From a virus (taxonomy: Duplodnaviria > Caudoviricetes), in the IMG/VR virus record IMGVR_UViG_3300023210_000042, positions 1-54,745 of that record: a stretch of 54,745 nt of DNA; one strand, given 5' to 3'. Below the pieces are notes generated by a model. It saw nothing but the letters and a program-made list of their open reading frames with translations. It was not told the DNA's origin and did not search any database. Shown here in pieces: positions 1 to 54,745 of the stretch (position 1 is the first letter of the stretch; each line of letters begins with the position of its first letter). The position numbers and the translations under genes are program-made.

Positions 1-14
1 GAAACTAAATAGAT

Positions 15-167
15 ATGAAATGTAGTGTGTGCGAAAAAGAATTAATATGGGGAGGAGACCATAGCTATGAAGATTACGGAATGGAAGACGAAGGGATAGT
101 ATCTAACCACTCGTGTCCTAACGATGACTGCTCAGTAGAAACAATTTTAATTTATCAAACAACATGA
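15..167 (+). CDS. small Zn-ribbon-like protein (50 aa)
   Basis: Manually translated, not in ORF track: MKCSVC...IWGGDH...SCPNDDC. CxxC and CxxxxC pairs; ATGA overlap with the next gene. Confidence 0.7.
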   Translation: MKCSVCEKELIWGGDHSYEDYGMEDEGIVSNHSCPNDDCSVETILIYQTT

Positions 168-421
168 AGCTAATAGGAAAAAATATTTTAATTGAAGTAA
201 TTCATGAAGAGGTTAAAACCTCATCAGGACTATTATTGTCTACTGAAGATACGTCTCAGTTTAGATACGGTAAAGGAAAAGTGATTGAGCCAGGAACTAA
301 TGTCGATGTCATAAGTAAGGGCGATGTTATCTACTATGACAAGCGCCAGGGATACACAATGCTTATAGAGAATAATAAGTTTACTGTAATTCAAGAGAGA
401 GATGTAGTTGTAGTATTATAA
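164..421 (+). CDS. groES: co-chaperonin GroES-like protein
   Basis: 85 aa with mobile loop KTSSGLLL, G.V...G, V..GD.V.Y and C-terminal I.E.DVV, all typical of Cpn10. Confidence 0.85.
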   Translation: MKLIGKNILIEVIHEEVKTSSGLLLSTEDTSQFRYGKGKVIEPGTNVDVISKGDVIYYDKRQGYTMLIENNKFTVIQERDVVVVL

Positions 422-799
422 ATACTGTGGATTAAGAAAATGTGATGTATAGTCTAAAAATAATTCTTCTCCTGCTTCTATGTCTTGTAGGGCCTTTACT
501 AATAAATCATTTGATTGATTATATAGAAAAGCTATATTCGGATTGGCTGAATGGTTAGTGTATCTACCTAGATATGTTTTATATGTATTATCAATAGAAG
601 CCATTCCAATAAAACCATCTTTTAAAATTTTACGCTTAGCAAACATTCCATAACCATGTATGTTTGATTTTCTACGTTCTGCAAGATGAGACTTGACATC
701 TATAACAGGTCCGGTATCTGATAGTTTGTTTAACTCTTCTATTGTTAGATTAAGTTTATCTAAAACATATTGAATATCAAAGTTCTTTTTTTGCATCAC
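416..799 (-). CDS. SET-domain protein (putative lysine methyltransferase)
   Basis: SET motifs SNIHGYGMFA (GxG), RYTNHSANPN (NHS) and DIEAGEELFLDY (ELxxDY). Confidence 0.85.
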   Translation of the reverse strand: MMQKKNFDIQYVLDKLNLTIEELNKLSDTGPVIDVKSHLAERRKSNIHGYGMFAKRKILKDGFIGMASIDNTYKTYLGRYTNHSANPNIAFLYNQSNDLLVKALQDIEAGEELFLDYTSHFLNPQYL

Positions 800-1214
800 G
801 AATCTCTTTGTTTATTTGAATTATAAAATTTCGATACACCTTGTCGGTGTATGACACGTTCTTAGCAAACATGGGGTTAAATGATGTACTGGTAGGAATC
901 TCTTTACCCTCTAACTTTTTATATATACCACTTATTACTCTTTCAGTTTTGTATGATAACTGATATATTCCCTTTCTATTTCTAGAGCCTTTTCTGAAAA
1001 CCTCAATCCAGCCATCTCTAAGTAATTTATCAAATCTATTAACGTCCCACGATAGTAGCTCATCAAACTCTTCAAACTTATCTTTAGAGAAATAATCTTC
1101 TGAGTATAGGAATAGCAGCATGTCTAAATCAGCTTGTGATAATCCGTACTTTGCTTTTATAAAATACCTGATAACCCTCCAGTATTTTAGATAATCAGAA
1201 CCTTGAATATACAT
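777..1214 (-). CDS. putative winged-helix (MarR-like) DNA-binding protein
   Basis: 145 aa; GLSQADLDMLLFLY...LLRDGWIEVFR...IYQLS resembles a wHTH with wing. Fold is inferred. Confidence 0.5.
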   Translation of the reverse strand: MYIQGSDYLKYWRVIRYFIKAKYGLSQADLDMLLFLYSEDYFSKDKFEEFDELLSWDVNRFDKLLRDGWIEVFRKGSRNRKGIYQLSYKTERVISGIYKKLEGKEIPTSTSFNPMFAKNVSYTDKVYRNFIIQINKEIRDAKKEL

Positions 1215-1227
1215 AAATTAAATTTTG

Positions 1228-1235
1228 TAACTTTG
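1228..1235 (+). promoter_or_regulatory. Bacteroidota-type -7 promoter element (TAACTTTG)
   Basis: Matches TAnnTTTG, intergenic, 18 nt upstream of ATG 1254. Confidence 0.55.
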
Positions 1236-1253
1236 CAACAAAGATAATAAATT

Positions 1254-1484
1254 ATGCCAGATAAGCCAGAAGACAAAACTGAAAAAAAAGTTGATAATAA
1301 AGTTGATAACGATGCTATTAACTTTAAGAATGCAGCAATAAATAAAATTAAAAATTTGCAAGCTGCTTTAGATAAAGAGAAAAGCAAAAAGAAAACGAAA
1401 AATCCACCAGTCGTTGTTGCAACTAGACTTCGAGGCATGAGAAGCTTTGGCGAAAATACTAAGGCAAGTAAAAGAAACGCATAA
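1254..1484 (+). CDS. small basic hypothetical protein
   Basis: 76 aa, Lys-rich; TAATG coupling to the next ORF. Confidence 0.6.
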   Translation: MPDKPEDKTEKKVDNKVDNDAINFKNAAINKIKNLQAALDKEKSKKKTKNPPVVVATRLRGMRSFGENTKASKRNA

Positions 1485-1648
1485 TGGGACTAGCAATAGG
1501 TAATGGAAATGGAATACCATTTCAAGACAAAAGAAACGAAGACATACCAGACATATGTTTTATAATAACAGAGAACGATGAGTTCTGTGAACAAGAATTA
1601 GTAATTGGAGATAGTAGAATGTTTCCTGAGTTATGCGTAGCACCTTAA
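1484..1648 (+). CDS. small hypothetical protein (54 aa)
   Basis: Manually translated: MGLAIGNGNGIPFQ...CVAP; TAATG overlap with the preceding gene. Confidence 0.6.
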   Translation: MGLAIGNGNGIPFQDKRNEDIPDICFIITENDEFCEQELVIGDSRMFPELCVAP

Positions 1649-1664
1649 AAAAAAATAATTAAAA

Positions 1665-2249
1665 ATGGCAAATAAGAAATTTTCACAATTTGAAATAAAA
1701 ACAGACCCTAGTCAAGTTGATTTTCTAGTAGGTTACACAGGTCTAGAGAATATACAGATATCTACAGACGATTTACTTCCAGAAATAGTACAGCCAAAGT
1801 CTATTGTAGCAGGAACATTCCATAATTTATTTGGAGGCGACCCTGGGATTTTTGGTGACACATTAGAATTCGGCATACAAGCACTTCCGTTAAGCGACAG
1901 TTCATCGGTTTTGTGTGTTCCTTTTGATTGCAAAATTGTAGCTGCGTCTATAAAATTTATATCAAATGATGCAGTTTCTATTACAGCAGGTAACAGCTAT
2001 CAAGTAAAGCTTTACAAGATGAATAATAATTCAGGGAAAACAACTGATGCGTCTAATTATGATTTTGTTGGAGATTTTAGCGGACTGTTATTAGATAGTT
2101 CTGACAGTGGAGGCTTTCCTTTTAAGACAAGCACAACTGAATTTATTCTGTCTGCAGGTGATATTATAAATGTATCTGGAGTTGAGTCTGGGACAATTTT
2201 ATCTAGTGATGCGGAAATGGAAATGTCAATAGTGATACAACCAATATAA
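1665..2249 (+). CDS. putative virion fibre/decoration protein
   Basis: N-terminus MANKKFSQF...DFLVGY resembles short fibre-attachment motifs; beta-rich C-terminus. Confidence 0.5.
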   Translation: MANKKFSQFEIKTDPSQVDFLVGYTGLENIQISTDDLLPEIVQPKSIVAGTFHNLFGGDPGIFGDTLEFGIQALPLSDSSSVLCVPFDCKIVAASIKFISNDAVSITAGNSYQVKLYKMNNNSGKTTDASNYDFVGDFSGLLLDSSDSGGFPFKTSTTEFILSAGDIINVSGVESGTILSSDAEMEMSIVIQPI

Positions 2250-2260
2250 AGAATAATAAA

Positions 2261-2506
2261 ATGGAAGAAATGAAGAAACCTTGTATAAAGGAATTATACC
2301 CAGGAAAGAAAAGAAGCGAGCTAGGCTCAATGGAAAAGGAAAGGGTAAGGGCTTGTAAGCAACAGCGCATCAGAGACTTTAAAAATAAAATGAAGGGCGT
2401 TGTGAAAAAAGTTGGAGAAGGTATTGAGGATGCCGCTAAAACAGTTAAGGAGGTTGCTACAGGAGAAAAGAAAATAACCATTACTGATGCCAAGAAAAAA
2501 AGCTAA
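2261..2506 (+). CDS. small basic hypothetical protein
   Basis: 81 aa, Lys-rich ORF in the operon. Confidence 0.6.
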   Translation: MEEMKKPCIKELYPGKKRSELGSMEKERVRACKQQRIRDFKNKMKGVVKKVGEGIEDAAKTVKEVATGEKKITITDAKKKS

Positions 2507-2645
2507 ACGTAAAGGAAATAAAATTTGTGCTGCAGGAATATCATGGGCTAAAAGAACCTTTGATAAATATCCGTCTGCGTATGCGAATATGGCTGCAAGC
2601 AAATACTGTAAAGACCCTAATTACGCTAAGGGAAAAAAGAAATAA
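2487..2645 (+). CDS. small basic protein with YPSAYA motif (52 aa)
   Basis: Manually translated: MPRKKAKRKGNKICAAGISWAKRTFDKYPSAYANMAASKYCK...; fills the gap between ORFs. Confidence 0.7.
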   Translation: MPRKKAKRKGNKICAAGISWAKRTFDKYPSAYANMAASKYCKDPNYAKGKKK

Positions 2646-2647
2646 TT

Positions 2648-2908
2648 ATGAATTGTAAAGGGTTAAAAAACAGAAAATTAAAAAAGTGTATGAAGGCTTA
2701 TGTCAAGCAATCGACAAGGCAGTTTCCTACATTTAATCAAGAACAGGATACGATTATTACAACAAGCGGAACGAATCGTAGCGCAGTAACAGGACATCAT
2801 ACCATGAAACTACAAGCATACGGACAGGGCCAAGGAGAATCTAACAATTCATATTTTAGTGACGGAAGTTATATATCTAGAAATAAAGTAAAGAAAAAGA
2901 AGAAGTAA
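2648..2908 (+). CDS. small basic hypothetical protein
   Basis: 86 aa; N-terminal C.GL....L..C motif shared with ORF 3480; poly-K tail. Confidence 0.6.
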   Translation: MNCKGLKNRKLKKCMKAYVKQSTRQFPTFNQEQDTIITTSGTNRSAVTGHHTMKLQAYGQGQGESNNSYFSDGSYISRNKVKKKKK

Positions 2909-3150
2909 TGGGTGAGCTTAAAAAATGGCGAGATGAGAAATGGGTAAGGATAGGAACGGATGGTACGATAAAAGGACCATGCGGAACTTCTAAGAACAAA
3001 AAGAACCCTGACCGATGTTTGCCGTTAGCTAAAGCTCGAAGTTTATCAAAAAGACAATTGGCTGCAACAGCTAGAAAGAAAAAGCAGGCTGGGAAGAAAG
3101 GAAAACAATTTGTTGCTAATACATCAGCGGCAAGAGTAAGAAACGCATAG
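2908..3150 (+). CDS. small basic viral protein (WVRI...PCG...RCLP motif)
   Basis: 80 aa, very K/R-rich; TAATG coupled. Confidence 0.7.
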   Translation: MGELKKWRDEKWVRIGTDGTIKGPCGTSKNKKNPDRCLPLAKARSLSKRQLAATARKKKQAGKKGKQFVANTSAARVRNA

Positions 3151-3151
3151 T

Positions 3152-3442
3152 ATGGCAGATAAAAGCAAAATGGCCTGCAATAAACCAAGGACCTCTGACA
3201 GAGCTGGTAAAAAGAAAATGGTAAAAGCTTGTGAGGGCGGAAAGGAAAAGCTAATTCACTTTGGTGCGAAAGGTTATGGACACAACTATTCAGCAGCTGC
3301 ACGAAAGAGTTTTAAGGCACGTCACAAGTGCGGAACAGCAAAATCAAAACTAACAGCACGCTATTGGGCATGCAAGAATTTATGGGCCGGTAAGGGTGGT
3401 TCAACAAAGTCATCCCCAAAAACTCGTAAAGGAAAATATTAG
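3152..3442 (+). CDS. small basic viral protein (IHFG...SFKARHKC...YWACK.LW motif)
   Basis: 96 aa, very basic; motif recognisable from aquatic virus hypothetical proteins. Confidence 0.75.
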   Translation: MADKSKMACNKPRTSDRAGKKKMVKACEGGKEKLIHFGAKGYGHNYSAAARKSFKARHKCGTAKSKLTARYWACKNLWAGKGGSTKSSPKTRKGKY

Positions 3443-3450
3443 TATCTTTG
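3443..3450 (+). promoter_or_regulatory. -7 promoter element TATCTTTG
   Basis: TAnnTTTG in the intergenic gap before ATG 3480. Confidence 0.55.
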
Positions 3451-3479
3451 TATTATATTAATTGAAAAAATAAATAATA

Positions 3480-3737
3480 ATGTCGTGTATAGGATTAACA
3501 GGTAAGGCTTTATTAGATTGTAAAAAAAAGAATAAGCTAAAAGCGTCCCCTGCACAAAAAGGGGATATGTATTATGATAATCAATATTACGATAAAAGTC
3601 ATATGCGAAAAACACCAAAGCCAAAAATGAAAGACTTACCATTAGGGTCTACACCAAGAATGGAGGAATATGTAAAAAGAGGATGGAGATTAGATTCTAC
3701 TGTTTCTAACGCAATTAAACGTAAGGCTAAAAAATAA
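3480..3737 (+). CDS. small basic hypothetical protein
   Basis: 85 aa, Lys-rich. Confidence 0.65.
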   Translation: MSCIGLTGKALLDCKKKNKLKASPAQKGDMYYDNQYYDKSHMRKTPKPKMKDLPLGSTPRMEEYVKRGWRLDSTVSNAIKRKAKK

Positions 3738-3741
3738 TTAA

Positions 3742-3885
3742 ATGGGAAAAGCATTTATAAAATTAGGATTGTGGATTCAATCTGTATGGTGTAAGTTTCA
3801 ATGTATATGGAATTCATGGACGCAAGCAATTAGTTTTAAAAACATTGATAAGTGTCCAAATAAATTATGTACTTGTAAAAAATGA
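3742..3885 (+). CDS. small Cys/Trp-rich protein (47 aa)
   Basis: Manually translated: MGKAFIKLGLWIQSVWCKFQCIWN...CPNKLCTCKK; ATGA overlap with the next ORF. Confidence 0.6.
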   Translation: MGKAFIKLGLWIQSVWCKFQCIWNSWTQAISFKNIDKCPNKLCTCKK

Positions 3886-4037
3886 AGTCAACAGGATTAG
3901 GAGATACCATCGAAAAAATAACTACCGCAACTGGAATTAAGAAAGTAGTTGATACTTTAAGCAAGGTGACAGGGAAACCTTGTGGATGCAATCAGCGTAG
4001 AGATAGTTTAAATAGAAAATTCCCTTACAGTAAATAA
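3882..4037 (+). CDS. small phage protein with GLGDT...CGC motif (51 aa)
   Basis: Manually translated: MKSTGLGDTIEKITTATGIKKVV...PCGCNQRRDSLNRKFPY. Confidence 0.7.
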   Translation: MKSTGLGDTIEKITTATGIKKVVDTLSKVTGKPCGCNQRRDSLNRKFPYSK

Positions 4038-4043
4038 AAAAAA

Positions 4044-4307
4044 ATGGCATATACAAAATTAACAGCTAATAGAGCCGCTGTAGTAACCCCAAGCGACACA
4101 GACTTGATACCAAATGTATCAAACCCTGATGGGATAAACAACGGATGTGCTTTATACATAGGATTACCAGGGAACGTAAGAGTTCAAACAGCAGGCGGTG
4201 ATGATGTAATATTTGTTGGATGTTATGCAGGACAGTTTTTCCCTGTAAACGTGGTTCAAGTTTACAATACAGGCACAACTGCCGGAGAAATAGTAGCACT
4301 ATGGTAG
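4044..4307 (+). CDS. putative small virion protein (spike-base-like)
   Basis: 87 aa: A.AVTPSDT...ALYIG..GNVRV...G.FFPV.V..V..TGTTA..IVALW, a pattern typical of head-spike base proteins. Confidence 0.55.
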   Translation: MAYTKLTANRAAVVTPSDTDLIPNVSNPDGINNGCALYIGLPGNVRVQTAGGDDVIFVGCYAGQFFPVNVVQVYNTGTTAGEIVALW

Positions 4308-4371
4308 GATATATCCAAAACAATAGCGCACTATTAGATATAGAAGTAGAGTATATACTTGTTAAAGAATA

Positions 4372-4533
4372 ATGAATTTGCAAGATATTAAAATATACGC
4401 CATTAACTTTTTTAGCCTTGCTATTTCAATGACTCACGTAGAAATGGTTTTAAAATTAATTCTATTAGTAGCTTCTATAGTATATACAGCTCAAAGAATA
4501 TGGATTAATTATAATGAAAAGAAAGATAAATAA
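4372..4533 (+). CDS. putative holin/antiholin-like membrane protein (53 aa)
   Basis: Manually translated; hydrophobic VLKLILLVASIVYTA segment and charged tail; overlaps the amidase start. Confidence 0.6.
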   Translation: MNLQDIKIYAINFFSLAISMTHVEMVLKLILLVASIVYTAQRIWINYNEKKDK

Positions 4534-4924
4534 GATTATTATTCATTGCTCAGCAACTCCGCCAGATATGGATGTAGATGCGAAAACAGTAGATGAATGG
4601 CACAGACAAAGAGGGTGGTCAGGAATTGGCTACCATTTTTTTATTAAGAGAGATGGTCATATACAACTTGGTAGACCATTAGAAAAATCAGGAGCTCATA
4701 CAAAAGGATATAACAAAAACTCTATAGGAGTATGTTACGCAGGTGGAGTGGATTCAGATATGTGTCCAGAGGACAATAGAACAAGCGCACAGATAGCTAG
4801 CTTTCTTTCATTATTAAGATTACTTAAAAATATATATCCTGAAGCTGTTATACATGGCCATAGGGATTTTTCAACCAAAGCTTGTCCAAGCTTTGACGCA
4901 ACTAATGAATATAAAGGATTATGA
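4514..4924 (+). CDS. endolysin, N-acetylmuramoyl-L-alanine amidase (T7 gp3.5-like, Amidase_2)
   Basis: IIIHCSAT, GWSGIGYHF, GAH, SIGVCYAGG and HGHRD...KACPSF Zn-amidase motifs. Confidence 0.93.
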   Translation: MKRKINKIIIHCSATPPDMDVDAKTVDEWHRQRGWSGIGYHFFIKRDGHIQLGRPLEKSGAHTKGYNKNSIGVCYAGGVDSDMCPEDNRTSAQIASFLSLLRLLKNIYPEAVIHGHRDFSTKACPSFDATNEYKGL

Positions 4925-5316
4925 AAAAAATTATACAATGGTTAACAGGCGGTGTTATAAAACAAGTGGGAACTGTTATTGATGACCTAGTAACTACAGA
5001 CGAAGAAAGACTAGAAGCAAAACAAAAAATCCAAGAGATATTAGAGCAGGCTGATAAAGAGGCGCAGCAACAAGTAAGCGAGCGCTGGAAGTATGACATG
5101 CAATCAGATAGTTGGCTCTCGAAAAATATAAGGCCTATGGTTCTTATATATCTTACAATTATATTTACAGCTTTATGCTTTACTGATGGCAATATTGGTG
5201 AGTTTCAAATAGCAGAAGCTTATATCCCAATTTTTCAAACCTTACTAGTAACTGTGTATGGCGCATATTTTGTGGGCCGGAGCTGGGAGAAAAGCAGAAA
5301 AAACAATCAAGAATAA
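4921..5316 (+). CDS. holin (3TM-holin-like)
   Basis: N-terminal helix, DSWLSKNIRP, two hydrophobic segments, YFVGRSWEK end; adjacent to the endolysin. Confidence 0.8.
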   Translation: MKKIIQWLTGGVIKQVGTVIDDLVTTDEERLEAKQKIQEILEQADKEAQQQVSERWKYDMQSDSWLSKNIRPMVLIYLTIIFTALCFTDGNIGEFQIAEAYIPIFQTLLVTVYGAYFVGRSWEKSRKNNQE

Positions 5317-5332
5317 AATTCATATCTTTGTA
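5314..5332 (+). promoter_or_regulatory. putative late promoter TAAAATTCATATCTTTGTA
   Basis: Contains TATCTTTG (5323-5330); the 19-mer is identical to 27504-27522. Confidence 0.65.
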
Positions 5333-5353
5333 GAATAAATTAAATTTAAAATT

Positions 5354-5590
5354 ATGTCAAAACAACAATTATCAAAAGAAGAGCTAACTAATTTACAAGA
5401 ATTAAATAACTCTTTTACGCAAGCTAAAATATCTTTAGGTGATACTGAGCTACAGAAGGCAACCATCTTAAGTGGAATTCAGAAAATCAAAAGTGATTTT
5501 GCTAAATTAGAAAACGAACTAATAAAAAAATATGGCGAAGATTCAGTTATAAATTTACAGACTGGAGAGGTAGCCGAGAAAAAAGAATAG
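5354..5590 (+). CDS. small coiled-coil protein
   Basis: 78 aa helical ORF ending KYG...INLQTGE; precedes the tail fibre. Confidence 0.7.
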   Translation: MSKQQLSKEELTNLQELNNSFTQAKISLGDTELQKATILSGIQKIKSDFAKLENELIKKYGEDSVINLQTGEVAEKKE

Positions 5591-5593
5591 AAC

Positions 5594-8500
5594 ATGGCTA
5601 AAATTAGTAATACTTTATCATACCCTAATCAGTTACCAATTGAGGGGGGTGATTATTTAATTGGAACAGCTGCAAACTCAACACCGATTGTAAAGCAGAC
5701 AAAAACTTTTACATTAGGAGATATTGCTAATTTTGTTATTGACCAAGCTTTTGATGGCTGTTCTTATAGGCTTCCTATATTTACCGCTAGCTCAGCAGGA
5801 CAGGAATCTTTTAAGCTAGTTAACTCATTATTTTATCAAGATGTAGCGACTAATACTGTAAAGGACCCATGTGAGGTTCCTAGCGGTACAATAGTTTATC
5901 TAGACAATGGAAGCGGTGTTGGTAGTTTAAGTATAGCTCAAGACTTAACAGTAGGAAGAAATACTTTAATTTACGGAACAACTACTCTTGAGAGTTTAAC
6001 AAATGTAAATGGAGGAATATATTTTAATTCTGCAATTTATGATGCAAACGGAGACATTGGAAATAGTGAGCAGGTATTAGTTTCGGACTCATCTGGAAGT
6101 GTCACTTGGCAAAACTTTCAAGGCTCAGGCCTTGAGTTCCAAGGCGCTTGGAATGCTCAATTAGATATACCTAATTTACAGTCGATACCTTTAATACCTG
6201 GTAATACAGGAAAGTATTGGGTTGTGTCTGTTGCAGGAGCAACAGACTTAGGTGGGATTACTGATTGGGAATCACAAGACTGGGCAATTATTTCAGAAGA
6301 TAATGCAGGTAATGTATTTTGGGATAAGATAGATAACAGCCCTGCTATTACAGGTTCAGGCACAATAAACACTTTACCTCTTTGGACAGGTACTCAGATA
6401 TTGGGAGACTCTTTAGTTACTCAAGACGCTGACCCAGCAACCAACCCTTTAGTTACTGTTAATGGAAACATTATAATCGGAAGCAATCAAGCTTCTTTAA
6501 CAGGTATAGAGTCTAACGATAACTTTGAATTATTTCTTGGGGAAAGTACAGCTAGTCAAATTAGCTTAAATGGACAGAACAATAGTTTAGCAGGAGGATA
6601 TTTCTTAGCTAAGTGGAAAGGGGATACAGGTACTTTTAACACATCAACAGGAAGACTTCTTATTCAAGACATGCCAAACGGCATATTTAACTTTGATGCT
6701 AGAGTAGAGAGAGAAATAGCAAATACTTCAGGAACTTACGCTAAATTATTTCAAGTTACTGAGGGATATGGAAACCACAAATTTTCTATAACTCAAGACG
6801 GAGGAGATACCGCTCAAGGAAATAGAGGACCGTCTTTTAATTTAGGTGGAGTGGCCTATGCTAACGGAGCAAATGCCGTTGCTATGGGTACTGCAACAAC
6901 AGCATTTGGAAATGGCTCTTTGGCAGCTAACTTTTTAACATTAGCTTCTGGAGCAGGTGCGTCAGCATTCGGACTTTCAACTGAATCCTCAGCGTTAGCC
7001 TCAGCTGCTTTTGGAAATAAGACATTAGCTTCTGGACCTTACTCAATATCAAGTGGTCAAGATACAATAGCATCAGGGCAATCATCTGTAGCCATTGGCG
7101 AAAAGGGAGAAGCCTCAGGAAATAATACATTTGTATCTGGATTTGGTGGAACAGCAAGCGCAAACAACGCTGTTAAATTTGGATTTGGTGGAACAGCAAG
7201 CGCACCAAACTCCCTGGCTTTAGGATTTGAATCTACAGCAGGAGCAGACGGTTCGGTGGCGTCAGGATTTCAAAATACAATATCTTCAGGAGCAGATTAT
7301 TCATTTGCTTCAGGTAAGACCAATACCATTTCAGGTGTTCATAGCGCAGTATTTGGTAATAATAATAATATTGACGGTTCAAATTCATTAGCTTTCGGTA
7401 ACAACAATGTTGTGACTGCAGATTCTTCAATAGTCGGAGGAGGGGGTAATACTATTTACACAGGAGTAAACTCTGCAATTTTTGGAACTGGCTGCAGAAT
7501 AAATGCTACTACATCATTTGTAGTAGGAAGAAGTAATATAGTAAACGCAGGAGCAGATTATTCTGCTTTGTTTGGCGAAAACAATGTTGCGACAGGAGGA
7601 GAGAGAGCTTTTGCTACAGGAAAAGGCAACCAAGTTCTAGATAAGAATACTTTTGCTACAGGCGTGAATAATGAGGTTTTAGCGGAGAACGCATTTGCCG
7701 CAGGCTCTGGAAATATTTCCACAGCATTTCAATCGGCTGCTTTTGGATTTTCAACTGAAGCTAGAGGAAACAACTCATTTACATTTGGAGAAAACTCCAT
7801 AGCATCTAACGTAAATTCATTTGCAGGAGGAAAAAATACAAACGCAAGTGCAGAAAGAGCTGTAGCACTTGGGAATGGAACTATAAGTTCAGGCCCAAAT
7901 GCATTTTCCATAGGGGTTAGCAATTCCTCTACTGCAGCGAACTCGGTATCATTTGGACAAAGCAATACTGCAAGTGGATTGCAGTCGTTTGCCACAGGGA
8001 ATACCAACACAGTTAGCGGAAATAATGCATCTGCTTTTGGGCAATATCATACTGTTTCAGGAAATCAAGGATTTACTGCAGGAGGGATGAATCAAATTAT
8101 TGGACCAACAGGAATTGCTTTAGGAGCAGGCAATAATATTAATTCTGCCGCAGGAATTGCAATAGGGTCAAGCATTACTGTTAGTAATGCTCAAGGAGTT
8201 GCAATAGGAAAAGATATCATATTAAATGATTCGAGTCCTACATTTGCTTTTGGATGGCAGCTAACTGATTCAACTTCCATACAAGGTCAGGTTGTAATAG
8301 GACAGTACAACGCACTATCTGCTGCTAAAGTAGTAATAGGTGCAGGAAGTGTTGTTACAGGATTAAATGCAATTGAAGCATATACAAGTCACATTGCTCT
8401 TGGAGCTTATGGAAACGGAACTGTTGTACAAGATACTAAAACTTCTTATAATTTAAAAGTTGATTCAACAGGAAAAGTTTTTGAAGATTTAGCAACAAGT

Positions 8501-8806
8501 TTTTATACTTATACAGCTTTGATATCTCAGGCAGGAACTGCCGCTCCTACAGCAAATGTTTTATTCAATACGATTCCATCAGGATTTTTAACGTGGAGTA
8601 GAAACGCAGGCGGAGATTATTCATTAACTTCAACCTCAACTCCGTTCACTTCAGGAAAAACAATTGTTTTTGTAAATGGTGGTAGTGCAGAAAACAACCA
8701 TGATATAGCGTGGGAAAGAATAAGCGATAGCGAAATAAAAATATTAACACATAATAGTGACGGTAAGTTAACCAATGGCTCATTAGAAATTAGAGTTTAT
8801 CAATAA
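5594..8806 (+). CDS. tail fibre/adhesin with YadA-head-like 14-aa repeats
   Basis: 1070 aa; a central ~480 aa of A.G..S.A.G-type 14-residue repeats predicts a trimeric beta-roll. Confidence 0.85.
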   Translation: MAKISNTLSYPNQLPIEGGDYLIGTAANSTPIVKQTKTFTLGDIANFVIDQAFDGCSYRLPIFTASSAGQESFKLVNSLFYQDVATNTVKDPCEVPSGTIVYLDNGSGVGSLSIAQDLTVGRNTLIYGTTTLESLTNVNGGIYFNSAIYDANGDIGNSEQVLVSDSSGSVTWQNFQGSGLEFQGAWNAQLDIPNLQSIPLIPGNTGKYWVVSVAGATDLGGITDWESQDWAIISEDNAGNVFWDKIDNSPAITGSGTINTLPLWTGTQILGDSLVTQDADPATNPLVTVNGNIIIGSNQASLTGIESNDNFELFLGESTASQISLNGQNNSLAGGYFLAKWKGDTGTFNTSTGRLLIQDMPNGIFNFDARVEREIANTSGTYAKLFQVTEGYGNHKFSITQDGGDTAQGNRGPSFNLGGVAYANGANAVAMGTATTAFGNGSLAANFLTLASGAGASAFGLSTESSALASAAFGNKTLASGPYSISSGQDTIASGQSSVAIGEKGEASGNNTFVSGFGGTASANNAVKFGFGGTASAPNSLALGFESTAGADGSVASGFQNTISSGADYSFASGKTNTISGVHSAVFGNNNNIDGSNSLAFGNNNVVTADSSIVGGGGNTIYTGVNSAIFGTGCRINATTSFVVGRSNIVNAGADYSALFGENNVATGGERAFATGKGNQVLDKNTFATGVNNEVLAENAFAAGSGNISTAFQSAAFGFSTEARGNNSFTFGENSIASNVNSFAGGKNTNASAERAVALGNGTISSGPNAFSIGVSNSSTAANSVSFGQSNTASGLQSFATGNTNTVSGNNASAFGQYHTVSGNQGFTAGGMNQIIGPTGIALGAGNNINSAAGIAIGSSITVSNAQGVAIGKDIILNDSSPTFAFGWQLTDSTSIQGQVVIGQYNALSAAKVVIGAGSVVTGLNAIEAYTSHIALGAYGNGTVVQDTKTSYNLKVDSTGKVFEDLATSFYTYTALISQAGTAAPTANVLFNTIPSGFLTWSRNAGGDYSLTSTSTPFTSGKTIVFVNGGSAENNHDIAWERISDSEIKILTHNSDGKLTNGSLEIRVYQ
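7138..7204 (+). repeat. 25-bp direct repeat at 42-nt period in the fibre gene
   Basis: tggatttggtggaacagcaagcgca at 7138-7162 and 7180-7204. Confidence 0.85.
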
Positions 8807-8814
8807 AAAATAAT

Positions 8815-9165
8815 ATGGCAGCAACAATAACATGGACAATTTTAACAATGGAGTATGATACATCAACGGCTCCAGGTGAATTAATAGTTACATCTGCGAT
8901 ACAAGCAAATGATGGCATTGGGTATGCTAGAAAAGTATATCAATCTAAATTGTCTGGAGTGGTAGGTGCACCTCCACTTACGCCATACAACCAATTAACA
9001 GAAGCTCAAGTAATAGCTCTTGTGCAGGCTGATTTAGGAGCAACTGTAGTTGCTGATGGAGAAGCTTACGTTACAACTTATTCGGCTATTAAGAAGCAAC
9101 AAATAGAAGATATAGGTACATCAAGTGGACTGCCTTGGCAACCGCCTGTTGACCCAGTAGGGTAA
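8815..9165 (+). CDS. fibre-associated protein/chaperone
   Basis: 116 aa directly after the fibre; TWTI...PYNQLTEAQVIALVQ..LG...GLPW pattern. Confidence 0.6.
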   Translation: MAATITWTILTMEYDTSTAPGELIVTSAIQANDGIGYARKVYQSKLSGVVGAPPLTPYNQLTEAQVIALVQADLGATVVADGEAYVTTYSAIKKQQIEDIGTSSGLPWQPPVDPVG

Positions 9166-9190
9166 ATAATTAATAATAAAATTTAATATA

Positions 9191-9415
9191 ATGGATATAA
9201 GAAAAATATCTGTCGGTCCAGATTATAAATCTGGAGCTATGCATTACTTAGTAGGTCAAGATGTTCTTAACGGAACACACAGGATTCATTTAATTAAATA
9301 TGATTCTGATTTACAGTCCTATAAAATATACATAGAAGAAGATGATGTTGTTATTCTTTGGAAAGAGTTTAGTTCTACTATGCCGGTATCCATTGAATAC
9401 AACATAAACTTTTGA
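9191..9415 (+). CDS. hypothetical phage protein
   Basis: 74 aa, IRKISVGPDYK..AMHY.VGQ; overlaps the start of the next gene. Confidence 0.7.
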   Translation: MDIRKISVGPDYKSGAMHYLVGQDVLNGTHRIHLIKYDSDLQSYKIYIEEDDVVILWKEFSSTMPVSIEYNINF

Positions 9416-9975
9416 AATCACCAACTGACTTTATAGTAACACCTAGAGAAGATAAAAGATATTCCAACACAAAAAATATTGGTGGGATAGATTTTCTTGT
9501 TAGCTCATCTGAAGAAGATGCCAGGTACTCAAACAGGTATGCTGAAGTAAAAGCACTGCCTATAAACTATTGTGGCCCTATAGAAATAGGAGATACCTTA
9601 TTGGTACACCACAATGTTTTTAAATTCTACAACGACATTAAAGGGAGAAGAAAAAGTGGCAAGAGCTTTTTAAAAGACAACTTATTTTTAGTAGACAATG
9701 AGCAGTTCTTTATGTATAAGAAAAATAATGTTTGGCATGCACATGACAGATATTGCTACATTAAGCCTGTTGAAACAAAAGAATCTATTATATTTAAGAA
9801 TACTAAAGAAGAACCCTTAGTTGGCATAGTTAAGATTCCTAATCAAAACTTAATTAAGCAAGGCGTTAATAAAGGAGACTTAATATCTTTTAAGCCTGAC
9901 AGCGAATATGAGTTTGAGGTTGATGGGGAAAAACTATATAGAATGTTTGACCATCAAATAACAATGATATTATGA
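9412..9975 (+). CDS. tandem GroES-fold protein
   Basis: Two GroES-like units: FIVTP...AEVKALP...IEIGDTLLVHH and YIKP...GIV...VNKGDLISF...EFEVDGEKLYRM. Confidence 0.6.
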   Translation: MKSPTDFIVTPREDKRYSNTKNIGGIDFLVSSSEEDARYSNRYAEVKALPINYCGPIEIGDTLLVHHNVFKFYNDIKGRRKSGKSFLKDNLFLVDNEQFFMYKKNNVWHAHDRYCYIKPVETKESIIFKNTKEEPLVGIVKIPNQNLIKQGVNKGDLISFKPDSEYEFEVDGEKLYRMFDHQITMIL

Positions 9976-10253
9976 AATCAAACAGAGAAATTAAATTAGA
10001 AATTATTGATGCAGCCAGAAGGGCTGTTCACCAGTTAATTAAAGTTGCCAAAGAAGATATTATCAAGCCAGACCCTCAAGATGATTTGGCTGCAGATAGA
10101 CTTAAGAATGCAGCAGCTACTAAGAAGCTTGCGATATTTGATGCGTTTGAAATACTAAGTAGAATAGAGGCAGAGAAAGAAGCTTTATCTCTAGCAGAAA
10201 GTAATAACAAAGTAGATACAAAACAAGGGTTTGCAGAACGTAGGTCAAAATAA
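9972..10253 (+). CDS. helical protein, possible terminase small subunit
   Basis: 93 aa all-alpha ORF immediately upstream of TerL; function inferred from position only. Confidence 0.45.
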   Translation: MKSNREIKLEIIDAARRAVHQLIKVAKEDIIKPDPQDDLAADRLKNAAATKKLAIFDAFEILSRIEAEKEALSLAESNNKVDTKQGFAERRSK

Positions 10254-12480
10254 CGACATGTATAAAGTGGTACAAGATTATGTACCTAAATCCGTACTTA
10301 CCAATAAGAATAATAAAAAAAGCTGGGAGTATGGGTATAACAAGAAATACGACTTTGTTTGTATATCTAGAAGCGGCGAGCTTGGGGATATAATAAACAT
10401 ACAAGGTCTTATTATTGGTTTACCTAAACAACCAAAAAAAACATACTCACGCTCAAATAAAAAAGCTGAGCAATACTGGGAAAGAATAGATATCCCAAAA
10501 CCTCTCACCAAAATTCAATCTATATTTCAATGGAATGAAATGCCTAGTGAGTTTAAAAACAACTGGGTTGATTATATAGAGAATGAATTTGACAATAGAG
10601 AGCTAGGATATTGGTTCATGAATAATGGAGTTCCTACATACATATCAGGAGCTCACTACATGTACTTGCAATGGACATCTATAGATGTTGGTTACCCAGA
10701 TTACAGAGAAGCTAATAGAATATTTTATTTGTATTGGGAGGCATGCAAAGCTGACAATAGAAGTTTTGGAATGACTTATCTAAAAATAAGACGTTCAGGA
10801 TTTTCTTATATGGGCTCTTCAGAAAGTGTCAATACAGGAACTCTAGCAAAAGATTCAAGGGTTGGTATACTATCTAAAACAGGAGCAGACGCTAAGAAAA
10901 TGTTTACTGATAAAGTTGTTCCTATAGCAAACAGATTGCCGTTCTTCTTCAAGCCTATACAAGATGGTATGGATAAACCTAAAACAGAGTTAGCGTTTAG
11001 GATACCTGCTTCTAAAATAACAAAGAAGAACATGTATGATGCTGATAAGGAAGAGCTGTTAGGACTAGACACAACTATAGATTGGAAGAACACAGATGAC
11101 AACTCTTATGATGGTGAGAAGTTATTATTGTTAGTTCATGATGAAAGTGGTAAGTGGATTAAACCTAATAATATTTTAAACAACTGGAGAGTTACAAAAA
11201 CTTGTTTGCGTTTAGGAAGTAAGATTATAGGCAAATGTATGATGGGCTCTACGTCCAATGCATTAAACAAGGGTGGAGATAATTTTAAAAAACTATATGA
11301 GGATTCAGCATTAACTAAACGAAACTCAAATGGTCAAACCAAAAGTGGATTATATTCACTTTTCGTACCTATGGAATGGAACATGGAAGGTTTTATAGAT
11401 AGATATGGGATGCCGGTATTTAGAAAACCTGAGGAAAAAACAATTGGAATTGATGGTGAGGTTATTGAAAACGGAGCTATAGATTACTGGGAGGCAGAGG
11501 TAGATAGTTTAAAAAACGACCCTGATGCTTTGAACGAATTTTATAGACAGTTTCCCAGAACAGAATCACACGCCTTTAGGGATGAAAGTAAACAGTCTTT
11601 ATTTAATCTTACAAAAATATATCAACAGATTGATTATAACGATTCCGTTATAAAAGAACACCACCTAACTAGAGGTTCGTTTTCTTGGAAGGATGGAATA
11701 AAAGACTCTAAGGTTATATGGACACCTAACAATCGTGGAAGATTTTTAGTCTCATGGACACCTAACAAAAATCTACAGAATATGGTTATAAATAGAAATG
11801 GCAAAAAGATGCCAGGGAATGAACACCTTGGTGCTTTTGGCTGTGATAGCTATGACATATCTGGAACAGTAGGAGGTAGAGGTTCTAATGGTGCACTTCA
11901 TGGATTAACTAAGTTTAATATGGATGAAGCTCCCAGCAATGAATTCTTTTTAGAATATGTAGCAAGACCTCAAACAGCTGAGATATTTTTTGAAGAGGTG
12001 TTGATGGCCTGTGTTTTTTACGGAATGCCAATACTTGTTGAGAATAATAAACCTAGGCTTTTGTATCATTTTAAGAATAGAGGATACAGGGCTTTTAGTA
12101 TGAATAGACCTGATAAGATTTTTAATAAACTGTCAAGAACAGAAAAAGAATTGGGAGGTATACCAAACTCTAGTGAGGATATAAAACAGGCGCATGCAGC
12201 TGCAATAGAATCATATATCGAAAAGCATATAGGATTAGATATGGAGGGAACTTTTAGAGACTCTGACCTTATGGGTTCTATGCCTTTTACTAGAACCTTA
12301 GAAGACTGGGCAAAGTTTGATATAGGCAACCGAACAAGGTTTGATGCCTCTATTAGTAGTGGATTAGCCATAATGGCTTGCCAGAAGCATTTATATACAC
12401 CTGAAAAGAAAAGCTCAAAAATTTCCATTAACTTTGCAAGGTATACCAATAAGGGATTAACAAGCGATTTAATTAGATAG
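10231..12480 (+). CDS. terL: terminase large subunit
   Basis: Walker A-like LKIRRSGFS, Walker B LLVHDESGK, motif III GST, RNase H-like GCDSYD. ATG at 10258 is an alternative start. Confidence 0.92.
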   Translation: MQNVGQNNDMYKVVQDYVPKSVLTNKNNKKSWEYGYNKKYDFVCISRSGELGDIINIQGLIIGLPKQPKKTYSRSNKKAEQYWERIDIPKPLTKIQSIFQWNEMPSEFKNNWVDYIENEFDNRELGYWFMNNGVPTYISGAHYMYLQWTSIDVGYPDYREANRIFYLYWEACKADNRSFGMTYLKIRRSGFSYMGSSESVNTGTLAKDSRVGILSKTGADAKKMFTDKVVPIANRLPFFFKPIQDGMDKPKTELAFRIPASKITKKNMYDADKEELLGLDTTIDWKNTDDNSYDGEKLLLLVHDESGKWIKPNNILNNWRVTKTCLRLGSKIIGKCMMGSTSNALNKGGDNFKKLYEDSALTKRNSNGQTKSGLYSLFVPMEWNMEGFIDRYGMPVFRKPEEKTIGIDGEVIENGAIDYWEAEVDSLKNDPDALNEFYRQFPRTESHAFRDESKQSLFNLTKIYQQIDYNDSVIKEHHLTRGSFSWKDGIKDSKVIWTPNNRGRFLVSWTPNKNLQNMVINRNGKKMPGNEHLGAFGCDSYDISGTVGGRGSNGALHGLTKFNMDEAPSNEFFLEYVARPQTAEIFFEEVLMACVFYGMPILVENNKPRLLYHFKNRGYRAFSMNRPDKIFNKLSRTEKELGGIPNSSEDIKQAHAAAIESYIEKHIGLDMEGTFRDSDLMGSMPFTRTLEDWAKFDIGNRTRFDASISSGLAIMACQKHLYTPEKKSSKISINFARYTNKGLTSDLIR

Positions 12481-14916
12481 ATGAAAGAAGTTAAAGTAAA
12501 TATCTCATCTGCAGGCTTCCCTAGTCAATTTGTATCAGATGCCGAAAAAGCCACTGATGAGTTTGGCTTACAGATAGGGCAGGCAATACAGTATGAGTGG
12601 TTTAGAAAAGACGGAAATGGCTGTCGTTACTATAACCAATGGAGGGATTTTCACAGATTACGTTTATATGCAAGAGGAGAACAATCAGTAGGTAAATACA
12701 AAAACGAATTAGCTGTAGACGGAGACTTATCTTATCTTAATTTAGATTGGACTCCTGTACCTATACTGCCTAAGTTTGTAGATATTGTAGTTAACGGAAT
12801 GTCTGACAGGCTTTTTAAAGTAAAGGCTTATGCTCAAGATGCGCTATCCCAAGGTAAAAGAAGTAAGTATCAAGATATGGTTGAAGGCCAGATGGCTGCT
12901 AAAGACATACTCTTAGATATTAAAGACATGACAGGAGCAGACCCATTTACAATGGACCCTGATTCTCTTCCTGAAAATGACGAAGAACTTACACTGTACA
13001 TGCAGCTTAATTATAAGCCAGCTATAGAAATAGCTGAAGAGGAAGCTATTGATACTATGTTTGAAGAAAATCATTATGTAGACGCTCGTAAAAGAATTGA
13101 CTACGACTTAACTGTACTGGGGATAGGCTGTGCAAAGCATGAATTCCTGCCAGGTTCTGGAGTTGAGGTTAAGTATGTTGACCCTGCAAACATAGTATAC
13201 AGCTATACAGAAGACCCACACTTTAAAGATTGTTTTTATTGGGGTGAAATTAAAGTAGTTCCAATTACAGAGCTGCTTAAAATAGACCAGAGTTTAACTA
13301 ACGATGATTTAGATAAAATATCTAAATATAGTCAGAGCTGGTATGATTATTACAACACAGCACAGTATCAACAAAACGATATTTTTTATAGAGACACAGT
13401 AACCTTAATGTATTTTAATTATAAGACCACAAAGAAGATGGTTTATAAAAAAAAGGTTACAGATACTGGAGCTAAAAAAATGATAGAGAAAGATGACCAG
13501 TTCAACCCTCCGCCAGAAATGATGGAGGATGGGAAGTTTGAGAAGGTCTCTAAAACTATTGACGTTTGGTATGATGGAATAATGGTGATGGGTACTGATA
13601 TTCTTTTGAAGTGGGAGCTCGCTAGTAATATGGTTCGCCCTCAGTCTTCTTCACAACATGCGTTGCCAAACTATGTGGCTGTAGCACCAAGAATGTATAA
13701 AGGGGTTATTGAATCGTTAGTAAGAAGAATGATTCCATTCGCTGATTTAATTCAGATTACACACTTAAAACTACAACAAGTCATAGCTAGAGTCGTTCCG
13801 GATGGGGTCTTTATTGATGCAGACGGATTGAACGAAGTTGACTTGGGTACAGGTGCGGCATATAATCCAGAGGATGCGCTAAGATTGTACTTTCAGACAG
13901 GTTCTGTAATAGGTAGAAGCTACACTCAGGATGGAGATTTTAATCAAGCAAGAGTTCCTATACAACAGCTAACCTCAAACAGTGGAGCTAGTAAAACTCA
14001 GATGCTTATTACAAACTATAATCATTATCTTAATATGATTAGAACTGTAACTGGCCTTAATGAAGCTAGGGATGGTTCAACACCTGACCCTAATTCTTTA
14101 GTTGGATTACAAAAGCTTGCTGCATTAAACTCTAACACAGCAACTAGACATATACTTCAAGGGAGTTTATATATTTACAGAACACTAGCAGAGGCTCTAA
14201 CGTATAGAGTAGCGGATATATTAGAATACTCTGATTTTAAGGAAGACTTTATAAATAAAATAGGTAAGTATAACGTAAGTATACTTAACGATATATCTGA
14301 TTTATATATTTATGACTTTGGTATTTTTATTGAAGTTTCTCCTGATGAAGAGGAAAAAGCTCAGCTTGAACAAAATATACAAATGGCATTATCTAAAAGT
14401 GATATAAACTTAGAGGATGCTATTGATATCCGAGAAATAAAAAATATCAAACTAGCCAATCAATTACTAAAGGTTAAGCGTAAACAGAAGCAAGAGCGTG
14501 ATGAAAAGAACGCTATGCTTCAGCAACAGATGCAGGCGGCCACACAGTTGAAGTCTCAACAAATGGCAGCTCAAACAGCAATGCAAAAATCTCAAGCAGA
14601 GATGAATGCTAAGATGCAAATTAAACAAGCGGAGATAGCTTTTGAAATTGAGAAGATGAAGAATGAAGCTCAGCTAAAAAGTCAACTAATGGCTGAAGAG
14701 TTTAATTACAATCAACAGTTAAGGGGTATGGCAGAGCAAGCTTTATCTCAAAGAGAGGTTCAAAGAGAAACAGCTAAGGCAGGGCGTATTAGTCAGCAGA
14801 ACACAGAGCAATCAAAGCTGATTAATCAAAGGAAAAATAACTTACCACCTCAAAGCTTTGAATCTAATGAAGATAGCTTAGATGGGTTTGATTTAGCGGA
14901 GTTCGACCCTAGGTAA
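12481..14916 (+). CDS. portal protein
   Basis: 811 aa after TerL; PILPKFVDIVVNG and GLNEARDG motifs; Q-rich C-terminal barrel. Confidence 0.85.
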   Translation: MKEVKVNISSAGFPSQFVSDAEKATDEFGLQIGQAIQYEWFRKDGNGCRYYNQWRDFHRLRLYARGEQSVGKYKNELAVDGDLSYLNLDWTPVPILPKFVDIVVNGMSDRLFKVKAYAQDALSQGKRSKYQDMVEGQMAAKDILLDIKDMTGADPFTMDPDSLPENDEELTLYMQLNYKPAIEIAEEEAIDTMFEENHYVDARKRIDYDLTVLGIGCAKHEFLPGSGVEVKYVDPANIVYSYTEDPHFKDCFYWGEIKVVPITELLKIDQSLTNDDLDKISKYSQSWYDYYNTAQYQQNDIFYRDTVTLMYFNYKTTKKMVYKKKVTDTGAKKMIEKDDQFNPPPEMMEDGKFEKVSKTIDVWYDGIMVMGTDILLKWELASNMVRPQSSSQHALPNYVAVAPRMYKGVIESLVRRMIPFADLIQITHLKLQQVIARVVPDGVFIDADGLNEVDLGTGAAYNPEDALRLYFQTGSVIGRSYTQDGDFNQARVPIQQLTSNSGASKTQMLITNYNHYLNMIRTVTGLNEARDGSTPDPNSLVGLQKLAALNSNTATRHILQGSLYIYRTLAEALTYRVADILEYSDFKEDFINKIGKYNVSILNDISDLYIYDFGIFIEVSPDEEEKAQLEQNIQMALSKSDINLEDAIDIREIKNIKLANQLLKVKRKQKQERDEKNAMLQQQMQAATQLKSQQMAAQTAMQKSQAEMNAKMQIKQAEIAFEIEKMKNEAQLKSQLMAEEFNYNQQLRGMAEQALSQREVQRETAKAGRISQQNTEQSKLINQRKNNLPPQSFESNEDSLDGFDLAEFDPR

Positions 14917-14945
14917 AGTAAATAAATTATAATTATTTAATGTAC

Positions 14946-14953
14946 TATATTTG
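14946..14953 (+). promoter_or_regulatory. -7 promoter element TATATTTG
   Basis: TAnnTTTG 17 nt upstream of ATG 14971. Confidence 0.55.
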
Positions 14954-14970
14954 TACTAAAATTTAATCTA

Positions 14971-16059
14971 ATGGAAATAAAAGTAAAAGAAGTAGGTGTT
15001 GTTGAAGAAAAATCAGCAGTAGAAGTAGAGGAAACTCTAATTGAAAAAGTTGAACAGCAACACGAAGAGCAGACACAGCCAGAAGCTGTAGAGCAAACCG
15101 AAGCTCCAGAGGAAACGCAAGGTGCTGAACTAAAAGAAGAAGAAGTTCTTAATTTTATTAAGAATAGATATGATAAAGACATATCATCGGTAGACCAATT
15201 GTTTGCAGAAAAAGAAAGCAACGATAAATTACCAGAAGATGTGTCGGCATATTTTGAGTATAAAAAGAAAACTGGTCGTGGCATTGAAGATTATGTTAAA
15301 TTAAACAGAGACTTCGATTCCTTAGATGAAGACCAAATTTTAACTGAGTATCTTTTAGCTACCGAAGAAGGTATTGATAAAGAGGATGTTGAGTTGTTAA
15401 TGGAAGATTATTCCTATGACGAAGAACTTGATGATGAATCTGATATTAAAAGAGCTAAGTTAAAAAAGAAAAAGGCAATTGTAAAAGCTAAGAAGTTTTT
15501 CAATGAACAAAAAGAAATGTATCACCAGCCGCTTGAGTCAAGCGCAACTGGTATTTCTGAGGACAATGAAGACTACAAGGCGTACAAGCAATATGTTGAG
15601 AATGCAAAGACTCAGTCAGAAGAGCAGTCTAGGAAAGTAGATTTCTTTGAAAAAGAAACTGACAAGGTGCTAAATCAAGACTTTAAAGGTTTTAAGGTCA
15701 GTATTGATGAAGCTAATTTGTTATACAATCCAGGAGGTTCTGTGGAGGAAATTAGAAAGTCTCAATCAAGCGTTATTAATTTTATTAATAATCATTTGAA
15801 TGAGGACGGATTAGTTAAAAACGCAGCTGAGTATCATAAAGCATTATCGGCAGCAATGAACCCTGACAAGTTCGCAAGGTTTTTTTACGAGCAAGGCAAG
15901 GCAGCAGCAACGGACGATGTAACTAGAAAGATGAAAAACATCAATATGTCTACACGTTCTGCTCCTGAAGTTACTTCTAAAGGAGGAACTCAGTTTCGTG
16001 CAATCAATCCAAGTGAAGGAAAGGGTTTAAGAATTAAGAGTATTAAACGAAAAAATTAA
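14971..16059 (+). CDS. putative capsid scaffolding protein
   Basis: Very acidic, helical, 362 aa, between portal and major capsid. Confidence 0.6.
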   Translation: MEIKVKEVGVVEEKSAVEVEETLIEKVEQQHEEQTQPEAVEQTEAPEETQGAELKEEEVLNFIKNRYDKDISSVDQLFAEKESNDKLPEDVSAYFEYKKKTGRGIEDYVKLNRDFDSLDEDQILTEYLLATEEGIDKEDVELLMEDYSYDEELDDESDIKRAKLKKKKAIVKAKKFFNEQKEMYHQPLESSATGISEDNEDYKAYKQYVENAKTQSEEQSRKVDFFEKETDKVLNQDFKGFKVSIDEANLLYNPGGSVEEIRKSQSSVINFINNHLNEDGLVKNAAEYHKALSAAMNPDKFARFFYEQGKAAATDDVTRKMKNINMSTRSAPEVTSKGGTQFRAINPSEGKGLRIKSIKRKN

Positions 16060-16080
16060 CAACATTTTAAAAATTAAAAA

Positions 16081-17562
16081 ATGGCAGGACAATTATTAGG
16101 CCCAAATACTACTCCGGTAGGACCAGGATTTGCGCTACAGCCAGCACCACAACAAGTGCCGTTGGCTACAAACTATATTACTGATTTCAACTTTTTGAAT
16201 CAGTACTTACCAGATACGTATGAAAAAGAATTTGAGCGTTATGGTAACAGAACTATTTCTTCTTTCTTACGTTTAGTAGGAGCTGAGCTACCAAGTAACT
16301 CAGACTTAGTAAAGTGGGCAGAGCAAGGAAGACTACACACTAAATATACACAAGTTGGTACAGGAGCAGTAGTTGCTGGAGACAACGTAACATTTGATAT
16401 TAACGATGCGTTAGTACCAGACCGAGCTGCAACAGGCTTATCAGCTGGAACTATTGCTATTCGTGTAGGTCAAACTTTAGTTGTTACTAACAATGACGGT
16501 TCAGGAGAATTCAAAGGAATTGTAACAGCAGTAGGTGTTGCAGGAGGATTGAACGCTAACCAGATTAGTGTAGCTTTCTACAATGCTCAAGGTTATACAG
16601 GTGGTACAGGAGCAGGTAATGCTGATGCAACTATCTTTATCTATGGTTCTGAATTCAAAAAAGGAAGCAATGGAATGCAAGGTTCTTTAGAGGCTGAAGA
16701 TGAAATCTTCGACAACTCTCCAATCATCATCAAAGATAAGTATGCAGTATCAGGTTCTGATATGGCACAAATCGGATGGATTGAAGTGACTACTGAGAAC
16801 GGAGCTTCAGGATACCTATGGTACTTGAAGTCTGAGCACGAAACTCGTTTACGTTTTGATGACTACCTAGAAACAGCTATGATTGAAGCAGTACCAGCAG
16901 AAGCAGGTTCTGGAGCAATTGCAGCAGGTGGAGATGTAGGAAACAAAGGTTCTGAGGGTGTATTCCATGCAGTAGAAAATAGAGGAAATGTATGGGCAGG
17001 TGGTAACCCAACTGCACTAGCAGATTTCGATACTATCATTTCTCGTTTAGATAAGCAAGGTGCGATTGAAGAAAACGTACTTTTCTTAAACAGACAGTTT
17101 GGATTTGACATTGATGACATGTTAGCTGAGCTTAACGGTTCTGCTCAAGTAGGTGCTAATGGTACTTCTTATGGTTTGTTTGATAACGACCAAGAGATGG
17201 CATTAAACCTTGGATTCACTGGATTCCGTAGAGGTTATGACTTCTATAAGTCTGACTGGAAATACTTAAACGACCCAACTATGCGTGGTGGTTTAACTGG
17301 AACTGGAGCTGTAAATGGATTGTTAGTGCCAGCAGGTTCTACAACTGTTTATGACCAAATCCTTGGAAAGAATGCTAAGCGTCCTTTCTTACATGTACGT
17401 TACAGAGCTTCTGAAACTGAAGACAGAAAGTACAAGACTTGGATTACAGGTTCAGCTGGTGGTGCAGCAACATCTGATTTAGATGCGATGGAAGTAAACT
17501 TCCTATCTGAAAGATGTGTATGTACTATGGGTGCAAATAACTTTGTGATTTTCCAATCATAA
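16081..17562 (+). CDS. major capsid protein
   Basis: 493 aa; position after portal/scaffold; strongly biased codons; followed by a long hairpin terminator. Confidence 0.85.
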   Translation: MAGQLLGPNTTPVGPGFALQPAPQQVPLATNYITDFNFLNQYLPDTYEKEFERYGNRTISSFLRLVGAELPSNSDLVKWAEQGRLHTKYTQVGTGAVVAGDNVTFDINDALVPDRAATGLSAGTIAIRVGQTLVVTNNDGSGEFKGIVTAVGVAGGLNANQISVAFYNAQGYTGGTGAGNADATIFIYGSEFKKGSNGMQGSLEAEDEIFDNSPIIIKDKYAVSGSDMAQIGWIEVTTENGASGYLWYLKSEHETRLRFDDYLETAMIEAVPAEAGSGAIAAGGDVGNKGSEGVFHAVENRGNVWAGGNPTALADFDTIISRLDKQGAIEENVLFLNRQFGFDIDDMLAELNGSAQVGANGTSYGLFDNDQEMALNLGFTGFRRGYDFYKSDWKYLNDPTMRGGLTGTGAVNGLLVPAGSTTVYDQILGKNAKRPFLHVRYRASETEDRKYKTWITGSAGGAATSDLDAMEVNFLSERCVCTMGANNFVIFQS

Positions 17563-17571
17563 ATTAAATAT

Positions 17572-17616
17572 GTAATTACTACCCTTGTTATTGTGACGAG
17601 GGTAGTTATTACTTTT
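17572..17616 (+). terminator. intrinsic terminator-like hairpin after the capsid gene
   Basis: GTAATTACTACCCTTGTTA-TTG-TGACGAGGGTAGTTATTAC followed by TTTT. Confidence 0.75.
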
Positions 17617-17638
17617 ATTAAATCTAAATTATAATCAA

Positions 17639-18391
17639 ATGAAAAAAAATGTATTGGTCAATAAGACCTATAAACTTACCAAAGACGCAGCGCCACTTTC
17701 TTTTATGCTGCCAACTAGAAACTCAAACAGATATCCTTTAATGTACTTTGATGAAAGTACAGGAACTAACAGAGCCTTACGATATGCAAGAAACCAAAAA
17801 AGCCCATTTGAAGATGAGCAGGATGGTAATGCTATTGTAGAGCCAATTGTTTTTGAAGATGGATTTTTATCTGTACCAAGAACAAATCCAACCCTTCAAG
17901 AGTTCTTACACTATCACCCAATGAATGGAAATAAGTTTGTTGAGGTTAATACTGAGAAAGATGCTCAGAAAGAAATGGATGTTTTGAATGCTAGAGTAGA
18001 TGCTCTTATAGAGGCTCGTCAATTAGACATTGAGCAAGTAGAAGCTTTAGCTAGAGTTTTATTTAATACAGATGTTTCTAGAACCACCTCTTCTGAATTA
18101 AGAAGAGATATATTAATATACGCAGAGCAAGAACCAGATTTTTTCTTGCGAGCTGTAAAAGACCCTGGGTTAAAATTAAATTCTAAAGTTCAAGAGTTTT
18201 TTGCTCATAAGGTATTAATATTTAAAAACAACAAGAAGGATGTATACTTTAATACAGACAAGAATAAAAAGAGAATGGTAAACATTCCTTTTGGAGAAGA
18301 CCCATTCTACGTAGTAGCAGGGTATCTTCAATCTGATGAAGGTATTGAAATATTAAGGTTTCTTGAAAAAAACTTGGATAATAAAAAATAA
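17639..18391 (+). CDS. phage protein of the head module
   Basis: 250 aa ORF after the major capsid gene; IVFEDGFLSVP...LQEFL..HP motif. Confidence 0.7.
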   Translation: MKKNVLVNKTYKLTKDAAPLSFMLPTRNSNRYPLMYFDESTGTNRALRYARNQKSPFEDEQDGNAIVEPIVFEDGFLSVPRTNPTLQEFLHYHPMNGNKFVEVNTEKDAQKEMDVLNARVDALIEARQLDIEQVEALARVLFNTDVSRTTSSELRRDILIYAEQEPDFFLRAVKDPGLKLNSKVQEFFAHKVLIFKNNKKDVYFNTDKNKKRMVNIPFGEDPFYVVAGYLQSDEGIEILRFLEKNLDNKK

Positions 18392-18403
18392 TTATTACAT
18401 TTG
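18374..18403 (+). promoter_or_regulatory. Bacteroidota promoter (TTG-N19-TACATTTG)
   Basis: -33 and -7 elements with 19-nt spacing; points into an ORF-free segment. Confidence 0.6.
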
Positions 18404-18408
18404 CAATA

Positions 18409-18487
18409 GAAGTGTTCATAATAATAAAGGAGCTGATTACTCCAACCAATCAAGAAGAGGCTGCAGAAATGCATCCTCTTTTTTTTT
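18409..18487 (+). ncRNA. candidate small RNA (~75-80 nt)
   Basis: Bounded by a promoter and an intrinsic terminator; no ORF inside; internal GGAG/CTCC hairpin. Confidence 0.5.
18455..18487 (+). terminator. intrinsic terminator
   Basis: AAGAGG-C-TGCA-GAAA-TGCA-T-CCTCTT followed by T7. Confidence 0.85.
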
Positions 18488-18490
18488 ACT

Positions 18491-18498
18491 TATCTTTG
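18491..18498 (+). promoter_or_regulatory. -7 promoter element TATCTTTG
   Basis: Directly after the terminator, 18 nt before ATG 18517. Confidence 0.6.
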
Positions 18499-18516
18499 TA
18501 TTAAATAAATTAACAG

Positions 18517-19551
18517 ATGAGCATAATAAATTCAGTACGAGAAACTGTACTGTCAGTTCTTAATAAAAATAACTATGGGTACATAACTCCTAGTGATTTT
18601 AATTTATATGCCAAGCAAGCTCAGCTAGATATTTTTGAAGATTATTTCTATCAATATAATTATCAAGTTACTAAAGAGAATGCTCGGCAATCAGGAGTTG
18701 GATTGGCAGATATAAAACAAATATATCAAGACGCTATAGAGATATTTTCAGAGCAAGAGTTTCTTGTTCCAGTATATCTTAATGGCGCTAGTGAGGTTAT
18801 TGTTTCTCCATCCGCAACATCTACTTACAGTGCACCTACAACAGCTACCACAGGCTCTGACTATTATTTAATAAATAAAGTTTTACTACTAACAAGATAC
18901 TTAGTTGATAATAGTACTAATACATTATCATTTACTCAAGAGTTGGTTGATAACACTAAAAACTTTTTTGCGTTAGGAGTTCAGCCAGGTGATGTTGTTG
19001 TAAATTTAGACACTGGAGATACAGCTAATGTTAGGTATTTAAGCCCATCGGCTACCGACACCTTGACATTAGATAGTAATATTTTTCCAAATGCAGGAGC
19101 TGAGTATACAATTCTTACGACTATGCAGGGTGTGAATGAATGTGAGAAAGTGACAAATAAAAAAATCACACAGCTTAACATGTCTAATCTAACCAAGCCT
19201 ACGGAGTTATTTCCGGCTTATTCTCAGAATGGAGAAGTTATACAGATATACCCTCAAAACTTTCAGTGGGGAGCAGGTGTAATAAACTCTGGATTAACAT
19301 CAGCCGGTAGAATTCTATGTCAGTATATTAGATACCCTAAAGACCCTAAGTGGACTTACGCTCAGTTAGTTGGAGGAGAACCTTCTTTTAACCAATCAGA
19401 TGCTCTTTATCAAGACTTTGAAATACCTCTTGAAGACGAACCTACATTAGTAAATAAGATATTACAATACGCAGGTATGTCAATTAGAGAGGTATCGGCA
19501 ATACAGTTTGGCCAGTCGATGGAGATGAGAGAAACACAAAATGAAAAATAA
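18517..19551 (+). CDS. head-tail adaptor/ring protein
   Basis: 344 aa; N-terminal LNKNNYGYITPSDFNLYAKQAQLDIF and C-terminal YIRYPKDPKW; position in the tail module. Confidence 0.65.
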   Translation: MSIINSVRETVLSVLNKNNYGYITPSDFNLYAKQAQLDIFEDYFYQYNYQVTKENARQSGVGLADIKQIYQDAIEIFSEQEFLVPVYLNGASEVIVSPSATSTYSAPTTATTGSDYYLINKVLLLTRYLVDNSTNTLSFTQELVDNTKNFFALGVQPGDVVVNLDTGDTANVRYLSPSATDTLTLDSNIFPNAGAEYTILTTMQGVNECEKVTNKKITQLNMSNLTKPTELFPAYSQNGEVIQIYPQNFQWGAGVINSGLTSAGRILCQYIRYPKDPKWTYAQLVGGEPSFNQSDALYQDFEIPLEDEPTLVNKILQYAGMSIREVSAIQFGQSMEMRETQNEK

Positions 19552-20474
19552 TGGCATACTTAACAGAATATCAATATTACGAGAACAATGGAAATGCTCC
19601 TGAGGATGCTAACTGGGGGTCGTATCAATACGTAAGCTTGTATGACATAGTCAACAACTTTATGTTAATGTATGCAGGAAACCATAGCTTAGTTAACAAC
19701 GAGGAAAGATATAAGATTTTATTTCACGCAAAACGAGCTGTTCAAGAATTAAACTATGATGCATTTAAGGAATTAAAAATATTAGAGCTGGATGTATGTG
19801 ACACATTAAGATATGTACTTCCTTTAGATTATGTAAACTGGGTAAGAATATCTTTATATAAAGATGGTGTTCTTAGACCGCTTACAGAAAACATTCAAAC
19901 AAACTGGAGTGACGCATATCTTCAAGACAACAATTGTAGAATACTGTTTGACCATGATGGAAACATTTTAAAGCCCTCTACGTCAACTATCGACATGCAA
20001 AGGATAGAAGGTACTAAAAAAAGTATTTACCTCAACGAGCAAAGCCCATACAACGACAGAGAGGGGTATTGTGTAGATGGAGATTGGTATTTTGATTATG
20101 GTATAGGTGCTCAGTATGGATTAAATACTGAAACCGCAAACTTTAATCCTACGTTTAAAATAAATAAAAAGGCTGGGGTTATTAACTTCAGTTCTGATAT
20201 GGCAGGTGAGTTGTGTATATTAGAATATGTTTCTGATGGAATGGAAGGTGGTGATGATTCACAAATAAGTGTTAATAAACTATTTGAGGAATATGTTTAC
20301 GCTTATGTTCAATACGCTATATTGAATGCTAAGTTTGGTGTACAAGAATATGTTGTTGCAAGAGCAAGAAAAAGAAGCTCTGCGTTACTAAGAAACGCTA
20401 AGCTTAGAATTAGTAATATACATCCTGGTCGTTTGATTCAAAACATCAGAGGTATGGATAAGTGGATTAAGTAA
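19551..20474 (+). CDS. tail ring/tubular protein
   Basis: 307 aa; LPLDYVNWVRIS and LEYVSDG motifs; TAATG coupled; precedes the muzzle gene. Confidence 0.65.
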   Translation: MAYLTEYQYYENNGNAPEDANWGSYQYVSLYDIVNNFMLMYAGNHSLVNNEERYKILFHAKRAVQELNYDAFKELKILELDVCDTLRYVLPLDYVNWVRISLYKDGVLRPLTENIQTNWSDAYLQDNNCRILFDHDGNILKPSTSTIDMQRIEGTKKSIYLNEQSPYNDREGYCVDGDWYFDYGIGAQYGLNTETANFNPTFKINKKAGVINFSSDMAGELCILEYVSDGMEGGDDSQISVNKLFEEYVYAYVQYAILNAKFGVQEYVVARARKRSSALLRNAKLRISNIHPGRLIQNIRGMDKWIK

Positions 20475-20476
20475 GC

Positions 20477-23400
20477 ATGGCAGAAACTACTAGAAATTTT
20501 ATCGCAGGTCGAATGAACAAAAGCGTTGATGAACGCTTGATTCCTAATGGTGAGTATGTTGATGCTATGAATGTTAGGCTAGGCTCTACTGAAGAATCTG
20601 AGGTTGGTTCTCTTGAGAATACAAGAGGAAACAAGCAGTTAACATCTTTGAGCTATAATGGAGTTCCTTTAAGTGACCAAGCTAAATGTATTGGTGCTTA
20701 TGAAGATGGCCAGAGAGAAACATTATATTGGTTTGTTCATGACCCAGCAAATCTCGTTGGAATAGTAGACATGGTTGTGTCATACAACGTTCAATTAAAC
20801 CTACTAACGTATCACGTTATTACAGCAGGTGCTCTAGAGACAGTATTAAATTTTAACGAGGACTTTTTAATAACAGGTGTAAATAGGGTTGAGGATTTAT
20901 TATTTTGGACTGACAACTATAACCAACCTAGGTTTATAAATATTAAAAGAAACTATGACTCAAACTCACCTGATTTAGAAGAACAACTTTTGGTTATTAA
21001 AAAACCACCTGTTGCAGCTCCATCATTTGAGTTAACCAACCTGTCTGGTGAAGAGAACTTTATAGAAGAAAGATTCTTGACTTTTTCTTACAGATATATA
21101 TATGAGGATGGGGAGAGGTCAGCTTTATCACAGTTTACAGAGCCAGCTTTTATTCCTAAGGGATTTGATTACGCTATAGACTCAGGTTTAAATGAAGGAA
21201 TGACTAATGCCTTTAACAATGTTAGGGTTACATACAACAGTGGAGGACCTTTAGTAAAATCCATTGAGGTTGTTTTCGCAGAAACCACATCGAGTGTAAT
21301 TAAGTCTATAGAGATATTTAATAAAGAAAATCTTGGATATGCAGACAATACAGAGTATACTTTAAATTTTAACAACAGTAAAATATTCACTGTAATTAGT
21401 CCTACTCAGTTAACTAGATTGTTTGACAACGTGCCTTTAAAGGCTCAGGCTCAAACCGTAATGGGCAATAGATTAATTTATGGTAACTATGTTGATGGAT
21501 ATGACTTATTGGATTTAAACACGAATCCAATACGTTTAGAATATTACTGCGAGCTTATATCAGAGGTTATATCTGAAAATCAAATACCTGATAGAACTGA
21601 TAGTTTTAACTATACTATAGATACTAGCAATAACGTAACAAATGCTGCAGTCTTCTATGACTTTACGGATGTAGAATTAGTTAATGGCGCTTCTTTAAAT
21701 TTTGAAATAAGATATAACCATTTTGGTTTTACAGGACAACAGCCTTTCCCTACTGAGACATCACCGCTTATAACACTTGAATTTACTTTCCTTCTTTCTC
21801 AAGATTTTAATAGTGTTTATGAGTTATCAACAGACCCTGCGTTTGTAGAGACTATAGGTACAGCAGCAAGCATCCTTCCTGTATATGACCCAGTTCCAGG
21901 GAATGAAACTTCCTGTGATGGAACAACTGTAACGGATGAATGGAACTGTTTACTGCTGGCAAACTTAGATAATTTTTCAAAATTTGAAAGCGGCATAACT
22001 GGCGCTGGTCAGCCAATACAAATAATCTCAAGTCCAGGTAGTCAAGAAATAGGTTTTGTTGTTCCAGCGATGGCTTATGTAGATGATTTAGCTACACCCA
22101 CTCAAACTGTTTATGAGTATTATAGTGTTTCATTTGCTGAATTAACCTACCTTGGTATAGGAAATCCTAAAAGTCTTCACAGTGATAGAGACTATGAATT
22201 GGGTATTGTTTATATGGATGAGTTTGGTCGCTCTTCTACAGCTCTCGTAAGCCCAAACAATTCAATACATGTTGGGTGTTCTGCGTCTACTTCCCAAAAC
22301 GAAATACAGGTAGTAATACCACCTTCTCAATTAGCACCTGCATGGGCTGATAGATATAAATTGGTTATAAAGCCAGATTTTGAGGATTATAACACAATTT
22401 TTTCAAACATATTTTTTGATGAGCTATCAACCTCTTCTACTTACTTTTTATTAGAAGGAGAGAATGCAAGAAAGGTTGAAGAGGGAGATAGGCTTAGGGT
22501 AAAAGCAGACACAGATGGACCTACCAGTCGTTGTCAATACGCCACTGTTCTACAGAAAGAAGCTAAGATTGAAGACTTTATAGACGTGTCAGATGGAGAG
22601 GGAAATTCTGTTACAGTCCCAGCCGGAACATACATGAAAATTATTCCAAATGATTTTCAGGTAGAAGCAGGTGACCTCCCTTCTGTGTTATACGGACAAA
22701 GAAGTGCATCTCAAAGGAGTGGAAACAGTCATCCAAGGCTTGCGTATCCATGCGGTATAGAAGACCCTAACAATCCAGGTCAGTATATAGATTACACAAT
22801 CCCTGCTGGTTCAAGGATACGTATGAGAATTACATTTAGAAGAGCTGGAAGGTCTAGCGGTGGATGTGATGGAAGAACGTATGAATTAGATTTAAAACTA
22901 ACATCATCACAAGATTATGATAACTTTAAAGAGTGGTTTGATGGAGATAATATACAGTCTAGATTAGATAATGGAGCGGTTAATGTTTCTAATGGTCCTG
23001 ACTGTCCACCACCATACTTTCAGAATTACTACAATCCTGCTATACAAACAGGAGCTAGTACTAGTGATGCTTTAGGAGCAATGCCACAGGATAGGTGTGT
23101 GTACCAATACCAGTTTTTAAGAGCAGCGAATAACAATTTGCTTTCTCTAGGATTAATAGGCACAAACTCATGTAGAGGTTCTAAGCATTCTAATAGTAGG
23201 AGAGCAAAAATTTACGCAAATATAGAAGTTTTTAGAGCTGAAAATACTATAGTTTTTGAAACAGAGCCAACAGATGCTACTCCAGATTTATGGTATGAAT
23301 CTGCAGATGTATACAATATAGATAAAACAACCGGTAGACATGAGGGCAATATACAAAACCAAACAGGGTCTCAGTCTGCTATTGTGTTAACAGATTTCTT

Positions 23401-24913
23401 TAACTGTTTTACTTTTGGCAATGGCGTTGAAAGTTATAGAATAAGAGATTCAATTGTAGGAAAAGAATTTTCGTTAGGAGAAAGAACAACCTCCACATCT
23501 GAATTAGAATTCAAGCAAGCACATCGCTTTGCTGATTTAACATATAGCGGTGTTTATAATAACGAAAGTAATGTAAACAAGCTAAACGAATTTAACTTAG
23601 GATTATTAAACTTCAAACCTTGTGAAGATATATATGGCCCAATTGAAAAACTTCATGGAAGAGAAACCGATATACTAGTATTACAGGAGGATAAAATATC
23701 CTATGTATTAGCTGGTAAAAACCTATTAAGCGATTCAGCAGGTGGAGGACAGATAGCTTCTGTGCCTGAGGTTTTAGGAACTCAGATAGCTAGAATAGAA
23801 GAATATGGTATTTCAAGAAACCCAGAAAGTTTTTGTTCTTGGGGTTATAATAAATATTTTACTGACGCTAAACGAGGCGCAGTAATTATGCTTACAGGAG
23901 GTGCAGGACAAAACGAACAGCTCACAGTTATTTCTGAATCTGGAATGAGGTCTTGGTTTAGAGATAGATTTATCTCTGGTCTAAACACTCAAAAGATTGG
24001 TGGGTATGACCCATACATGAATGAGTATGTTTTAAGTATAAATGACGAGGAGCTACCATCTGAAGAATCTTGTATTGCCTGCGGAATTGAAAGGACTTTT
24101 ACTTTCCCAGAGGATAAAACCATTGAGTATTGTATAGACCTAGGGTTGTTAGTAGGAAGCACAGACATAGCAATTCTGGCAAGTGATTCATCAGGAAGCA
24201 GTTTAGAGATTACGTACAATGGGGTAGCTGTTGTACCAACAACTGTTATTGCCGATGGAAATAGCGGTTTTACCTTTGATAAAAACCTTGTTAGTGAATC
24301 AGAGGCTCAGGTTGTATTAACAGGAAAAGCAGGAGCTACTATACAGATTACTATTAAGTGCCCTGTTGCTGAGGTTATTACTGTAACTCAGGTGTGCATA
24401 ACAAACTCAACTGACGTTGGCGAGACAATACACAACGAGTACAGATGGGTGGACGGAACATATTTATCTCCATTGCATTCTGAGCAAGTAACATTTATTG
24501 ATGGAACTGATTTTATTATTATCAGCCAGTTTGAAGCTGTTACTGCTCCGCAAGGCGCAGGAGTTATACCAGCTGATAACGCATCGGTTCAAGTTATTTG
24601 CAACAAAAGAACTACAGATAGTTTTGTTTTTGAGCCAACTCAAAATGAGTTTTATGCTCTACGAACTAATGTTCAATACCCAGCCACACCAGCCGGTATA
24701 CTTTCTTTAATTTCTGCCGCAGGCTCACCTCTACCATTAGATGTTACTCTTGCACCAGGCCAATACACTGGAGACTATACAATGGCAACAACAGGAAATC
24801 AGTTGTATTTAGTATACGATTATAGACAACCAACAGAAGAAGTTTTATGCTACGGAACATCAGACTTAAACGATGTCTGCTGTGACTGTACAGACCCAAC
24901 AGACCCAACTTAA
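20477..24913 (+). CDS. tail muzzle/stabilisation protein (P22 gp10-like), N-terminal part with Cys-rich extension
   Basis: F..G.MNKSVDERLIPNGEY.DA.N, LFWTDNYNQPR, NRLIYGNY and YGIS.NPESF...YFTD..RGAV beta-propeller motifs. Confidence 0.75.
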   Translation: MAETTRNFIAGRMNKSVDERLIPNGEYVDAMNVRLGSTEESEVGSLENTRGNKQLTSLSYNGVPLSDQAKCIGAYEDGQRETLYWFVHDPANLVGIVDMVVSYNVQLNLLTYHVITAGALETVLNFNEDFLITGVNRVEDLLFWTDNYNQPRFINIKRNYDSNSPDLEEQLLVIKKPPVAAPSFELTNLSGEENFIEERFLTFSYRYIYEDGERSALSQFTEPAFIPKGFDYAIDSGLNEGMTNAFNNVRVTYNSGGPLVKSIEVVFAETTSSVIKSIEIFNKENLGYADNTEYTLNFNNSKIFTVISPTQLTRLFDNVPLKAQAQTVMGNRLIYGNYVDGYDLLDLNTNPIRLEYYCELISEVISENQIPDRTDSFNYTIDTSNNVTNAAVFYDFTDVELVNGASLNFEIRYNHFGFTGQQPFPTETSPLITLEFTFLLSQDFNSVYELSTDPAFVETIGTAASILPVYDPVPGNETSCDGTTVTDEWNCLLLANLDNFSKFESGITGAGQPIQIISSPGSQEIGFVVPAMAYVDDLATPTQTVYEYYSVSFAELTYLGIGNPKSLHSDRDYELGIVYMDEFGRSSTALVSPNNSIHVGCSASTSQNEIQVVIPPSQLAPAWADRYKLVIKPDFEDYNTIFSNIFFDELSTSSTYFLLEGENARKVEEGDRLRVKADTDGPTSRCQYATVLQKEAKIEDFIDVSDGEGNSVTVPAGTYMKIIPNDFQVEAGDLPSVLYGQRSASQRSGNSHPRLAYPCGIEDPNNPGQYIDYTIPAGSRIRMRITFRRAGRSSGGCDGRTYELDLKLTSSQDYDNFKEWFDGDNIQSRLDNGAVNVSNGPDCPPPYFQNYYNPAIQTGASTSDALGAMPQDRCVYQYQFLRAANNNLLSLGLIGTNSCRGSKHSNSRRAKIYANIEVFRAENTIVFETEPTDATPDLWYESADVYNIDKTTGRHEGNIQNQTGSQSAIVLTDFFNCFTFGNGVESYRIRDSIVGKEFSLGERTTSTSELEFKQAHRFADLTYSGVYNNESNVNKLNEFNLGLLNFKPCEDIYGPIEKLHGRETDILVLQEDKISYVLAGKNLLSDSAGGGQIASVPEVLGTQIARIEEYGISRNPESFCSWGYNKYFTDAKRGAVIMLTGGAGQNEQLTVISESGMRSWFRDRFISGLNTQKIGGYDPYMNEYVLSINDEELPSEESCIACGIERTFTFPEDKTIEYCIDLGLLVGSTDIAILASDSSGSSLEITYNGVAVVPTTVIADGNSGFTFDKNLVSESEAQVVLTGKAGATIQITIKCPVAEVITVTQVCITNSTDVGETIHNEYRWVDGTYLSPLHSEQVTFIDGTDFIIISQFEAVTAPQGAGVIPADNASVQVICNKRTTDSFVFEPTQNEFYALRTNVQYPATPAGILSLISAAGSPLPLDVTLAPGQYTGDYTMATTGNQLYLVYDYRQPTEEVLCYGTSDLNDVCCDCTDPTDPT

Positions 24914-24924
24914 AAATAAATAGA

Positions 24925-26691
24925 ATGGCAGTATCAGGAACATATTATTTAAACGGACCAGACTTGGCAACTTCAACGGCAATCTTTGCTGATGAGGATA
25001 TGAATGTCTGTGCGGCAGATGGACTTTATTCAAATGGTATAATAGTTCGTGAGTTACTTAATTGCGTTTTATTACCTGCACAAACATGCCCACAATGTGC
25101 TTTACCTTGTGGCCAGGTGGGTGGTGAGTCTTCTAATATTAGGGGAACTTTCTTGGGTCAGATTAGTGGTGGTACAGATGTAGGTGCGGTAGTGATTTAC
25201 TCTATTGTTGGAAACACAATTCCTGATGGAATATTAAGTACATATAATGGACAGACATATAATCAGCTTACATATATAGGTAACAACCAAGGGCCTGTTG
25301 GATTAAATACTCCATTAGGACAGCCAACTTATTATGGTTCACCTGACAACACGCCTGTAAGCACTTCAGCACTTCCAATATATACGATACAGTCTAATGG
25401 AACATACCTTGATACTGGAAATATTCAACCGATTACAGTTAACGCAAATCAGATAGACTTAAGGGGTGGGGGAACTAGAGTTTATACTCAGGTTTTTCCT
25501 AAAAACTCAGCTAGCGTTAGCCAAATCAATGTTGATTTTTTTGGGCCGATACAAGGAACATTTTTTTCTTTTCAAACAGACTGTCCTATTCAGCTAGATA
25601 GTTTTTTAGGGTCTCCAGTTCAGACAGATGACACATGCGCTGATGCCACAGTAACTTATTATTTTGCACAAAATGCAACCGTTACATCAATTCAACCAAC
25701 TGTCTTTGTACCTGAGACACTTACTACCCCAGGGATTGGGAACTATGTATTTCTAGATGACGGTGCTGGTACAAAAATTAACGATACAGCAACTAGTCAG
25801 TTTGTAATATTAGCAGACAGTACATATATTGAGATACAGTATGGTATTGTTATATCCACAGGGACGTGTACTCCAGCAGGGCTTCCATGTGGAGGTACTT
25901 TGAACGCAGGTGGAGGAACAGGGTCTTTTACATTAGATGTTGACACAGGGTCTACAGCGGCAGATGTTGGTGCTATGGTTGTTTACTTTTGGCCTCAAAA
26001 TGTCCCAGATGGTATATTAGTTACTTTTGATAATAGCACTTATAATGAATTATCCTCTCCTGTAGATGGATATAAAGCTGCACCAACAGGATTAGTTACT
26101 TACGTTGGATTAAGTACAGATGGATGTTTTAATACTCTTGTTCCAAACAGCCCTTACAACTCACCTCCAGCTAACGTGCTTAGCACTTACGACCCAGTAT
26201 CACAACAGTTTCTTGTAACTGGTACACGAAACTATACTGTTGTTGCTAGTCAATTACAACCAACAACAGGTACATCACCAGGGTATTGCGCTATGGTTAT
26301 TCCAAAACCTGCTTTACCAGTTAGTGGTAATAATCAAATGACGATAGATGTATATGGTCCTTGTGGAACATCTTGGAATTTAGACTTATCTTTAGCTTGT
26401 CCAGGGCAACTACCAAGTGTTCAGGCCAGCGCAAATCAAGGCGCAAGTACTGTCTGTCAGCCAGTAACACAGACAATATATTATAATTACAATTATAATG
26501 ATAGAGCAGGAACAATTAATCCTCCTCAGTTTGACCCTAGGGTTCATAACTTTGTCTTTAGTGACCAGTTTGCAACTACTCCATTAACAGCAGGAAATTA
26601 TACAGTCAATGGAATATCAGGTCCGTTCATTATGACAGTAGACGCTAATGGTGTTGTAAGCGCTATAACAACTTGCGCACCACCAACTTAA
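24925..26691 (+). CDS. Cys/Thr/Pro-rich virion surface protein with internal duplication
   Basis: 588 aa; two copies of LPCG...DVGA.V.Y...PDGIL.T...TYN.L. Confidence 0.65.
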   Translation: MAVSGTYYLNGPDLATSTAIFADEDMNVCAADGLYSNGIIVRELLNCVLLPAQTCPQCALPCGQVGGESSNIRGTFLGQISGGTDVGAVVIYSIVGNTIPDGILSTYNGQTYNQLTYIGNNQGPVGLNTPLGQPTYYGSPDNTPVSTSALPIYTIQSNGTYLDTGNIQPITVNANQIDLRGGGTRVYTQVFPKNSASVSQINVDFFGPIQGTFFSFQTDCPIQLDSFLGSPVQTDDTCADATVTYYFAQNATVTSIQPTVFVPETLTTPGIGNYVFLDDGAGTKINDTATSQFVILADSTYIEIQYGIVISTGTCTPAGLPCGGTLNAGGGTGSFTLDVDTGSTAADVGAMVVYFWPQNVPDGILVTFDNSTYNELSSPVDGYKAAPTGLVTYVGLSTDGCFNTLVPNSPYNSPPANVLSTYDPVSQQFLVTGTRNYTVVASQLQPTTGTSPGYCAMVIPKPALPVSGNNQMTIDVYGPCGTSWNLDLSLACPGQLPSVQASANQGASTVCQPVTQTIYYNYNYNDRAGTINPPQFDPRVHNFVFSDQFATTPLTAGNYTVNGISGPFIMTVDANGVVSAITTCAPPT

Positions 26692-26702
26692 AAAACAAAA
26701 AC

Positions 26703-27506
26703 ATGGATAACTACACATTAACATATAGCGGTTCAGCACAGGGGTGGCCTTCTTTTTATTCCTATTACCCAGAATTTATAAAGGGTATGAATCAGTTTCT
26801 ATACACCTTTAAGGGTGGGGATTTATACCAGCACAATGACGCAAGTGTTCCAAGAAATAATTTTTACGGAATACAAGGCGAGTCTAAAATAACTAGTGTT
26901 TTTAATGAATCGGCTTTAGATAACAAAAAGTTTAAAACAATTGCTCTAGAAGGGGATGACGCATGGAGTGGTACTTTTATTACTGACCTGCAAACAACTG
27001 GATTTATAGACTCAACTTATTTTGTGCAGAAGGAATCTGATTGGTTTGCGTTTATAAGAAACAACACAGAGTTACCTGACAATACACCTCAGCTTCCTTT
27101 ACGCTCACTAACAGGTATAGGGGTTAGTGATAACGTTGTAATTGCAGGTACTGGAGCAACCATTACATTTATACCTCCATCTAGTGTTGGTACGATTTTA
27201 TCAAACGGAGATTTATTTTACTTTGGTATTGCAAACCTTCAGGGTAATTATGTTCCTAATTTAGCAGGGGAAGTTGTCTCTGTGTTAAAGCAAAACGATG
27301 GAACTTCCATAGTAACTATAGACACTTCAGTATTAGGTAGTGTTCCTATACCAGGGCTAAATGAGTATTTTTTCTTTATTAAAAACTCTATTGCAGAGTC
27401 TCAAGGGGTGTTAGGACATTTCTGTGAGTTTACACTTACTAATGATTCTACCTCACCTACTGAGTTGTTTGCTGTAAAAAGTCAGGCATTCAAAAGTTTC
27501 CCTTAA
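26703..27506 (+). CDS. C-terminal module of the muzzle/stabilisation protein, encoded separately
   Basis: TLTYS...GWPSFYSYYPE...RNNFYG...VFN...K.FKTIALEG. Start placed at ATG 26703 rather than 26673. Confidence 0.65.
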   Translation: MDNYTLTYSGSAQGWPSFYSYYPEFIKGMNQFLYTFKGGDLYQHNDASVPRNNFYGIQGESKITSVFNESALDNKKFKTIALEGDDAWSGTFITDLQTTGFIDSTYFVQKESDWFAFIRNNTELPDNTPQLPLRSLTGIGVSDNVVIAGTGATITFIPPSSVGTILSNGDLFYFGIANLQGNYVPNLAGEVVSVLKQNDGTSIVTIDTSVLGSVPIPGLNEYFFFIKNSIAESQGVLGHFCEFTLTNDSTSPTELFAVKSQAFKSFP

Positions 27507-27522
27507 AATTCATATCTTTGTA
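27504..27522 (+). promoter_or_regulatory. putative late promoter TAAAATTCATATCTTTGTA
   Basis: Identical to 5314-5332; upstream of the cargo-protein genes. Confidence 0.65.
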
Positions 27523-27528
27523 AAAGTT

Positions 27529-28056
27529 ATGGGTATATTAAGTATATTTAAAAGAAAAAAAAATAAGCCTGAGGAAATATTAGATTACGTCCACCAAAAC
27601 AGGGGACTTCTTTGGGAGAATATTAATGAATTTAAAGAAAAACTTATAGCTCACGAAGGTACAGTAAAACATCATACGCCAGAAATGGAGAAGATGATGC
27701 CTGTGAATCATCATTTAAAAGATGGGTTATATACTAGAGAAATATTTATGCCTAAGGGCACACTAGTTGTTAGCTTTATTCATAAACAGAATCATCCTTC
27801 TTTTTTTTTAAAAGGAGAGATGTCAGTTTTACTAGACACAGGTGAAGTGAAAAGAATAAAAGCGCCAATGAAAGTAATGACTGAGATAGGAACACAGCGA
27901 GTTGCTTATACACATGAAGATACAACTTGGGTTTGTGTTTATAGAACAGACGCTAAAACAATAAAAGACGCTGAGGCAGAGGTTTATACAGAAGATTATA
28001 AAGAACTACCTGAGCATGTTATATTAAATAAAAAATTATTATGTCAGGAGCAATAG
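27529..28056 (+). CDS. cupin-like beta-barrel protein
   Basis: HHLKDGLYTREIFMPKG...IHKQNH.SFFLKGEMSV...GTQRVAYTHEDT double-stranded beta-helix pattern. Confidence 0.6.
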   Translation: MGILSIFKRKKNKPEEILDYVHQNRGLLWENINEFKEKLIAHEGTVKHHTPEMEKMMPVNHHLKDGLYTREIFMPKGTLVVSFIHKQNHPSFFLKGEMSVLLDTGEVKRIKAPMKVMTEIGTQRVAYTHEDTTWVCVYRTDAKTIKDAEAEVYTEDYKELPEHVILNKKLLCQEQ

Positions 28057-28946
28057 CAGGCTTAGCAATATCTGTAGGGACAACCGCAATGAGCTTTATA
28101 AATGCCGGTAAACAAAAAAGAAAACAGCAAGATGCTGATAGAAAAGCTGCAATGGCGATGGCTGAGGTAGAGAAAGAGCTTACAAAAAACGAATATAAAG
28201 CTTTGTCTTTGGACCAAACGATATATGAGCAAACGCAAGCTACTTTGGGTGCTCAGATAAAAACAGAAATGGAAGCCTTAAGAGAGGGTGACCAGCGTGG
28301 CGTTTTAGCAGGTTCTCAAAGAGTTCAGGAAGGAACAGTTCAGTCCTCTGGCGCAATAAGAGCTGACCAAGGGCAGAAATTAGACGAGCTAGATAAACTT
28401 GTTGCTGATGAAGAAACTCGTAAGAGTGATATTAAAATGCAACTAAAACTAGGTGATGTAGCCGGTGCACAGCAGGCTTCAGCTGAAGCATCACAAGCAG
28501 CTAACCAATTAAAAATGCAAGGTTTTCAAGGTGTTGGTAATGTTTTACAGCAAGGTCTTGGGATGGTAAAGACGTATGGAAAGAGTGCAGAAGCTAAAGA
28601 TGTAATAGGTATGCAGCGAGAGTTTGCTAAAGGCCAGAAAGCAGACTACTTAGCAGGGACTGGTGCTTTTGCTGGGCAAGGTCCTAAAACAAATAGGGAG
28701 TACAGACAGAACTTAAAGCCAATGATGAATCAAAAATTTCAACAGGCTGTAGGTGGGTTATCTTTTACTGGTGACCAGTTTTCACAGTTCGGAAATATAG
28801 GTCAGCTTGGAGGTCTAGGACAAGGTGAATTTTCTAATCTTGATTTCCAACAACTAGGAGGTTTGCAAGGAGCAGAATTTATGGACCAGCTAATGCAGAT
28901 GACTCCAGAACAAAGAAGGATGCTTAAGCAGCAGATGGGCTTTTAA
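28041..28946 (+). CDS. internal virion (ejection/cargo) protein
   Basis: Hydrophobic N-terminus, A/Q/G-rich helical body; first of three cargo genes. Confidence 0.6.
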   Translation: MSGAIAGLAISVGTTAMSFINAGKQKRKQQDADRKAAMAMAEVEKELTKNEYKALSLDQTIYEQTQATLGAQIKTEMEALREGDQRGVLAGSQRVQEGTVQSSGAIRADQGQKLDELDKLVADEETRKSDIKMQLKLGDVAGAQQASAEASQAANQLKMQGFQGVGNVLQQGLGMVKTYGKSAEAKDVIGMQREFAKGQKADYLAGTGAFAGQGPKTNREYRQNLKPMMNQKFQQAVGGLSFTGDQFSQFGNIGQLGGLGQGEFSNLDFQQLGGLQGAEFMDQLMQMTPEQRRMLKQQMGF

Positions 28947-28961
28947 TAAAACAATAGTTAA

Positions 28962-30923
28962 ATGACTTACTACGGATACGTACAAAGAGAAAACGCAGCT
29001 GGTGTTAACTGGCAGGAGGTAGGCGCAAATTTATCTCAAACATTATTAGATGCTGGCGCTGCAAGGCAGGCTAAGCGAGATGCTTTTGATAAGTCTACTA
29101 AAGAATACCAAGAAACACTTAATAATGCTCCATCTGGAGATTTTAAAACAGCAAATGCATTTGCGCTAAACCATGCTGCAGATGCTTCACGTATGCGTCT
29201 TATTCAAGATAGACTTCTGAAAAGTGGTGTAATGAAAGATAGAGACTACACTGTAGCTCGTCAGAATTTAACTGACGGAACTAAACAATTGTTTGGTTTA
29301 TCTGAAGAATATCAAGCTGAGTACACAGAAAAAATGAAAAGATTTAAGGCAGGAGAAAGCCAAAACTTAGAGGCTTGGTTGATGGAGAATATAGAAGGCT
29401 TATCTAATCTTAAGAATGCGCAGTCCTATATAAACTCCGAAGATGGAAGCGTAAGTGTCGGTAAGCTAGTCGATGGCCCTGGAGGCACAAGAGTCATGAG
29501 TAAAAACCCTAATGACTTTATGACTGTAAACCAGCTTCGTAACAGATACAAAGAAAAGTATGATAAGTTTGACGTGTCAGCCACTATGACTATGGAGGCC
29601 GAGAGGTTAGGTACATTTATAGATAGTGTAAAAAATGCTGGAGGTTCAAACTATGCAGGTACTGTAACTAAATTACTAGACCCAACTATACGTGGGACAT
29701 TAGGTCCTAAAGGTCAAAAGGCTGTAGATAGTTTTAAGGCTATGGAAACGGATATGATTAATAGCTACTTAGAGTCTAACCCTTTAAACGCATTATCTGT
29801 TCTCACAAACAGTGTTGGGGTAAATCCAAAAACAGGGAAGAACTTTGAACCAACTTTTGATGAGGCAGAGGCTAAAAAAGACCCTAACAAGATTTTAATT
29901 AAAGATGATGGTAGTGGTAGAATAGAGCCAGTTCTTAGTGAGGACCAAAAAAAGTTAGCTTTTGAAAGTGTTCAAACAAATTTTAGAAATAAGATAGATA
30001 GAGAAAAAACTATTGATACTTATAACGAGCCAAAGCCACAGCAGCCATCAGCTGCTTCTATAAAGCAATCTGAAAAGAAAAAATCAGAGGAAAACGCTAT
30101 TAGTTCTTGGAATGATTTATACTACGAAAAAACCGCAGCAGAAAAACAAACAGCTCTAGAAAATTTATTAGGTTCACAAAAATCTAAGGACTCAAGTTTA
30201 AGAGACATTGATTTAACTGTTCCTGGAGAGATAGAGTTTATTTACAAAGACAAATCAAAGAATAGAGTTATTCAGTATGACCCACAAAATATTACTATTG
30301 AGGAGTGGTCGAGACTTGGAAACGAGATACATGGTGTAGATGATGTAACAGAAGTATTAGATAGAAGTGGAGGAAGGCGAGTTGATAATGAAGGAAACCC
30401 ATTAAAAGGCCAGTTTGGTGAAGATGTTTTAACTGATGTGTTTGCAGCACGTGAAGGTGAGTCTACAAAACAATCCATTCAAGATGCTTACTCAGATTAT
30501 CTTGACACACAAATAGACGGAAGTAGAAGGAGCTATGCTACAAAAAAAGGAGAACCTATCAAGGATGCTAATGGAGAAATGGTAAAAAACTTTAAAGCTA
30601 ACATACCTTCAGGATTTTCAATAGAAGAAACTTATGGTGTAGGAGACAATACAGATAGACTTGTTACGATTAAGAAAGATGGTGGTAAATCACTTGAGGT
30701 TGATATAACTAAATCAAATTATGCCAAACTAATTAAAGACTTTATTTTAAACAATTCAAACACTGAGGAGGATTTAAAGAGAATGTCTCTAACAAAAGGT
30801 GTAAACAGAAAAACGCTATCCAATCGGTCCGTTTCTAGAAGGAATAGACAAACAGGTAACACAGGTAGTGGTAATACAAGGACAACAAATCCAAATGGAG
30901 CAGGCGCTAATTATAATCAATAA
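28962..30923 (+). CDS. internal virion (ejection/cargo) protein
   Basis: 653 aa, no Cys, helical; between the small and giant cargo genes. Confidence 0.6.
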   Translation: MTYYGYVQRENAAGVNWQEVGANLSQTLLDAGAARQAKRDAFDKSTKEYQETLNNAPSGDFKTANAFALNHAADASRMRLIQDRLLKSGVMKDRDYTVARQNLTDGTKQLFGLSEEYQAEYTEKMKRFKAGESQNLEAWLMENIEGLSNLKNAQSYINSEDGSVSVGKLVDGPGGTRVMSKNPNDFMTVNQLRNRYKEKYDKFDVSATMTMEAERLGTFIDSVKNAGGSNYAGTVTKLLDPTIRGTLGPKGQKAVDSFKAMETDMINSYLESNPLNALSVLTNSVGVNPKTGKNFEPTFDEAEAKKDPNKILIKDDGSGRIEPVLSEDQKKLAFESVQTNFRNKIDREKTIDTYNEPKPQQPSAASIKQSEKKKSEENAISSWNDLYYEKTAAEKQTALENLLGSQKSKDSSLRDIDLTVPGEIEFIYKDKSKNRVIQYDPQNITIEEWSRLGNEIHGVDDVTEVLDRSGGRRVDNEGNPLKGQFGEDVLTDVFAAREGESTKQSIQDAYSDYLDTQIDGSRRSYATKKGEPIKDANGEMVKNFKANIPSGFSIEETYGVGDNTDRLVTIKKDGGKSLEVDITKSNYAKLIKDFILNNSNTEEDLKRMSLTKGVNRKTLSNRSVSRRNRQTGNTGSGNTRTTNPNGAGANYNQ

Positions 30924-30926
30924 TAA

Positions 30927-33900
30927 ATGAACGAACAAGCACTTATAGATTCTTTTGAATTGTTTCAGCAAGAAGGGTACAATGGTACTATCGATGATTT
31001 TAAAAAGCTTATGGCTAATAACGATAACGCATTGAATGATATGTTTGGTTTATTTGTAGACCAAGGGTATAGAAAATCTAAAGAAGACTATGCTGTTCTT
31101 ATTGGTGCACAGCCACCGAAGACAGTAAAAAAAAAAGACACTTCGGAATCCACTTTGGACGATGGTTTATTGGAGCAGTTCAATATTGATGACTATACAA
31201 AAAAAGAAAAACCTGATTTTAGAGAAGAGCTACTGCTAAAGGTTCAAGACAACACACGTATGCCTAGGGAGGCAACTCTAAAAAACCCACCAATACAATC
31301 TCCAAAACTTCAAGGTGAGCCTGTGGATATGGCACAAGTTCTTGCTGATATAAATGCAGAGACTAGAACAACTGAGGAGATTCGTCAGCAGGAAATGGAC
31401 GCTTTTTTAAAACAAGAAAAGCTAGACCAAGAGGCTGCGCTAGAGCAAGCAAAAATAAACCAAGCTTTGTTAACGCAAAGCGAAGGGTTTCAAAACGATT
31501 TAGCTGCTATAAATGCTGACCTTATTGGGCAAGAGAATCAAGATGTAATTCCTTTATTAAAACAAAAATTTCAGAAGTATGGATTTACTTTTGAAGAAAG
31601 CGGAATGGGAGATGGTGTACTTGTAACAAACTTTGATGGGACACAAACCATAGATATCGACCTAGACCCATTCACAACATCTACAGAGATATTAGAATCT
31701 CAAAAATTAAAAAACTTTTTATCGCAACATGCTCTTGAGGAGTTTGAAACAAATGAACTTTTAGACTTTGAAGGGCAGTCTGCAAAAGCTCAAGACCTTC
31801 GTAGAATAGGTAGAATAAATCCTAATGGTACTACATCAACTGTGCTAATGACATCTTACGAAGAGGATGGTAAACATTATGCTATACCTACCTTATTCCC
31901 TAAAAACCCTGAATGGTATGGCTCATCTTCTGGTGACTGGATGCAGTTAGATTTTCAAGAAGCAAAAAAAGTAGCTGAAGAAAGAGGTGAGGTTTTTCAG
32001 TTTGATACAGAGGAAGAGGCACAGAGATTTGCAGAGGGTGCATGGAAAGATACGCACTCTACAGACGCTGTAGGGAAAAAAATATATAGCGAGGTAGGAT
32101 TAAACTTTAAATCTGAGAAAGAAAAATACGATGAGTATCTAAAGGTAAGAGATGAGGTTGATTTTATAGAAAATGAAATGGGGATAACTTTCAGCGGCCA
32201 AGATTTAAAAGCAAAAGGTCTTGAGAGAAGACTAGACCAGCTGTCTGAAGAAGAGCAGAAAAAATTTGGAAGCCTTTATGTAAACGGACAGCTTCGTGAT
32301 GATTTTAGAGAGGTAATAAAAGAGTTGTCTAAAAGAGAGAATGAGTTATACGATGAGGTTAATACAGAAGAGTTGATTGCCTTAAGAGAAAAGTATGATT
32401 TAACATTACAAAAAAAATATTCAGCTATAGCTAAGGATGCATCACGTGCCAACTATGAGGCTATGGCTTTTGAAGATGCTTTACAGGTACAGTCATTACA
32501 AACCTTTGGTGTTAGGCTAGAAGACCTTACAGATATAGAAGCTAAAACAGAAGAAGAGGCACAGATATTAGATAAGTTTAAAGTTCAGAAAGTATCTTTA
32601 AATGCAGAGAAGCAACACGCTGCAAATATTTATGAGGCAGCTAAAACTTTTTATAGCTCCAAGTATGATAAAACCATCATGGATGAGTTTGAAGAAGGCG
32701 CATCTGCAGTATATTCTGAATTAAGAAAAGGTTTAAATGACGGTAATGCCTCTGAAATAATACTTCAGTTATCTACAGGGTTGGCTTTTGATTTTCAATC
32801 ATTAGACCTTGACAATGAAGAGGATAGAAAGAAAGCTGCTGAAATGATAGTAGCTCTTAAGACTAAGAATAGAGATAAAAAAGACTCAAAAGCACTGTCC
32901 AGATGGAACAGAGCTGAAGGATTTAGAGAGAGTATGGATGCGTTTTTACGTAACCCAGCAGAAACAGCACTTGCGTTTGCGGCTAACTCTATAGGTATGA
33001 TGGCTCCTTATGGAATGGAAATAGTTACAGGCACAACAGCTACATCAGCAGGTATAGGAGCTGGACTCGGAGCAACTGGTTTTGTTACAGGGCCTGGTGG
33101 TGTATTAACTACAACTGGTGGTGCAATTGCTGGTGGAACAAAAGGATTAAAGGCAGGGTTTGCTTTAACAGCTTTAGCGATGGAATATACTAATGAATAT
33201 TTTGCAGCTATGGAAGCTGAGGGGTATGATGTTCTTAATGCTAAGGACGTTGAGCTAGCTATGCAAGATGAAGATGTCTGGGCACTAGCAAAAGAGCGTG
33301 GTTTAAAGCGTGGCATCCCAATAGCAATGGTTGATTATCTTACTGCAGGTTTAGCAGGTAGAATTTTTAAGGTAGGGAAAGTTGCAACTCGAACTAAAAA
33401 GATTGCATCGCAATTAGCAGAGCGTTTTGTGCTTGACCCTATTGGAGAAATGGCCGGTGAAGCAGCTGCTCAAGTTGCAGTCGGTGATGAATTAGATTTC
33501 AAAGAGATTGCCGCTGAGGGTATCGGTGGCTTTGGAAACAACTCCAGTATGATGGTGGTTAACAAGCTAATAGATGCACGTAATATGTCTAACATAGAGC
33601 TTGCTTCTAAGCTTACAGATATAAACTACCTTGTAAACGAGAAAGAATCAGACACCAGAATATCAGCGTGGACAAACAACATGGTTGAACTTGGTAAGAT
33701 TAATGAAGACCAAGGACAGCGTATACAAAAAAACTTAGGCTTATCTAAAGATGCAGATAATATGCTGGACTTTGGAAGTGGTAAAAATAAACCTAAGAAC
33801 AAAATAGTTAAGGCTAGGTTAATGGAACTGTTATCTGCCAAAGAAGAGTATTCAGCCGACACTAATCGTAGAGAGGTGTTCGGTCAGAAAATAAAAGATA

Positions 33901-36900
33901 TCAATGGAGAGATTGCATATCTTCTAGAAAATAAAACATTAGCTCCAGACAACCAGAGAGCAAAGATAGAAGCTATATTTTCACCAGGCGTAGAGGTTGG
34001 TGATGTAAGAGCTGGATTATCTCAGTATGTAATTGACGGAAAGAGCTATAGCAAGCAAGACTTTTTAAAGAAGCTTGGTAAGATGAGCGCCAGTCAGTTG
34101 CTTAAGTTCAATGGCAAGGTTGCTAATGATGAAGAAGTTGCTAACCAATTAAAAGATAAAATAGATGCCGTTCAAAAGCCAGAAACAGAGGGCGTGGATG
34201 CACGCCAACAAACCGGAGATAGCCAAGGAGTGGGAACAGGAGTACCCATCCAAGAAACCACAGAACTTGAGACCACCGAAACGGAACAAGTAGCTAGTCC
34301 AATACAGGATAACCTACAGGATAATGAGACTGTTGTTCAAACAGAAGAAGATGCAAAGGGTAGAGTATTCACTACAACTAAACAGGAATCTGTAAGAGAG
34401 CGTGATGGAATGAAAGTCACCAAGTTTAAGTTCAACAGAAGCGATAAAGCAACGGACCAAAGAAATGATTCATTCGTTTCTGAAGAGGTAGCATTAGCGG
34501 ATACTAATTATGAAATTAATCCTGAAGATAGACTAAACCTTCAAGAAGGTGAGACGGCTACTTATGAAATAAATGAAATAAGAGAGGGAGATACAGGAGT
34601 AGGTGCTTCGGTAAAGTTTACAACAATTGATGCTGATGGAAATAAGATAGGCAGCTTTCAAGGTGATGTAACATTAGTTGAGAAACCTGAGGTTGATAGA
34701 AAAAAAGAACGTAATATTGCAAATACAAATGAAAACACAAATGAAAAAACAAACCCAGAAGTTGCAGCAGGAAACAGACTCTTTAGTGAGCCCTTACAGG
34801 AAGCAACAGAAATTGAAGCTAGAGTTAAAGAGAGAACTGGAATTGATACGCCAAAGGGTGAGAGAATAACGAAGCTAGACGAAGAGCGTTCAAATAGAAT
34901 ATCAGAAGCATACGAAAAGCAAGAGTCAAATCCTAATGACCCTGAAGTACAGGCATCCTATAAGGCTTTGATAGATGAAACTATAGCTCAGTATGAAGAT
35001 ATAATAGCTAATGGATATACATTAGAGATGAGTGACACAGAGTATAAAAACTCTTCTGATATGATTTCAGACCTCAGAGACAACAAGACCATGAGGATAT
35101 TCTCAACAGAGGAAGGCTTTGGTTTTGAGGGTATTACCGATGCAGATAGAGCATCTAATCCAATGTTAGCTCCAACAAGTTTTAAAGACAAGAATGGGAA
35201 ACCCCTTTTAGCTAATGATGTATTCAGGTTTGTTCATGACTTTTTTGGACACTCTACAGAAGGGAATAGCTTTGGCCCAATAGGTGAAGAGAATGCTTGG
35301 AATGTTCACTCCAGAATGTACTCTCCTGTAGCTAGAAGAGCAATGACAACTGAGACTAGAGGTCAGAACTCTTGGGTTAATTTTTCAGGCGTTAATGAAA
35401 AAGCTTTTGCTTTAAGGGATGAGGCTAGAGCATTAAGGAAAGAAGGTAAGTTCGAGGAGGCAGAAGCTAAAGTAAAAGAGGCTTATGACACGATGAAATT
35501 TGCTGAGCAAAAAGTAATGCTACTTCCTGAAGAGTTTACTTTATTACCTGAAGAAACTCCTGAAGGTATAGCTCTAGCACAAGAGGTAGCAGACTTAGAG
35601 GCTTCGATTGAGAACCCATCTCAATTTCAACTTGATGATACTAGTATAACTCCAGAAAGAAAGAAGGCTCTAGAAGATAGAGCTCTTAAGTTAATGGAAA
35701 AAGTTCAGCCTGAGCTTAGTGAAAAATCATTCACAGTTGAGGAGACTAACCTACCAACAACACCTATAGTTGTTACAGAAAATACCAAGCTTGCAAATAA
35801 GGTTGGTAAGATGTCCGTTAAAGACTTACAAGACAAGCGAATCAATCTTGTTATGGCTGACCTTTTAAAGGTTGACGAGAAAAGAATGGGTGGAGCTTTC
35901 TTTGGATTACAAGAAGGTATATATGGGAAACAAATAGCATGGGCCTCTATAACGCCTCCTGCAGCTAGGAATATTATAAGAGGGTCTATTAACTCAGACT
36001 ATACTGTGGTGTATATGATGAAACCAGAAGCGGTTGACTCTAATGTTGTACTATTAGATACCTTAACCGATAAAATAAAGCAGTCTCCAAATAGAAAGGC
36101 CATCTTCAATGCAATGATGAAGCACTTATCTATTAACAAATTTGGAAAGAAAACTGAGGTAGTAAACAATATAGGTAAGAATTCAAAGACGTTAGTAGAA
36201 TTTACAGTAGAGTTTGAAAAGCTAGACGTTGATACAAAAGCAAAAATATTTAAAACTGTGCTTCCAAGGGCTGGCGTAAATGCTGGTACTGACGTTGGTA
36301 AATTATTTCAAGCAGAGGGTATATCCCAAGAGTCTGTTCGTGAAGAAAACCTAGAGCAGTTTGCTAAGGACCTACCTATGGGGTCTATGACTATGGTTTT
36401 AAAAATCACAGACAGCAGCGGTAATAAAATAACTAAAAACAATATTGACGATGCAATTGTTATGCCTGAACAGCAGAGAGCTGAGGATATTAAGGAGCAT
36501 AGAAACTATCCTGTATATATAAGAGGTGAGGTGGTAGCTATGCTATCAGATACTGTTCCTTTCTGGGCGGTTAACAAGAATATTCTTAGCACTATAGACG
36601 CTAAGATAGATGGACTAATTAAAACTAAAACAACGGAAAAGGAAAGAAGTAAAGGAGCAGCAGATACAAAACCCACTACAGCTAGACAAGCAAGAGGTGG
36701 TGCAATGAGAACAGCTTCTATGTCGGCAGGAAATTCTTTTGTTGTACAGCCATCATCTAAAACTAATTACGAAAAGTTTATTTCAAAATTAACGAAGTCG
36801 TTTCCTAACACAGAGGTTGTAACAGACCAAAAAGAATTTGATAATTTAGTGTCTGACCTAAGTGCTAAAGCGTTAATGACTAAGAATCAAAAAGTTTATG

Positions 36901-39900
36901 GTGCAGTTTACAATGGCAAGCTATACCTAAACCCTGCTCTTGAAAATTACGACACGCCTGTTCATGAATTCGGTCACTTGTGGTTAAACACTGCTAAAGA
37001 GTTAGCTCCTGATACATATAAAAAAGGTCTATCTCTAATTGAAGGAACAGAGTATGAGGCTGCCGTAAGAAACAGTGAGGCTTACCAGCAAGTTATTAAG
37101 CAGATGATTGCAGATGGAGCAACTGAAACTGAAATTAACGAATACATTCTTGAAGAAGCCCTTGCCACTGCAATAGGAAACAAGGGAGATTCATTCGCTA
37201 GTGCAGCGCAAAAGAAAAACTTTAGGGCTTGGTTGAATGAGTTGTTTGATTTTATTAAAAAATTAACAGGTATATCTAAGCTTACACCAGAACAGATACA
37301 AGACTTATCTCTTGATGAGTTTACTGATGCTGTAGTAGTAGACTTGTTGTCAGAAAACAAGGCGTTTGAAAATGCGGAGACAGCTGTGCTCTCAGACTCA
37401 CTTCAGTTAATGACTACATCTAATTCTTCAATGACTGATATAATTAATATGTCTAGAGATAAAGGATTCTCAGACGCATCTATTAAACAAGTTTTAAAAG
37501 GGAGAGGCTTCAAGGTTGCGGATATAACCACAGCAATGGAGGTAAACGTAGATGCATTTACTCAGTTACCAGAAGCGTTTGGTAGAGTAGAAGGTGGTGT
37601 CAAGGAAGGAATGCAGTTGTTTAAGGATGTAAGAGAGAGCTTGTCTAAGTTTGTTACTCCAGAGAAAACATTATCTGATGTGAGACAAAAGGCAATGGAT
37701 TTAATTAAAGAGAATCCAATCTACAAAGCTCAGCCAGAACAAACTCAGATGGAGATTCTAGTGGACTTTGACAAGACATTGGACACACGTTCTAATGTTG
37801 CTGTGCAAAAAGAAATAGCTGCGATTAAAAACAACCTAAGACAGCGTAAGATTAATAGTCAGAACCTGAAAGCTGCACAGATACAGCTGAGAAACTATAT
37901 AAGAAAGGCTCTACCAAAATCTAAGACATATACTCAGGCACAAATAAACAAGCTTATATCACGTGTAACCAAGTCTACAGTGGATACATTCCAGGCAGAC
38001 ACTGAGTATATAATGAATATTGTAGACCAGCAGAAAGTTAAGATGAAGAATGCTCTTGTCAAGGACATGCTTAAACTAGTGAAAGCAAAAGCCATGACTG
38101 CATTTACTAAGTCTGGTAAGCGTAGAGCTAAAGGATTAAGTAAGGAAGGTACAGCTTACTTCAAAGCTGTTAAGCAGATACTTACAGCTGATGTAGATGC
38201 CCTTAACAAAATACAAGAGGACCTACAAAGTGAAAGCTCAGAGATTAATAATCTTATAGAGAAACAACAAGACGGACAGAAACTAACTCAGATAGAGCAG
38301 GCTAAAGTAAATCTTGCGTTAGCTATGGATACCTTTGGTGATGTATCTAACATGAGCCTTGAAGAGGTTCAGGACTTAATGCAGCAGCTTAAAGATGTTA
38401 GAGCTGAATCAATTGCTACCTTTAAATCAAGAAGACTAGCAAGAGTAGAAGCAAACAAGAAGATGAAAGAGGAGGCTGATAATCAGATTAAGGATACCAA
38501 TCCAATGCTGTTTGATGCTGACGGAAATGTTTTAAATAGAAATGAGCGTAATGCTAGAAGGAATGAGATACTATCACACTTCAGAAATTTTGAGATAGGT
38601 AAAGGGCTTTCATCTTTATCTGAAAGAATGAAGTTTAGCACAGCTAAAGACTTTATCCAGAACATGAAGCAGATGTTCCAGCATTTAGGAACATTAAGCA
38701 ATGTACTAGATAGGGTAACGCAGGGTAAAAACTTTTTTACCAAGAATATTTACGATGCTCTAAATAGAATGGATGACCTTAACAACGGAGGTTTATTTCA
38801 AACTCAAAAGAAGCTTGATGATATAGCTAACACAATACCTGGTATAACTAAAGGAGTAAAACAGATATACTCTAAACTAAATAGCGGTGTTCATATTTTA
38901 AAATTAAAACGTAGTGACACTGGACGAGAGTATACTGATAGGTTTAATGCAGATGAACTCATGCGTATATATGCGCTTAGCTTGAATGATACTCAAAGAC
39001 AAAAGCTTGAAGCTCAGGGTATAACTCCTGAGGTTATAGAGAATATTAAAAGTATCATAGGTCCAGAAGCTGTAGAGTTTACTGACAAAACTGTAAACTT
39101 CTTAAGCAATGAATACTATGAGAGTGTTAACGATGTATACTCATACGTTAATGATGTTAACTTAGGATATGTAAATAACTACTTCCCAACATCAACGATA
39201 CAGAAAGAGACCACCAAAAAAATGATTACTGATGGTGATTTCAATGGTGTGTTCAATGCGGAATCTGCTCCTGCTTTTAAAGAAAGGGTAGACATGAGGT
39301 CTGATGTAGACCTACACGCAGGAACGTTCACAACTGTTCTTAAGAATCATGTTGATACAATGGAGAAATATAAAGCGTATGCTGTAGGCACACAGAGACT
39401 GAATGCTTTATTTAAGATTGACTCTGTTAATGTATTGCTAGAAGAGATGGGTGTAACTGCTCCAATTAAAAAGGCTGTTAACTTTGCTATTAATCCAGAC
39501 TCTGGAAAGGATGCAAGTCTAAGTGTAAAACTTATAGCACGATTACAGACTCAGTTTACAGGATTTGCTCTAGCCTTTAAAGCTATACAGATACTTAAGC
39601 AGGCTACTTCATTTGTTAATGCTTACTCTGACTATAGTTATTTCTCTTCCGATTCTAAAGTTCCTAGAGTAGTACAGGCGGCAGTTGATTTACCTATGTT
39701 TATGTTTGATGGCGCAAGAGTTGCTTTATCGTTAGGTAAAGATTTAGTTGGAAAAAAAGGAGCTGTAAGAGAGGCGATGGAGATATCACCTACATTTAGA
39801 AAAAGGGTTGAGCAAGGACTTGAGGGTGATGTATATGGGTTAGAATCTGGCTCGCAAACATTTAAGAAGACTGCACTTACTGGAGGTAAACTTAAAAGAG

Positions 39901-40889
39901 CACAAGCTGCGTTTAAAACTGCAGCAGCTTCACCAACAATAATTGGTGATGTCTTAGGAGTTATGGGTTACATGATTAACTACAAGCGTAACATTGCCAA
40001 TGGAATGAGTAAGGCTGATGCTGTAAAAGCTTTTAATGATTACAATGCTACACAGCAATCACGAAGAGGTACAGATAAAATTCCGCTTCAAATGAACAGC
40101 AATATATTTAATCGTGCATTTACCATGTTTGGTAGTACATTATTCCTGCAGATGAATAAAGTTATGCAGAGCACTACTAACATTACTAGAGACATATCTA
40201 ACAAGAAAAGGCCACGTTCAAAAGACACTAGAGATTTAGCTTTGAACTTAGCTGTAGCCAACGTGTTGTTTGTAGGTGTATCTAACATAGCTAAATTTGT
40301 TAAGGGGGATGACGAGGATAAAGAGGCGGCACTCAAGAAAATGGCTGAAGCAATGATGGGATTAAATCTTATCTATCAAATACCATTCTTAGGCTCTACA
40401 ATAGAGGGGTTTGATGTGGCAGGTAGAACAATATCTGCTGTCAAAGGAGAAGAGTATAAGCAGAAAGGTAGAATCTTTAATGATGATATCGTCAATCCTG
40501 TTGCTAGTGTGATACAAAAGTACAGAAAGCTTACTAAGAATGATGAGAATAAAGTCGGAGCTGTAGTAAGAGCATTAACTGAGATTACAATAGGCGCACA
40601 GCTTGACCCATTTATTGGTTTATATAATTACTTTGCAGGTGAAGAAGAGGACGTAGACCCAGCAATGTATGATGTACTTGGTATATCTCCATCTTACCGA
40701 CCTAAGAATGAGGGTGGTGAAACAAAATCAATGAGCAAGTCAGATATGAAAAAATTTATGCCAGGGGTTTATGAAGATTTGTATGGGCCTGGAGGAAGCT
40801 TAGAGCCTATCGAACAGATAAAGAAAGACGAGAGAAAAAGAAAGCGTGACCTTCAGAAAGAGATAGACGCAGCTATGGGTCTTGATTAA
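30927..40889 (+). CDS. giant internal virion/polyvalent protein with zincin-like motifs
   Basis: 3320 aa, no Cys; Gly/Ala-rich membrane-like segment; HDFFGH (35235-35252) and HEFGH (36963-36977) plus downstream EEALA. Confidence 0.75.
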   Translation: MNEQALIDSFELFQQEGYNGTIDDFKKLMANNDNALNDMFGLFVDQGYRKSKEDYAVLIGAQPPKTVKKKDTSESTLDDGLLEQFNIDDYTKKEKPDFREELLLKVQDNTRMPREATLKNPPIQSPKLQGEPVDMAQVLADINAETRTTEEIRQQEMDAFLKQEKLDQEAALEQAKINQALLTQSEGFQNDLAAINADLIGQENQDVIPLLKQKFQKYGFTFEESGMGDGVLVTNFDGTQTIDIDLDPFTTSTEILESQKLKNFLSQHALEEFETNELLDFEGQSAKAQDLRRIGRINPNGTTSTVLMTSYEEDGKHYAIPTLFPKNPEWYGSSSGDWMQLDFQEAKKVAEERGEVFQFDTEEEAQRFAEGAWKDTHSTDAVGKKIYSEVGLNFKSEKEKYDEYLKVRDEVDFIENEMGITFSGQDLKAKGLERRLDQLSEEEQKKFGSLYVNGQLRDDFREVIKELSKRENELYDEVNTEELIALREKYDLTLQKKYSAIAKDASRANYEAMAFEDALQVQSLQTFGVRLEDLTDIEAKTEEEAQILDKFKVQKVSLNAEKQHAANIYEAAKTFYSSKYDKTIMDEFEEGASAVYSELRKGLNDGNASEIILQLSTGLAFDFQSLDLDNEEDRKKAAEMIVALKTKNRDKKDSKALSRWNRAEGFRESMDAFLRNPAETALAFAANSIGMMAPYGMEIVTGTTATSAGIGAGLGATGFVTGPGGVLTTTGGAIAGGTKGLKAGFALTALAMEYTNEYFAAMEAEGYDVLNAKDVELAMQDEDVWALAKERGLKRGIPIAMVDYLTAGLAGRIFKVGKVATRTKKIASQLAERFVLDPIGEMAGEAAAQVAVGDELDFKEIAAEGIGGFGNNSSMMVVNKLIDARNMSNIELASKLTDINYLVNEKESDTRISAWTNNMVELGKINEDQGQRIQKNLGLSKDADNMLDFGSGKNKPKNKIVKARLMELLSAKEEYSADTNRREVFGQKIKDINGEIAYLLENKTLAPDNQRAKIEAIFSPGVEVGDVRAGLSQYVIDGKSYSKQDFLKKLGKMSASQLLKFNGKVANDEEVANQLKDKIDAVQKPETEGVDARQQTGDSQGVGTGVPIQETTELETTETEQVASPIQDNLQDNETVVQTEEDAKGRVFTTTKQESVRERDGMKVTKFKFNRSDKATDQRNDSFVSEEVALADTNYEINPEDRLNLQEGETATYEINEIREGDTGVGASVKFTTIDADGNKIGSFQGDVTLVEKPEVDRKKERNIANTNENTNEKTNPEVAAGNRLFSEPLQEATEIEARVKERTGIDTPKGERITKLDEERSNRISEAYEKQESNPNDPEVQASYKALIDETIAQYEDIIANGYTLEMSDTEYKNSSDMISDLRDNKTMRIFSTEEGFGFEGITDADRASNPMLAPTSFKDKNGKPLLANDVFRFVHDFFGHSTEGNSFGPIGEENAWNVHSRMYSPVARRAMTTETRGQNSWVNFSGVNEKAFALRDEARALRKEGKFEEAEAKVKEAYDTMKFAEQKVMLLPEEFTLLPEETPEGIALAQEVADLEASIENPSQFQLDDTSITPERKKALEDRALKLMEKVQPELSEKSFTVEETNLPTTPIVVTENTKLANKVGKMSVKDLQDKRINLVMADLLKVDEKRMGGAFFGLQEGIYGKQIAWASITPPAARNIIRGSINSDYTVVYMMKPEAVDSNVVLLDTLTDKIKQSPNRKAIFNAMMKHLSINKFGKKTEVVNNIGKNSKTLVEFTVEFEKLDVDTKAKIFKTVLPRAGVNAGTDVGKLFQAEGISQESVREENLEQFAKDLPMGSMTMVLKITDSSGNKITKNNIDDAIVMPEQQRAEDIKEHRNYPVYIRGEVVAMLSDTVPFWAVNKNILSTIDAKIDGLIKTKTTEKERSKGAADTKPTTARQARGGAMRTASMSAGNSFVVQPSSKTNYEKFISKLTKSFPNTEVVTDQKEFDNLVSDLSAKALMTKNQKVYGAVYNGKLYLNPALENYDTPVHEFGHLWLNTAKELAPDTYKKGLSLIEGTEYEAAVRNSEAYQQVIKQMIADGATETEINEYILEEALATAIGNKGDSFASAAQKKNFRAWLNELFDFIKKLTGISKLTPEQIQDLSLDEFTDAVVVDLLSENKAFENAETAVLSDSLQLMTTSNSSMTDIINMSRDKGFSDASIKQVLKGRGFKVADITTAMEVNVDAFTQLPEAFGRVEGGVKEGMQLFKDVRESLSKFVTPEKTLSDVRQKAMDLIKENPIYKAQPEQTQMEILVDFDKTLDTRSNVAVQKEIAAIKNNLRQRKINSQNLKAAQIQLRNYIRKALPKSKTYTQAQINKLISRVTKSTVDTFQADTEYIMNIVDQQKVKMKNALVKDMLKLVKAKAMTAFTKSGKRRAKGLSKEGTAYFKAVKQILTADVDALNKIQEDLQSESSEINNLIEKQQDGQKLTQIEQAKVNLALAMDTFGDVSNMSLEEVQDLMQQLKDVRAESIATFKSRRLARVEANKKMKEEADNQIKDTNPMLFDADGNVLNRNERNARRNEILSHFRNFEIGKGLSSLSERMKFSTAKDFIQNMKQMFQHLGTLSNVLDRVTQGKNFFTKNIYDALNRMDDLNNGGLFQTQKKLDDIANTIPGITKGVKQIYSKLNSGVHILKLKRSDTGREYTDRFNADELMRIYALSLNDTQRQKLEAQGITPEVIENIKSIIGPEAVEFTDKTVNFLSNEYYESVNDVYSYVNDVNLGYVNNYFPTSTIQKETTKKMITDGDFNGVFNAESAPAFKERVDMRSDVDLHAGTFTTVLKNHVDTMEKYKAYAVGTQRLNALFKIDSVNVLLEEMGVTAPIKKAVNFAINPDSGKDASLSVKLIARLQTQFTGFALAFKAIQILKQATSFVNAYSDYSYFSSDSKVPRVVQAAVDLPMFMFDGARVALSLGKDLVGKKGAVREAMEISPTFRKRVEQGLEGDVYGLESGSQTFKKTALTGGKLKRAQAAFKTAAASPTIIGDVLGVMGYMINYKRNIANGMSKADAVKAFNDYNATQQSRRGTDKIPLQMNSNIFNRAFTMFGSTLFLQMNKVMQSTTNITRDISNKKRPRSKDTRDLALNLAVANVLFVGVSNIAKFVKGDDEDKEAALKKMAEAMMGLNLIYQIPFLGSTIEGFDVAGRTISAVKGEEYKQKGRIFNDDIVNPVASVIQKYRKLTKNDENKVGAVVRALTEITIGAQLDPFIGLYNYFAGEEEDVDPAMYDVLGISPSYRPKNEGGETKSMSKSDMKKFMPGVYEDLYGPGGSLEPIEQIKKDERKRKRDLQKEIDAAMGLD

Positions 40890-41260
40890 TAATACCTAGC
40901 GTACTTAAAAGTTTTTTGCTTTGGGTACTGCACAACTAGCTCTGAGTTTAGTTCTGTAGTGCCCATCCAAGATACAGTTCCGTATATTTCTTTTACCTTA
41001 CCATACATAATACCATCTTCACAGGCCCATATTATAACTGGATTCAATCTTTTTAATGTAAGCTGAGATAGTTTGTTTAATGATACTGCTAGTGGATAGC
41101 AGTCAGTTACCTTTTTTTTTGTAGGTATTACCAGCACAAAAGCTATAAGATTATTTTCTTTATCGTATACCCTGAAATCTACATCGTCAGGACCAAGCTT
41201 CTTATAGCTGCCACTAAACCTTTCGGTAAATTTATTTATTGCCTTTACCTTTTCGGTCAT
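40886..41260 (-). CDS. hypothetical protein, possibly a degenerate PD-(D/E)XK fold
   Basis: Start reassigned to ATG 41260 (TAATG overlap); DVDFRVY...IAFVLV lacks the ExK. Confidence 0.55.
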   Translation of the reverse strand: MTEKVKAINKFTERFSGSYKKLGPDDVDFRVYDKENNLIAFVLVIPTKKKVTDCYPLAVSLNKLSQLTLKRLNPVIIWACEDGIMYGKVKEIYGTVSWMGTTELNSELVVQYPKQKTFKYARYY

Positions 41261-41979
41261 TACAATTCCATGAGTCTGTTTATAGCTGTGTGTCCACCAA
41301 TCACAACCCCACATCCTATCGCTTGTTTCTTAAAGTTCTTTGCGTATGCAGCAGCATAAGCTGTGCTATCTACGCCACACCCCACCTGCATTCCAAACAC
41401 CTTGAAGTTTCTTCCAACCATCCACTCGGTATATGCTTGTGTATGTATGTGTCCCTGAACTGTGGACATCATGTCATTCTTTGATTTAGTTCTAGCTGTC
41501 CCACCTTCTCCATGTACGTATTGTACACCATCATACACGACTCTATCAACCCAGTTCCAGTTAGTTCCAAGAACTTCGTTGTAGGATTTAATCCAGCGTT
41601 TAGGTATCTGAGAATCAAAAGCTTTGCGCATTATTATTCTGTCATGGTTTCCTATACACACATCTGCTACAGGAAACTCTTCAACCCACTTCTGCACCTC
41701 CTGTATAGCATAGTCTAGTTCATCTCCACCACCCATACCATCAGGGTCTGTAGCGTGAAAAGAACTGTAGTGGTTGTCAATTATATCACCAATGAATATT
41801 ACTTGGTTGCAGTTGTATTTAGCATAGGTGTCCTTACAGAAATCAAAGTATTCTGGAAGTTCAAAGGGAGCGTGTATATCTCCAATCACCAGAATTCTTT
41901 TTTCTTTTTGAGTCAGGTTATCAAATGCTGCTTTCCTGTTGCCACTTAGTCGTGGTCTAAAATCTTTTCTATAAGTCAT
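41260..41979 (-). CDS. calcineurin-like metallophosphoesterase
   Basis: GDIH, IGDIID, GNHD, HG and GHIH motifs. Confidence 0.9.
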   Translation of the reverse strand: MTYRKDFRPRLSGNRKAAFDNLTQKEKRILVIGDIHAPFELPEYFDFCKDTYAKYNCNQVIFIGDIIDNHYSSFHATDPDGMGGGDELDYAIQEVQKWVEEFPVADVCIGNHDRIIMRKAFDSQIPKRWIKSYNEVLGTNWNWVDRVVYDGVQYVHGEGGTARTKSKNDMMSTVQGHIHTQAYTEWMVGRNFKVFGMQVGCGVDSTAYAAAYAKNFKKQAIGCGVVIGGHTAINRLMEL

Positions 41980-42160
41980 CGTCCATTGATTCTATCATTG
42001 ATTTTAATCGTAGGATTAATTTCTTGGTAATTTCTTTGCACTCGTTGTAGTCATGGTCTATTAAAGACTCATATATCTCATCACAAGAGTCGTGAAGTTC
42101 TTTCGTTATTGTATTAACGTGTTTAACTCTTTCGTTCTCTAATAATGTTAGACGTTCCAT
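41969..42160 (-). CDS. hypothetical protein
   Basis: 63 aa, coupled ORF. Confidence 0.6.
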   Translation of the reverse strand: MERLTLLENERVKHVNTITKELHDSCDEIYESLIDHDYNECKEITKKLILRLKSMIESMDDDL

Positions 42161-42396
42161 TAATCCTTATCCATTGCAACCAATAGGGGTTGGCCTACTT
42201 TTGGGTTTATATTTTTTATTGCTCTATATATTCTTCTAGAGTTTTTCTTAACTTCAAACCTTTCTGCTTTTGTTGAATCAGTTCCTAGGTTTGTGTACAT
42301 ATTACAATCAATCCGTAAGAGCTCATCAATTTTTTTCCTTTCGCTCCAAGATTTAAACTCCGTTATTTTTTCTATGTCGTTAATTCTATATTCCAT
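42160..42396 (-). CDS. hypothetical protein
   Basis: 78 aa, coupled ORF. Confidence 0.65.
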   Translation of the reverse strand: MEYRINDIEKITEFKSWSERKKIDELLRIDCNMYTNLGTDSTKAERFEVKKNSRRIYRAIKNINPKVGQPLLVAMDKD

Positions 42397-42898
42397 TTAA
42401 GTATGTGTTTAGTTTTCTAGTGGCTTCCTTAACATTCTTTGGTCTCACCCTTTCATCTATTAATTTATATAGCTCAGGGTATGTTTCGGCTCGTTTTTTA
42501 TACGTTTCATGCTCTAAATTTAAACGACCTATCTCCAAAGATAGTTTTTTTATTTTATTTTCCAAAGAAAATATTAAATTTCTACACTCTTCTAGCTCTA
42601 AAGTGTTAGCAATATGGTCTGTTTCATTGTAAATTCTAGCGCAAGTTAGATACATATCCCATAATCTTTCATCTGGTTTGATAAAATATTTAAAGTTTTT
42701 ATTGTAGTGAAGTATAGTTGCGTGGTTTTTATTTAAGCTCTTAGCTATTCTAGACGCAGTCATAAATTCAGAGTCTCTAAGTATTCGAGAGTAGACCATC
42801 CTTGCCTCAACCACCTCTCTCTTCCTGGTTTTCTTCATAACATCAACCTCAAAAACCTGATTGACAATATCTTTTAATCTTTCTTCTGTGTATTTCAT
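42386..42898 (-). CDS. DnaA domain IV-like HTH protein with coiled coil
   Basis: KTRKREVVEARMVYSRILR...IAKSLNKNHATILH parallels DnaA R...V..RQ.AM...IG..F..DHTTV.H. Confidence 0.7.
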   Translation of the reverse strand: MKYTEERLKDIVNQVFEVDVMKKTRKREVVEARMVYSRILRDSEFMTASRIAKSLNKNHATILHYNKNFKYFIKPDERLWDMYLTCARIYNETDHIANTLELEECRNLIFSLENKIKKLSLEIGRLNLEHETYKKRAETYPELYKLIDERVRPKNVKEATRKLNTYLNGI

Positions 42899-43212
42899 AT
42901 TAGTATTTGATTTAGTAAATGATAATCTAGATACTCATCGCTTTCAATAATATCTAGGTCTATATAAATTGTATTTTCTCCTTTTTCTTTTATATATTCT
43001 ACTGCAAAAAAGACTGGAGGTTCAACTTGTCTTACAACTCCTGCGTATGTGCTTGACCAGTTATCAGTTTCTGGTAAGTATTCAGCATTCCAGTCTATTT
43101 GTGATGCTATTTGCATCCCAACTTTAGATGGTAATTGTCTCAAGATGTCAATAAAAAAATCATCAACCTCGTAGTCTACTTCACCCTCTATATACCTCAG
43201 TCTTAACCCCAT
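42895..43212 (-). CDS. hypothetical acidic protein
   Basis: 105 aa ORF in the operon. Confidence 0.6.
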   Translation of the reverse strand: MGLRLRYIEGEVDYEVDDFFIDILRQLPSKVGMQIASQIDWNAEYLPETDNWSSTYAGVVRQVEPPVFFAVEYIKEKGENTIYIDLDIIESDEYLDYHLLNQILI

Positions 43213-43420
43213 GCGTTTTTAGTTCTTTTAATCTGTATTCCTGAAGAGCAGATACTTTACCATTAGGTTTTTTAACTTCACTAAAAAGAACATCACTGTC
43301 TGGAGGTATAGCTATAAGGTCTGGTATTCCATTCTTATTTGTCTTGATTAACTTAATAACGTAGTAACCCTCGGACTCAAGTTGTTGAATTCTTTTCTTC
43401 TGTATCTGCTGCTCAGTCAT
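43181..43420 (-). CDS. VRR-NUC domain nuclease
   Basis: E..IQ...GIPDLI...FSEVK...G..S.LQ. Confidence 0.85.
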   Translation of the reverse strand: MTEQQIQKKRIQQLESEGYYVIKLIKTNKNGIPDLIAIPPDSDVLFSEVKKPNGKVSALQEYRLKELKTHGVKTEVYRG

Positions 43421-43790
43421 CTATCACAAAGTTACAAATTTCTTTTATAGGTATTAGTACAGACATTGACGTATTATTATCTCCCATTGCTTTGATGCTT
43501 CCTTTTTTAAAATACATTCTAGAAACCTTCTTAAGTAGTTCGGTTTCAAAAACATACATTACCTTATCTTGGTATGCTCCAGAGAATATAATAATCCAGT
43601 AGTCTGCTTCTGTTGTAGCTATCCCTGATGGCTTACCTCTACTCTCGTATTCAATAGCAATGTTTCCTGATATGGAAACCCAGCTATCCCTTTTCACCTC
43701 AACCAGTTTGTCTTTAAACAAAGAGTCAACTATACGCTCACCCTCCTTACCTATCTCAAGGTCATATCTGAAGTCGTTGTTAAAATTCAT
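43413..43790 (-). CDS. PD-(D/E)XK-family nuclease-like protein
   Basis: VEVKRD...SGNIAIEYESRGKPSGIATTEADYW. Confidence 0.65.
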   Translation of the reverse strand: MNFNNDFRYDLEIGKEGERIVDSLFKDKLVEVKRDSWVSISGNIAIEYESRGKPSGIATTEADYWIIIFSGAYQDKVMYVFETELLKKVSRMYFKKGSIKAMGDNNTSMSVLIPIKEICNFVIDD

Positions 43791-43884
43791 CCCTCCAATC
43801 TTCAGGCCATATCTTTTTTCCTATAGCTTTTCCTACTATTATTACTACCCAGGCTATACATACCCAACCAATTGCTTCTATCAT
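43780..43884 (-). CDS. small membrane peptide (34 aa)
   Basis: Manually translated: MIEAIGWVCIAWVVIIVGKAIGKKIWPEDWRDEF; fills the gap exactly. Confidence 0.55.
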   Translation of the reverse strand: MIEAIGWVCIAWVVIIVGKAIGKKIWPEDWRDEF

Positions 43885-43889
43885 GATAT

Positions 43890-45131
43890 TTAATTTAAAG
43901 TTAATAAATCTTTTTTAAAGTGACGCAAGGTATAGTCTTTCTTCTTGGTCACTGCTTTGTATATCTGTTTCTCTATACCTCCTTTAGCAAACACCCAGTA
44001 CACATCGGACTCTAGCCTTTCCTTGGTTGTCATCCTGTCTCTTGACTGCCAGTAGCTGGTGGCAGAGAAGTCTATGTTATAGTACACAAGAGCCTCGGCC
44101 TTACGTAAGCTTATACCCTCACGCCCTGACACAATCTGAAGTGCTATGGTTTTATTAGTGCTGTTGAACTCATCTAGTTCTGTGCACAAGTCATCTCCAT
44201 ATACCTCTTTTAATGCCTTGAGTTCCTGTTTAAATTTGTAGAAGATTCCAATCTTCATACCAAAAAACTGTTTGCGTATAAACTCAGCTTTGCTTAGGTC
44301 TAGTATAGTGGAGTTGCCTGACTCAAACTTCACAGTTCCAGAATACATTTGATGAAGTTTCATCATAAGTTTTACTGGAGTATCAGCGAGTATCACCTCT
44401 TCATTTCCCTCCACCACCAAATCTTTTTGAAGCTTTTTAGTTAACTGATAAGTTAACTTACTCATCTCACACTCTAGCACATGCTCCCTTGTATCAACCT
44501 TGAAACCTGCTTCCTTCTGTGTGTAAGCTATAGTGTATGGCTTCATCTTTTCAATAATAGAATCACGACCTCTGCTATAATCCCTTATGTACATGCTGTT
44601 TATCTTTCGCTCTCTAACATCAACGTAGTCGTGACAGAATTTATAAAAGCTTTGGTACTGACGAAAAGGATTATTCGGAATACCGAACACCTGATGGTAC
44701 ATTTGACTGTACGACTCAGGTGTTGGTGTTCCTGACAACAAACAGACATCACAATCTGTTTTCCTTATAATACTTTTAACGTCTCTAGCTCTCTTGTTTG
44801 GCTTAGGAAATGCTCCCATTCCATGAGCTTCGTCTAAGATAACACAATCCCACTTAATATTAGGGAGTTTATGCATGCTTTCATAATTAATTACAAACAA
44901 AACAAATGGTGTTGGATACATCATTTCATTGTCTTTAACTATAGAGCTGATGGCTTTCTTCTTGGTAAGAAACAACACGTTTTTATATCCCATTCTCTCC
45001 ACTATCCCTAAGCTTGTAAGGGTTTTACCGGTCCTAACTTCCATCGCTAGATAAACAAAACCTTTCTTCTTAATTATCTCTACTCCTGTATCGATAATTC
45101 TTTTTTGATAATCTCTAAATTGAATTGCCAT
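43890..45131 (-). CDS. SF2 (SNF2-like) helicase
   Basis: MEVRTGKT, ILDEAH, LSGTP, GREGISL and QSRDR motifs. Confidence 0.88.
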   Translation of the reverse strand: MAIQFRDYQKRIIDTGVEIIKKKGFVYLAMEVRTGKTLTSLGIVERMGYKNVLFLTKKKAISSIVKDNEMMYPTPFVLFVINYESMHKLPNIKWDCVILDEAHGMGAFPKPNKRARDVKSIIRKTDCDVCLLSGTPTPESYSQMYHQVFGIPNNPFRQYQSFYKFCHDYVDVRERKINSMYIRDYSRGRDSIIEKMKPYTIAYTQKEAGFKVDTREHVLECEMSKLTYQLTKKLQKDLVVEGNEEVILADTPVKLMMKLHQMYSGTVKFESGNSTILDLSKAEFIRKQFFGMKIGIFYKFKQELKALKEVYGDDLCTELDEFNSTNKTIALQIVSGREGISLRKAEALVYYNIDFSATSYWQSRDRMTTKERLESDVYWVFAKGGIEKQIYKAVTKKKDYTLRHFKKDLLTLN

Positions 45132-45342
45132 CTATATATTTTTTTATTTCTGAACACTTCTCATAGTCTTCAATCGTTTCAAAATATTCCAGCATTCCAT
45201 CCATCTCGTCTCTAGTTGGCTTGCCCTTGGGATTGTGTGCAAACCAACCTGTCTCACCCCTTAAAAGCTCCTTTGCGTTTTTATCACGAATAATAACGGC
45301 ATAGGAATTTATAAACGCTATATGTATTTCGTCCTCGTTCAT
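45115..45342 (-). CDS. hypothetical protein
   Basis: 75 aa; C-terminal EYFE..EDYEKC..I helix pair. Confidence 0.6.
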   Translation of the reverse strand: MNEDEIHIAFINSYAVIIRDKNAKELLRGETGWFAHNPKGKPTRDEMDGMLEYFETIEDYEKCSEIKKYIDGNSI

Positions 45343-47759
45343 TAAAGTAGTGATGTTTGTGGGTTAACCTCGTCTTCTTTCTTGAGTCTTATCCATCTAC
45401 CAGAAGCATCTCTACCCTTCTCTGGTTGAGCTCCTGTTTTATACACAGCATAAGCAGCAAGCCACTTATTAAATCTAACCTGTGATATAGACAACCTAGA
45501 TTTCGGACCATAGTCTGGATACTCAGAAATAAAATCTAAATATAAATTATTAGTATGTATCCTTGAGTTCACACGTATGGATGCTCCAGCATCACTACCT
45601 TCAATTAATCCTAACCACTCAATGAAATCATGCGATGACTCTGCTGATAGTTGTCTAATTTTTAGATTGACAAACTTACTTTTAACTAATCCTGTTTTTA
45701 AATAAGACATCATACATCCAACCATATAGTTGTCAAACTTGCACCAGTCTTCATCATTCCAGTCTCCAAACATTAGCTTACCAAACTCATCTATTGGTGT
45801 GTAGTTTTTATTGTAGTGCTGGTATAGTTCTAATTCCCATTTACGTCTAGCAAAAGAATTACCTGCTCCTTTGATAGCGTAGTTAGTGGTGATAGAAATC
45901 TTAGGTGATTTACTGAAAGGAATTTTGATAGCATCCTTATTCTTTTTCTCCAAGGTTAACCCCTCAGTAACTACACTAAACAATCTCTCAAAGTCAAAGC
46001 CTTTTTTTACATCGTCAAATACAAGTATCTGAGTATCTGCTGATACTAACTGATAAGCGAATGACCTTTCAAATGTAAAAGACTTTCCATCTATAGTAAC
46101 AACCTTCTTCATTTTCTGAAGTGCGTTCATAAATAACCCTTTGCCTGTCCCACCTTCAGGATTGTCTGATATAACCTCATCGTTTAGTATAATCGCTGGG
46201 CTATAAGAAAGATTCTTATATCCATGCATGAGATATCCTATTGTAGATTCCATAGATTTTATTCTACCCTCATCTGCAGCACAAATATTTTTTATAAACT
46301 GTTTGTAATCACAGTCTCCTATCTCACATTTATTAAACACCCTATCTATTACGTGGTCTTTCCAAACAAAACCATTAAGGTCTATGTAGTCTATAACCTC
46401 TACATCATCCTTAGTTACCTTAATAGCACAGTTGTTGTAGTAAAGGTATGAGGTGTTTTTATTGTCCTCAACAAAGTAGATGTCAATCGTAGATAGAAGT
46501 GTCAGGAAATCCTCTCTAAAGTATCTTACCTGGTCTGCAAAGTGATTGTAAATTGAAGCATCGTCTAGCTCTATCACAGTGTTTAAAACAAAATCCTTTA
46601 TCTGCTTCTCGTCTGTGTGGTCTACTAAGTTATTAGTAACCTTTACAAACACATAGTTTCTTCCTCCCTCTGGAGAAAATTTATAGAAGCCATTGTCCTC
46701 AAGGAACTGCTTGAATAGTATATGCACTATCTTTATTACACCCTTGTCTGATTTAGTCCAGAACTGTTTCTGTTGATTCTCTTCCTCAACCCTATTGAGC
46801 ACCGCCTCTATTACATTTGCTTCTACATGGCTGTCTTCTAGCTGCGACTTGATTTCTTTTTTTGATGTGCCTCGCCTAAGCTTCACTCGTATATTGTTAA
46901 CCCTCTCTTCATCTTCATAATACTTTGTGCCAAAGTTTTGAGTCTGAGCATAGGCTGAGTTTATAGTCTGGTTTATTTCATTCTCAGAAAAGTCAGCTGT
47001 TCTGTAGTTCTGTAGCACATATCCTGCAAGAGATTTATTAACGCCGAAGTCATTAAATGCTGATGCTAATACATAGCAGTTGTTATTACGCTGACCCTCA
47101 ACCATAGGGTATTTTTTATTCCACCACTTCACAAGTATCTCTACAATCTTATTCTCGTCTGTGATTGGTATGGTTGGAATATCTAATCTAGTGTTTACTT
47201 CAGTATATTCCTTTTCTTTAATCTCCTCCCATACACTTGAGTTCTTGTTCACATAAATCAATGGGTCGTATGACTCGTAGCATACCCTTGATATATTTTT
47301 ACACGTTGTATCGAAGTGAGAGTTATTAAAGTGTACCTCTAAGCTATTGAAATAGTTTACATGATTATCTACATCTTGTGGTATCTTAACAAGAGCTTTG
47401 AGTCCTTTTCCGGATGGTGATATGAACACAGAAAAGACATAGTTGCTCTTAGTTAGCTTCTCCTTGTCTGTTAATAACTCCTTGTTGCTTTCGTATCCAT
47501 CAAAATCTAAACAGATATAACCTGAGTGCTCTATTATCGAAGCATCGTTCCTTTTGTTAAATGTTCCTGAGAAACAAATAGCCGGTAGGTTTTTCTTTAG
47601 CTCATTCCTTTGAGACTTATCTTTCTCTGTTCGTATTCTTTTTACCAAGTCCTTGGTAGCACCTCCCTTTATTCTCTCAAGAATAAAATCCACGCTTCTA
47701 AAGAAGGGTGTTGAGGTCTCTTTAATGTTCTGAAAAATTGTGATTTCTTTTGCTGTCAT
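45342..47759 (-). CDS. primase-helicase (VirE-N/BT4734-like primase domain, PriCT-like linker, SF3 helicase)
   Basis: LPAICFSG, CLDFD, FISPSGKGLK, GQRNN; C-terminal GGTGKG Walker A, VFDDV Walker B, ITTN sensor. Confidence 0.85.
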   Translation of the reverse strand: MTAKEITIFQNIKETSTPFFRSVDFILERIKGGATKDLVKRIRTEKDKSQRNELKKNLPAICFSGTFNKRNDASIIEHSGYICLDFDGYESNKELLTDKEKLTKSNYVFSVFISPSGKGLKALVKIPQDVDNHVNYFNSLEVHFNNSHFDTTCKNISRVCYESYDPLIYVNKNSSVWEEIKEKEYTEVNTRLDIPTIPITDENKIVEILVKWWNKKYPMVEGQRNNNCYVLASAFNDFGVNKSLAGYVLQNYRTADFSENEINQTINSAYAQTQNFGTKYYEDEERVNNIRVKLRRGTSKKEIKSQLEDSHVEANVIEAVLNRVEEENQQKQFWTKSDKGVIKIVHILFKQFLEDNGFYKFSPEGGRNYVFVKVTNNLVDHTDEKQIKDFVLNTVIELDDASIYNHFADQVRYFREDFLTLLSTIDIYFVEDNKNTSYLYYNNCAIKVTKDDVEVIDYIDLNGFVWKDHVIDRVFNKCEIGDCDYKQFIKNICAADEGRIKSMESTIGYLMHGYKNLSYSPAIILNDEVISDNPEGGTGKGLFMNALQKMKKVVTIDGKSFTFERSFAYQLVSADTQILVFDDVKKGFDFERLFSVVTEGLTLEKKNKDAIKIPFSKSPKISITTNYAIKGAGNSFARRKWELELYQHYNKNYTPIDEFGKLMFGDWNDEDWCKFDNYMVGCMMSYLKTGLVKSKFVNLKIRQLSAESSHDFIEWLGLIEGSDAGASIRVNSRIHTNNLYLDFISEYPDYGPKSRLSISQVRFNKWLAAYAVYKTGAQPEKGRDASGRWIRLKKEDEVNPQTSLL

Positions 47760-47774
47760 GCTGTGTTTGATTTA

Positions 47775-47803
47775 TTTGTGTCGACTTTGTGTCGACTTTG
47801 TGT
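47775..47803. repeat. 11-bp tandem repeat (TTTGTGTCGAC x2.6), possible iteron
   Basis: tttgtgtcgac-tttgtgtcgac-tttgtgt directly upstream of the primase-helicase gene. Confidence 0.7.
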
Positions 47804-47900
47804 TACCTAACTGACTGATTATCAGTAGTTGTGTTGAGAATGTTAACTTTTAAGCTACATATAGGAAGTAAATATAAATAAATATATTAAACTAATAGTC
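47775..47900. other. candidate replication origin
   Basis: Non-coding gap with a tandem repeat, an IHF-consensus match (AATCAGTCAGTTA on -, 47808-47820) and an AT-rich tract at ~47865-47900. Confidence 0.4.
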
Positions 47901-48005
47901 CTATATATTAAAAAAACTCAACACTAATCTTATCATGGTGCGTGCTACCATGAATGAAATTATTCCTATGATTAGCCACACTATTATATTTTCTATTTTT
48001 TTCAT
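47901..48005 (-). CDS. small membrane peptide (34 aa)
   Basis: Manually translated: MKKIENIIVWLIIGIISFMVARTMIRLVLSFFNI. Confidence 0.45.
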   Translation of the reverse strand: MKKIENIIVWLIIGIISFMVARTMIRLVLSFFNI

Positions 48006-48010
48006 GGTAT

Positions 48011-48036
48011 AAAAAAGGGGTGCTGTTACACACCCC
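48011..48036 (-). terminator. intrinsic terminator
   Basis: On the - strand: GGGGTG-TGTAACAG-CACCCC-TTTTTT, just after the stop at 48045. Confidence 0.85.
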
Positions 48037-48044
48037 ATATTAAA

Positions 48045-48347
48045 TTAGAATGGCACATCTGCCTCTTGCACTGGTGCTTGGTTGGGAGCAGTGTCTACTC
48101 CATTACCATTATTGTTACGTGCCTTTGGCTCAAAGTTATCAACAAACATGTAAGGGTTGCCTGCTTGACTTTCTTTGATGCCTAAATTTACCCAACCATT
48201 TTTTTGGTTAGCTTTTAAAAACATGATAGCATCATCTACTTTGATACTCATACTTCCTAATACAAAATCTTTTTGATTAGGATGCTTCTTTCTGAACTTG
48301 AATCCGTCTGCGAATACAATCTCATCGTTGGTGTTTGAATTACTCAT
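48045..48347 (-). CDS. putative single-stranded DNA-binding protein
   Basis: 100 aa; compact beta domain, disordered N/Q linker and SSB-type acidic tail EADVPF; downstream of recombination genes. Confidence 0.65.
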   Translation of the reverse strand: MSNSNTNDEIVFADGFKFRKKHPNQKDFVLGSMSIKVDDAIMFLKANQKNGWVNLGIKESQAGNPYMFVDNFEPKARNNNGNGVDTAPNQAPVQEADVPF

Positions 48348-48510
48348 AATTATTAATATTAATAGTTCGTTCCAATGTTTCCATAGTGCTTAAGATGATT
48401 TCATCTTTTGCATCACGTGTGCTGCAGTCCATCGGAACTTCAAACCACATCACACGCCTTCCCACTTGATAACGAAGCAGGTTTTTTATAAACTCTTTAA
48501 ACCTCTTCAT
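48340..48510 (-). CDS. hypothetical protein
   Basis: Start reassigned to ATG 48510 (MKRFKEF). Confidence 0.5.
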   Translation of the reverse strand: MKRFKEFIKNLLRYQVGRRVMWFEVPMDCSTRDAKDEIILSTMETLERTININNYE

Positions 48511-49228
48511 AAAAATAGAATTGGTTAATATCTTCAGAAGGATTATCGCCATAAAACTTTCTGTATTGCTCTACAGCTTTGATAACTTTTTCCTCTCCTC
48601 TTGCCAGACTCTCATCGCTAACTGGATACATTCCCATCATGCGTGATGTCTTATCAATCACCAGAAACACTAGTGGCTTATTGAATAGCTGTTGATATAT
48701 GTACGCTTGACTATCATAGTTATAATCTCGCACACTCCACCTAAATTTTTCAATAGAGCTAGATGTCTTGATGTCAATCAAGTGTTCGCTACCGACAATG
48801 TCGGCCTTACCTTTCCACATCTCGCCATGTATTTCTTTTATCATAGGGACTTCATACTGCACCCCTTCTTCCTGAATCAGTGCTCTGAAATCATCTACGT
48901 TCAGCATGCTTTCAACTAAGTTTTCTAGCATAACCTTTTCCTTGGTTAATAAACCTATAGTTATATTGTTCTCCTCTAGGAAACTATCATACGCTTTGCC
49001 TCTCCTAGTAGCTAGGTCAATATGAGGCATAGCTGCTGCTTTTTCTGGCTCAAGTATTAACTGGTGGAAGTATCTTCCTACCAGAAAGTTCTTGTTATCC
49101 TCTTGCTTTTTATTAAAGTTCTTAGGATTTTTTAAGAGGTCACCTATATTGGAGTTAGAAAGATAATTCTTTCCAACCCCATCATAGTATTCTCTATCGT
49201 CTTGAAGTAGTTTAATGATGTCTTTCAT
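48497..49228 (-). CDS. PD-(D/E)XK exonuclease (RecE/ExoVIII-like)
   Basis: LSNSNI, GRYFH.LILEP, WKGKADIV, IDIKT and Y..QAYIY motifs. Confidence 0.85.
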   Translation of the reverse strand: MKDIIKLLQDDREYYDGVGKNYLSNSNIGDLLKNPKNFNKKQEDNKNFLVGRYFHQLILEPEKAAAMPHIDLATRRGKAYDSFLEENNITIGLLTKEKVMLENLVESMLNVDDFRALIQEEGVQYEVPMIKEIHGEMWKGKADIVGSEHLIDIKTSSSIEKFRWSVRDYNYDSQAYIYQQLFNKPLVFLVIDKTSRMMGMYPVSDESLARGEEKVIKAVEQYRKFYGDNPSEDINQFYFYEEV

Positions 49229-49230
49229 AT

Positions 49231-49842
49231 CTATATTGATTTAGCTATTTCTTTTTTCACATCATTAGTCATGGCATACTTGGTCTTTAGCTCTTCGCCT
49301 ATAACCTTAAGGCCTTTGCTTTTGTTAGCTATAACATACTTAAGCACCTTATCCCAGTTGTCATCACCAATATTTAATTCTATGGTGTTCTGTCTTTTTG
49401 GCATAGGCTTCTTAGCAACCGGCTTCTTAGCCACTGTGTTTGATTCTCCATTAGGCAAGTCCTCGCCTGCATACACATACAATCCTAGTCCATGTCTAGC
49501 GATTGCTTTAGTTAAGCTACGCTGTATGGTTTTGTTTACATCAACAGACGTAATCTTATCAAGCATAATTGAATTGTTTCTGAAGTCCATAACTGGAAGG
49601 TATTCAATATGCTCTTGCTCTTGGATTGTTACTCCAGTTTTTACCCATGCAGACTTACCATCTGTATGGTAGAACATTCCATTAATATCCTCATAGATTG
49701 TGTAGGTGGCCTTTGGATAGTTCTTCTTAACCTCTGCCCATGCCCACGCCCATGATAGATACGTTAGGTTGCTCTTCTTTTCTACCTTGTCATTTACATT
49801 GATAGAGTTCAATGTCTCGAAAACTGATTTTGAATTACTCAT
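49231..49842 (-). CDS. Sak-like (Rad52-type, DUF1071) ssDNA-annealing protein
   Basis: VEKKSNLTYLSWAWAW, LPVMDFRN and VNKTIQRSLTKAIARHGLGLYVYAGEDLP. Confidence 0.85.
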   Translation of the reverse strand: MSNSKSVFETLNSINVNDKVEKKSNLTYLSWAWAWAEVKKNYPKATYTIYEDINGMFYHTDGKSAWVKTGVTIQEQEHIEYLPVMDFRNNSIMLDKITSVDVNKTIQRSLTKAIARHGLGLYVYAGEDLPNGESNTVAKKPVAKKPMPKRQNTIELNIGDDNWDKVLKYVIANKSKGLKVIGEELKTKYAMTNDVKKEIAKSI

Positions 49843-50245
49843 AATTTAGTGATTTTAATTTATCGTTTATTTTTTTATACATGTTTAGAATTCTCTCCCT
49901 GTGAGTCTTGAGGTGTTGAATCTGTTTTGGATTTTGTTTGGTGTTCATCTCATCCTTAATCCTCTGCTCTATCCGATTTAATTTATCATGATAGGTTTCA
50001 ATGCAGAGTTTATAGACTCCATGTCTCCATCCTTTATCTACAAATTCCCACTCTGAATCATAACTTATATCCTTGTAGTAGTCACCACCCATTGCTGTGT
50101 TCTGTATCATTATATTACCGGTGTCGTTTTCTCTGGTAATCTTACAGCCATGTAGCATTCTGGACTCGTACCCATCACCATCCAAGATGGCAGCCTTGTC
50201 ATCATTTAGTGCTTCCTCAAAGACACTACTTAAAGAGTTATACAT
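49835..50245 (-). CDS. hypothetical protein
   Basis: 136 aa, coupled ORF with C-terminal coiled coil. Confidence 0.65.
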   Translation of the reverse strand: MYNSLSSVFEEALNDDKAAILDGDGYESRMLHGCKITRENDTGNIMIQNTAMGGDYYKDISYDSEWEFVDKGWRHGVYKLCIETYHDKLNRIEQRIKDEMNTKQNPKQIQHLKTHRERILNMYKKINDKLKSLNYE

Positions 50246-50532
50246 TCCTTTATATTATTGATTATTTTTTGATAGTCAGAGTCGTACTCTACCCTACCTC
50301 TTACTTGTTGTATTCCATGTATGATTGTGGAATGACCTACTTTGTATCCGTTCTCTTCCATGTACTGCTGAATGTAACGTATACGCATAGGTCTCTCATA
50401 GCAAAGAAAATATAGTAGCTGTCTAGCATCTACTATATCTCTACGCTTACTCTTGGCAAACAAATCATCTGGATTTATTGAGTACGTATCGCATACATGT
50501 GATACGTACCCACTAAAAATTGGATAATGCAT
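50230..50532 (-). CDS. DnaA domain IV-like HTH protein
   Basis: DLFAKSKRRDIVDARQLLYFLC...GHSTIIHG. Confidence 0.75.
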   Translation of the reverse strand: MHYPIFSGYVSHVCDTYSINPDDLFAKSKRRDIVDARQLLYFLCYERPMRIRYIQQYMEENGYKVGHSTIIHGIQQVRGRVEYDSDYQKIINNIKECITL

Positions 50533-50739
50533 TTAATTATATTTTTTAGATTCCTCTTGACCATACTTTATAGCCATAGCAAAGCCCTCGAATATATCAT
50601 CGAGTGCTTGTGTTGTTCTCGTTAAAGATTTCTGGTGTTTAGTAACCTTTGATAGCCAAAGGTTGTACTGATAATCGGCATCAAGTCTGTCTGCCTCTTG
50701 CTCTTGGATATCTCCGAGCATCTCTTTAGTTTTTCCCAT
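50533..50739 (-). CDS. hypothetical protein
   Basis: 68 aa, directly downstream of a consensus promoter. Confidence 0.65.
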   Translation of the reverse strand: MGKTKEMLGDIQEQEADRLDADYQYNLWLSKVTKHQKSLTRTTQALDDIFEGFAMAIKYGQEESKKYN

Positions 50740-50761
50740 AATTTTAGTGTTTAATGAATTG

Positions 50762-50793
50762 CAAATTTAATAAATGTTTATGAATTGTCCAAA
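50762..50793 (-). promoter_or_regulatory. Bacteroidota sigma-A-type promoter (TTTG-N20-TAAATTTG)
   Basis: Full -33/-7 consensus with 20-nt spacer, upstream of ATG 50739. Confidence 0.8.
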
Positions 50794-51410
50794 ACTTTTT
50801 TATTTAATTCTTCCAAAGTCTCAGCAATTCTGCCCTCTTCCAGTGGCTCATAAGCCAGGTAATAACCTGCAGGAAAAGTCTGTTCTGGAGTAACATGGTC
50901 AGATAGTAGCACCATGTATTCTACTCCATTAACTTCAACAATATCTTCTGATATCTCTGGCAAATCCCATGAGAAAGAATGTATACATTCTCCGTTCTGG
51001 TACTCTTCTTCTGCGCCAAATCCTTGCTCTTCTTCCCAGGTCCAGATAAAATCTGGCAATTTCTTGGTTAGTAAATAAAGAACATCAAAGTTGAAAGGTG
51101 ACCACGCTGTAGTAAAATGTAAAGTCCCTTGGACCTCATAATAATGGTTGTCATAGCAACCCCACTTAGTACCCCAGTTTCTATAGCACCAGTCGTACCA
51201 GTTGTCGTAACCATACAAGTCTTTCAATCTGTCAGACTCTTCTCTTGATATATTTTCTGGTATTCGCTCTGGACTTGTTGTTCCTGTCAACTCCTTAGGC
51301 ATTGGTTTTACGTATCCACATATTCCGTATTCGGTTTTGGATATTTCTTTTAATACTTTACGACCTTTGTCTGTCGTAGCTTTGATTATGTGATAAACGT
51401 GATTAGGCAT
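50778..51410 (-). CDS. DUF1281/Api92-like (YubB ferredoxin-like) protein
   Basis: MPNH...NWYDWCYRNWGTKWG...FTTAWSP. Start reassigned to ATG 51410. Confidence 0.75.
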   Translation of the reverse strand: MPNHVYHIIKATTDKGRKVLKEISKTEYGICGYVKPMPKELTGTTSPERIPENISREESDRLKDLYGYDNWYDWCYRNWGTKWGCYDNHYYEVQGTLHFTTAWSPFNFDVLYLLTKKLPDFIWTWEEEQGFGAEEEYQNGECIHSFSWDLPEISEDIVEVNGVEYMVLLSDHVTPEQTFPAGYYLAYEPLEEGRIAETLEELNKKVLDNS

Positions 51411-51561
51411 AATTATTTTTTTTAAGTGATTCAATTTCTTTTCTAGCATCTATTAGGTCTAGCTTTGTTTGGACTAACTCATCCTCATCTTTCGCTAACT
51501 GAATTTCAAGTGCACTTATCCTTGCTTCAAGGTAGTCCACTAAGGTTTCTTCTGTGCTCAT
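51403..51561 (-). CDS. small coiled-coil protein (52 aa)
   Basis: Manually translated: MSTEETLVDYLEARISALEIQL...; ATGA overlap with the upstream gene. Confidence 0.6.
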   Translation of the reverse strand: MSTEETLVDYLEARISALEIQLAKDEDELVQTKLDLIDARKEIESLKKNNYA

Positions 51562-51764
51562 ACCTCAGTTAGTTTAGTTAAACGCTCCATTTTCACCTCG
51601 TCTGAAAGTGTGTCCCAGTTGCTTGGTGGTTGCCAGTCTGGAACAGCATTACGCATTGTCGCAAATGCTATACGCTGTTTGTAAGCTACCTTGTCTGCCA
51701 AGGTGCTGTTTTCGTTGGTCATGTCTCCAAGGAGCATGAACATCTTCATTGCATCTATACTCAT
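51558..51764 (-). CDS. hypothetical early protein
   Basis: 68 aa; first gene after hammerhead 1. Confidence 0.7.
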   Translation of the reverse strand: MSIDAMKMFMLLGDMTNENSTLADKVAYKQRIAFATMRNAVPDWQPPSNWDTLSDEVKMERLTKLTEV

Positions 51765-51792
51765 AATAAAATAAATTTAGTGGCTTTCGCCT

Positions 51793-51850
51793 GATTAAGA
51801 GAGTAGGAAAACTCCTACCCTTTCGACTACTAAAGTCTCATCAGTTAATC
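51793..51850 (-). ncRNA. hammerhead ribozyme, type I (copy 1)
   Basis: GAUUAA-CUGAUGA-GACU(UUAGU)AGUC-GAA-AGGGUAGGA(GUUU)UCCUACUCU-C^UUAAUC. Full core; CUC triplet; predicted cut 51799/51798. Confidence 0.93.
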
Positions 51851-51860
51851 TAAAGTTCGA

Positions 51861-51892
51861 CAAATGTAAAACTTAATTTCGACATATCCAAA
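51861..51892 (-). promoter_or_regulatory. Bacteroidota sigma-A-type promoter (TTTG-N20-TACATTTG)
   Basis: Full consensus; the -7 element ends 10 nt before hammerhead 1. Confidence 0.8.
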
Positions 51893-51894
51893 TA

Positions 51895-51912
51895 TACTAT
51901 GCATGCATAGTA
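51895..51912. promoter_or_regulatory. perfect 18-bp palindrome, possible operator
   Basis: TACTATGCATGCATAGTA, 2 nt upstream of the -33 element. Confidence 0.5.
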
Positions 51913-51915
51913 AAT

Positions 51916-52059
51916 TTACTTCCAACCATTCTCTAATTTAATTTTCTGCCACCACGTTAGCTGTTGGTATTCTAATTCTGTGTAGATATGCACTCTATTT
52001 TTCTGGTCCACGATTGCGTGTAGTCCAGTCGGCAGAATTTTGTGTTGCTTAATTTTCAT
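51916..52059 (-). CDS. small hypothetical protein (47 aa)
   Basis: Manually translated: MKIKQHKILPTGLHAIVDQKNRVHIY...; ATGA overlap. Confidence 0.6.
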   Translation of the reverse strand: MKIKQHKILPTGLHAIVDQKNRVHIYTELEYQQLTWWQKIKLENGWK

Positions 52060-52316
52060 AAGTGCCCTCCTATCTTGTCTACTTCGTATCTGTACTCACA
52101 TGGTTGGTCTTTGTCTGTCCAGTTATAGTCAGTGTCCATTCCAAAACCATACTCATAGTCAGTGGCTCTCATCTGGTCTTCGAGTTGCTCAACCCATAAC
52201 TCTTCGTGTTCATTCACGTAGTCTTGTACATCAAACTCATCAACAGAATCTGGTATTTCGATTTCGATTGTTGCTACTTTGTAGTACACATTTCGCTGTA
52301 AAATTTTTACTTTCAT
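52056..52316 (-). CDS. acidic hypothetical early protein
   Basis: Start reassigned to ATG 52316 (MKVKILQ), because the ORF-track start lies inside the ribozyme. Confidence 0.7.
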   Translation of the reverse strand: MKVKILQRNVYYKVATIEIEIPDSVDEFDVQDYVNEHEELWVEQLEDQMRATDYEYGFGMDTDYNWTDKDQPCEYRYEVDKIGGHL

Positions 52317-52429
52317 AATAAATAATTTAATGATTAAGACAGCTATGCAAATAGATTGCACAACTGTTTCGGATACTGAATCCTCATCAGTTAATCTTTA
52401 CTTTCATTATAAATTATTTAATTGATTAA
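52302..52429 (-). repeat. imperfect ~36-nt direct repeat flanking hammerhead 2
   Basis: TTAATCAATTAAATAATTTATAATGAAAGTAAAGATT (52429-52393) versus TTAATCATTAAATTATTTATTATGAAAGTAAAAATT (52337-52302). Confidence 0.7.
52332..52396 (-). ncRNA. hammerhead ribozyme, type I (copy 2)
   Basis: GAUUAA-CUGAUGA-GGAU(UCAGU)AUCC-GAA-ACAGUUGUGCAA(UCUAU)UUGCAUAGCUGU-C^UUAAUC. GUC triplet; predicted cut 52338/52337. Confidence 0.95.
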
Positions 52430-52583
52430 TACTCTCTGAGAAATCTACTCCAGCTATCAAGTTATTATCAAAGCAATAGTGTTCCATAACATCTCCATCA
52501 CTATCTAAGATATCATAACAACACTTATCACAAGTTTTGTACTCTGTGGTATGCGTGTTTAAATTTAGTTTATTGTTTTTCAT
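52407..52583 (-). CDS. small Cys-containing protein (58 aa)
   Basis: Manually translated: MKNNKLN...CDKCCYD...HYCFD...NNL. Confidence 0.6.
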   Translation of the reverse strand: MKNNKLNLNTHTTEYKTCDKCCYDILDSDGDVMEHYCFDNNLIAGVDFSESINQLNNL

Positions 52584-52600
52584 AATATCTTCCCATTTTG

Positions 52601-52771
52601 TTAATTGTTTATTAGTTCATAAATTAAATCTATTATCTCGCCATCTGTGGCTCTCTCGCCATCAATTTCTATTAGATGGTTAATGGCTTCGATGACCCTC
52701 ATCATGCCAAATCCCTCTGCTATCTCTCTTGAGTTACCGAGGTCTATTAATTTTTCTGCTTGTTCTTTCAT
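52601..52771 (-). CDS. small acidic protein (56 aa)
   Basis: Manually translated: MKEQAEKLIDLGNSREIAEG...TDGEIIDLIYELINN. Confidence 0.6.
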   Translation of the reverse strand: MKEQAEKLIDLGNSREIAEGFGMMRVIEAINHLIEIDGERATDGEIIDLIYELINN

Positions 52772-52804
52772 CGTTAATATTTTTTAGTTGTTTATAATTT
52801 AGCA

Positions 52805-53056
52805 TTAAGAATATACATGACCAAACTCTTCCAGTTTTTCTTTGGCTTCATGGTACATGCGTAGGTATTTTATACGCATCTGAAGGTGTTCAATATCCTT
52901 GAGTCCGAAGGCATCTTCGTCTGGACTTTCGTCCAGAGTTTCTTGATAACCTTGGATATCATAGTAGTTCCAGTCGTAATTTTTATCGTCTGGATATCCG
53001 TTGTTGAGGTTGAAGTATTCCACTATCAACTTCTGTGCTTTGTGGTTTGCTTTCAT
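52805..53056 (-). CDS. hypothetical early protein
   Basis: 83 aa ORF. Confidence 0.65.
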   Translation of the reverse strand: MKANHKAQKLIVEYFNLNNGYPDDKNYDWNYYDIQGYQETLDESPDEDAFGLKDIEHLQMRIKYLRMYHEAKEKLEEFGHVYS

Positions 53057-53057
53057 C

Positions 53058-53399
53058 TTAAATTGTTTTATAAAGTTCGTGTAAATTTCCCACTGGGTTA
53101 TCTGCTTTAGCTAGTGCTTTACGCTTCATGTCGGCAGTCAGTCGTTTTATCCCATTGCTTTCCTTGTAGGCACGAAGATAAGTTCTTTCTTTGTCCTCAA
53201 TCAAGTCACCCACTAACTTCTGCATGCATGACCTAAATCGGTAGGACTCCCACGTTCTGTTGTAGTATCTTACCTTGGATTCAGCAATAAAGTTTCCGTT
53301 AGCATAAAGTTCAGACTTGTGTCCCCATGCTCGACTTGTGTCCCACCCACGACTTAATATTTCGTAAGTGATTCCGTTAATTTCTTTTGTGTGTTTCAT
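53058..53399 (-). CDS. hypothetical early protein
   Basis: 113 aa; KVRYYNRTWESYRF motif. Confidence 0.7.
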   Translation of the reverse strand: MKHTKEINGITYEILSRGWDTSRAWGHKSELYANGNFIAESKVRYYNRTWESYRFRSCMQKLVGDLIEDKERTYLRAYKESNGIKRLTADMKRKALAKADNPVGNLHELYKTI

Positions 53400-53409
53400 G
53401 ATGATGTTT

Positions 53410-53697
53410 TTAGTAGGCCGAAGGAACGAATACTGGTAGGCCTTGGTTAAAATTATAATCTACTTCCATAAGTTCAGCAAACATCTGGCTTAGCTCTACA
53501 GCTACCTTTGTTAGCTCTGGATTACCTTGCCAGTTGTGTATGGTGCAGTCGTTCTGGATGCTACCAAGCATCCCACCCCCAAGGTAGTTGCAATAGGTTG
53601 TCATCTTCTGGTCATCATAGCCAAAAGGAGTTAGGCTAATTTCAATACCACCACCTCGTGATGTAATTTTTTCTCTTAAGATTTCAAATTGTCTCAT
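53410..53697 (-). CDS. hypothetical early protein
   Basis: 95 aa; NYLGGGMLGSI motif; first gene after hammerhead 3. Confidence 0.7.
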   Translation of the reverse strand: MRQFEILREKITSRGGGIEISLTPFGYDDQKMTTYCNYLGGGMLGSIQNDCTIHNWQGNPELTKVAVELSQMFAELMEVDYNFNQGLPVFVPSAY

Positions 53698-53713
53698 AAT
53701 AATAATTTTTAAT

Positions 53714-53767
53714 GATTAAGACCACCTGTGAAGGTGGTTTCGACTATTGAAGTCTCATCAGTTAATC
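53714..53767 (-). ncRNA. hammerhead ribozyme, type I (copy 3)
   Basis: GAUUAA-CUGAUGA-GACU(UCAAU)AGUC-GAA-ACCACCU(UCAC)AGGUGGU-C^UUAAUC. GUC triplet; predicted cut 53720/53719. Confidence 0.95.
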
Positions 53768-54085
53768 TTCGATGTGCTCAAGAATTTCATCTATCGCATA
53801 CTCAATCCATTCGTACTCAAGGTCATCAACGTATATGATATACTCTTCATCAGTCTGGTGATAATTGTCTTTTATAACCTCTTCAAGTCGTTCAGATAGG
53901 TCGCTGTCATAGTAGAAAACATCATCCTCAATATTCAATTGTGTATCTGGCTCATGTGCCACGAAGACCTCATAACCATCAGCAGTGCTCTGGCTATAGA
54001 TTGCATAGTCTGGTCTATTGTAGTCATCAGTCAATTTAAAATTGAAATGGTCTTGTACTTTTTTTAATTTACTTTCGTAGTTCAT
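53762..54085 (-). CDS. acidic hypothetical early protein
   Basis: 107 aa; its last codons GAU UAA form stem I of hammerhead 3. Confidence 0.75.
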   Translation of the reverse strand: MNYESKLKKVQDHFNFKLTDDYNRPDYAIYSQSTADGYEVFVAHEPDTQLNIEDDVFYYDSDLSERLEEVIKDNYHQTDEEYIIYVDDLEYEWIEYAIDEILEHIED

Positions 54086-54091
54086 AATGTT

Positions 54092-54313
54092 CTAATATTT
54101 TGACAGAATTTCTCTGTCGTTTTCTAATTGCTTTTCACTTAATGCGTTCATCATTGGTGTCGTGTCTTTATCCCACGAATAAAACTGACTGTCGTTTGTT
54201 TCGTCAATACATCTTATTGATGTAACCTCGCTTGAAAGAAATTTGTCTCTCTCAATAACATCGAGAACCCTAATCCAATCATCCGTCATAACATCTAATA
54301 TAAATCTTGCCAT
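54092..54313 (-). CDS. hypothetical early protein
   Basis: Start reassigned to ATG 54313 (MARFILDV). Confidence 0.65.
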   Translation of the reverse strand: MARFILDVMTDDWIRVLDVIERDKFLSSEVTSIRCIDETNDSQFYSWDKDTTPMMNALSEKQLENDREILSKY

Positions 54314-54317
54314 AATT

Positions 54318-54467
54318 TTAGTTATTAAATATTCCAATTGTTTTGTACCCTCTGGACTCCATAAAGTCTATGTAGTTGTTTAGGTGTTGTTCGTCATTAA
54401 ATTCTTTTGTTATAGTCTTGTACGTCTTGTACCAATGACTTTTCATAGATAGTGTTTTTGTTATCAT
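54318..54467 (-). CDS. small hypothetical protein (49 aa)
   Basis: Manually translated: MITKTLSMKSHWYKTYKTITKEFNDEQHLNNYI...; first gene after hammerhead 4. Confidence 0.65.
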   Translation of the reverse strand: MITKTLSMKSHWYKTYKTITKEFNDEQHLNNYIDFMESRGYKTIGIFNN

Positions 54468-54480
54468 AATTATAATTTTT

Positions 54481-54536
54481 AAGATTAAGACGCACCGAAG
54501 TGCGTTTCGACCTGTAAGGTCTCATCAGTTAATCTT
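54481..54536 (-). ncRNA. hammerhead ribozyme, type I (copy 4)
   Basis: AAGAUUAA-CUGAUGA-GACC(UUACA)GGUC-GAA-ACGCAC(UUCG)GUGCGU-C^UUAAUCUU. cUUCGg loop; predicted cut 54489/54488. Confidence 0.96.
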
Positions 54537-54645
54537 CTTGGTCTTCGGTTTGTGTGTAGAATTCTGCATGCTCATGGCAGTCACTACACAGGGAGTCACT
54601 CAACCATGATGGTGGTGTTCCACAACAATTGCTGTATTTACTCAT
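54529..54645 (-). CDS. small Zn-finger-like protein (38 aa)
   Basis: Manually translated: MSKYSNCCG...LCSDCHEHAEF...QED. Its stop codon abuts the hammerhead 4 core. Confidence 0.65.
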   Translation of the reverse strand: MSKYSNCCGTPPSWLSDSLCSDCHEHAEFYTQTEDQED

Positions 54646-54660
54646 AATTATCTTTTTGTT

Positions 54661-54745
54661 TTAGTTATTAAATCGTTTACTAACATTTCATAGGTTTCAC
54701 CCATTTTAGCAACAACATCGTATTTAACGAAATTTTGTACTTCTC
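54661..54745 (-). CDS. 3' end of a gene truncated by the window edge
   Basis: Open frame running from the edge to TAA at 54663-54661. Confidence 0.4.

Follow-up and report, generated by a model that had tools for sequence, protein, structure and literature searches.

The 54,745-bp window, i.e., the whole stretch of viral DNA analyzed, carries four complete type I hammerhead motifs on its minus strand (Table 1), as the initial annotation had correctly observed, and we are highly confident that these are genuine ribozymes under selection. The best explanation overall is that at least four functional type I hammerheads probably split the transcript of the minus-strand small genes into insulated units. 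A descriptor was set up to require CUGANGA and GAAA, a hairpin for stem II, A15.1-U16.1 as the closing pair of stem III, H17, and no fewer than 4 bp in stem I. It finds exactly four matches in the window, all on the minus strand, versus a mean of 0.005 per dinucleotide-shuffled window (one match in 1 of 200 shuffles). All core positions, G10.1-C11.1, A15.1-U16.1, and C17 are intact in the four copies. The 14-mer GATTAACTGATGAG has four exact occurrences, again only on the minus strand, and five matches at up to two mismatches compared with a shuffle mean of 0.66. A covariance model (R1) trained on other phages plus hammerhead 1 assigns 68.9 (E 2e-14), 57.6, and 53.3 bits to hammerheads 2, 3, and 4, which lie outside the training set, and 66.4 bits to hammerhead 1, which is part of it. 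The runner-up in the window (18506-18567, plus strand) scores 18.8 bits and is a degenerate look-alike, readily distinguished by its core CAGAUGA and by the absence of stem II. Four copies are a lower bound for this phage, since the record, rated 91% complete, extends only 209 nt beyond the first copy on its upstream side and since a close relative possesses nine.

The geometry described earlier holds in every copy. Stem II consists of 4 bp and a 5-nt loop with the sequences reported, stem III has, in order of ascending coordinates, 9, 12, 7, and 6 bp, and the copy at 51850 has G-C as the stem III pair adjoining A15.1-U16.1, the other three C-G. Each copy stands at a short, fixed spacing before an AUG, the distance from cut to AUG being 34, 21, 22, and 21 nt in the same order. 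The strands of stem I are identical in all four copies and form a duplex of only -2.1 kcal/mol. The description of the elements as intergenic had to be amended for the copies at 54536 and 53767, in which the upstream ORF contributes its last sense codon and its TAA stop as the 5' strand of stem I. The hammerhead fold is the minimum-free-energy fold of hammerheads 1 and 2 and lies 0.5 kcal/mol above the minimum for hammerheads 3 and 4. A listed GTG start at 52361, from which translation would read through hammerhead 3, is probably not used.

Table 1. Hammerheads, predicted leaders, and neighboring elements in the window.
Feature	Coordinates	Strand	Structure	Predicted cut site and adjoining ORF
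Hammerhead 1, type I	54481..54536	-	stem I 8 bp; stem II GACC/GGUC; stem III 6 bp, UUCG loop	C17 at 54489, 3' product begins 54488; stem I 5' strand takes in TAA stop of 38-aa ORF 54645-54529
Predicted leader after hammerhead 1	54468..54488	-	21 nt, A/U-rich	AUG 54467 starts 49-aa ORF
Hammerhead 2	53714..53767	-	stem I 6 bp; stem II GACU/AGUC; stem III 7 bp	C17 at 53720; stem I takes in TAA stop of 107-aa ORF 54085-53762
Predicted leader after hammerhead 2	53698..53719	-	22 nt	AUG 53697 starts 95-aa ORF
Hammerhead 3	52332..52396	-	stem I 6 bp; stem II GGAU/AUCC; stem III 12 bp	C17 at 52338
Predicted leader after hammerhead 3	52317..52337	-	21 nt	AUG 52316 starts 86-aa ORF
Hammerhead 4	51793..51850	-	stem I 6 bp; stem II GACU/AGUC; stem III 9 bp	C17 at 51799
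Predicted leader after hammerhead 4	51765..51798	-	34 nt, small GGC-GAAA-GCC hairpin	AUG 51764 starts 68-aa ORF
Promoter-like element (weak candidate)	51861..51892	-	TTTG-N20-TACATTTG	ends 10 nt before stem I of hammerhead 4
Near-perfect palindrome (inverted repeat I2)	51890..51917		28 nt	directly past stop of 47-aa ORF

A check against the Rfam hammerhead models, proposed in the initial annotation, did not recover the motifs, Rfam 15 reporting none of the four copies at the gathering score. Hammerhead_1 (RF00163) gives 24.5 bits on hammerhead 1 (cut-off 34), RAGATH-1-hammerhead (RF03152) gives 28.8 (hammerhead 4), 24.3, and 23.9 bits (cut-off 56.3), and for hammerhead 3, the copy at 52396, Rfam returns nothing with hits up to E ≤ 10 allowed. 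These best sub-threshold models share with the window copies the core, a similar opening of stem II (CUGAUGAGACUU...CGAAAC...GUC), and a short A/U-rich stem I, and a candidate counterpart of the RAGATH-1 5' hairpin is present only before hammerhead 4. Ten loci with together at least 44 members of the wider phage family likewise yield zero detections at the gathering score; the family is invisible to Rfam at such scores.

Members of this family come from at least 120 viral contigs, with 182 hammerheads in 108 of 120 viral loci, and 42 of the 108 contain 2-6 copies, on a single strand every time. In the typical member stem I has 6 bp, stem-loop II has 13 nt, stem III varies, and the cut lies about 21 nt 5' of an AUG; a tertiary-contact signature (A flanks, U-N-A-N-U in loop II) is conserved. 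Among 147 matches to a pairing-blind pattern, stem II reaches at least 4 bp in 135 and stem III at least 5 bp in 142, compared with 13 and 5, respectively, when the inner letters are shuffled. Two alignments contain two-sided changes at 12/15 and 13/15 pairs with 99.7-99.8% of cells paired, and covariation across the family is overwhelming. Within the window, the differences among the copies had been read as covariation inside one genome; this part of the claim goes too far, the copies being paralogues whose stem III sequences are unrelated to one another, and the family and orthologues give the stronger evidence for selection on the helices.

The survey of copy number that had been suggested for related phages yields two close relatives (G001 and G002), one with nine copies and one with four, and the DNA shared by the three phages is 84-89% identical. 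Three orthologous sets could be compared across them. The DNA flanking orthologous copies diverges by 11-24%; variable columns number 0/30 in the core, 0/36 in stem I, and 1/3 at N7. Four changes fall at true stem positions, with pairing kept in all, and the remaining ones lie in loops: the hammerhead 2 orthologue in G001 differs solely in loop III, those of hammerhead 3 in both relatives show pair-preserving differences, and those of hammerhead 4 differ at N7, by a G.U to A-U change, and in loops. Comparison reveals purifying selection on the core and helices of the window copies, and the type I cores with structure under selection that had been proposed are supported both by family covariation and by 0/66 variable columns in core plus stem I. 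Although scores below the Rfam gathering thresholds might suggest inactive relics, or repeats resembling hammerheads, this is hardly credible in view of the complete core in all four copies, the purifying selection in orthologues, the strong family covariation, and the clear distinctness of the only degenerate look-alike in the window.

The same three phages reveal how the elements are distributed among genes. The stem I 3' strand UUAAUC is identical in 17/17 copies, and three leader types are re-used before unrelated genes; that of hammerhead 4 is also found twice in G001 and in G002, and the leaders of hammerheads 1 and 2 are 95% identical over 19 nt (repeat D10). Hammerhead 1 combines the flank of one G001 copy with stem III of another. 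In each of the five delimited differences in gene content a boundary lies at most about 10 nt from a hammerhead edge or within a leader (window 54461/54470, 52398, and 51851; G001 6826; G002 215). Across the family, the 181 downstream proteins form 137 clusters. Taken with the variation in copy number (at least 4, 9, and 4) among phages so similar, and with the 16 ORFs that have no counterpart in a catalogued relative (see below), these observations would fit a hammerhead plus leader acting mainly as a conserved DNA-level junction of about 60-90 bp, where co-infecting phages recombine homologously and cassettes are exchanged, gained, and lost, RNA cleavage being secondary or merely making newly joined genes expressible. 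An analogy may be drawn with the PeSL cassettes of T4-type phages, short conserved regulatory repeats among the small variable genes of hyperplastic regions, at which, according to the accessible descriptions, close relatives also differ by insertions, deletions, and replacements (PMC2839356, PMC4122927); PeSLs, however, are promoter-terminator motifs and not ribozymes, and the link between hammerheads and indels comprises here five events in three genomes. We consider a mainly DNA-level role rather unlikely. The events are few, whole-gene indels necessarily end in intergenic DNA, and with a hammerhead at 4 of about 13 junctions the chance that 5/5 events touch one is about 0.07 (rough estimate); moreover, a pure recombination linker needs no intact core, pair-preserving substitutions, or free N7. 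Such a junction is compatible with the splitting of transcripts into insulated units rather than opposed to it.

The phage carrying the motifs is uncultured and of Flavobacterium type, and looks like a lytic-type podophage of Flavobacteriia. MW202828.1, the catalogued phage most closely related to it (77.7% identity in the large terminase), has zero hammerheads and no counterpart to any of the 16 ORFs from 54743 to 50533. As 9/10 cultured Bacteroidota phages tested lack a hammerhead as well, the element is dispensable for such phages. All 68 records of cultured Flavobacterium 'elemo' phages contain one copy each.

Members of the family are closely tied to start codons. An ORF of at least 30 aa begins within 150 nt past the cut in 177/182 members, most often at 21-22 nt, and the leaders have A at -3 in 81%, few G, and an SD-like word in just 25 of 162. 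The leaders lack Shine-Dalgarno sequences, as in Bacteroidota, and their features match the mode of initiation described for Flavobacterium johnsoniae, which is Shine-Dalgarno-less and tuned by structure and A-3 (PMC6847099, as far as the accessible text goes).

We infer transcription, cleavage in vivo, and an effect on stability or translation, the best reading being that self-cleavage splits a polycistronic message into units, and we give a role in cistron separation and insulation for expression a slightly better than even chance. The ribozymes would be transcribed together with the minus-strand small-gene block upstream of the replication genes, a block called early from gene order alone. 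Each ribozyme would fold upon synthesis of the 3' strand of stem I and cut after C17. Stems II and III, the body of the ribozyme, would remain with the upstream RNA and give it a structured 3' end that bears a 2',3'-cyclic phosphate. Stem I, being A/U-rich and weak (duplex of about -2 kcal/mol), would then dissociate and free a downstream mRNA with a 5'-OH and an unstructured, A-rich leader of 21-34 nt, without Shine-Dalgarno sequence and with A at -3. The polycistronic transcript would in this way be broken up into units comprising 2-5 genes, and a standard 5' end would insulate every unit from the sequence and structure that precede it. If true, insulation should matter in Bacteroidota, whose ribosomes ignore Shine-Dalgarno sequences and need an open initiation region. 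It counts against the proposal that a 5'-OH end need not stabilize the RNA, the product of the glmS ribozyme in Bacillus being degraded through its 5'-OH. Precedent supports the proposal in that clustered prophage hammerheads are reported to cleave in vitro and, for one arrangement, in E. coli (PMC3088659).

Counted against this explanation are the alternative folds of hammerheads 3 and 4, which are 0.5 kcal/mol more stable, and the fact that ribosomes on the upstream ORF terminate within stem I of hammerheads 1 and 2 and so could hinder folding. Scores below Rfam's curated thresholds and the absence of hammerheads from MW202828.1 and most of the cultured Bacteroidota phages tested are also counted against it. 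In the family, the upstream stop codon is the stem I UAA in 52 members and the core UGA in 25 (77/182), and terminating ribosomes must therefore compete with folding. Along with the same arrangement in 2/4 window copies, the near-isoenergetic folds of copies 3 and 4, and the regulated cleavage that Perreault et al. raised for phage hammerheads (PMC3088659, accessible text), this might mean that the ribozymes are attenuators or timers of the small genes, shortening or timing expression because the cut exposes flanking RNAs to decay or because its rate is modulated by Mg2+, upstream translation, or a factor. Such a function seems improbable, since the long stable stem III and the conserved tertiary-contact signature look built for fast constitutive cleavage and a leader so optimized for initiation would be pointless on a product bound for decay.

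A 5'-OH and a 2',3'-cyclic phosphate are the ends used by RtcB-type ligases, and segments between two cuts might be re-joined as circular or spliced RNAs, by the ribozyme or by a host ligase of this type. As the stem I strands are common to all window copies, the ribozyme at the 3' end of a segment can receive the 5'-OH end of that same segment, and within family loci stem I is identical in 70/125 pairs, above the permutation mean of 48 and maximum of 66 (2000 permutations). Nevertheless, re-joining is very unlikely: the -2.1 kcal/mol duplex favors release, mixed stem I sequences in a single genome are common, and according to the accessible text of Perreault et al. (PMC3088659) spliced or circular products were sought and none found. 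In addition, a scan of window proteins that covered part of the ORFs revealed no ligase gene.

The initial annotation had likened the proposed processing to that of T7 early mRNA, in which RNase III cuts a polycistronic transcript between genes and structured 3' ends stay on the upstream products. RNase III is a host protein that acts on double-stranded sites and leaves 5'-phosphate and 3'-OH, whereas the window RNA would cut itself, leaving 5'-OH and 2',3'-cyclic phosphate. In the RiboJ insulator, a small hairpin follows the ribozyme, which remains on the downstream RNA; one leader type here (type C) has a small hairpin too. As proposed here, RiboJ, a self-cleaving ribozyme before a gene, provides a defined 5' end independent of upstream sequence (PMC6206723, accessible text), but it is engineered, and the type I topology of the window copies leaves only 6 ribozyme-derived nt downstream.

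The organization itself, whose novelty had been left open, is not new. In the accessible text of Perreault et al. (2011, PLoS Comput Biol; PMC3088659), prophages are described in which multiple hammerheads border individual genes or short runs of genes, the proposal being that long phage transcripts are thereby cut down to mRNAs of gene or operon length, and cleavage is shown in vitro for three tandem arrangements and in E. coli for one. Those clusters resemble the present one in having several hammerheads on one strand and flanked genes of variable identity, and the hypothesis is the same; they come, however, from Clostridium, Azorhizobium, and Agrobacterium prophages and include types I-III side by side, whereas the window copies all belong to a single stereotyped type I subfamily, with nine copies in a close relative. 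Similarly, HHphage of the haloviruses HF1/HF2 lies in the early-gene region, 13 nt 5' of a start codon, and heads a polycistronic transcript with a 5' end mapped within 3 nt of the cut (PMC3088659). It shares with the window copies a position shortly before a start codon in an early-gene region, presumed to be such in the window, but is a single copy from an archaeal virus with a variant core needing high Mg2+, in contrast to several copies with a canonical core. What is added to the known picture is a family invisible to Rfam, leaders without Shine-Dalgarno sequences, gene indels abutting ribozymes, and copies in 68/68 'elemo' records.

Upstream of hammerhead 4, the weak promoter candidate was matched to what we take to be the Bacteroidetes-type consensus, and the pattern has seven matches in the window versus 2.77 expected (seven reached in 3/100 shuffles). 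The palindrome sits between the 47-aa ORF and hammerhead 4, and is present in G002 too.

The window record comprises 54,745 bp with a G+C content of 36.5%, is classed as linear and is rated 91% complete. Its gene products include a large terminase, a portal protein, virion proteins, a primase/helicase, a helicase, a Sak-like annealing protein, an exonuclease, an amidase, and a holin. The large terminase shows 77.7% identity to that of MW202828.1, the closest catalogued relative (uncultured “Podoviridae sp.”, freshwater spring), 45.7% identity to those of Flavobacterium “elemo” podophages, and 32–41.5% identity to those of phages of Cellulophaga, Maribacter, and Tenacibaculum; on these identities the window phage is assigned to the Flavobacteriia-type podophages. 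The minus strand carries every ORF from 54743 to about 41000, and the hammerhead array sits where a block of small ORFs precedes the replication genes. Searches of Pfam and PHROGs give no function for the small ORFs between the ribozymes, the only matches being a weak one to a PHROG of unknown function and a sub-threshold one in Pfam, and blastn of the hammerhead region against catalogued phages matches nothing. A single ORF of 3320 aa (30927–40889, plus strand) closes the structural block, and the ORF in the counterpart position of MW202828.1 is even longer (741–12320). Near the left end of the record, a SET-domain protein is encoded at 416–799 on the minus strand (Pfam E 2.9e-12).

In the window, a descriptor scan yields exactly four matches with the full core and H17, at least 4 bp in stem I, a hairpin at stem II, and A15.1-U16.1 closing stem III. 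All four are on the minus strand and are numbered here as copies 1 to 4 from high to low coordinates; 0.005 matches on average are expected by chance (200 dinucleotide shuffles of the window). The conserved core C3 U4 G5 A6 N7 G8 A9, G12 A13 A14, A15.1-U16.1, and H17 is complete in all four copies and reads CUGAUGA ... GAA A...U C in each. Likewise, the core-adjacent pairs 10.1-11.1, 1.1-2.1, and 15.1-16.1 are G-C, A-U, and A-U throughout, standard pairs adjoining the core being a criterion of Perreault et al. (PMC3088659). Stems I, II, and III measure 6–8, 4, and 6–12 bp, respectively, and the topology of every copy is that of type I, with an open stem I and loop-closed stems II and III. The minimum-free-energy fold is the hammerhead fold for copies 1 and 2, and for copies 3 and 4 the hammerhead fold lies 0.5 kcal/mol above the minimum.

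Hammerhead ribozymes of the window.
Feature	Coordinates	Strand	Stem III (bp)	Cut to AUG (nt)	R1 score (bits)	Basis
Hammerhead copy 1	54536-54481	-	6	21	66.4	descriptor scan
Hammerhead copy 2	53767-53714	-	7	22	68.9	descriptor scan
Hammerhead copy 3	52396-52332	-	12	21	57.6	descriptor scan
Hammerhead copy 4	51850-51793	-	9	34	53.3	descriptor scan

The initial annotation had described these elements from the sequence, and its stem sequences, stem III lengths, G-C swap next to the core in copy 4, and distances from the predicted cut to the next AUG are all reproduced. It had also called the four elements intergenic, a term that is not strictly correct for copies 1 and 2, because there the 5′ strand of stem I consists of the last sense codon and the TAA stop of the upstream ORF. 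In the multi-hammerhead arrangement of Perreault et al. (2011), two or more copies on the coding strand of a phage genome flank single genes or small groups of genes; the window holds such an arrangement, its four copies bounding blocks of 3, 5, and 2 ORFs. The Rfam hammerhead models, proposed as a check on the annotation, return nothing at gathering score in the window (Rfam 15). RF00163 (Hammerhead_1) reaches at best 24.5 bits, for copy 1 only and below its cut-off of 34, RF03152 (RAGATH-1-hammerhead) scores 28.8, 24.3, and 23.9 bits for copies 4, 2, and 1 against a cut-off of 56.3, and copy 3 has no Rfam match even below threshold. A candidate hairpin 5′ of stem I, a feature of RAGATH-1, is present in copy 4 only.

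Scanning IMG/VR contigs with the pattern TTAACTGATGAG-N(10-16)-CGAAA-N(8-38)-TCTTAA reveals at least 120 matching stretches, and the descriptor scan recovers 182 hammerheads in 108 of the 120 loci among the matches listed. Among these listed matches, 66 loci hold one copy and 42 hold 2–6, and in the multi-copy loci all copies lie on the same strand, hundreds of bases apart. The listed members form a regular family: stem I is exactly 6 bp long in 167 of the 182, with the sequence GGUUAA in 111 and GAUUAA, as in the window, in 25, although the search pattern itself fixes the inner UUAA in one or more copies of each locus. Also among the matches listed, an A stands directly 5′ of stem I in 93% of members and at the first and second positions following stem I in 86% and 77%, stem-loop II spans 13 nt in 164 of 182 with the loop consensus U-N-A-N-U, C17 is the cleavage-site base in 171 of 182, and stem III is variable (14–64 nt). 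At gathering score, Rfam detects no copy in ten family loci that together contain at least 44 members; the standard Rfam scan thus entirely misses a large and very regular phage subfamily, whose ribozymes therefore go unannotated. An exact 14-mer plus CGAAA pattern had a single match in viral contigs (L005), which falls within an ORF of 779 aa and does not represent a hammerhead.

The family pattern imposes no pairing on stems II and III. Among the matches listed, a stem II of at least 4 bp is formed in 135 of 147 pattern matches and a stem III of at least 5 bp in 142 of 147, as compared with 13 and 5 after shuffling of the inner letters of the same 147 matches. Both sides vary in 12 of 15 pairs in an alignment of 41 members and in 13 of 15 pairs among 135 distinct model-aligned members; both alignments were picked or fitted with pairing in mind, which the shuffling of the 147 matches avoids. 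The pairs G10.1-C11.1 and A15.1-U16.1 never or almost never vary in the family, and their constancy is a feature of the general hammerhead consensus. A covariance model built from the 41 sequences (R1), copy 1 being the only window copy included, scores the family at 34–78 bits, a range in which all four window copies fall (Table). The next best R1 match in the window reaches 18.8 bits (18506–18567, plus strand) and was rejected, as its core reads CAGAUGA and stem II is missing; the ATG of a structural gene overlaps with it. Directly before this look-alike, between structural genes for proteins of 250 and 344 aa, a strong hairpin with a T-run resembles a terminator (18452–18488, plus strand).

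The base after stem I (+7) covaries with the last base of loop II (position 5), the combination A/U occurring 120 times and U/A nine times in seven loci (Fisher 2.6e-11, kinship ignored), and a third class, U,U,A,A, occurs in 3 members (loci L008–L127, window copies). Across three closely related phages (the window, G001, and G002; see below), stem II is always 5 bp long in the 8 copies whose stem I measures 7–8 bp and 4 bp long in the 9 copies whose stem I measures 6 bp. The covariation may mean that stems I and II lengthen together or that two tertiary pairs form across the helices, and the data are equally compatible with joint lengthening and with a tertiary contact. A tertiary contact between loop II and stem I is needed for fast cleavage at cellular Mg2+. 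Stem I sequences are identical within genomes in real excess; this identity is not used as proof that copies are interchangeable, mixed genomes being common.

In a set with one genome per prokaryote species, the family pattern occurs in 18 stretches. About ten belong to Bacteroidota, i.e., Mucilaginibacter (three), Riemerella, Paraflavitalea, Niabella, and bins labelled Bacteroidaceae, Vicingaceae, and Bacteroidia, and among the remainder are several short contigs from metagenome bins, each with five to seven copies, that look like phage fragments. Three short contigs in MAGs labelled “Aliivibrio sp.” and “Gammaproteobacteria bacterium” (L132, L135, and L143), with 5–7 family hammerheads in 2.7–5.8 kb, are probably phage fragments that were wrongly binned.

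MW202828.1 has no hammerhead by either the descriptor scanner or the R1 model, nor does it possess a counterpart of any of the 16 window ORFs between 54743 and 50533, synteny with the window beginning only at a DnaA-HTH-like gene (50532–50230). Two uncultured close relatives, G001 (locus L221) and G002 (locus L222), share genes of the small-ORF block with the window at 85–97% protein identity. G001 (51 kb, 85% complete) carries nine hammerheads in 4.3 kb, and G002 (58 kb, 96% complete) carries four, three at the start of the record and one at its end; its array thus spans the record ends. The count of four is a minimum for the window phage, because the record stops 209 nt upstream of copy 1, and in G001 three further copies lie upstream of the ribozyme orthologous to copy 1.

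One alternative, and a very unlikely one, is that the motifs are inactive relics. Copies 2, 3, and 4 have positional orthologues in the two relatives. Across the three orthologue sets, none of 30 conserved core columns and none of 36 stem I columns varies, and N7, the single free core position, varies once. The four changes in true stems all keep pairing (U.G to C-G, U-A to U.G, G.U to A-U, and A-U to G.U), and the remaining changes are all in loops, two columns of copy 4 counted as “stem III” being part of a tetraloop. The DNA flanking the orthologous hammerheads has diverged by 11–24%, and rough arithmetic puts the probability that 66 core and stem I positions remain unchanged by chance at about 1e-7. 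The invariance of these positions amid such divergence is, at the level of sequence, direct evidence that these particular copies stay functional, which argues against relics.

An ORF of at least 30 codons with an ATG within 150 nt after the cut is found for 177 of the 182 members among the matches listed, and the distance from cut to ATG peaks at 19–23 nt with a mode of 22 in the same matches. The upstream stop codon is the UAA of stem I in 52 of these 182 listed members and the core UGA in 25, and in most of the remaining ones it lies within 12 nt upstream. Among the matches listed, small proteins (median about 70 aa) are encoded after the cut; they are unrelated to one another, 181 of them forming 137 clusters, and none of the four window proteins has a match among the rest. 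The leaders, i.e., the RNA between the predicted cut after C17 and the AUG of the next gene, are A-rich and G-poor among the matches listed; position −3 is A in 81% and positions −11 to −13 are A in 71–77%, and an SD-like word is present in only 25 of 162. In Flavobacterium johnsoniae, Shine-Dalgarno sequences are unused, and mRNA structure and an A at −3 tune initiation (PMC6847099); judged by composition, the family leaders match these rules. One of three leader types in the window, G001, and G002, which are re-used before unrelated genes, carries a small GGC-GAAA-GCC hairpin directly after the cut (window 51765–51798, minus strand; G001 near 4895 and 8712; G002 near 1883). This 5′-proximal hairpin might protect or position the released mRNA.

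The most economical reading is that long phage transcripts would be cut into operon- or gene-length mRNAs, as Perreault et al. proposed for clusters in prophages (PMC3088659); for the window, we infer minus-strand transcription, cleavage, and effects on stability or translation from sequence only. In the type I topology, the cut would fall close to the motif's 3′ end. The upstream RNA would retain its stop codon and gain a compact, G+C-rich 3′ end of two hairpins with a cyclic phosphate, and no more than six nucleotides of the ribozyme would remain on the downstream RNA. With a stem I duplex of only about −2.1 kcal/mol, the products should separate at once, which would free a 5′-OH RNA with a short open leader bearing the initiation signals of a Bacteroidota host. 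Without Shine-Dalgarno pairing in such a host, freeing the initiation region from upstream structure would matter more. Alternatively, the ribozymes might act as attenuators or timers, and the location of the upstream stop within stem I makes a competition with ribosomes plausible. Circular or spliced RNA products have been named as a further outcome; the weak stem I speaks against them, and Perreault et al. sought such products and found none (PMC3088659). No RNA ligase or kinase is seen among the window proteins scanned; the Pfam scan left out 50778–51449, 49835–50245, 5594–8806, 30927–40889, and other segments. A calcineurin-like phosphoesterase is encoded at 41260–41979 on the minus strand (Pfam Metallophos, E 1.9e-07). 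Some enzymes with a calcineurin-like fold open 2′,3′-cyclic phosphate RNA ends, the type of end predicted from the ribozymes.

The arrays of the window, G001, and G002 differ by whole genes. In the window, two extra ORFs (56 and 58 aa) end exactly at the 5′ edge of copy 3; in G002, two extra ORFs reach to the same edge of the ribozyme orthologous to copy 4, and in G001 the leader belonging to the orthologue of copy 1 is immediately followed by an extra ORF. A single 73-aa ORF of the window is replaced in G001 by a block ORF-hammerhead-ORF-hammerhead that closes in a hammerhead leader, and a 113-aa gene with a hammerhead directly before it in G002 is one gene more distant from the ribozyme in the window and G001. 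The 3′ product starts with UUAAUC in all 17 copies of the three phages. This arrangement resembles that of T4-type phages, where conserved promoter/stem-loop cassettes mark sites of indels (PMC2839356), in that the hammerheads of the window group likewise appear at indel edges. The association is suggestive only, because it comprises just five events (chance probability near 0.07 by our own estimate) and whole-gene indels end between genes anyway. That the hammerheads act mainly as recombination junctions is a rival to transcript processing to which this association is relevant. Both roles could also be combined, and we tentatively consider, as a rather unlikely option, that a hammerhead with its leader of 21–34 nt forms a portable “gene socket” of Bacteroidota phages, serving jointly as RNA insulation and as a DNA junction for cassette exchange. 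At the RNA level, it would insulate each small block and provide a 5′-OH end and an open leader with A at −3 and without Shine-Dalgarno sequence, a form fit for ribosomes that do not respond to this signal, and at the DNA level the near-identical copies would be junctions for the swap, gain, and loss of cassettes. This would explain why phages sharing 84–89% identity differ in having 4 to 9 copies and, if true, one RNA element would serve both expression and the modular evolution of a hyperplastic gene region.

Two repeats were noted in the same region. The 37 nt before copy 3 (the end of the 58-aa ORF plus ATGAAAGTAAAG) are 73% identical to the downstream leader and gene start (repeat D2, 52395–52431 and 52304–52340), and the window-specific two-gene insertion ends exactly there; D2 may be a recombination scar or a product of chance in A/T-rich DNA. 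After a 47-aa ORF, a near-perfect palindrome of 28 nt (51890–51917) overlaps a Bacteroidetes-type promoter-like match (51861–51892, minus strand) that ends 10 nt before copy 4, and in G002 two extra ORFs stand between this palindrome and the ribozyme. A sigma-70 promoter scan performs no better than shuffles (20 found, 17.4 expected).

The initial annotation could not confirm that the organisation of the array was new. This organisation and its interpretation are both already in print: hundreds of bacterial hammerheads, many of them prophage-borne and including multi-copy sets that flank genes, were described together with the processing hypothesis (Perreault et al., 2011; PMC3088659). The array is therefore of a known kind, and this case leaves the concept unchanged. 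Hammerhead arrays in phages of Bacteroidota or Flavobacterium were not found in the literature searched, most subscription journals lying outside the search. The role of bacterial and phage hammerheads has been open since those hundreds of copies were found in 2011, and their function is still called unresolved in a 2019 review (PMC6765202). The question is sharpened here in that fixed spacing and leader composition, tied to translation without Shine-Dalgarno sequences in Bacteroidota, provide a concrete and testable rationale, and in that copy number turns over fast between close relatives, with gene indels adjoining ribozymes.

A cultured system is at hand as well. Among ten records of cultured phages, R1 matches one, Flavobacterium phage vB_FspP_elemoA_7-9A, and finds nothing in Cellulophaga phages phi46:1, phi38:1, Calle_1, phi13:2, and phi46:3, Tenacibaculum phage Gundel_1, Maribacter phage Panino, Polaribacter phage Leef_1, and Bacteroides phage BT-TP2, an empty answer that is weak for five of the ten. 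The family member of elemoA_7-9A (17288–17349, minus strand, 51.7 bits) is located among small genes, and its locus is kept in 68 of 68 records of the “elemo” phages, which grow on Flavobacterium strain BAL314, at 95.9–100% identity. The RefSeq CDS KNV10_gp68 (35 aa; NC_055852.1, 17275–17382, plus strand; 3276–3383 of locus L152) lies exactly over this hammerhead, on the strand opposite to all its neighbours, and is probably a false gene call.
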